A stretch of 47,339 bases of DNA from Reclinomonas americana ATCC 50394 (GCA_048213135.1 PS015376.1:5007-52345); one strand, 5' to 3'. Counted from the stretch's first letter, positions 1 through 47,339 are shown. Translations and numbers: made by a program. Notes: generated by a model not told the origin, from the letters alone.

Positions 1-74
1 CTGCTGCTGCAGTGGAGGTTTGTCTGCAGTCGCCCCTCGTTGCTAGCACACATAGCTGACTTGCCTGTGCACAG

Positions 75-2566
75 GGCGAGGAGACCGATGCACAGACGGG
101 AGAGGCACCGGCGGCACCAGCATCGTCCGTGGTGAGCAAGGCACCGACGCAGTCGCGACCTCGGCCTCCACCGTATCGGTTTCTGGCGGTTCCGCCGCGC
201 TCCATGTCGGCGCTCGACTACGATGTGATGAAGGTCACGGCGCAGTTTGTGGCGCGCAATGGCCGCCAGTTTATGGAGCTGGTGTCGGGCCGTGAGCAGC
301 GCAATCCGCAGTTTGAGTTTCTGCGACCACATTCGCCGCACTACCCGCTGTTTCAGCAGCTGGTGGACGCGTACTCGGCGCTCATTGTGCTGCCAAAGGA
401 GGTGCTGGGGGATTTGAAGTCGGCGGCGTATGGCTCCGTGTCGGAGATCCTCGATCGCTGCCAGTGGAGGTGTGAGTGGGAGCGAGCGGATCGCGAACGG
501 CAGGAGCGGGAACGCGAGGCCGATGATCGGGAAATGGCCGAGTATCACGCCATTGACTGGCACGACTTTGTGGTGGTGGAGACGATTGATTTCTTCCCGG
601 GTGAGGATCCGGCGTTGCCGGCGCCACTCGTGCAGCCGCTCGGTCCCGATGGTGAGATGCAGCCGGTACGGCCGGTCACGGCGTCCGCGTTCACCGCGGG
701 GTTGTCGGCGGCGGCCCATGAGGTGGGCGAGTCGATGGATATGGATGAGGTGAGGAGGAAGGGGGCNNNNNNNNNNNNNNNNNNNNNNNNNNNNNNNNNN
801 NNNNNNNNNNNNNNNNNNNNNNNNNNNNNNNNNNNNNNNNNNNNNNNNNNNNNNNNNNNNNNNNNNNNNNNNNNNNNNNNNNNNNNNNNNNNNNNNNNNN
901 NNNNNNNNNNNNNNNNNNNNNNNNNNNNNNNNNNNNNNNNNNNNNNNNNNNNNNNNNNNNNNNNNNNNNNNNCCGGCGAGCAGCTGCGCATTGAGCTCAT
1001 TGACCCGCGCTACACCGAGTACAAGAAGAAGGAGGCGGAGAAGTTCAAGGAGGTCAACGTGGCCACCGGCAACGAAATGGCGTCGTCGCTGCGCTCGTTT
1101 GCCGCCAATCGATCGGACATTTTCGGTGAGGGCGACGAGACCGCCGCGCGCATGTCACTCTCGGCCAAGGACGAACGGGCAGTGTGGGACGGCTACAGCT
1201 CCTCGATTGAGGTCACCATGGCGGCGGCCGAGATGGCTGCCAGCAAGGCAGCCGCCGAGAAGAAGCTGGCCGAGGCACAAGGTCGCACGGCGCCCATGCA
1301 GCAGCCACCTCCATCGTCTGGTGGAATGGACCCGTCGTCCATGGTGGCGGCCGCGGCGGCACGTGCCGCTCAGGTTGTCGCCGGCATTGGCGGTGGTGGT
1401 GGTGGTGGTGGTGGTCCGCCTCCGCAGCAACTCGGCCGGCCGCCCATGCCGGGTGGCATGTACGGAGCTCCGGTGTATAGCATGGGCATGGGTGGACCGC
1501 CGGGAATGGGAGGACCGCCGCCACCGTACGGAATGCCTCCGGGTGGCATGATGCCGATGCACGGAATGCCGCCAGGAGGCGGGTACATGATGGGACCGCC
1601 GCCACCGCACCTTATGCAACACCAAATGCAGCAGCAGCAGCATCAACCACCGCAGCACATGGCACCGGTTGCGGAGCCGCCGCAAAAGAGACAGCGAATG
1701 GCTGCGGAGCTGATGGACGAGAACGAGTTTGCCGAGCGGTATCCGGGCGAGGCTGTTGTCACTGTGCAGTGCCCGCCCTCGGAGGTTTGTGAATCGCAAA
1801 CTGTGCTGTGTAAGTGTGNNNNNNNNNNNNNNNNNNNNNNNNNNNNNNNNNNNNNNNNNNNNNNNNNNNNNNNNNNNNNNNNNNNNNNNNNNNNNNNNNN
1901 NNNNNNNNNNNNNNNNNNNNNNNNNNNNNNNNNNNNNNNNNNNNNNNNNNNNNNNNNNNNNNNNNNNNNNNNNNNNNNNNNNNNNNNNNNNNNNNNNNNN
2001 NNNNNNNNNNNNNNNNNNNNNNNNNNNNNNNNNNNNNNNNNNNNNNNNNNNNNNNNNNNNNNNNNNNNNNNNNNNNNNNNNNNNNNNNNNNNNNNNNNNN
2101 NNNNNNNNNNNNNNNNNNNNNNNNNNNNNNNNNNNNNNNNNNNNNNNNNNNNNNNNNNNNNNNNNNNNNNNNNNNNNNNNNNNNNNNNNNNNNNNNNNNN
2201 NNNNNNNNNNNNNNNNNNNNNNNNNNNNNNNNNNNNNNNNNNNNNNNNNNNNNNNNNNNNNTGTGTTTCTCATCGGAGGAGACTATTTTTTTCGTTGCGC
2301 AGGGCAACGCCACGTACCAACAGTGGGGACTGGCCGGTCAGGCGATTCAAGTGACGCTGTCGTCGGTGCGGGAGACATTCACGGCTCTGAAGGAGGTGAT
2401 TCGTGCACAACTCGGCGACGGATCCATGCCCGCCAACAAGATGAAGTTGCAAGTAGGCGGCGTGTTTGTCAAGGACAATGTGTCACTGGCGTCGCAGAAT
2501 GTGGGCGGTGGGATGGAGAAGATGGTGGTGCTAGAGGTGAAGGAGCGTGGTGGTCGCAAGAAGTAA
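75..2566 (+). CDS. SF3A1: Splicing factor 3A subunit 1 (Prp21); 5' end lies outside the window; exons approx. 75-749, 974-1784, 2303-2566, with gaps
   Basis: SURP motif (VMKVTAQFVARNGRQFMELVSGREQRNPQFEFLRP), AIDWHDFVVVETIDF, RIELIDPRY, RSDIFG, VWDGY, a Pro/Met-rich linker and a C-terminal ubiquitin-like domain ending KERGGRKK; GT-AG junctions keep the frame. Confidence 0.96.
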
Positions 2567-3113
2567 GGTGATCTTTTGATGAGGGATGGGGAGTGGGAGA
2601 GTGGGAGAGAGAGAGAGAGAGAGAAGAGAGATGATGTGTGTGTGTGTGTGGTTATTAGTGAATGGCATGAGTGTGGGTGACATTTAATTTTCTGTGTGTA
2701 ACAGGAACGTCACTGATGAGAATGAAGNNNNNNNNNNNNNNNNNNNNNNNNNNNNNNNNNNNNNNNNNNNNNNNNNNNNNNNNNNNNNNNNNNNNNNNNN
2801 NNNNNNNNNNNNNNNNNNNNNNNNNNNNNNNNNNNNNNNNNNNNNNNNNNNNNNNNNNNNNNNNNNNNNNNNNNNNNNNNNNNNNNNNNNNNNNNNNNNN
2901 NNNNNNNNNNNNNNNNNNNNNNNNNNNNNNNNNNNNNNNNNNNNNNNNNNNNNNNNNNNNNNNNNNNNNNNNNNNNNNNNNNNNNNNNNNNNNNNNNNNN
3001 NNNNNNNNNNNNNNNNNNNNNNNNNNNNNNNNNNNNNNNNNNNNNNNNNNNNNNNNNNNNNNNNNNNNNNNNNNNNNNNNNNNNNNNNNNNNNNNNNNNN
3101 NNNNNNNNNNNNN

Positions 3114-3670
3114 TGACGATGTGGAAGTGCACTGCTTCCTCCTCCACGACCTGCCCAAGTCGCGAGCAATGTTGGTGCGTCGCACGGCCACGCAGGCATT
3201 ATCACTCGAGTACGATTCGTCTGCCTCTCCATCCTCCTCTGAGCCGTCGTCCTCCTCTGAGCCGTCGTCCTCCGAACCCGGCCGCCGGTGGCGTCGCGAA
3301 GAGCTCAGCAGATGGCGGTGGAACACACTCTCACTTCCGCGAGTTTCTGCCAAGGCCCCCAGCGCCTGCCAAGCCGAGTCTGTGGGGCGCTGCGTTGGCA
3401 CCGAGAGAGGGCGAGAGGGAGCAAGAAAAACACAACACACACCCTTCTCCATGTTCTTGCAGTACAGTTTGTAGTAGCAGTGTGCACGCAGGCGGTTAGC
3501 AGATTCGCAGGCCTCCTATGTGGGGCTGTGAGACGCGACCATGGTACCACACCCGGGCCCGTTCGACGCACCTGCACGAGCTGACCCCAGAAAGTCCATG
3601 TGTCGATCTCTCCGCGGTTGATGTACTCCTGGATGCGAGCGAGTGGCGTGATGCGCAGTACCGCTGCCAT
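3114..3670 (-). CDS. Hypothetical protein (exons 3670-3443 and 3389-gap), acidic repeat EDDGSEEDDGSEEDG; 3' end in the N gap
   Basis: ATG at 3670; a 53-nt GT-AG intron (3442-3390) joins two ORF-track frames in phase 0; no recognisable domain. Confidence 0.45.
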
Positions 3671-3850
3671 GAGTCTTGCTTGATCGGCGAAACGTTAAAG
3701 ACTGCACGACACCGCGCGAGCTGTCACATATTTACAGTAAACAAACAAGCGACTGCATTTGTAAGTAGTTGGCAGTACGTTTGTCAAGAACAGTATAAAT
3801 GCGGGCGGTGGTATGGAGATGGTGGTGACATTTATTTTTCTGTATCACTC

Positions 3851-6800
3851 TCACTGCTTCGCCATGCGCAACACCTCCCCCACTATGACGGTCAAGTACC
3901 GGGCAAACTCGACACCGTGTCCTTGGCGCGTCTCTGGTGTGCAATGTGCCAACTCGTGGAGCAGTACAGCGATGCAGTCGCCACGTGCGCGTCGTCGATC
4001 CTCGGCCGCAGTACACAAGTCGATGTTGATGTAGATGTCGATGGTGCGGTTCGCGGCGACGCGATCGTTGAAAACACACAAGCCGTCCAGTCGACGCGGA
4101 TTGGCGCGCGAGTGGAACAATTTGAGCTTGACGCTGTCGTCGCAGGAGCCCATCAGCAGCTTCTTCACCATCCGAAGCTTGTCCACTAGCGACAGGAAGC
4201 TGTCGACTGAGAATTTGGCATTCGTCAATTCGGCACACTCCGGCAGTCGCTCCCGCAGAAGACGCAAGACAGCAGCAGCCATCATTGGCTCTGGATTCCA
4301 CTTTTGTTCCTCGATCTCGTCCATCGACACGATCTGCTCTCCCACACAGTGAACATGCTGAGAACAATCGACGGCAAATCATGCAGCGAACCTTGCTATC
4401 GGCAGGCAGCTTGCTGTTGCAGTCGCCTTCCGACTTTGGGACTGCAACACCGGCACCGTGCTCGAGCAGTGCTTTCGTGCGCTCTTGCAGACACTGCGAG
4501 AGAGAGTGAGAGAGCACGTCAGCGGTGACAGCAGTACTTCCTCAGTGCTCCAGATACAAACCTTGAGCGAATCGATGCCTGGCCCACGCTGCGTGAACAT
4601 TGGCGTAAACCGGCGACGAGAATCGCGGCCTTTGCACGGGAGGTCAACCTCGTCTTCCTCGCCGTCGTCCGAAGGAGGTGGAAGTGGCAGCTGCGATTGA
4701 CCGGCGGCCTTCTTGTGCAACTCGATCGCACTGTACGCTTGCACAATGCCGTTGTCGGCCTCGGCCCTCGTCTGGCAGCGATCGGCGAACACATGCAACA
4801 CGGGTGATGCGTGAACGCGATTGTCAAAGAGCACCTTTCGATCCTGCATCAGGTCCTTCGGTCCGGAGAGGTGGAGACGTACAACGTTTCGCAGCGGCGA
4901 TGCACGAAGAATACGGTCGTGGCTCACACTCTCCACGTGTGCGCGATACTGCAGCGGGACAGCGTCCACCGAAACACCCCGTTGCTTGAACAGAGAGTCC
5001 AGCATGGCATGGACTGCTTTGCGCGGATGAGGATACGGGCCGTGAGCCGTCAGCAACCTGAAAACGGACGCCGAAACGGGCTGCGGCTTGCCCGAAAGGA
5101 GCGGAGCAAAGTCGCTGTTGGCGTCGTCAGTGGGCTGAGCGTCTGCGCCATACTTGTCCTTGAAGGCCTCCACCAGTACCTCGTATCCGCAGTCCTGGCA
5201 CTTGGCGAGACCGCGCACATCCTGCAGATTGTCGTCGCAGCGACCATCGCCAGTGCAGCACTTGTCGATCAACAATTTGGCCACCGCCTGTAGGCATGCG
5301 TGTGTCAGACTGAGACACATTCTCATGCACAAAAACACACATGCAGTGCGTGTTACTAACCCGTGCGACACTTTTTTCGCCAAGCAAAAGTTTGGACAGC
5401 ACTTTGCCGGCATGTTCGCGTAGGTCGGAAGGAGCAACCCAGTCGCGATCCCGGCCCACATGCGTCGCAGCCGGGAGGTTGTAGCCGCACAACAAAAGTC
5501 CGTCGTGGTCCTTCATCACTCGCGCGCCGGCCACGTACACCGCTTTCAAATTGGTGAAGATTCGGCGCTGCTGCCACGGACACGAAGCTCTGCCTCGAGC
5601 GCTGGCCACCGACAGAACATCAGGATTGGCGAGCAAGCGACTGGCAGGCCAGAAGCCGAGGTGGATGTCGCGAAAGAAGTCGAGCGACAGTGCCTTGCTG
5701 AGCTTGACGGGACGCTTGCACAGCCGCAGTGTGCCGTTGACGTGCGGGGAAGGGAAGCCAGGAGCCGGAGTCACGATCATCAGCACCCCCTGCGCNNNNN
5801 NNNNNNNNNNNNNNNNNNNNNNNNNNNNNNNNNNNNNNNNNNNNNNNNNNNNNNNNNNNNNNNNNNNNNNNNNNNNNNNNNNNNNNNNNNNNNNNNNNNN
5901 NNNNNNNNNNNNNNNNNNNNNNNNNNNNNNNNNNNNNNNNNNNGAGTGGTGGCGGCCATCTTCAGGCCCTCGCCGTGCCGCCCCGCCATTCCACTTCCAC
6001 CATGATCCTGCTTCGCCGAGCGACCGAATACGCGCAGGGCATCTTGCGGCAACGCGCCAACGTTCCAGCACGCAAACATCTCGCCGTACCGCAGAAACCA
6101 CGCCACGCACTGCCGGTGTTCGGAGCGGTTCTCAGTGGCGAACTGCTGGAACATCCAACCACCAAGGGAACCGCTCGCCGGATCAGCGAGCTCGGTGACC
6201 TCGTTGGCAAAGGTGTGCGTGGCCGGTGAATGATGCACGCACACGGCATCAAAGGCGTTCTGCACCAGCTCTCGCATCGCCGCCGACAAGTCCCACGTGC
6301 CGTCCACCGAGCCGAAACTGGCCGTCACGTTCAAGTGATGGATGTTGCTTGCCGAAAGCTCGTGCGCGAGCGGCGTGGCAAAGTCGACCAGGCGCTTCAC
6401 CTGTGTGGCGACAAGAACTGAGCATGGGCATGATGCAGAGCAGGAGGTGGAAGGAAAATACCTCACTGTTGAATAGCCTGCGCAGCCTCTCAGAGTCGTC
6501 GCCAGGCGCAGGCGGCACCAAGTCCTGTGGCTTCGGCAGCCTCCTCGACTTCTTGCGTCGCGAAGCTCTCTCATCATCATCGTCGACATCATCACCATCG
6601 ACATCCATGTTTCCTGCACTGCTGCTGCATTCGTCGTCGTCACTCTCGTCGCTGTCGCTGTGAGCGGGAGAACCCACACGTTGCTTCTTGCGAGGGGGTT
6701 CGACAACAACAACTGCGTGGTCGTCCGTGTCGCCTGTGGGGGACAGAGGGGCTGGTGGTGGTCGTGCCTCAAAGACGTTCTTCGTCGACACAGGTGATGC

Positions 6801-6854
6801 GTTGGCGGACGGCAAGGGAAAGGAAACACGAGGCCGAGACGGAGGTGTGTCCAT
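3851..6854 (-). CDS. GHKL (HSP90/MutL/MORC-like) ATPase fused to a C-terminal HExxH zincin (SprT/WLM-like) metallopeptidase; exons 6854-6462, 6400-gap, approx. 5790-5361, 5287-4562, 4493-4392, 4333-3851
   Basis: N-box AMRELVQNAFDA (approx. 6277-6245), G2 box GRHGEGLK (approx. 5983-5960), transducer-like YVAG...GYNL...RDRD, and LLHELAH-x8-HGVEF (approx. 3964-3905); all four visible introns are GT-AG and phase 0. Confidence 0.75.
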
Positions 6855-7063
6855 TCTCTGCGTGCGAGGGCGAGAGTAATGATGGGGGGTAGAAGGAGAA
6901 TCGAGGCATTGTCGAGTTGTTGTCGTGATGCGTCAAGTTGGTGGAGTTGGTGGGTGGGTTTGGTGGGCAGGCGACAACCCGGCAAGTTCATTCCCGCTCG
7001 CGCCTAGGAGGACAATCGTTGCAAATCCATCATACACTCGCTGCCTTGAGAGTTGACAACAAC

Positions 7064-9227
7064 ATGTCATACGTCCCTCCTCATCGGCGTCCGGGTGCGA
7101 TCCCTCTTCGGCATTCGGCTGTCGAGGACAAGCTTGCTGAGCTGGAAGGCCTCGCGCGAGATGTTGGCATCTCTGGGCTGATTGACCAGATGATGGTGCG
7201 TGGCATCTCACACGATCGTTGTCTATAGAGGATGTTTCACCGAGAGGGCAGTTTTGTTAAGTCTGTGGTGTGGGAGGTCGTCATCTATTTTGTTGTCACC
7301 TTCTCTGATTGTGCTTCCTCTGTGCTTCCCCCGTTGCCTCGTCATGCCATTGAGTACCCTCCTCGTAGTCCTTGAGCTTTGTACGTGCACGATGATTGCT
7401 TGATTCACCGCGGTGATGCCACTTTTGTGCACACAGACAGCCGTTCATTTGGGGGGTGCATCTTGTCTTACTTTTGTCAACGATGTACGGTTACACGCAC
7501 TGTTGCGCACGTAGACGTACACGCTCCACACGTAGACGTACACGTACACGCTCCACACGCACACGTACGATCGTGCCCAGAGTGGAAGACAAGTTCTCTC
7601 GCACTCGTGATGCATGGGCGTTGTTTTCTGAATACTTTTCTATCTCATCGTTCCTGCAGCTGCTGTATCTTACCTTGCCCCTGCAGTCGTTTGCATGTTT
7701 GCACATGCCTCGAGAGCAAAGCTTGATGATGCGTTAAACTGTGTCATTCCGTGCAGAATTTGAATCAGCGTTGCGAGGCCTATGTCAACAAGTGGGTGGA
7801 TCCTGTCGCCAGCTTGCGCTTTGGGCTTCAAAAGGGCCGCACGGAGGGCATGGATGCCACTGAGCGGCAGCACCTCTTTCGATCAGCGGTTCAACAAATC
7901 TTCGCCAATTACGAGGGCACTGTCCAGCACATGGTGGCTGATTTCGTCCTCACACTGCTGAGTGTCCACATTGTCATCGTCCTTCATGGAGCTGGCTTTC
8001 GCGACGCCGGAAGCAACGACTGTGCGGCGGCAATCACCGCTTTGGAGGATTCGTGGCGCTTCCCACAGCATTGGCTTACCATCTTGAAGAGTTTTGTGTC
8101 TCAGGTACGCTGCGTTTCTGACGCAAGCGATTTGATTCCTGTAGCCATGTTCTCACGGCTCGACGCGCTCGCAGGGTGCCAGTGCACGTGTCGAGTTGAA
8201 GACGAACAACGTAGTGTTCGGCGCCTTCACGACTCGGCGCGATTTTCGACGACAGTTTATTCGCCTTAACGGAAACCAAGGTGGGCTGTCGGACAGCGGT
8301 CGTCGTGGCATTGATATGGTGTTCAAGAGCATCTGCGGAGGATGGTTGTCGCCGGTTGACCTGCCAGCTGAAGGCCTCAAGAAGGATCTGTTCATTACGT
8401 TCCTTTGGCGCCCAGCAAATCTCTTGGTCATGCCGGAGGTCATTAAGGTCGACTGTGACATTGCTTACGAGCTACAGCAACTGTTTTACGGTGCACGTAA
8501 CATCTTCTGCCACGGAACTCCGTACGCCACACAGCACGGAGCTCTGGATCCGCCATCTAGGACACACAAGTTTCTCACTGGCGAGAAGCGCCAAAATCTT
8601 ACTGCAGATCCGCGACGCTCTGTGTTGAAGAACTTATTCAAGCCAGGCACGAACGTGCGTTGGTTGATGACTTCTGCCGCCGACAATGCAACTCATGAAC
8701 TTCGGAATTTCTACCGTGTCCTCCTGAAATGCGAGTCTCGCGATGACGTGAGCGTCGACATCAACCTTGTCCACAGCATGTCCTCGTTTTTTCGGCGCTG
8801 TCTTGGCTTTTACGTGCGATCACTGTGTCTGAGCACGTGGCAGAAGCTTGGCTTGCCAGTTTTCGGATTTTCTGTTGACGGTGTGGAATATGCATGGCGA
8901 TCTCCGATAGTGACAGCTTCCGCTGCAGCTGCCATGGCCACTATGCGCGTGCTGCCCCGTGACGCTTCCAATGACGACCGGAAGGCCCAGCTTACTCGTC
9001 GCATTCTTGTCAGGCTGGCGCATACGCATCCACACATGATTAGTGACTTGAAGGACGAATACGCTGAGCTGGCTCGCGATCGGCTTCATGGTGAGGCACC
9101 GGCCGCGGTCGATGTCGACGATGACGATATCGGTGACGATCACCACGACGAGGAGTCTGACGACGACGACGAGGAGGAGGAGGAGGTTGAGGCTTCAGGC
9201 TCTGGATCGGCTTCCGGATGTCGTTGA
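7064..9227 (+). CDS. Approx. 510-aa protein with a HEPN-like RxxxxH motif (putative RNase); exons 7064-7195, 7757-8104, 8175-9227
   Basis: Two phase-0 GT-AG introns join three ORF-track entries; helical context LQQLFYGARNIFCHG (R-N-I-F-C-H at 8496-8513); N-terminal MSYVPPHRR and an acidic tail. The gene model is stronger than the HEPN call. Confidence 0.6.
7505..7570. repeat. Short ACGT-rich tandem repeat (cacgtagacgtacacgctcca, 2-3 copies) in intron 1 of the HEPN-like gene
   Basis: Direct reading of the repeated units. Confidence 0.8.
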
Positions 9228-9480
9228 GAGCTTGACAATGAAGTATCTAGACCTGGTAGACACACACTATTGTCGTGGTTATGTGTATCTGCTGTCATGT
9301 ACTACATATACAGCTCGCCTGCAACCTTTATTCTACCGTATCTCCTGTTACACACCGTCAATCCTGTGTCACTATCATTGACGAGAATCGATTGAACTGG
9401 CGCGGCAGTGACCACCATCGCTCCTCTCCGGACTCAATATAAATTCAAGCCACACCGGTGCCGTTGACGACCACGGCAAC

Positions 9481-10943
9481 CTAACCGACGGCCGAGCTGC
9501 CGAGAACACCTGGAGCGTACTTGCCGAGCAAGTCAACGAGCATCTCTGCAAGTCTGCGACGAGCGTCCACGAGAACGGAATTCTCCGCACCATCTCGTCC
9601 GTTCTCCAGCCGATGCCTCACGACTTGGAACACGGAAGCCGGATAAATGCGTTTCGGGCAGCAGTTCTCCACACCGTCCAACATCAACCAGCAGCGGAAG
9701 TCCAGGTGAAGCAGCGCCTCCACGGCGCTATTCATCATGGCGTCCTAATCAGTGACACAGTTTCGCCACACTTGAAATGCCTCCTCGAACGTCAACGGAG
9801 AGAACGTGGTCCACTCGTCGCGGAGAGCAGGGGCCACGTCAAAGTGGTCGTCGTTGATGAACGGGACCAGCAACGTCTGATTCTTCTCCCACATTTTGAC
9901 CAAGAGGGCGCTGCGGAAGCGTCCAACCTTGGCAGTGGTGTAGCCTTGGTCAGGCTCATTGCGCGTGCGGTCCAACGTGGCGTCGATGATGTTTTCGAGG
10001 GCGCGTGGTGTGGACCCGGCCAGAAAGAGACAAAGGTGGAGCAGCTCCACCGCACCTTCTTCGAATTCACCGCCGACCAAGTTGATGCGGAGCACAGCCG
10101 CCGCAGTTCGAGTGTCGACAGGAGTGCTGCAATGGAGGCGGTCGGTGCGGTACTTGGTGCCGTTCAGGTTGGGCGCGTTGTTGAGACCGGGGAACTCGCC
10201 GCGAAGCGCAGGGCTCGCATTGCACGTGATCAGCATGGGCAGATCTAGAACCGCAGCAGATCCGCACAGGTTGGTGCTGATGAAGCCCGAGGCCTGATCG
10301 CCGAGAAAGGTGAGTTCGGCGAGTGTTCCCAGTGCCACATCTGCAAGCTGAGCTGCGCGCGAGTCCACCAGTACGTCAACGCCGCCCAGGCGGTACAACT
10401 GATCCAACTCGTCCACCAGCAGAAGCAGCCTCTTGTTGTGTCGCTGTGTAGGGTGTCGATGAGCCGCAGTTCTGTGCTCACGTCCTCGCGGACGCGCATG
10501 CCGTGCGTCTGCGCCAGGCAATCCTGCACGACTTGCATCACGCTCTTGCGGCCCACGACACAGTCCGGCGCGGAGAAATCCGCATAGTTGACGTGCACGG
10601 CAATCACATCGGGGAAGAAGACGCCGCACAGGTCCGTCCACGTGCGCAACACGGTCGTCTTGCCGATACCCACGCCACCAACAAACAGCGATGAACCGAC
10701 ACCTCGCTTGCCGACAAACGCGCCACGCTGCAACATCGCAGTGGTCCACGCAAGGCGATGATACAGCTGCTGGTGCACGGGCGTCCGGAAGCACGGCACC
10801 GGCGCAAGCCGATCCACTGCATCCATCACCGCCTCTGCCGTGAGCGGCTGCGCGAGTGGCGCCATCCCAAGCGCATCCTTCAGCCGTCGCGTGTGATCAG
10901 GCGGCGGCGACCACACAGCAGCGCGCACAGCTCCTCTGAACAT
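9481..10943 (-). pseudogene. Intronless P-loop NTPase (STAND/Crinkler-NTPase-like), disrupted by a frameshift near 10445 and an in-frame TAG at 9747-9745
   Basis: Walker A GGVGIGKT (approx. 10679-10656) is in one frame and Walker B LLLLVDELDQLY in another; removing one CA from ctacacagcga joins them (..IDTLQRHNKRLLLLVDE..); ORF 9738-9481 continues in frame after the TAG. Confidence 0.72.
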
Positions 10944-11379
10944 CTACAAAGTCGCGCGGGACTTGCATGTACAACGTTAACATGCTACCGCCAATTACAC
11001 AAGGAGTCGCTGACGACGAGAGAGAGCCGAGTGATTGGGAGCCGCGACAGACGCGACGAAGTTGTCCACTACACTCAAATTTTCTTTCTTGCGCTCCCCA
11101 CAAGCCAACACCACCACGTGGTCTCCGGAGATCGGTCGGACCGCCACTCTCACAGCAGCAACCACAGCACCTCACGCAGCCGCCACCATTACCTCCACCA
11201 CCGAAAGCTCCCCTCTGTTGCGAGTCGGCACCACCACCACAACAACAACCAAGCAACACCAACAAGCGCGTCCTCTTCTTCTTCCTGCCTCGTCGTCGAC
11301 CACTACAGCAGCAACAACGGCGTCGCGGTACTCGGCAGCAGCAGCCACCACGGCCGGTTCAGGCAGTGGCGCAGGCGCC

Positions 11380-12660
11380 ATGGCTGGATCACGCGGAGGC
11401 AGCGCATCCTCAGCCGCCGCACCCGATCTCGGCGGCGAAGAGAACCCCATCTACCAAGTTACATAACACACACGCTAAACACACACACGCTTTGTTTGTT
11501 TGTTTGTTTGTTTTGTGAGCGTGAAATGGCCTTGTGCGGCTCTCTCTGTGTACTCACTCTCTCTCTTGTTTTTTTGTGACACAAAAGGTGACTCCTGGGC
11601 ATGAGCATCACGCGGATGCCGATCTCAGCTTGCGGCACGGTGGTGTCGCCTCGTCCTCCTCCAGCGTTGTCAAGGGTGCGTTCGCGTGATTCTCTCTCTC
11701 TTTGTCACACAAACTTCTCACGTTTGTGTGTGTGTGTGTAGCTTCTGATGGCGAGCGCGGGTTCTTGAGTCGCCTGTTCTGCTGCTTCACCAATCGCCAA
11801 CCGGTGCCACAAGCGGTGAGAAGAAGAAGAACGCGAAGAGTGTGTGTGTGTGTTGTCCGACACGGCCATTTCTCACACTCTTCTGCGCGCGCAGCCGAGG
11901 ATTCCCACACCACGGCGGTCACTTGACACACCAGTTGCGCGCCCTGTGCTCTTCTGCTCCTTCCCCTGCTCTCTCACAGAGTCGCTCACTTTTTGTGTTT
12001 GTTTATTAATAATAACAGCAGACAGCTCCGCCCTCGCGAGAGTACCTGTTGCCGCCGCAAACCGGCCGCAATAAGAACCTCATTACGTTGGTGTTGGATC
12101 TCGATGAGACGCTCGTGCACAGCTCATTCCGAGTTGAGTGTATTTTGTATTTCCCCCCTCATGTATCAATTGTTGACTGACTCTTGTGTTTGTTGTGTTT
12201 AGCCGGTGGAAGGCTGCGACTTTATCATTCCTGTCGAGTTTGACAACGTGCGGTGCGTCCTTTTTTTCATGCCTTGCCTCCTCCTCGCAAGCAGATTGCC
12301 TCAATTGCTTTGTTTGTTTGCTTGTTTAGACACGACGTGTATGTGCTCAAGGTTTGTTTGCTTGTGCGCTGCGATGAGTGATGGTCAGTGGCTTATGTTG
12401 TTTCGTGTTTGTGCAGCGGCCATTTGTGGAGAAGTTTATGAAGGCCATGGGCGAGTTGTTTGAGGTGGTGATTTTCACGGCCAGTCTCAGCAAGGTGTGT
12501 GTTTCTCCTGTCTCTGCTGTTGTTCTTGAGGGGAGTCCTTTGTTGCTCATTGTGGTTGCAGTACGCCAACCCCGTAATTGACAAGCTGGATAAGCACAAG
12601 GTGGTGTCTCATCGGCTGTTCCGCGAGGCGTGTGCCAACCACGGCGGTTCCTACGTCAAG
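11380..12660 (+). CDS. CTDSP: CTD small phosphatase (SCP/Psr1, NIF/FCP1-like HAD family); 3' end in gap; may extend upstream to ATG 10982 via a 45-nt intron
   Basis: Spliced translation gives [85 protein letters not shown]..GSYVK. Confidence 0.93.
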
Positions 12661-12694
12661 GTTCGTGTGCGAAAACAGAACCGACTCTCGTCTC

Positions 12695-12825
12695 CGTGTC
12701 TCCCCCTCTCTGTGCCACCCCTCTGCGCGTCTCGCCCTCTCTGCATGTCTCCCCCTCTGTGCGTCTCCCCCTCTGTGCGTCTCCCCCTCTCTGCACCTCC
12801 CCTCTCTGCATCTCCCCCTTTGTGC
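12695..12825. repeat. Intronic approx. 17-bp pyrimidine-rich minisatellite (cccctctgtgcgtctc)
   Basis: Several consecutive near-identical units that run into the N gap. Confidence 0.8.
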
Positions 12826-13195
12826 NNNNNNNNNNNNNNNNNNNNNNNNNNNNNNNNNNNNNNNNNNNNNNNNNNNNNNNNNNNNNNNNNNNNNNNNNNN
12901 NNNNNNNNNNNNNNNNNNNNNNNNNNNNNNNNNNNNNNNNNNNNNNNNNNNNNNNNNNNNNNNNNNNNNNNNNNNNNNNNNNNNNNNNNNNNNNNNNNNN
13001 NNNNNNNNNNNNNNNNNNNNNNNNNNNNNNNNNNNNNNNNNNNNNNNNNNNNNNNNNNNNNNNNNNNNNNNNNNNNNNNNNNNNNNNNNNNNNNNNNNNN
13101 NNNNNNNNNNNNNNNNNNNNNNNNNNNNNNNNNNNNNNNNNNNNNNNNNNNNNNNNNNNNNNNNNNNNNNNNNNNNNNNNNNNNNTCGCGTGCAA

Positions 13196-14894
13196 TCAAA
13201 GGAGTGCGGCACACGCAACAGCGTCTTCGGCACACTCGAGCACGGACACATCGCGCCCAGCCGTCGTCGTCACCACGCGACGCGAGCCCGGCAGCGCAGT
13301 CATCGTGAGCACTGCACATCGAAAGTCAGCAAAGCCCCTTTCCCAGCGACAACTCATGCCGCGACCAACCTGGTAGCATGCTGTCGGTCTCGAGCATGGC
13401 CGCGAACTCGCCCTTGCCTCCGCGCACATCAATGACCGACACACTCCCATTTTCGAATCCAGCCAGCAGCACCGGCGTCGCCAAGCCGAGCGGCAACCAG
13501 CGCAGAGCCATGAGCATGCCTGTCAAACCGATCAACAACCAAGACAGACAGACAACTCAGCGCACGAAGAGAAAAACGAGCGCACCGAGCTTATCCGCAG
13601 TCGCCGGTGGTCTCAGTGACCACACCGGCTGCTGCGTCGCTCGAGGATCCCACAGTAGCACCTGCACACCACTGAATAGTCGTTTCCACAGGCAAGCGAT
13701 CCGAACAAGAGGTGACTGACCTCCGACGAGTCCTCCGCAGGCGTCGCCAGCCACAACGAGTCGCTGGTGCACAGGAACAGTGAGCAGACTCGAGACGTGT
13801 TGCCTCGGCCTCCCTTCTTCCTCCTTCTCCTTGTCTTCCCGCACTCAAGACGCGTTGCCTCGGCTTCCCTTCTTCCTCCTTGTCTCCCTGTTTCCTTCTT
13901 GCCCTCTCTTTGTCTCCTTCTCATTCTCTGGCGTACTCTAGACGCGTTGCCTCGACCTCCCTCCATTCTTCCCTCCTGCTCTCCCTGTCTCCTTCTTGCC
14001 TCTTTCCCCAGTCTCCTTCTCTTCCTGTCTCCTCCCTACCTCCTTCTTCTTCTTCGCTGTCCGCACCCAAGACGCGTTGCCTCGGCCTCCCTCCCTCCCT
14101 TCTTCTGTCCATCTCCTTCTCCTTCCTCCCACCTTATCCCTCTCTCTTTCCTGCCTCTTTTCCCAGTCTCCTTCTCTTCCTGTCTCCTTCCTCCCTCCTT
14201 CTTCTTCTTCGCTGTCCGCACTCAAGACGCGTTGCCTCGGCCTCCCTCCCTTCTATCTCCCTGTCTCTTTCTCTCTTCTGTCTCCTTCTTGCTCCCTCCC
14301 CTCCTTCCACCCCTTTCCCTCTCCCCTTCCACCCCTTTCCCTCTCCCCTCTTCCCTCCTTCTCCTTCCACCCCTTTCCCTCCTTCTCCCTCCCCCCTTCC
14401 CTCTCCCTCCTCCCCGCACCCAACACGCGTTGCCTCGGCCGCACAAAACGTGCAACTCTGACACTGCACCGCCCACGCAATCGACTCTGCCACACGTGCA
14501 TCGTATGCACATACGCTCCCATCACGTCGCTGACTGCTCACACTCGTGAGTAACTGAGAGAGAGACTGTGACTGAGTCTGTGACACACTGACCACAACAA
14601 CAGATCACTGTCTTGCTCGTTGTCGAGCGATTGCAGTGAGAGCACTGCAGCTGAGGAGTCGGCGAGACGTGAGCTCACACGGAAGCTCTCCAGGTCCCAC
14701 CAGCACACCTCGCCATCCTCTGCCCTGTGTGCAAGAGAAAGAGTGAGCGACTTGTCTTCCTCTCTCTCTCTCTCTTTGTCTGCGATGCACCCTGAGACCA
14801 GCGCGCGGGAGTGATGAGAAAAGGCCACTGCAGTCACGCCACTGAGGTGACCGCGGAGAACGAACTCGGGAGGAGGTGGCGACTGCGCACTCAT
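13196..14894 (-). CDS. GNB1L: WD40 protein GNB1L/ASA1 (ASTRA-associated)-like; 3' end uncertain, probably in the gap
   Basis: MSAQSPPPPEFVLRGHLSGVTAVAF, DGEVCWWDL, QRRDGSV, TFC, KLGMLMALRW..VLLAGFENGSVSVIDV match the GNB1L/Asa1 signature. Confidence 0.8.
13786..14440. repeat. Intronic repeat array of six copies of the GNB1L exon-end/donor motif, separated by purine/pyrimidine tracts; includes a 155-bp tandem duplication
   Basis: Plus-strand motif (ccgcac)(t/c)caagacgcgttgcctcggc at approx. 13789, 13839, 13932, 14061, 14216 and 14414 (the true junction). Confidence 0.85.
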
Positions 14895-15015
14895 GAGATT
14901 GCCGGATTTGTCGGATATCGTCTTTAAAATCTCCTTCTCTCTAAATCGCAACAATAGTACTATGAACAAACAAACAAAACAAACAAACATGCAAGGAAAG
15001 GAAAGCTAGTAAAAA

Positions 15016-18000
15016 TTATTTGTTGCTGGGCGGCTGGAACTCGCGGAGAACCTGTTCGCACGCGGCCGGGTTCGCCTGCCACCACTCGCGCAGCATGTGC
15101 TGCATGCGCTGACGTGCGGCGTCGTGCTCCAGCGAGGCGCATACGGTGTCGGCATGCGATTCCAGGTGCGCCACCACGGCGGCGTCGTCGGACCAGTCGA
15201 CGTGCGACTCGCAGGCGGAGCGCAGACGCGAGAGGTACTCGATGCGCTCGGTGGTGGCGTTGGCACCCGCCGCGCGCATGATGCGCTGCACCGCGGTGTC
15301 CTCTTGCAGACGGCGACGCAGGCGCCAGTAAAAGTAGGCACGCGACTGCTCCCACGGGACCACCTCGCGAATGGCGCCCTTGGCTTGCATGCGCACCGGC
15401 GTGTCGTGCAGCTCGGCAAACTCCACGGCCACTCGGTGGTACGTGCCGGCCAGCGCAGTCTCCCGCTGTGTCAGGCGAGCGCGCAACTCAGCGCAGCGCG
15501 CCGCGCTGTCGGGCGCCCGGCTGGCCTCCTTGAGCTCGGCCGCCAAGCGATTGGCCACCGGATCGAGACGCTGGATCGCGGACTGAATGTCGCGCTCACG
15601 GAACTTGATCTCCACAATGCCCTCCGGCTCCAGCACACCTCCCGAGGCCGACGGGTCGGCGTACATTTCGATGCGCGCCGCATTAATGCTGCACAGAGTG
15701 GAGAGTGGTGGTGAGGAGGAAGGATTGCTCATATGGATTGGTTCTTGCAATCCCACTCACCAAGAATCGAGCACGACCCATGCACCGCCGCGCAGCTCGG
15801 CCTCCGGTGGAATGTACACAAACACTGAGATGATCGCAACAAATGGTCAGCCACTGAGTCTCTTTTCTTGTTTCCCTCTGTTCTTCTGCTCTCACCTGGC
15901 TGGTCATAGTCGACAAGACGCTCGACAATCATCGAGCCGAACTTGAGAATCTCCTCAAACATGTCACGACGACCGCCCGAGAACCCACGCCAGTTGGCAA
16001 AGATGAAGAGCGGCAGCCTCTCACCTACGCATTCACATGTCATCACAAACAGCGTCATCACTTCTCCTCCCGCCACCGTGACATACCGTGGTTGAAATCA
16101 TCCATCAACTGCGCAGTCTTGAATGCCGAGTCCGGGAACCACACCTGGCCGGCCTTCTGCACGTAGCGTTCCACCGAGTCGGGGTCCGCGGGTTCCGCTG
16201 GTCGCCACTGACTCGCGACAAAGAGTAAGCACCTCACCCATCCTGTTGCTTTTCCCCCTTTTTCAGACTCACCGCCTCTGTGAGCCTCGTCTCGACTGCA
16301 ATGACGCCAACCGGAATACCACCGAGCCGGGCACGACCGCCGACAACGTTGCGCGCCCACCCGCCCAGGTACTCACGGAAGGAGCCACGATCGAAGAAGC
16401 CCGGCCGCCACAGGCCACCCACCGTTTGACCGGCCAGCATCAGGCGCGGATCGAGTGAACCGTCGGGCAGCGGAGCCACCACCACCTGCAACGCGAATCA
16501 GCCTCACATGATCACGGAGATCTCGCAGCACAGCAACGCAACTGGGCGATACACTGGATCCGACGACGGCAGCACCGGGAGCGGTGCCGACACCGTCTCG
16601 GGAACAAAGGCCAACCACGCGAGGAGCTCCGCCACACCCTTCAAGTCGTCTGAGACGACCAGGTGTGAGATGCCGTTCGCGTACATGATGCGAGTGCCAC
16701 CAATCTCCACATTCGATTGGTACACGGTGCGACCGAGGACCTGTGTGCGGGTGCCGTCAGAACTGGCACAAAAGACAGAGTATGTTGGACACTTGCGGTA
16801 CCTTGTTGAGTGCAGGAGCGCCAGTGAGCAGGATCGGCTCGTCGCGCTTCTGAATGCATCTGCACAAGACAGAAGTTGTGAGAGAGCTGGCAGAAGCAAG
16901 AAGGAGGACGGCGACAAGAAGCGACGCACCGTTGACCAAGGCGCACGAGGTAGGCGCCAATGCCGACTGTGCGACCAGTCACAAACGATGCCGTGAACGA
17001 CTCACGATATGCTCGTGTGGTCTCGCCGGCAATCAGTCCCGAGCCACTCAGGTTCTCCACACCAATGCCTGTGATGATGACAAGTCAGCGACAATTCGAA
17101 TGGGAGAAGAACTCGCTCTTCTATCCCTTCCGCTCACCATCGGCGCCGTTCACAGACGAGAGCATGAAAATCCGCTCGCCAGTGCTCGGGTGCACCTGGA
17201 ACGAGCCCGACACGGTGCCTTCGGGAAGCGAAGCCAGCTCACTTTCCGTCAAGTACAGTCCATCAAAGCCTTGCGACGGGTCTCTGTGTGCGTTGCATTT
17301 CCCCGCAGAGTTAGCGCGCCACATGACAGGCACGAAAGACACACACAGACACACACTCAACTCTGCGTTCTTCCACAGAACGTGGAACAGGCGCTTCACG
17401 TCCATATCGAGGCCGATGCGCGCACCCGAGTTGGCAGCCATGAAGAAACGTGGCGCACCGTGCTTGCGCGCCAGACGAGACACTCGCTCAAAGAGCGCAT
17501 CCTGCACACATCACAAGTGAGTTGGCGCTTGCCTCAACCTTTGGCCAGAAACACAGACATCAAACCTCGTCCAGCGAGAACGATCCCGACGAGACCGTAA
17601 TGTCGTTTGCGAGGACATAGACAGGCCGTCCGTTCGGGTACTCGGGAGTGCGAATCTGCATGCGCCACGCCACCATGGCCACTGTGCTCGACAGCACCTC
17701 TGACTCCTCCGTCTCCACCTCCTGCAGCCCGTCGGGTCCGTCACCCAACACAAGGCGCGTGGCTGTCACGAGGCTCTCGTCTTCGGACAGCGACGGCAAT
17801 TGACGAGGTCCGGGAACTGCAGTGGCGCGCGACACGAAAAATATTAGTCACCTGCACACATTATCTATAGCTATCTTTCCTCGGTGTCGACTGACCCGCC
17901 GGTCCCTCTGCCATGGACGTCGCCAGGTGGCGTCGTGCGCGCGAACTGGGCGGTGGTGCCAGCAACACCGGCTCGCTCTCGCCAGCCGCCGCCGCCGCCG

Positions 18001-21000
18001 TCGCCGCACCAGCAGCACCGGCACTGGCGTGGCGGGAGCCAGTCATCGGTGCGCCGGCATTGTCGGTGCGATACTTGCGCCACCGTTCCTGCGCGGCCAA
18101 CTCAAACAGCGCGGGATAGTCGTGCACGTAGGGCGTGTTCTGCACTTGCGCAGCGATGCGCTTGTGGTCGAGTGGCGTGAGACACCGGTAGGGTGTCGTC
18201 GTTGGCAATCCATCCTGGTTTCACAAAAAAACACCTCAGCAACACTCACAGAGACATCAACTTTGCGCGCTGCTTGCACGCACCCACGAGTCGTACGCCT
18301 CGAGCACACCACCGTAGCTGCTCTTGGCCGGTCCGAGATAGCGGAACACAGTCGACCCGCTCAGTTCGTCCTTGACCTCCTGATAGATCTGGATGCCGAG
18401 ATCGTACCGCAGGTAGTTGTTGGCGACGAAGCGGATCGAGCGGATCTCGCCCTTGGGGGTGGAAATGCACGCGCGAATTTCCACCTCACGCACACCGAGG
18501 CTCCAGATGCGTGGTGCGCAGCTGAAATCACCGTACGGTCAACACCGAGTCACGAAAAAGGGATCACAGTGTTTGTCTGCATCTACGGGCGCAACTTGAT
18601 GGCAATGTTGGAGATCACCGAGAGACCGCGCTCGGCGTTGGTCGGGAACACTGTCAACACATTCATGTAGATGTGGTTGTAGAAGGTGCGTCCGTACGTC
18701 TTGGTGTCCTCAATCAGCAGCTCGAGAGAACTCAGCGTCTCCAAGAACAAGTTCTCGATTTCCGTGGTGCGGATATCCTGTCCGCGACCAGTGATGGGAA
18801 TGTCGCCCTCCAGCACCAGCGCACGCACAAAGAACCGCTGATCCGACACGCCTCCCGGAGAAACCTGTGAATGATTGCACGCCCAAAAGTCAGCGTTGAT
18901 TAAGACACACTCTTTTGTCTCTCAGACATTCTCTTCTGTGTCTGTCTCTCAAGTCTCTCTCTCTCTCTCTCTCTCTCATGTCTCTCTCTTTCCCAGACAT
19001 CCTCTTCTGCGTGTGTGTGCCCCTCCCTCTCTCTGTCTTTATTTCTCTCTCTCTTTCCCTTTCCCCTTCCCTCTCCCCATCACGCACCTTGTCGTTCTTG
19101 GCCTTGGCGTAGTAAATGTGGATCGGCCGGTTGGAGTTGGACGGCACCAGCTCAATGTCGTAGTTCCGCAAGCGCATGAGTCCCAGCTGGTGCGCCATGG
19201 CCGGCTCAATGTCACGGTACAGCGGATCGATTTTGAAGTCGAACCGCGAGCGGAAAGTGAAGAAGCGAATGTTGCGGTAGCGCTCGGGAGCATTGGTGCC
19301 GCACACAGTAAAGGTAACGCGACGGAAACCATGCCTACGGGAGAATGCGGTCAGAGAGGAACATTGCACACTCATTCGCCACACTACTCAACTCGGTGAG
19401 AAGCGGAATGCACGGGGCGAGGCTCGACGAAAACAAGGTGACCAGCTCGTCGTCAGTGACAACGCGGTTCTTGTAGTCCATCGGCAACGCAATGCTCAAC
19501 ACGTGTGAGTTGCGCGTCGGCTGATCGAAATGGCTCTCCAGTGGACCCGTGACGAGACCGCTAATGAAACGCGCAACTGCCTCGCGCAAGTCAGCCGCAT
19601 CGTCCATGTGCGGCAGCACGCCGAGGAAACCCGTGGCCAGTCGCATGCTGCGCAAGTCCTCCATCGACTGGATGCGACGCAGTTGCATGCTGTCGCCAGC
19701 GCCGCCACCACTACCACCACTCTCCGCATCGACTCCAGGTGTGCGCTCCGGTTGCTTGAACAAGAAGAATGCCGCCGGCACGTCGTCCACCTGTCATATT
19801 ATTGGATTGAGTGTCACAAACACGGCGCAGCATTCGATATCTCCCTCAACAAACCTCCACATGCTGGATCTCGTGAATCGGGAGAGTGCGATGCGACACG
19901 CGAATGTACAGCTCAATCGCTGCACGTCGCACCGCACCAGTGGCCTGGTAAAACAGGGAGATGATCGCCTCGATGGAGAAGACCGAATCGCCCGCCAGAC
20001 TCTCCTGCAAAATACGCAAGCATGAGCACACGAAAAAGATGGAGCGCACGACGCAAACATCAAGCGCTTCACGAACCAATGACACCGGTGGTCCTGCATT
20101 GCCTTGCTCCTCCACCACACGCTCGATCATTTCACGCAGCGAAGCAGTGCGCTCCTCGACAGACACGAGTTTGGAGTGCGCGCACATCAGCTTGGCACGC
20201 AGCGGCACGTCACCGTATCCACCACGTCGCTGGAACGAGCACAAGCGCTGCACCATTTGCGACACGTTGGAGAACCACAGTCCTTCGTGCTGGATCAGAC
20301 TGAGCAGCTCCAGCACCACCTGTGGGTTGTCGGTTGTTGTGAGTAATTAGTGAAAGAAGACGCACACGCGAAGAGGCACGCAACGGTGTTCTTCAACGAC
20401 AAGCCAGCGTGCGAAAACATGTACGAAAAGAGCATGGTGTGGTCTCCCTGGCACTCCTCTTTGAGGTTGGCCACAATCTCGATATCGGTGGTCACCACGG
20501 CGAAGCGCTCCTCGGTCGAAATATACTGCTGCAGCAGCTCGCCGACCACCTGCGCCAGTGGTGCTCGATCGTCGATGCGCACCGCTGTCGTCATGCAAAC
20601 GCAATAGCACGGAAGCGAAGATAAGAAGGTCTGCATCGACACACTGGTGAGACTGCACGCACGTTTCGACAAGTCCCCAGACGAATCGCTTGTCCGCATG
20701 CTGCTTTCCAGTGGACTGCTGAGGGAGCGCATGGAGCTGGCCGGCGACAGTGTCGGCGATGGCGTGCGCGGCGAGCGCACAGGGATCAACTCACTGCGTA
20801 CGGAGAGTCAGCATGAAGAGAACTTCAGTGTTTTTGGTGTGCAACAACAGGGAGGCACGCACGGGCACTGGTAGCGACTGAGGAAGCGTGACATCCACGT
20901 GCCCAGCTCTGGGTTGTCGTCGGTGAATGGCTCCAGCGACGTCTGCAACTCAAAGAACGGGAACACGCCATCAACACGCGCAGCCGCCACGGCACGCTGC

Positions 21001-24000
21001 ACCGATTCGACGACTGGTGGCGGCAGCAGCTTCTCAAAGACAGAAAAGCCATCAACAAATGTGTCGAACGGCACCGACTCGTCGAGCACCAGCTGCAGGT
21101 TGGCAACAGCGCGCGAAATCATGCCCTACGGAGCCAACACCACGAGTGAGCACGAGAGCAGGAGAGCAACATACACACGTTAAAAGCTCGGGGAGTACCT
21201 TAACAATGGACTCGGGACAAGCGTAGCCGTCGATAATGCCGGAGAGGACCTTCAGCGAGCGCTGCAACACCTGGTACGCCGAGTCGGAGGGCAAGCTGAC
21301 ATCGGAGAACTGGAAGCGCATGCTCTCGGGGAACGGGTCACTCAGCGGCGCCGCCTGCATGCTGGCCGCCGTGTCGTCCAACTCCAGATCGGCAATCAGG
21401 TCGCCGACTTCCAGCGCCGTCTTCTCGGGAATGCGGTGATGCACGCGGCCGCCCAGGGCCGAGACCACCGGCAAACACATCTTCATGACCTCCACCTCCG
21501 CATACGCCGTGCCGGCGTCCACGTGGCCGCCATCGGGCACAAGGAAGCTACAGAAACAGCAAGTCAGAGGCACACCAGCATGCACCAAACAAGGGGTAGG
21601 ATATCACGCACCGCAACAACTTGCCGGCCACCTCGGCGCGCAGCTTTGACGGGTCCTTCTGCGTCGGATAGAAGCACACGCTGTTGTCGATGATCATGCG
21701 AACACCACCGGCCTCCTCTCGCCAGTACACCGTGTGGCTGGCGTGATTGATGACCAACAAAATAGCTGGCGTGCAAGTATGAAAGAGGTGAGGAATTGTG
21801 ATGCAAAAGAGCAAACACGCACAGTGCAACTCACCAGCTTCGTTGATGGGGCGCACAGTGGCGTGGACAACAGAATTGTTCATCTCCACCATGAACGAGT
21901 CGCTGCCGGAGATGTATGCCGTCGCGCAAACCTGCAGTGATGATACACGGAATGAGCACAAAGACTCAACACCACACAACCCTTTGCCAGCACGCAACAA
22001 GGTGATCGGCAAACACAAACTCAATGGGGAACGAGTAGCCGACGAGTGTACGCGTCGGCATGTGACCCTGGCTGATTTGTTGCACGAACGCAGCACGGTT
22101 GCGTCGGCTCGAATCGTACGCCGACTGCACACAGCGGCACACCACTCCCAACATAAAGTCGGGCGGATCGGCGCGCACCGACTTGCTGATGATGCGGTCG
22201 AGCCATTGTGTGTCGTGACGATTCTTGGCAAAGTCCTCGCTCTCCAGCAACTTGCGCACCATGCCGACCGAGTTGTAGATCTCACCGCGAATCACCAACT
22301 CGCTCAGTGCCAAAATCAACCGTCGTCGCGCCTCCTCTCGTGTCTCGCCTGCCGCCAAGCATGAGTGAGCAGTGTGCTGGGCACGCTGACATTCACACCA
22401 AGAGGGCAACTCACCGCGCGCAAAAATGTGACCAAACTGTGAGTCGGAAAACTGGTGCACCGAGCCGCGATGCTCAAACGAAAAGTAGCCCCACACGTGT
22501 GGCTGACTGCGGAACGAGATCTCCTCAATCGAACCCGTCGTTGGCACGAAACCCTCGTCTGCGTTCTCGGCGGTGATGCGAGCAGCAATCACATGGCCGC
22601 GTGGCACTGGCTGCAGACTGAGATCGGCACCATACAGGCGACCCAACTCGGGAATACTGCGTCACACACACACACGAGTCGTCAGCTTCCAACCCATCTC
22701 CAACTCCATCACAAAGGACCGACGCAACTTGCCCAGTGGCATTCCCATGCCGACCAGCAATTGGGCGGCGGGAATGTTGACTCCACTGATGCCCTCCGTG
22801 ACTCTGTAGTGTCGACAAATTCGACAATGAGTGACAGGGAGTGCATGCGTTCAGTGATCGAGGCACGCAACGGATGCTCCACTTGCACACGCGGATTGAG
22901 CTCGAGGAATGTCCAGCCGGTGGGCGTATACAGGTACTCCACAGTGCCGACGCTGCGGTAGTCGACCAGCTTGGCGAGGCGCACAGCCGCCTGCTCCATC
23001 TCACGCAAAATCGGCGCCGGCACAGCATCGGCTGGACCCTCCTCAATGATCTTTTGGTGGCGACGCTGCACGGAGCAGTCGCGTGTCCACAGTGCCACCA
23101 CTCCACCGTGCCCATCGGCCAGCAGTTGCACCTCAATGTGGCGAGCCGACTCGAGAACGCGCATCACAAAAATCGGTGAACCAGGCACCTACTCGAGGTG
23201 GTGAGCTCACACGAAAGTTTAGCACAAACAAATCTCCCTCACCTCCGACTGCACTTGCGCCAGTGCACGTGCCATGTCCTCCGAGCGCATCACCTTGCGA
23301 ATGCCCTTGCCACCGCCACCTGCAACGATTCGCGCGTCAGCGACAGGCGGCAACAACAATACGTGGTGCATCCTGCATCTTTTCACCTTCACTGGCCTTC
23401 AAGACCACCGGATACCCGATGCGTTCCGCGTGCCGAATAGCCTCCTGTGCCGAGCCGACAGCCGCACGTGCCGCCAATGCGGGCGCCACACTCAACGGTG
23501 CGTCGCCGTGCGCATGATTCGCGGCACCCTCCACCACCAGCCCGTCGCCACTCCACGCCACCGTTGTCACGCCAGCACTCTGCGCCAGAATCGACGCCGA
23601 CACCTTGTCACCGAGCGCACGCTGCGAGTGCGCCGACGGGCCGAGGTACACCACACCGCGCTCGCCAAGCAGCTCCGGCAGTCGTGGGTCCTCCGATGCA
23701 TGGCCCCAGCCACTCCACACGGCGTCCACGCGACGGGCTGCGAGGTGGGCAAGAAGAGAGGGAGAGGGAGAAAGAGAGGGGGGGGGAAGGGAGGGAGGGA
23801 GTGAGGGAGAGAGAGGGGGGAGAGAGAGAGAAAGAGAAGGGAAAGAGAGAGAGAGAGAAATGAGTGGCTCCGCTTTGGATGGCGTGGTATGTAGACTGCA
23901 AGGCTTCTCAAGCGAAGTCTGTCGGCGATTCTGCAAGTCTCATGTCTGTTGCCTTGCATTCACCTCACACTCACTGCAGGGCCAGCTTGTGAACTCTGCT

Positions 24001-25509
24001 GACAGTGCAAGACTCCGTCTCTCTCCCTATCTGCGAGGTGATCTTGTGAACTCTGATGGCGATACAGCAAGCTCAAGTCTCTTACCGTTACCTTGTCTCT
24101 CGCAAACTACAAGGTGATCTTACGCAAGCAGAGGCCTCATGTATCTCACTCCTGCCGTGCCTCTCGCTCATTCACAAACTGCAAGGAATCCTATGAACTC
24201 AATGGGCAATCCTGCAAAAGATCTCTCACTCTCTGGAGCTGCAAAGCCCTACAGTGAACTCTGGTGGCGATCTTGCAACTTCACATCTTTTACACTTGCC
24301 TTGCCTCTCGTTCTCTACACCCTCTCAAACTGCATGGATCACTTTGCAGTTAGTGAGAGAGAGGCGGAAGGGAGGGAGGGAGAGAGAGAGAGCACGCGGC
24401 ATGAGGCTTGCAGGATCGCCATCTGAGTTCACTGTAGGGCTTTGCAGTTTCAGAGAGGGAGAGAGTGGCATGGCAAGGAAAGAAATCTGAAGCTTGCATG
24501 ATGCTTGTTTCAGATTTCTTTCCTTGCCTGTTCTCTCTCTCTCCCTTTCTGAAACTGCAAAGCCCCAACAATGAACTCAGATGGCGATCCTGCAAGCCCG
24601 TTCTTCTCCCTCTCAAACTGCATGACATCATGCAAGCTTCAGATTTCTTTCCTTGCCTTCTCACTCCCTCTCTGAAACTGCAAAGCCCCAACAATGAACT
24701 TAGATGGCGATCCTGCAAGCTTCACATCTCTCTCTCTCTCTCTCTCTCTCTNNNNNNNNNNNNNNNNNNNNNNNNNNNNNNNNNNNNNNNNNNNNNNNNN
24801 NNNNNNNNNNNNNNNNNNNNNNNNNNNNNNNNNNNNNNNNNNNNNNNNNNNNNNNNNNNNNNNNNNNNNNNNNNNNNNNNNNNNNNNNNNNNNNNNNNNN
24901 NNNNNNNNNNNNNNNNNNNNNNNNNNNNNNNNNNNNNNNNNNNNNNNNNNNNNNNNNNNNNNNNNNNNNNNNNNNNNNNNNNNNNNNNNNNNNNNNNNNN
25001 NNNNNNNNNNNNNNNNNNNNNNNNNNNNNNNNNNNNNNNNNNNNNNNNNNNNNNNNNNNNNNNNNNNNNNNNNNNCCCTCTTCTCAACTCCGACGATCCC
25101 GTATCTCTCTCTAGATCTCTTCCCCCCATCTCCATCTCTCGCTCAGTCACTCACCAACAGCCACATCCACAATCAGCTCAGGATTCGCATAGTTATTCAA
25201 GTTCCTCCCGCCCGGCACCTCCACAATCTCCTGCGCCAGCCGCACAAACGCCGCTCCCGCGCGCAAATCATCCGGCGTCGCCATCACCACAAACACCAGT
25301 TCATCATCATCAATTCCCTTGCATATCATGGCACTTTCATCGCGTGAGCTGCCCATTTCATCGGCATCGCCACCTGCACGGAGTGCACGATGCTCGTTCC
25401 ACCACATGCGCATCGATCGGATGCCCTTGACGGCCGCCAGACCATTGTTGGCAATCAGAATGCGACGGATGCGGCGGTGTGCGCCGAGGCTCTCCAGGTA
25501 CGCGTCCAT
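15016..25509 (-). CDS. ACC1: Multidomain eukaryotic acetyl-CoA carboxylase (BC-BCCP-central-CT), more than 25 introns; an upstream exon in the gap is possible
   Basis: [68 protein letters not shown], biotin motif EVMKM (21492-21478), [39 protein letters not shown] stop at 15018-15016. Confidence 0.98.
23870..24730. repeat. Direct and inverted copies of a tgaactcagatggcgatcctgcaag-containing unit in ACC intron 1; long foldback at 24405-24598
   Basis: Copies at approx. 24047, 24193, 24255, 24572 and 24694 (direct) and 24405-24431 (inverted); perfect 20-bp stem 24472-24491/24509-24528. Confidence 0.85.
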
Positions 25510-26332
25510 TTTTCTTGTTTGCTGCACAGAGAGACAAACACCAGTGAGAGTGAGTGAGTGATCACATCGCGTCGAGCATGTCGGCACTTCTCCACCCCCC
25601 CCCCCCCCTCTTTTCGCTTTTTGTCTTCCCCATTTNNNNNNNNNNNNNNNNNNNNNNNNNNNNNNNNNNNNNNNNNNNNNNNNNNNNNNNNNNNNNNNNN
25701 NNNNNNNNNNNNNNNNNNNNNNNNNNNNNNNNNNNNNNNNNNNNNNNNNNNNNNNNNNNNNNNNNNNNNNNNNNNNNNNNNNNNNNNNNNNNNNNNNNNN
25801 NNNNNNNNNNNNNNNNNNNNNNNNNNNNNNNNNNNNNNNNNNNNNNNNNNNNNNNNNNNNNNNNNNNNNNNNNNNNNNNNNNNNNNNNNNNNNNNNNNNN
25901 NNNNNNNNNNNNNNNNNNNNNNNNNNNNNNNNNNNNNNNNNNNNNNNNNNNNNNNNNNNNNNNNNNNNNNNNNNNNNNNNNNNNNNNNNNNNNNNNNNNN
26001 NNNNNNNNNNNNNNNNNNNNNNNNNNNNNNNNNNNNNNNNNNNNNNNNNNNNNNNNNNNNNNNNNNNNNNNNNNNNNNNNNNNNNNNNNNNNNNNNNNNN
26101 NNNNNNNNNNNNNNNNNNNNNNNNNNNNNNNNNNNNNNNNNNNNNNNNNNNNNNNNNNNNNNNNNNNNNNNNNNNNNNNNNNNNNNNNNNNNNNNNNNNN
26201 NNNNNNNNNNNNNNNNNNNNNNNNNNNNNNNNNNNNNNNNNNNNNNNNNNNNNNNNNNNNNNNNNNNNNNNNNNNNNNNNNNNNNNNNNNNNNNNNNNNN
26301 NNNNNNNNNNNNNNNNNNNNNNNNNNNNNNNN

Positions 26333-26505
26333 AAGGGGGAAGGAGGAAAGGGGAAAACGGGGAAGGGGCAAGGGGAAAGGGGGAAGGGGAAAGGGGGAAG
26401 AGGAAAGGGGAAAGGGGGAAGAGGAAAGGGGAAAGGGGAAGAGGAAAGGGGAAAGGGGGAAGAGGAAAGGGGGAAGGGGAAGGGGGAAAGGGGAAGGGGA
26501 AGGAG
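26333..26505. repeat. Polypurine (GGGGAA/GAGGAAAGGGGAAA) low-complexity tract
   Basis: Direct reading. Confidence 0.9.
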
Positions 26506-26933
26506 GCACAGAGAGAGAAGACACACAAGAAGAGGAGCCCTTGATGTCACGACAAGGGCGCAAAGGAAAAGGGCGGCGAGAGAAGAGAGAGCTCTCAACG
26601 TTGAACTCTCAAGTGTGTGTGAGAGTGACAGGCGCACAAGGCACTGATGTCAAGGCAGAAAGGAAAGAACGACAATGGCGCGCAAAGGATGAGGTCGGGG
26701 ATAGAGACAGGCGGGAAAGAGAACAAGCACTTGATGTCGCGCGAGAGAACGACAGGCGACTGAGCCCCAGATGCTAGAACAGAAAGAAGGAACGAAAGAC
26801 CGTGCGAGAGCGGGAAAAGAGTCAGACAAGACACAAAGAGAGTGCCGTGCGTCGAATAGAGGAGTTGGGAAGTGCGTGTCCTTGAATTCTCGAGACAGAG
26901 GAGATGTACATGTGTGCGTGTGATGGCACAAAC

Positions 26934-27711
26934 CAGTTCTTGATGACGGCATGATCGACGGGGTACGACACCTCCAAGCTCTGGCGGTATTGTGCAGCCT
27001 CATCGCCCACCATAATGTCCTGTAAAATACGCAATGAGCATCTCCAGCCAAACACACGGCAACAAGAACACCAGAAGCCAGCCGACCTTCATTTGTGAGC
27101 CCGCCACATCCTCCTCGTATCTGAGAATTGGCCGACCGACCTGCAAAATAACAATGTATGAGTCGACCATTCTCAAGGAGAGAGACAGGAGAATGCATTG
27201 CTGACCATGGCAGGGAACACTGAGCGCGGGAAGTTGTCGCCTGCAAAACAATAGAGAGGGAGAGGGGGGAGCGAGAAAAAAGGTCATCATCGGAACTTTT
27301 CACAAGTGTGAGTTGCATGAAGGAATGGAGGAGACTCACCGGCAAAGCCGCACTTGACAAACTGCATGCGAGACACACACGCAAAGAGACACCGAGAGAG
27401 AGTGAGCGAGTGAGCGCGCGTGCGGGAGTTCAGACATGCTCTTTGCGCAAACACAAAACACGCAGACACGCAGACACACGCGCGCGCGTGCGGAGCAACT
27501 CAGTGTGCACAGCAGCAGCACAGTGCAACAAAAGCGTGTGTGTGTGTGTGTGTGAGCAAGTGCGTGTGAGAGTTGACATGCCCGATGGCAATGACCCGAC
27601 AAACTTTGCGCGTGTGACACCCACACAGCACAAGTTGAGAGAGAGACTGAGGAGGAACGCAACTCCTGTGCCATTGTCGCACACTACGACGCGCTCCCGA
27701 GTGAATGACAT
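26934..27711 (-). CDS. ARP2: Actin-related protein 2, first five exons only; the remainder is presumably in the 25636-26332 gap
   Basis: Spliced MSFTRERVVVCDNGTG|FVKCGFAG|DNFPRSVFPAM|VGRPILRYEE..MK|DIMVGDEAAQYRQSLEVSYPVDHAVIKNW. Confidence 0.92.
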
Positions 27712-27810
27712 TGCGGCGCAAACACACACACGCGCAAATAAAAAAAGTGATCAATGTAATTCCACCACTCCACTCCAGCCGACCAAACTCTCTCACACTC
27801 TCACTGTGCA
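27712..27810. promoter_or_regulatory. Putative bidirectional promoter between ARP2 and PSMA3 (99 bp between start codons)
   Basis: Divergent ATGs at 27711(-) and 27811(+); AT-rich core aaataaaaaaagtgatcaatgtaatt. Confidence 0.55.
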
Positions 27811-30202
27811 ATGTCAAGCGGGGTTCGTTGCTCTCTCGTGTGTGTGTGCGTGCATATGATTCTGCTGTGTTGTGCGTTGTGCGTCTGCAACTCCGACGCG
27901 CGTGTGTTGTTTGTTGGTGGCTGTGCCATGGAGGAAAGCGCGCCATTTCCACTCTTGTTTGCGCGCTCTCTCTCTTGTCTCTCTTGTGTGTCTCTCTGTC
28001 AGGCACACACACGCGCGCGCACTTGAGTGTCATGCATGCTGTGGGTAGCACGTCGTCATTGTCAGCGTTGTACACAGTGAGCGCGCTCTCTGTGAGCAAT
28101 CGTCGCACTTGTCTCTCTCTCGCTCACACACACACAGAGACAGTGAGCTGCTTGAGTGTACAAGCGCAGTGCGTGATTCTCTGTCTCTCTGTCTCTGTGT
28201 GTGCGTGAGATGAATGCATGTGTGTGCTCAAATTTGTTTATCTTTCTTGCGCAGTACGATTTGGCGGTGACAACTTACTCACCCGAGGGCAAGATCCATC
28301 AGGTGAGCATGATGAAAAGGAGAAGGCGATATGCTATGTCTCTTGTGTGATTGATTTGTGGAGAGAGAGTGTGGGGGAAAGAAGGGGAATTGCATCCTGT
28401 GTCGCGTTCTCTCCTGTGAGCTGACGCGCGCAGCTCCTGTTGGAATGTGGAGTGCATCCTCTCTGCTTGTGTACTTTGCTCAGTTTCTCGTCTTTCGAGC
28501 AAGGAGCAGAGACGCACAACTCGTGCTCTGATGTCGAGCGTGCTTCCTGTGCACTCTTCTTTGGTGCATTGAACAGAGACGCACAGCTCCTGTTGTGATG
28601 CGGAGTGCATCCTCTCTGCTTGTGTAGCGTGCACTCTCTTCTTGGCCGCTGTGAGCAGAGACGCACAGCTCGTTGCTTCCTGTCAAGTGCATGCACTCTT
28701 CTTTTGAGCGGTGTGTGGAGAAGTGCAGCTCCTGTTGTATTTTTGGAGTGCATCCTCTCTGCCTTTGTAGTTTGCACACGCTCTCGGTTTTCTCCTGAGC
28801 AGAGACGCGCAGCTCGTGTTCTGATGCTGAGCATGCTTCTTGTCTTGGCCGTAACTTGGAGAGACGCAGCACAGCTCATTAGTGTGTACATGCTCTCCAT
28901 TCGTGCAGCAAGATGTTTCGTCTTTCCTCTCAGCAGAGACACGCAGTTCCTCTTGTGATGGGAAGTGCATGCTCTCCGTTCGTGCAGCAAGATGTTTCGT
29001 TTTTTTGCGAGTAGAGACGCGCAGCCCTTGCTGCGACCTTTGCAAGCTGTCTGGTCTTTCCAACAGTACTGCGTCTTGTCCGTCTCATCCCGCACGTCCT
29101 GTTGACATTCTTTCCGTCACTTGCTTTTCATTCGAGCAGTCTTGTGCTCGTCATTGAGATTCATCGCGCTCACACTGTCTATCTCCAGGTGGATTACGCC
29201 TGCAAGGCCGTCGACCATGCTGGGTGAGTCTTTTGCGTCTCCTTTTCTGCCCTTCCCCACCTCCCCCGTCGTCTCGCTCACCGATCCCCCTCGCAGCACG
29301 GCCATTGGTGTGCGATGCCGCGACGGCATTGTGATGGTGGTGGAGAAGTTTGTCGTCAGTAAGATGCTTGTCCACGGCTCCAATCGTCGCATTTTCCACG
29401 TGGACCGACATGTCGGCGCGGTGCGGCACTCCTCTCACATCCACACGCACCCTTTTCGTCATCCACAAACTCACCTGCTTCACAGGCCACTGCCGGCCTG
29501 CTGCCCGACGCACGGCAATTGATGGTCACGGCGCGCGCTGAGGCCGCCAACTACCTGCAGACCTTCAAGAGCCCCATTCCCGGCGCCGTCATGTGCGACA
29601 GACTGGCCTCGTTCGTGCACGCCTACACGCTGTACTGGAGTGTGCGGCCGTTTGGCTGCTCGGTGTTGCTGGCGACGCACGACGAGCGCGCCGGCCCGAG
29701 CCTGTACCTGGTGGAGCCGTCAGGCGTGGCCTATGTTGCGTCTCCACGTTTTGACACACCCCGTGTGAGCACTGGCAAACTCAATTGCTGTATCGTGCAG
29801 GGCTACTTTGGTGTGGCCATTGGCAAGGGCAAGAACGCCGCCAAGACAGAAATCGAAAAGCTCAATCTGCAGGAGCTCTCATGCCGTCAGGCCCTGGTGT
29901 TGCTGTCCACCGTGTTACGTGCCCGTTGTCTCCGTCGCACTCCACTTCCCGTCGCCACCATCTCACCCTGCTCCTCTAACAGTTTGCATCGCGTGCACGA
30001 CGAAAAAGACAAGGACTTTGAGTTGGAGGCCAGCTGGCTGTGCGAGGAGAGCGGCTGGCAGCACGCTCTGGTGCCGGAGGATCTGCGCCTGTCTGCTCAG
30101 GAGGAGGGTGCGGCGACGGTGAAGCGCGAGCAGGAGGAGGAGAGTGACGACGAGGACGAAGGCATGGCGGGAGTGGAGAGTGCTGCTGCTCCTCAGGAGT
30201 AG
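27811..30202 (+). CDS. PSMA3: 20S proteasome subunit alpha-7 (alpha type-3)
   Basis: [90 protein letters not shown], acidic tail; 12-nt first exon 27811-27822 is inferred. Confidence 0.96.
28415..29035. repeat. Degenerate intronic satellite; gagcagagacgcacagctc core recurs about 9 times at 60-85 bp spacing with an approx. 145-150 bp higher-order period
   Basis: Cores at approx. 28419, 28504, 28571, 28653, 28715, 28797, 28859, 28931, 29009; gagtgcatcctctctgc at approx. 28450, 28603, 28745. Confidence 0.8.
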
Positions 30203-30350
30203 AGTCGGTGACGATTCTCACGTGCGTGTCACCCCGCTGCCCTGCAAAGTGAGCGACGAGTGAAAGAAGACGTGTGTGTGTGCAGTCACAAAAACACCAT
30301 TCGTCTACTTATTCCACACACACACACTCTCTTTCTCTCACAAACACACG

Positions 30351-31441
30351 CTAGTCGCGTGCGTCGACCTTGGCGTCCAGCTCGTCATTTGTCTTCTCCC
30401 TGTCGCAGGAGAACAACATGTCAGGCATCGCTCACCAGCACACACCCCCAAGTCGACAAACCAGGGGAACACAATCCACGTCTCCTGTGCCATGCGCGTC
30501 GCGTACACATCGACCGTATGCTCACCCGCCGGCTTGGCGTACACCTACACATACATGCACACACAAAAGGACTGCTCAGTCGCCGCTGCCAACAAATGCC
30601 GAGCCGATATCACGAGAATACCACACGCAACGACAGCAAACACGGCATTGGGGAAGAGCCGACGTGCCAACGCCAGCGTCTCACCGCTGTCGACCAGATC
30701 ATCGACAACCAACAGGCCTTCGCCTCCATTCTCCAGATCCGCCACCGTCTTCAGCACCTCAATCTCCGCACGCTGATGGCTGTCACTGTATGAGCGGACA
30801 CAACTGGTACAAATTGGTTGTCAGTAACGCGCCTTCAACGATGGCGACAAGCACACAACACGAAACAGAGTATCGACCAGTCGAATGTCCATGGTCTGGC
30901 TGAGCAGCGCCTGCATCAATCCCACTCACACAGTCAACATCGATCATTCTGCATGATCACTGTGAATAAGAGCGGATCTCTTCACTCACCGCGGGGACGA
31001 GACCGCCACGAGCAACCGCCACAATGCCACGCAGGCGGATACCACGCTGCTCAATGTGCCTCAGAATGACCTTGCCCAGTTGATAGCACTGGGCGCGTGC
31101 AAAAACAAAAAGAGTGAGACATCTGCAGATGTGCAGATGTGCAGCACGTGCACACTCACCTCCGCCTGGAAGCGCTCCCATGAGATCTCAAGGATGGTGG
31201 GACCAGTACCACTGCTGCCACTTGCTTCTCCTGCTGCGCTCATTGTGTTTACACTTGTCTTGTGATCTTCCTTTGGTGGCGGAGATGATGACTGCTGCAG
31301 CACGATAGCGTGATAGGCGGCGAGAGCAGTGAGCAGCACAGCAGCAACGCTCAACGTGACCAGAATGCGTGTCAAGAGACGAGTAGGCGAGGGACCAAGA
31401 TGCGAGTACGACGAAGAGGAGGAAGAAGGTGTGCTTCGCAT
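30351..31441 (-). CDS. gpt: Bacterial-type xanthine-guanine phosphoribosyltransferase with five introns and a possible N-terminal signal anchor
   Basis: ISWERFQ.., [65 protein letters not shown] closely parallel E. coli Gpt (GIIAVSRGGLVP, GEGFIVIDDLVDTGGT, FAKPAG, TWIEQPW). Confidence 0.88.
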
Positions 31442-31520
31442 CTCTCACCGTGCCGATGAAGAGGACAACTATGGCTCATAGGACACCCTTCGTTTTACTC
31501 CATGACGCTCCCGCGGGCAG

Positions 31521-37180
<5,660 letters not shown>

Positions 37181-37417
37181 TCCTTCCGCGCCCGCGTCGG
37201 GTCAACCACACTGTGCTTGACTTCGCGTCCCACACTTGGTTTTTCTGCAAGTCGACGTCAAAGCTTTCTGTGGACGTACGGTGGAATAAGCTCGCAAGCG
37301 ACATTCCACGCAGCTGCGTTACTTTGTTGTCCAAGTTGCGAAGTGGATTGTTGTTGCGTACACACTCTCAAGCCAAAACATGTATTTTTCTCAAAATNNN
37401 NNNNNNNNNNNNNNNNN

Positions 37418-40209
37418 ACGACGAAGCACCCAAGTGGTCGGCAGGAACTGCAGACGCTCGGTAGGGTAGGCAGCAGCCAGGGTGCCATGCAGCTCCACCG
37501 GATCGGTGAGACGGCGGGCGTTGCAGAGGCGGTTGACCCACGGCTGATGGTCACGAGCCGGACTGTCGGGCAGCAGGCGGAGAATGTCGGGGCGACTCGT
37601 CCACACGTACTCGAGCGAGCTCGCGTGCGGGCCACTGCAAGAAAACAAAAGAAAAAGTCAGCAACACCAAAATCCAGGATGCTCTGTACGCATAGAAGTG
37701 CGACGCAACTAAATGCCACCCTGAGCGCGCTGCAGACCGAGCTCCTTGAGCTTGGGCACCAAGCTCAAGCCGAGGCCGGTGACGTAGAACGAGCGCATGG
37801 TGCCGTCACGCTCCGAATCCGTGGACAGCTGAGAGCCGCATCGTCGCGACGGCTGCGAGTACACCTCCACCGCCAGCTCCTCCAACGGCACGTACGACGG
37901 GAGAGCCGCGTCGACCATGAAATGGTCCTCGGTCTCCGGCACCTCCGTGAGGCGAATCGAATGCACGTACTCGTCCGTGGCCGTGTGGCGGAACGCAATG
38001 CGGAAGTCGGAAATCCAACTGCAGCCCTGCAGGAACGGTCGCTGGAACGACACCGTCACGTGGCCCGGTCGGCCCGCAATCGGCAACACCTTGGGCGTCA
38101 AAAAGTCCGCTTGCGTGTCTGGGGGCGTGGGGAGGAAGAGTTCGTGAGATGTCGTCGAGGGAAAAAGACAATGGGCAATCATCACACAAAAAAACACACC
38201 TTCGCGCGGCGTGGCAAAGTAGCCCATCATGGACGGCGGTGCCTCACCCTCGGCCGACACAGCCGCCACGTGGCACTCGTAGGTGCTGTCGGGGGTCAGG
38301 TTGCGCACCATGGCGCGCATCTGATCGCGCGGCACCTCGACCACAATCGGTGCCTCCTTGTCCTTGTCAGCGAGGTCGTCGGTCGCGGCACCCAGTGTGG
38401 CTGCCATGTTGCGAGCGCGTACACACTGTAGGCGCCAATGTGTGATGCCTTCCTCCGTGGTGTTGCTGCGTCCGTCGGCATTCTTCTCAAAATGATCGCT
38501 CCACCCAATGGCCAACTGCATGCTCGACGCGTGCAACGACACTGGTGCCTGCGTGAGCCGTGGTGGCAGTGGTGCTGCGTGCAATAAGAAGAGATAGAGT
38601 GAGTTCGGTTGCAGTGGGGGGGCAGGCAAACAAACAGGGCGAGGACGCAACCAGGATACAAGAGCTGATGACCAAAGAGCAAGTAGGCGACGCAGGCGAC
38701 GAGCACTGCCGAGGCCACAATTAGGGTTCGATTCCGACCACCGTGACTGTCGGCACACGGGCTCACGGCCGGTTGCGACAGCTTGCGAGACGACTCCTTG
38801 GTGGAGATCTCACTGACTGAGGACGCCATCTTGCCGTCGGCACTGCCCTTCGCCTCGTCTTCGTCGTCGTTGGCGGAGGACGCGTCCTTCTTGCGCCGTC
38901 TGAGTGTCGTTGATGACGGCGACTTGCGCTTGCCAACTGCCGACGACTCATCGCTGCTCAGCGAGGCATCGTCTTCGGCATCGTCATCCTCCTCGTCGTC
39001 ATCGTCGTCGTCGCTTCTGCCAGCGCGCCCATGCTGCTTCTCGCCACTGCTATTGTCGTTGGCGCTCTTGTTTGCATCGTTGCTCGTGGCAGAGGCGGCG
39101 GTGGCGGTGGCGGCAGCAGCAGCAGGGGCCGGTGCACTCGCCAACAGCGAAGCCGCCGAGGTGGCAATCACGTGTGCCGAGGCCGCCTCAGGCAACAAGT
39201 GCCGACTCTCCCGCTGCGGCTCATCATCGCTCGCATAAACATCCTCCTCGTCCTCCTCATCCTCCTCCTCTTCGGCGTCATCGTCTTCCTCTTCGTCTTG
39301 CTTGTCTGCATTCTCCTCCTCGTCCTTGTCGTCGTCAGCGGCCGGACCGTCGACACGACGCGGTGTGAGTGGTGGTGCAGTCGCCGATGCCGCCGACGCC
39401 GCGGCCAAGCTTGCTCCTGGGAGTGACAAAACTGGAGCAGCCGTGGCGGTCGTCGTGGTCGTCGTCGACGACGACGACGACGATGAACCCGGCGCCTGAA
39501 TGATTACGCGATTGGGCGCCAGTGGAGCAGCCACGACGGCCTTGGGCGCGGCCAGCGGTGGCGATGGAGCACCATCATTGTCCTCTCCAGAGCGCGAACG
39601 TGCTGTCGCAGTCGTCGTTGTGGTCGTGGTCGTGGTCGTCGTCTCCGTCGGTGATGCCACCACCGTGGTGGGAGGCACCACAAAGAGCGGATGCGCCGAC
39701 GTCTCCGCATCCTCGCCCATCAACCGCACCGGCTGCTGCTGATGCCCATCAAACAACACCGGCTCCGCAAACACCAAGCTCTCTCTCCGCACGGGCGAGT
39801 TCAGTGGTGGCGGCGACGGTGGCGGCAACGGCGACTCCTTCAGTCGCAGATTCGTCACTCGTGAGGGCGTGGCCGGCACGAGCACATCCGACTCTGATTG
39901 GCGTCGCTGCATGCTGGCGAATCCCTCCAAGAGTGCCGCAGAGGCGGCGAGAACAGGTGCCTGTGTGGCATCTTCAGCAACACACATAGCGAGACAAGTG
40001 AGCGTGTGTGTGAGAGAGTGGGGGGTTACCTCTGCCAGTGCTGCGACCAAGTCATCATCATCATCGTCTTCATCATGCGCTCCCTTTGCGGTGCGTCTTG
40101 TGAGTTGTTGCGCGGTGCTCAGCTCGAGCTTGTTGTCCGTGGAGAGAGTGTTGCAGGAGGCAGCGGCGGCGACTGAGGAGACACCGACATCTGTGTCTTG
40201 CGAGGCCAT
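37418..40209 (-). CDS. Single-pass membrane protein: long acidic/low-complexity N-terminus, TM helix, FN3-like domain(s), start of a tubulin-tyrosine-ligase-like domain; truncated at a 20-N gap
   Basis: TM TLIVASAVLVACVAYLLF; FN3 signature VRNLTPDSTYECHVAAVSAEGE; C-terminal YVWT..WVNRLCNARRLTDPVELHGTL..FLPTTWVL resembles the TTL N-terminal VNH..LT.K..L..FLP.TW.L pattern; introns 40029-39961, 38651-, 38200-, 37709- restore the frame. Confidence 0.65.
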
Positions 40210-41083
40210 CACTCTGTTTCACCGCTCGTCTTCTCTCGCTTGAAAAACAACAAACAACGACAAGAAAAACCGGCAAACAGGCGGCCCTAACGAAAAAAAC
40301 AGTCACTCTGGGTGAGGAATAGAGGCACATGCACACACAAATGAGACACACACGCACGCACGCACCTGCAACGCGCTCTGTGTGTGGGGTGCGGGCAGTG
40401 AATCAGCACGCGTGCGTGATTGATTTCGTTTGAAGCGCGCGTGCCAGTGATATGGACAGATTGCCAACGGTCGTGGATGACGTATTTGTCCGCCGTGCAA
40501 ATGCAAATGTGACAGGTCGACGTCGGGGCTGGAAGGGGGATGGTGGTGTGCATGCATGTGCGAGTGAGTACAGGGGTGCTGCAACTGGAAAGTGGGAATT
40601 CGAATTCACAAGATCGAGCAATTCGAATTCGAACAACATGCAATTCATTCACCAACAAACAAGCAGCTGACCAAGTTCAACCGTATCCATATTCATCAAC
40701 ACAAACACTAGTCTTGAGGCAGCAGCAAGTTCCTTGTGTGCGTGTGTTCGTACTCGGAGCTTCGAATTCGAACAAGTCGAGAACGTTAACTGCGATCGAT
40801 ATCTTCACCGCCTTAGCGTGGTTGACCAGTGGATTTGACGCACTTGCATAGACGCATGACGTTTTCTCCAGTCGTACACGGCACATCGCATGCGGGAAAA
40901 AGGCCACTGCCAGAATGGCAAACAAAGCAAAGCTGGGACGTCCGGATAGCGATCGCGATACCGATCCGGATCCGTGGACGTCAGTTGCACAATTCGAATT
41001 CAGTGGCGACAGGTAAAGTGGTGATGTAGACGGCATCTGCTTGCCACGAAAAGGCTCGCGGCTTGCGACAACCATTCCATTTC

Positions 41084-41096
41084 TTCTTGAATATTC
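41084..41096. promoter_or_regulatory. Possible heat-shock element (TTCnnGAAnnTTC) approx. 40 bp upstream of the ATG at 41136
   Basis: ttcttgaatattc matches three alternating nGAAn units; short enough to occur by chance. Confidence 0.3.
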
Positions 41097-41135
41097 GGAA
41101 GAATCGCGTTTGTCTACTTTTTCCTTCTCTCATCC

Positions 41136-47339: not shown

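Follow-up and report, generated by a model that had tools for sequence, protein, structure and literature searches.

The window analysed here, a stretch of 47,339 nucleotides from Reclinomonas americana ATCC 50394, carries on its minus strand what we read, with a probability of roughly 65%, as one spliced eukaryotic gene encoding a highly diverged member of a GHKL plus mini-zincin protein family, for which we propose an ATP-gated clamp-protease mechanism. The residues of motif I, the G2 lid, the RDR motif and the HExxH-H motif are all intact. Judged by profile comparison, the gene is very distantly related to an uncharacterised family otherwise found in bacteria, archaea, megaplasmids and phages. 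The coding region consists of five exons, which appear as six ORF pieces because an assembly gap cuts exon 2:

3851..6854, minus strand: whole coding region, ATG to stop
6462..6854, minus strand: exon 1, 131 aa, first in-frame ATG at 6854
6401..6461, minus strand: intron 1, 61 nt, GTATTT..CACAG, phase 0
5944..6400, minus strand: exon 2a, N-terminal half, predicted GHKL module
5796..5943, no strand: assembly gap, 148 N, inside the GHKL module
5361..5795, minus strand: exon 2b, C-terminal half of the module, with the invariant RDR region
5288..5360, minus strand: intron 2, 73 nt, GTTAGT..CTACAG, phase 0
4562..5287, minus strand: exon 3, 242 aa, helical linker region with an acidic Pro-rich stretch
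4494..4561, minus strand: intron 3, 68 nt, GTTTGT..TCGCAG, phase 0
4392..4493, minus strand: exon 4, 34 aa
4334..4391, minus strand: intron 4, 58 nt, GTTCGC..GAGCAG, phase 0
3854..4333, minus strand: exon 5, 160 aa, helical lead-in and predicted mini-zincin domain
3853-3851, minus strand: stop codon TGA, end of exon 5
3831..3836, minus strand: AATAAA, 15 nt 3' of the TGA stop

Relationship to a prokaryotic and phage family

Proteins of the family typically contain one to three GHKL modules and end in a mini-zincin of about 100 residues. A C-terminal HExxH was present in all eight genome loci of the family, in three of four further plasmid and phage proteins, and in two of 14 phage ORFs; the phage branch phrog_6077, exemplified by Pseudomonas phage Ab18 ORF34, has lost the zincin. 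Other examples of the family are:

WP_272443548.1: Aneurinibacillus megaplasmid 'ATP-binding protein', 958 aa
WP_212382915.1: Alkaliphilus megaplasmid 'ATP-binding protein', 1104 aa
CDS0173 of Moorella phage MTATph1
gene 137 of Exiguobacterium phage vB_EalM-132

A full-text literature search found neither a published function or biochemical study of the family nor a paper describing a single-chain GHKL–zincin fusion. The sequence-only reading had recognised an ATPase and a peptidase in one gene and had taken the fusion as unique. The pairing holds, and prokaryotic members of the family as a rule have it in the same order; the supposed uniqueness does not, as the architecture already exists, unpublished, in prokaryotes and phages.

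The link to the family was provided by profile searches. The top PHROGs match of exon 2a was phrog_6077 (E=8.6e-5). Profiles were then built from members found in phages, plasmids, bacteria and archaea, the full-length one without the zincin-less phage ORFs. A profile of 13 phage ORFs matched the spliced protein with 43.7 bits (E=1.2e-15 in a search of one sequence), and the best of 2000 shuffled controls reached 6.7 bits. A profile of 20 modules gave 49.4 bits, and one of 12 full-length GHKL plus zincin proteins gave 49.3 bits (best of 1000 shuffles, 3.5). The full-length profile matched in three domains that follow the order of the family, namely the GHKL N-terminus (profile positions 17-89, residues 166-282 of the spliced protein), the invariant RDR region (184-234, residues 416-468) and the C-terminal HExxH module (353-441, residues 806-908); since the same three stretches stand in family order, the match is evidence by homology for one gene. 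Exon 2b gave a profile domain of 20.6-25.2 bits.

When 11 family proteins were aligned, the window protein matched all 12 invariant columns (consensus read by eye), and inclusion of the exon-2a translation in the alignment gave 14 invariant columns. The family-invariant residues are all present: the W before motif I, the E, Q and N of RELxQNAxD, the G..K of the lid, GEG and RDR. The signature motifs common to the window protein and the family, W-x6-RELxQNAxD, LLxGxSxK..GxFGEGxKxA, the RDR region and, at the C-terminus, the HExxH module, follow one another alike in both. Identity to family members was 17-26% over 250 columns, and in a maximum-likelihood tree the gene stood on a long branch (UFBoot 61) that did not place the donor lineage. 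The window gene differs from its prokaryotic and phage relatives in features that the eukaryotic copy would have gained: four spliceosomal introns, a disordered acidic and basic NLS-like N-terminal tail of 130 residues, about 40 residues inserted into the ATP-lid region, and about 230 extra linker residues.

Single-sequence searches with the window pieces returned no relatives, so that each piece looked like an orphan. The same result was obtained in word-indexed searches with exon 3 among longer proteins and with exon 5 among longer and near-length proteins, in pattern scans made with exons 2a and 5 on viral_contigs and with exon 3 on metagenome_contigs, and in PADLOC run on four window pieces. 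A phmmer search of PDB sequences found nothing meaningful, and tblastn against phages returned four records at E of 3 or more for exon 2a and none for exon 5. An exhaustive phmmer search with exon 2a against 1.84 billion representatives gave only three matches, which were repeat proteins and were judged spurious. Pattern scans derived from family alignments found nothing in viral_contigs and, in the metagenome, one zincin-less ORF of phage type (378 aa), which is not eukaryotic. No eukaryotic relative or orthologue was found in the sequence searches and contig scans, and tblastn of all pieces against the window found no paralogue within it.

The GHKL module

The following motifs were located in the N-terminal module:

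6245..6277, minus strand: GHKL motif I, MRELVQNAFDA, with the family-invariant W seven residues upstream
6170..6184, minus strand: DPASG, candidate G1 box (motif II), from the deletion scan and MAFFT placement
6053..6067, minus strand: WNVGA, candidate degenerate G1 box, from HMM alignments
5954..6028, minus strand: lid and G2 box, FGRSAKQDHGGSGMAGRHGEGLKMA, fitting the family signature LLxGxSxK..GxFGEGxKxA
5445..5453, minus strand: RDR motif (GYNLPAATHVGRDRDWVAPSDL); RDR occurs in 26 of 29 family modules examined

Direct matches of exon 2a to known GHKL domains were faint: HATPase_c_3 was found at E=0.088 and 13.3 bits, below the Pfam cut-off of 25 bits, the sacsin N-terminal domain at E=0.25, and HATPase_c_3/SACS clusters of the Atlas at 0.92-0.95. 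Family members themselves passed the HATPase_c_3/HATPase_c cut-offs (L021, 56.5 bits; L022, 50.9 bits; L019, 28.9 bits). The match of the protein to the family (49 bits) and that of family members to HATPase_c_3 (50.9-56.5 bits) form a chain of transitive homology, which supports the assignment of the N-terminal module to the GHKL type, as the sequence-only reading had proposed. Membership of MORC, MutL or topoisomerases was considered and dropped, no supporting match being found. Motif III (the G2 box, GxxGxG) is present as GRHGEG, and both the HATPase_c_3 and the family profiles align there. Part of the domain falls within the assembly gap; after the gap, 'NGTLRL' resembles motif IV (GT) by eye, and the 88 aa that follow the gap had no match of their own in a profile search.

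The position of the G1 box is less clear. The sequence-only reading had placed it at WNVG, with the usual Asp replaced, and HMM alignments do put it there, but the fit of DPASG is no worse. A deletion scan put DPASG first with one profile (46.6 bits), and with a second profile the two readings were tied (34.5 bits for DPASG vs 34.9 bits for WNVG). The Asp of DPASG, D73 of the exon-2a translation, lies 25 residues past the Asn of motif I, so that the adenine-binding Asp is kept in this alignment, which may imply a lid insertion of about 39 residues after it. Among 29 modules of the family, 16 have S, N or T at the position of the G1 Asp, and loss of the canonical adenine contact is therefore common. 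Since this Asp is ambiguous in the window protein and often replaced in its relatives, ATPase activity may have been lost or altered.

For this reason we considered that the gene is homologous to the family as described and that its ATPase module, as a pseudo-enzyme, would need no nucleotide and would serve as a scaffold or for dimerisation, leaving the zincin alone catalytic, if anything is. The WNVG alignment, the frequent replacements in the family and the roughly 40 extra residues in or beside the ATP lid would all suit such a protein. Against it, the Glu and Asn of motif I, the GxxGxG of the G2 box and the RDR motif are intact, and the DPASG alignment retains an Asp suitably spaced from motif I. 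That the module is inactive in this way seems to us rather unlikely.

The zincin exon, the N-terminal tail and the gene model

The last exon contains the motif for which the sequence-only reading had named a SprT/WLM-like metalloprotease:

3905..3958, minus strand: HELAH-x8-HGVEF, putative zinc-binding and catalytic motif

HExxH with a downstream third His of the GHGxxF type is the SprT signature. In the window protein the motif comprises two His and a putative catalytic Glu, with the third His in GHG (HELAHCTPETRQGHGVEF). After HExxH the window zincin thus has a SprT-like GHGxEF, whereas most of its family relatives have xDxTxxFE. The best Pfam match of exon 5 was SprT-like (PF10263; E=0.001, 19.3 bits vs a gathering threshold of 25.6); TIGR04338, an HEXXH family, was matched at E=0.0045, and WLM (PF08325) at E=0.15 (12.6 bits vs a cut-off of 26). 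A profile built solely from the family zincins matched residues 836-908 of the spliced protein (E=4.1e-4) and scored 10.5 bits on the last 160 aa vs 5.8 for the best of 2000 shuffles; in absolute terms this zincin match is weak (6.4-10.5 bits), and with an earlier profile from five sequences it was marginal (E=0.011).

Structure prediction, which the sequence-only reading had suggested as a check, was run on the last exon and gave a zincin fold. The AF2 model made with a nine-row alignment had a pLDDT of 67.8 and a pTM of 0.64; it leans on the family zincins, because these are the sequences of the alignment used for folding. A single-sequence model (pLDDT 36.5) was discarded. The top Foldseek match of the model was SPRTN (6mdw, probability 0.99, E=0.026). 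With VIA-align, the YbeY-like 1oz9 (Z 8.3), Wss1 (5xbn, Z 7.8; 5ln5, Z 6.1) and SPRTN (6mdx, Z 7.2, rmsd 3.0 over 102 residues) were found, the SPRTN, Wss1 and YbeY matches being tied within 1 Z and values of 7-8 being close to the tool's stated background for best hits. Most rows at Z ≥5 were HExxH metallo-hydrolases. Taken with the Pfam result, these matches support the reading of the last exon as a minimal zincin of the SprT/Wss1 kind, with predicted protease activity.

Outside the two conserved modules the protein carries the following features:

6698-6678, minus strand: PPRKKQR, NLS-like, exon 1
6560-6540, minus strand: RRKKSRR, NLS-like, exon 1
5260-5189, minus strand: Cys cluster, lineage-specific, exon 3

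Exon 1 encodes a low-complexity N-terminus of 131 aa in which acidic runs accompany the two basic NLS-like motifs. This tail is missing from the prokaryotic relatives, the matches of the family profiles beginning at residue 166 of the spliced protein, and its Pfam matches were at chance level (E 0.27 or worse). A nuclear location is predicted solely from the NLS-like basic motifs. In exon 3 the first 60 or so residues alone align to the family, and the exon had no match in Pfam, NCBIfam, PADLOC or PHROGs. All motifs listed by the sequence-only reading were recovered: PPRKKQR, RRKKSRR, the acidic runs, MRELVQNAFDA, GRHGEGLK, CC..C..CQDC and HELAH-x8-HGVEF.

The four phase-0 GT-AG introns of that reading also check out on the minus strand, as judged from the sequence, and its estimate of a protein above 850 aa agrees with the at least 864 codons of the joined pieces; to these 864 residues come those hidden by the gap, giving a total of about 900. 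By comparison with the family, made by eye, the gap would hide roughly 25-35 residues, with no intron or stop required. It lies within the ATPase module and could conceal a stop or a frameshift. On translation, the stated frame was stop-free in every exon. The in-frame GC3 was 0.61-0.78 vs a GC2 of 0.39-0.52 and was raised in all exons, including the one of 34 aa; the GC content of exons was 0.57-0.63 vs 0.47-0.54 for introns. In addition, the junction at intron 2 was spanned by the alignments of two of three family profiles.

These results bear on whether the pieces form one gene at all. An ATPase-like gene and a separate small peptidase gene might lie head to tail, or the locus might be a decaying pseudogene, with GT..AG pairs that are coincidental. 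Wrong frames are also open across several junctions, so that the length of the open frames does not by itself fix the splice sites; moreover, the gap breaks the ATPase module, and the searches yielded no eukaryotic orthologue with which to compare the exon structure. Such an arrangement is nevertheless highly improbable in our view: a single profile of full-length prokaryotic proteins covers both the ATPase exons and the zincin exon, in the order of the family, the fusion recurs in every one of the eight genome loci, all four junctions (introns of 58-73 nt) are GT-AG and in phase 0 with GC3 raised in each exon, and the model runs without an in-frame stop from 6854 to 3851, the only AATAAA noted lying after the final stop.

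The surroundings of the gene are eukaryotic. It is flanked by genes for a Surp/PRP21 splicing factor, an acetyl-CoA carboxylase, a proteasome subunit and an S10 carboxypeptidase. Its introns and these neighbours led us to drop contamination, or the insertion of a prokaryotic segment, as an explanation. A divergent ORF on the plus strand begins near 7065 (MSYVPPHRRPG...), and the segment common to both is likely to be a bidirectional promoter:

6855..7064, no strand: intergenic region of about 210 bp between the gene and the divergent plus-strand ORF

Proposed mechanism and comparison with known systems

GHKL ATPases such as Hsp90, MutL, topoisomerases, MORC, sacsin and Tiamat are ATP-driven clamps, and SprT/Wss1 zincins are dangerous proteases that are tightly regulated. 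In the mechanism we propose, the GHKL module, a Bergerat-fold domain resembling those of Hsp90 and sacsin, would act as a nucleotide-driven dimerising clamp, and its closure would control the SprT/Wss1-like zinc protease of the same chain, either by admitting the substrate or by setting the activity. The gated proteolysis would probably take place in the nucleus. Repair of DNA-protein crosslinks and activation of an effector, both suggested by the sequence-only reading, are candidate roles. ATP binding and hydrolysis, proteolysis, gating, localisation and substrate are all features that we infer. The conserved one-chain GHKL–zincin fusion suggests an undescribed kind of nucleotide-gated protease. 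On this evidence the architecture is not limited to prokaryotes and phages: a eukaryote retains a copy that has introns, catalytic motifs that are intact and a tail that looks nuclear. It offers a eukaryotic model for studying the function of such proteins, and it bears on the flow of conflict-system genes into eukaryotic nuclear biology.

The zincin resembles SPRTN and Wss1 in its predicted minimal fold, the HExxH helix and the third His in a GHGxEF-like motif. Unlike them, it is fused to a GHKL module, and neither the zinc-binding subdomain of SPRTN nor an SHP, PIP or UBZ motif nor a SUMO-binding element like that of Wss1 was seen in it; we know of no such fusion among the SPRTN/Wss1 proteases of DNA-protein crosslinks.

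The nearest described system is Tiamat, reported in a 2026 preprint, in which the equivalent fold is inactive. The preprint describes Tiamat as an ATPase with TPR-like folds, Fold B, a Wss1-like fold that is inactive and a PD-(D/E)xK nuclease, and it reports Tiamat-like proteins with a swapped effector, in some cases a peptidase, as well as homologues in water molds and algae (10.64898/2026.09.30.754977). The window protein resembles Tiamat, NO VEIN and sacsin in having an N-terminal sacsin/Hsp90-like GHL ATPase and, further along the same chain, a predicted metalloprotease fold of the Wss1 type. Tiamat and the GHKL–zincin family both have C-terminal effectors that are modular and include peptidases, and both occur in prokaryotes, Tiamat also in protists. 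The metalloprotease-like fold of Tiamat is internal and without HExxH, and its effector is the nuclease.

We searched for the domains typical of this clade. DUF3684 (PF12449) had no match on the window pieces (E≤1), on six family members (E≤0.1) or in E. coli K-12. NOV_C/DUF3883, the C-terminal PD-(D/E)xK nuclease, had no Pfam match on the window pieces (E≤1), the protein ending with the zincin exon. PADLOC TmtA did not match any window piece (E≤1), and weak N-terminal matches to it were seen in two of ten family members (E=2.9e-5 and 0.0011). The gene might encode a diverged GHL ATPase of the Tiamat/NO VEIN/sacsin clade, which is common in protists and has a Wss1-like fold downstream of the ATPase; the nuclease would have been lost and the protease would be still, or again, active. 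The architectures and homologues described in the preprint (10.64898/2026.09.30.754977) and the faint sacsin, SACS and TmtA signals speak for this reading, but the absence of DUF3684, NOV_C and TmtA matches on the window pieces at these thresholds and a protein of about 900 residues with a terminal zincin, where Tiamat has an internal dead fold without HExxH, leave it with little probability.

Returning to the ATP-gated clamp-protease of the GHKL–zincin family, a bolder version of it may be put forward as speculation that we hold only tentatively: a conflict protein of prokaryotes or phages might have been domesticated by a protist as a nuclear SprT-like protease controlled by a nucleotide clamp, would couple ATP to proteolysis without an AAA+ motor, would be the first eukaryotic GHKL–zincin member, and could possibly be the live counterpart of the dead Tiamat fold. 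In that last case the relatives of Tiamat, NO VEIN and sacsin would be linked to an ancestral ATP-gated protease.

A comparable history has been described for MORC and paraMORC, which are GHKL ATPases from prokaryotic conflict systems acquired by eukaryotes and used in the nucleus (PMC3417536). Unlike MORC, the window protein had no detectable MORC-type S5 domain or CW zinc finger, and its best weak family signals were to sacsin, Tiamat and HATPase_c_3 and not to MORC. To our knowledge, rIIA proteins have no zincin module. T4 rIIA-type proteins are otherwise similar, by description, in having an N-terminal GHKL ATPase domain and a variable C-terminal part (PMC7824862). Some members of phrog_6077 carry the label 'RIIA lysis inhibitor' in their GenBank records, which is an automatic annotation.

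Gene model and single-piece searches

The gene model noted on the minus strand at 6854-3851 holds up. Judged by profile comparison, the protein appears to be a eukaryotic, strongly diverged representative of an unpublished family already present among prokaryotes and phages, in which a GHKL ATPase is joined to a C-terminal zincin. We put the probability of this identity and architecture at roughly 0.65 and are less confident of the activity. The layout proposed by the sequence-only reading was borne out, with six ORF pieces that translate cleanly, and every motif it had quoted was found in the translated exons.

Exons of the gene
6854-6462, minus strand: ORF piece 1 (exon 1), 131 aa
6400-5944, minus strand: ORF piece 2 (exon 2a), 152 aa
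5795-5361, minus strand: ORF piece 3 (exon 2b), 145 aa
5287-4562, minus strand: ORF piece 4 (exon 3), 242 aa
4493-4392, minus strand: ORF piece 5 (exon 4), 34 aa
4333-3851, minus strand: ORF piece 6 (exon 5), 160 aa and a stop

The second exon is interrupted by 148 N (5796-5943). The four predicted introns (61, 73, 68 and 58 nt) are GT..AG and all in phase 0. In each exon the in-frame GC3 (0.61-0.78) exceeded GC2 (0.39-0.52), and the GC content was 0.47-0.54 in the introns against 0.57-0.63 in the exons. An AATAAA lies 15 nt downstream of the stop codon.

When the ORF pieces were searched singly, the domain-library matches were only suggestive: in Pfam, HATPase_c_3 over the G2 box (E=0.088), SprT-like (E=0.001) and WLM (E=0.15); in a second library, the sacsin N-terminal domain over motif I (E=0.25) and a HEXXH family (E=0.0045). 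The PADLOC profiles did not match any piece, and word-indexed protein searches with exons 3 and 5 found no relatives. An exhaustive phmmer search of 1.84 billion representatives with exon 2a gave three matches, all of them repeat proteins, and no relatives of the exons were detected in PDB sequences, by phage tblastn or when viral and metagenome contigs were scanned by pattern. From the ESM Atlas came leads and no more: for exon 2a, clusters of HATPase_c_3 and SACS (0.92-0.95), and for exon 5, a single cluster (0.88), 13% of whose members were SprT-like.

The GHKL module

The top PHROGs match of exon 2a was phrog_6077 (E=8.6e-5), a phage family to which ORF34 of Pseudomonas phage Ab18 (363 aa) belongs (E=2.8e-136). 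Compared directly with exon 2a by BLASTP, ORF34 matched at motif I (E=0.002) and at the lid and G2 box (E=0.078). A tblastn search with ORF34 found 115 phage records, from which 12 diverse ones were taken. A profile was then made from 13 of these ORFs, with the window sequence left out, and run against the exons joined in silico with X at the gap; it scored 43.7 bits (E=1.2e-15, single target), whereas the best of 2000 shuffled controls reached 6.7 bits. Three stretches were matched in the family order, motif I, the lid and G2 box, and the region round the invariant RDR, the last alignment spanning the junction of intron 2. All 12 columns invariant among 11 aligned family proteins (W, E, Q, L, four G, RDR and the initial M) were present, as judged by reading the consensus; with the exon 2a translation in the alignment, the invariant columns number 14. 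A 20-module family profile gave 49.4 bits with the window protein. Family members themselves pass the Pfam GHKL thresholds (HATPase_c_3, 56.5 and 50.9 bits; HATPase_c, 28.9 bits).

Motif I retains its Glu and Asn, and the G2 box and RDR motif are likewise preserved. The assignment of the G1 box is ambiguous. It had been read as WNVG, and HMM alignments do place the family 'isDkGxG' on 'FACWNVGA', with the Asp lost; however, 'ELADPASG' fits at least equally well according to MAFFT and a deletion scan. It lies 25 residues past the motif I Asn, compared with a family spacing of 21. Deletion of exon 2a residues 78-116 raised the score of the 20-module profile from 29.4 to 46.6 bits, the highest of all deletions, whereas with a 12-protein profile the deletion that reads DPASG (34.5 bits) was tied with the other reading (34.9 bits). 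Under either reading, about 40 extra residues lie in or beside the lid. The Asp of this column is itself variable: it is D in 13 of the 29 family modules and S, N or T in the other 16, among them several zincin-bearing proteins. Beyond the gap, 'QGVLMIV...NGTLRL' matches the family 'ADVLVI...GTdItF' by eye, and from this alignment we infer that the gap (5796-5943) hides about 25-35 residues of the GHKL domain. The 88 residues after the gap, taken alone, did not match the family profile.

In the Gram-negative phage branch, phrog_6077 (loci L003, L005-L014, L020 and L031), the zincin and the G1-box Asp are both lost, while motif I, the GEG lid and RDR are retained. These genes often lie among early or nucleotide-metabolism genes, for example PnuC, NMN adenylyltransferase and RNase H. 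Automatic annotation labels some members 'RIIA lysis inhibitor' or 'sacsin-beta sandwich'; T4 rIIA is described as having a GHKL ATPase domain and a C-terminal part that varies (PMC7824862).

The zincin exon and the fusion

Two of 14 phage ORFs end in a HExxH motif, those of Moorella phage MTATph1 (446 aa) and Exiguobacterium phage vB_EalM-132 (437 aa), and a tblastn search with one of them found seven plasmid records. Three megaplasmid 'ATP-binding proteins' (958, 1104 and 695 aa) carry one to three tandem GHKL modules and one HExxH module each, which is terminal in the 958- and 1104-aa proteins. A pattern scan of species genomes added eight family loci (Aneurinibacillus, Kosmotogaceae, Pirellulales, Bacteriovoracaceae, an Anstonellaceae archaeon, two Methanosarcinales and one uncultured archaeon), all eight with a C-terminal HExxH, the family proteins being 438-1099 aa long. 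As far as these sequences indicate, fusion of GHKL and zincin is thus the normal architecture of the family. The original interpretation of the gene as a GHKL ATPase with a zinc protease was essentially right, as seen from the family-profile matches and the zincin model; the fusion is not a one-off, as prokaryotes and phages share it.

A profile of 12 full-length GHKL and zincin proteins, which omits the zincin-less phage branch, scored 49.3 bits against the spliced protein (best of 1000 shuffles, 3.5 bits), with three domains in the family order.

Matches of the full-length profile to the spliced protein
Domain 1: profile positions 17-89, protein residues 166-282
Domain 2: profile positions 184-234, protein residues 416-468
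Domain 3 (zincin): profile positions 353-441, protein residues 806-908

A zincin-only profile of 12 modules matched the last exon with E=4.1e-4, and the last 160 residues scored 10.5 bits compared with 5.8 bits for the best of 2000 shuffles. For the view that the ATPase and peptidase exons probably make up one gene, the homology seen with the full-length and zincin profiles is the strongest support.

Exon 5 folded alone gave no usable model (pLDDT 36.5). With a 9-row alignment of family zincins from genome loci, the pLDDT rose to 67.8 and the pTM was 0.64, and the model has three strands, the HExxH helix and a C-terminal helix. The best PDB match in Foldseek was human SPRTN (6mdw; E=0.026, probability 0.99, 109 columns), followed by zincin-like 3e11, YbeY-like 1oz9, Wss1 5xbn and selecase. 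VIA-align against 48,161 chains gave 1oz9 (Z 8.3), Wss1 5xbn (Z 7.8), SPRTN 6mdx (Z 7.2, rmsd 3.0, 102 residues) and YbeY 7y7o (Z 7.2); further down came catalytic domains from numerous HExxH peptidases, interspersed with a few spider-silk repeat domains. The model therefore supports the zincin class without assigning a subfamily by fold, since the top rows lie within 1 Z of each other and near the tool's stated best-hit background. The sequence favours SprT-like, by the best Pfam match and by a GHGxEF downstream of HExxH, which we take to resemble the SprT signature. Most prokaryotic relatives have xDxTxxFE at this position.

The number of modules varies in the family. The megaplasmid loci L021 (NZ_CP116888.1 500267-503143) and L022 (NZ_CP058558.1 46111-49425) have three tandem GHKL modules before a single zincin, the first being truncated in L021, and the archaeal loci L028 and L030 have two. 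The 695-aa protein of a Streptomyces plasmid (L019, NZ_CP109396.1 749684-751771) continues for about 200 residues beyond the zincin, and its gene adjoins dprA.

Placement, known systems and contig setting

Compared with single-module relatives of about 440-470 aa, the eukaryotic copy has four introns, the lid insertion, an N-terminal tail of 131 residues that bears acidic runs and two nuclear-localisation-signal-like basic motifs, and about 230 extra residues from the RDR region to the zincin. Within these extra residues lie a Cys cluster and a stretch rich in Pro and acidic residues, for which no match was found in Pfam, NCBIfam, PADLOC or PHROGs. Identity to family members was 17-26% over 250 columns, and in the ML tree the gene formed a long branch, tentatively placed beside the zincin-bearing bacterial and archaeal clade (UFBoot 61). 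No eukaryotic relatives were found, which is weak evidence that none exist because the sensitive searches covered single exons. The proposed function (nuclear, ATP-gated, in crosslink repair or effector activation) is plausible as a hypothesis; in the most likely mechanism, a nucleotide-dependent GHKL clamp would control a SprT-like protease on the same chain.

Full-text searches found no paper on the fusion of a GHKL ATPase with an active zincin, the closest being a 2026 preprint on Tiamat. In its account, Tiamat, NO VEIN and sacsin belong together in a GHL clade, common in protists, with a downstream Wss1-like fold that lacks HExxH and a PD-(D/E)xK effector at times swapped, e.g. for a peptidase (10.64898/2026.09.30.754977). 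We did not place the window protein in this clade, because Tiamat's Pfam and PADLOC markers were not detected in it and the TmtA profile weakly matched only two of ten family members; a deep relationship is possible.

The contig is eukaryotic; among its genes are those for a Surp/PRP21 splicing factor, a multidomain acetyl-CoA carboxylase, a proteasome subunit and an S10 carboxypeptidase. A divergent plus-strand ORF begins about 210 bp upstream of the ATG of the gene. The immediate upstream neighbours are orphans too, without a Pfam match at E up to 0.01: a plus-strand series at 7065-9227 (MSYVPPHRRPG... from near 7065, followed by 7730-8269 and 8145-9227) and, on the minus strand at 9745-10943, a pair of ORFs bearing a Walker-A-like GGVGIGKTT. 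Other long ORFs without a Pfam match lie at 38296-40218 (minus strand, 640 aa, acidic, Ser/Thr/Ala-rich) and 41091-42248 (plus strand, 385 aa). The genome seems rich in lineage-specific genes, so that orphan status carries less meaning here.

Two assembly gaps, at 24752-25075 and 25636-26332, interrupt the large acetyl-CoA carboxylase gene (15016-26650, minus strand; Carboxyl_trans 15016-15756, Biotin_carb_C 21966-22661). At 22349-22414 (minus strand), an in-frame 66-nt GTGAGT..GCAG stretch splits the conserved-looking segment FGHIFA..G.TREEA, which is presumably a conserved motif. This stretch is probably another short intron, and if so, introns of 60-70 nt would be normal for this genome. 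There are ten assembly gaps on the contig. Long (CA)n/(TG)n microsatellites (32236-33052, 35621-35981) lie around the gap 32383-32839 and near 35.7 kb, and (CT)n-type 'SLSLSL/PLPLP' low-complexity DNA borders the gaps at about 13 kb and about 25-26 kb. Repeats of both kinds are probably the cause of the gaps.
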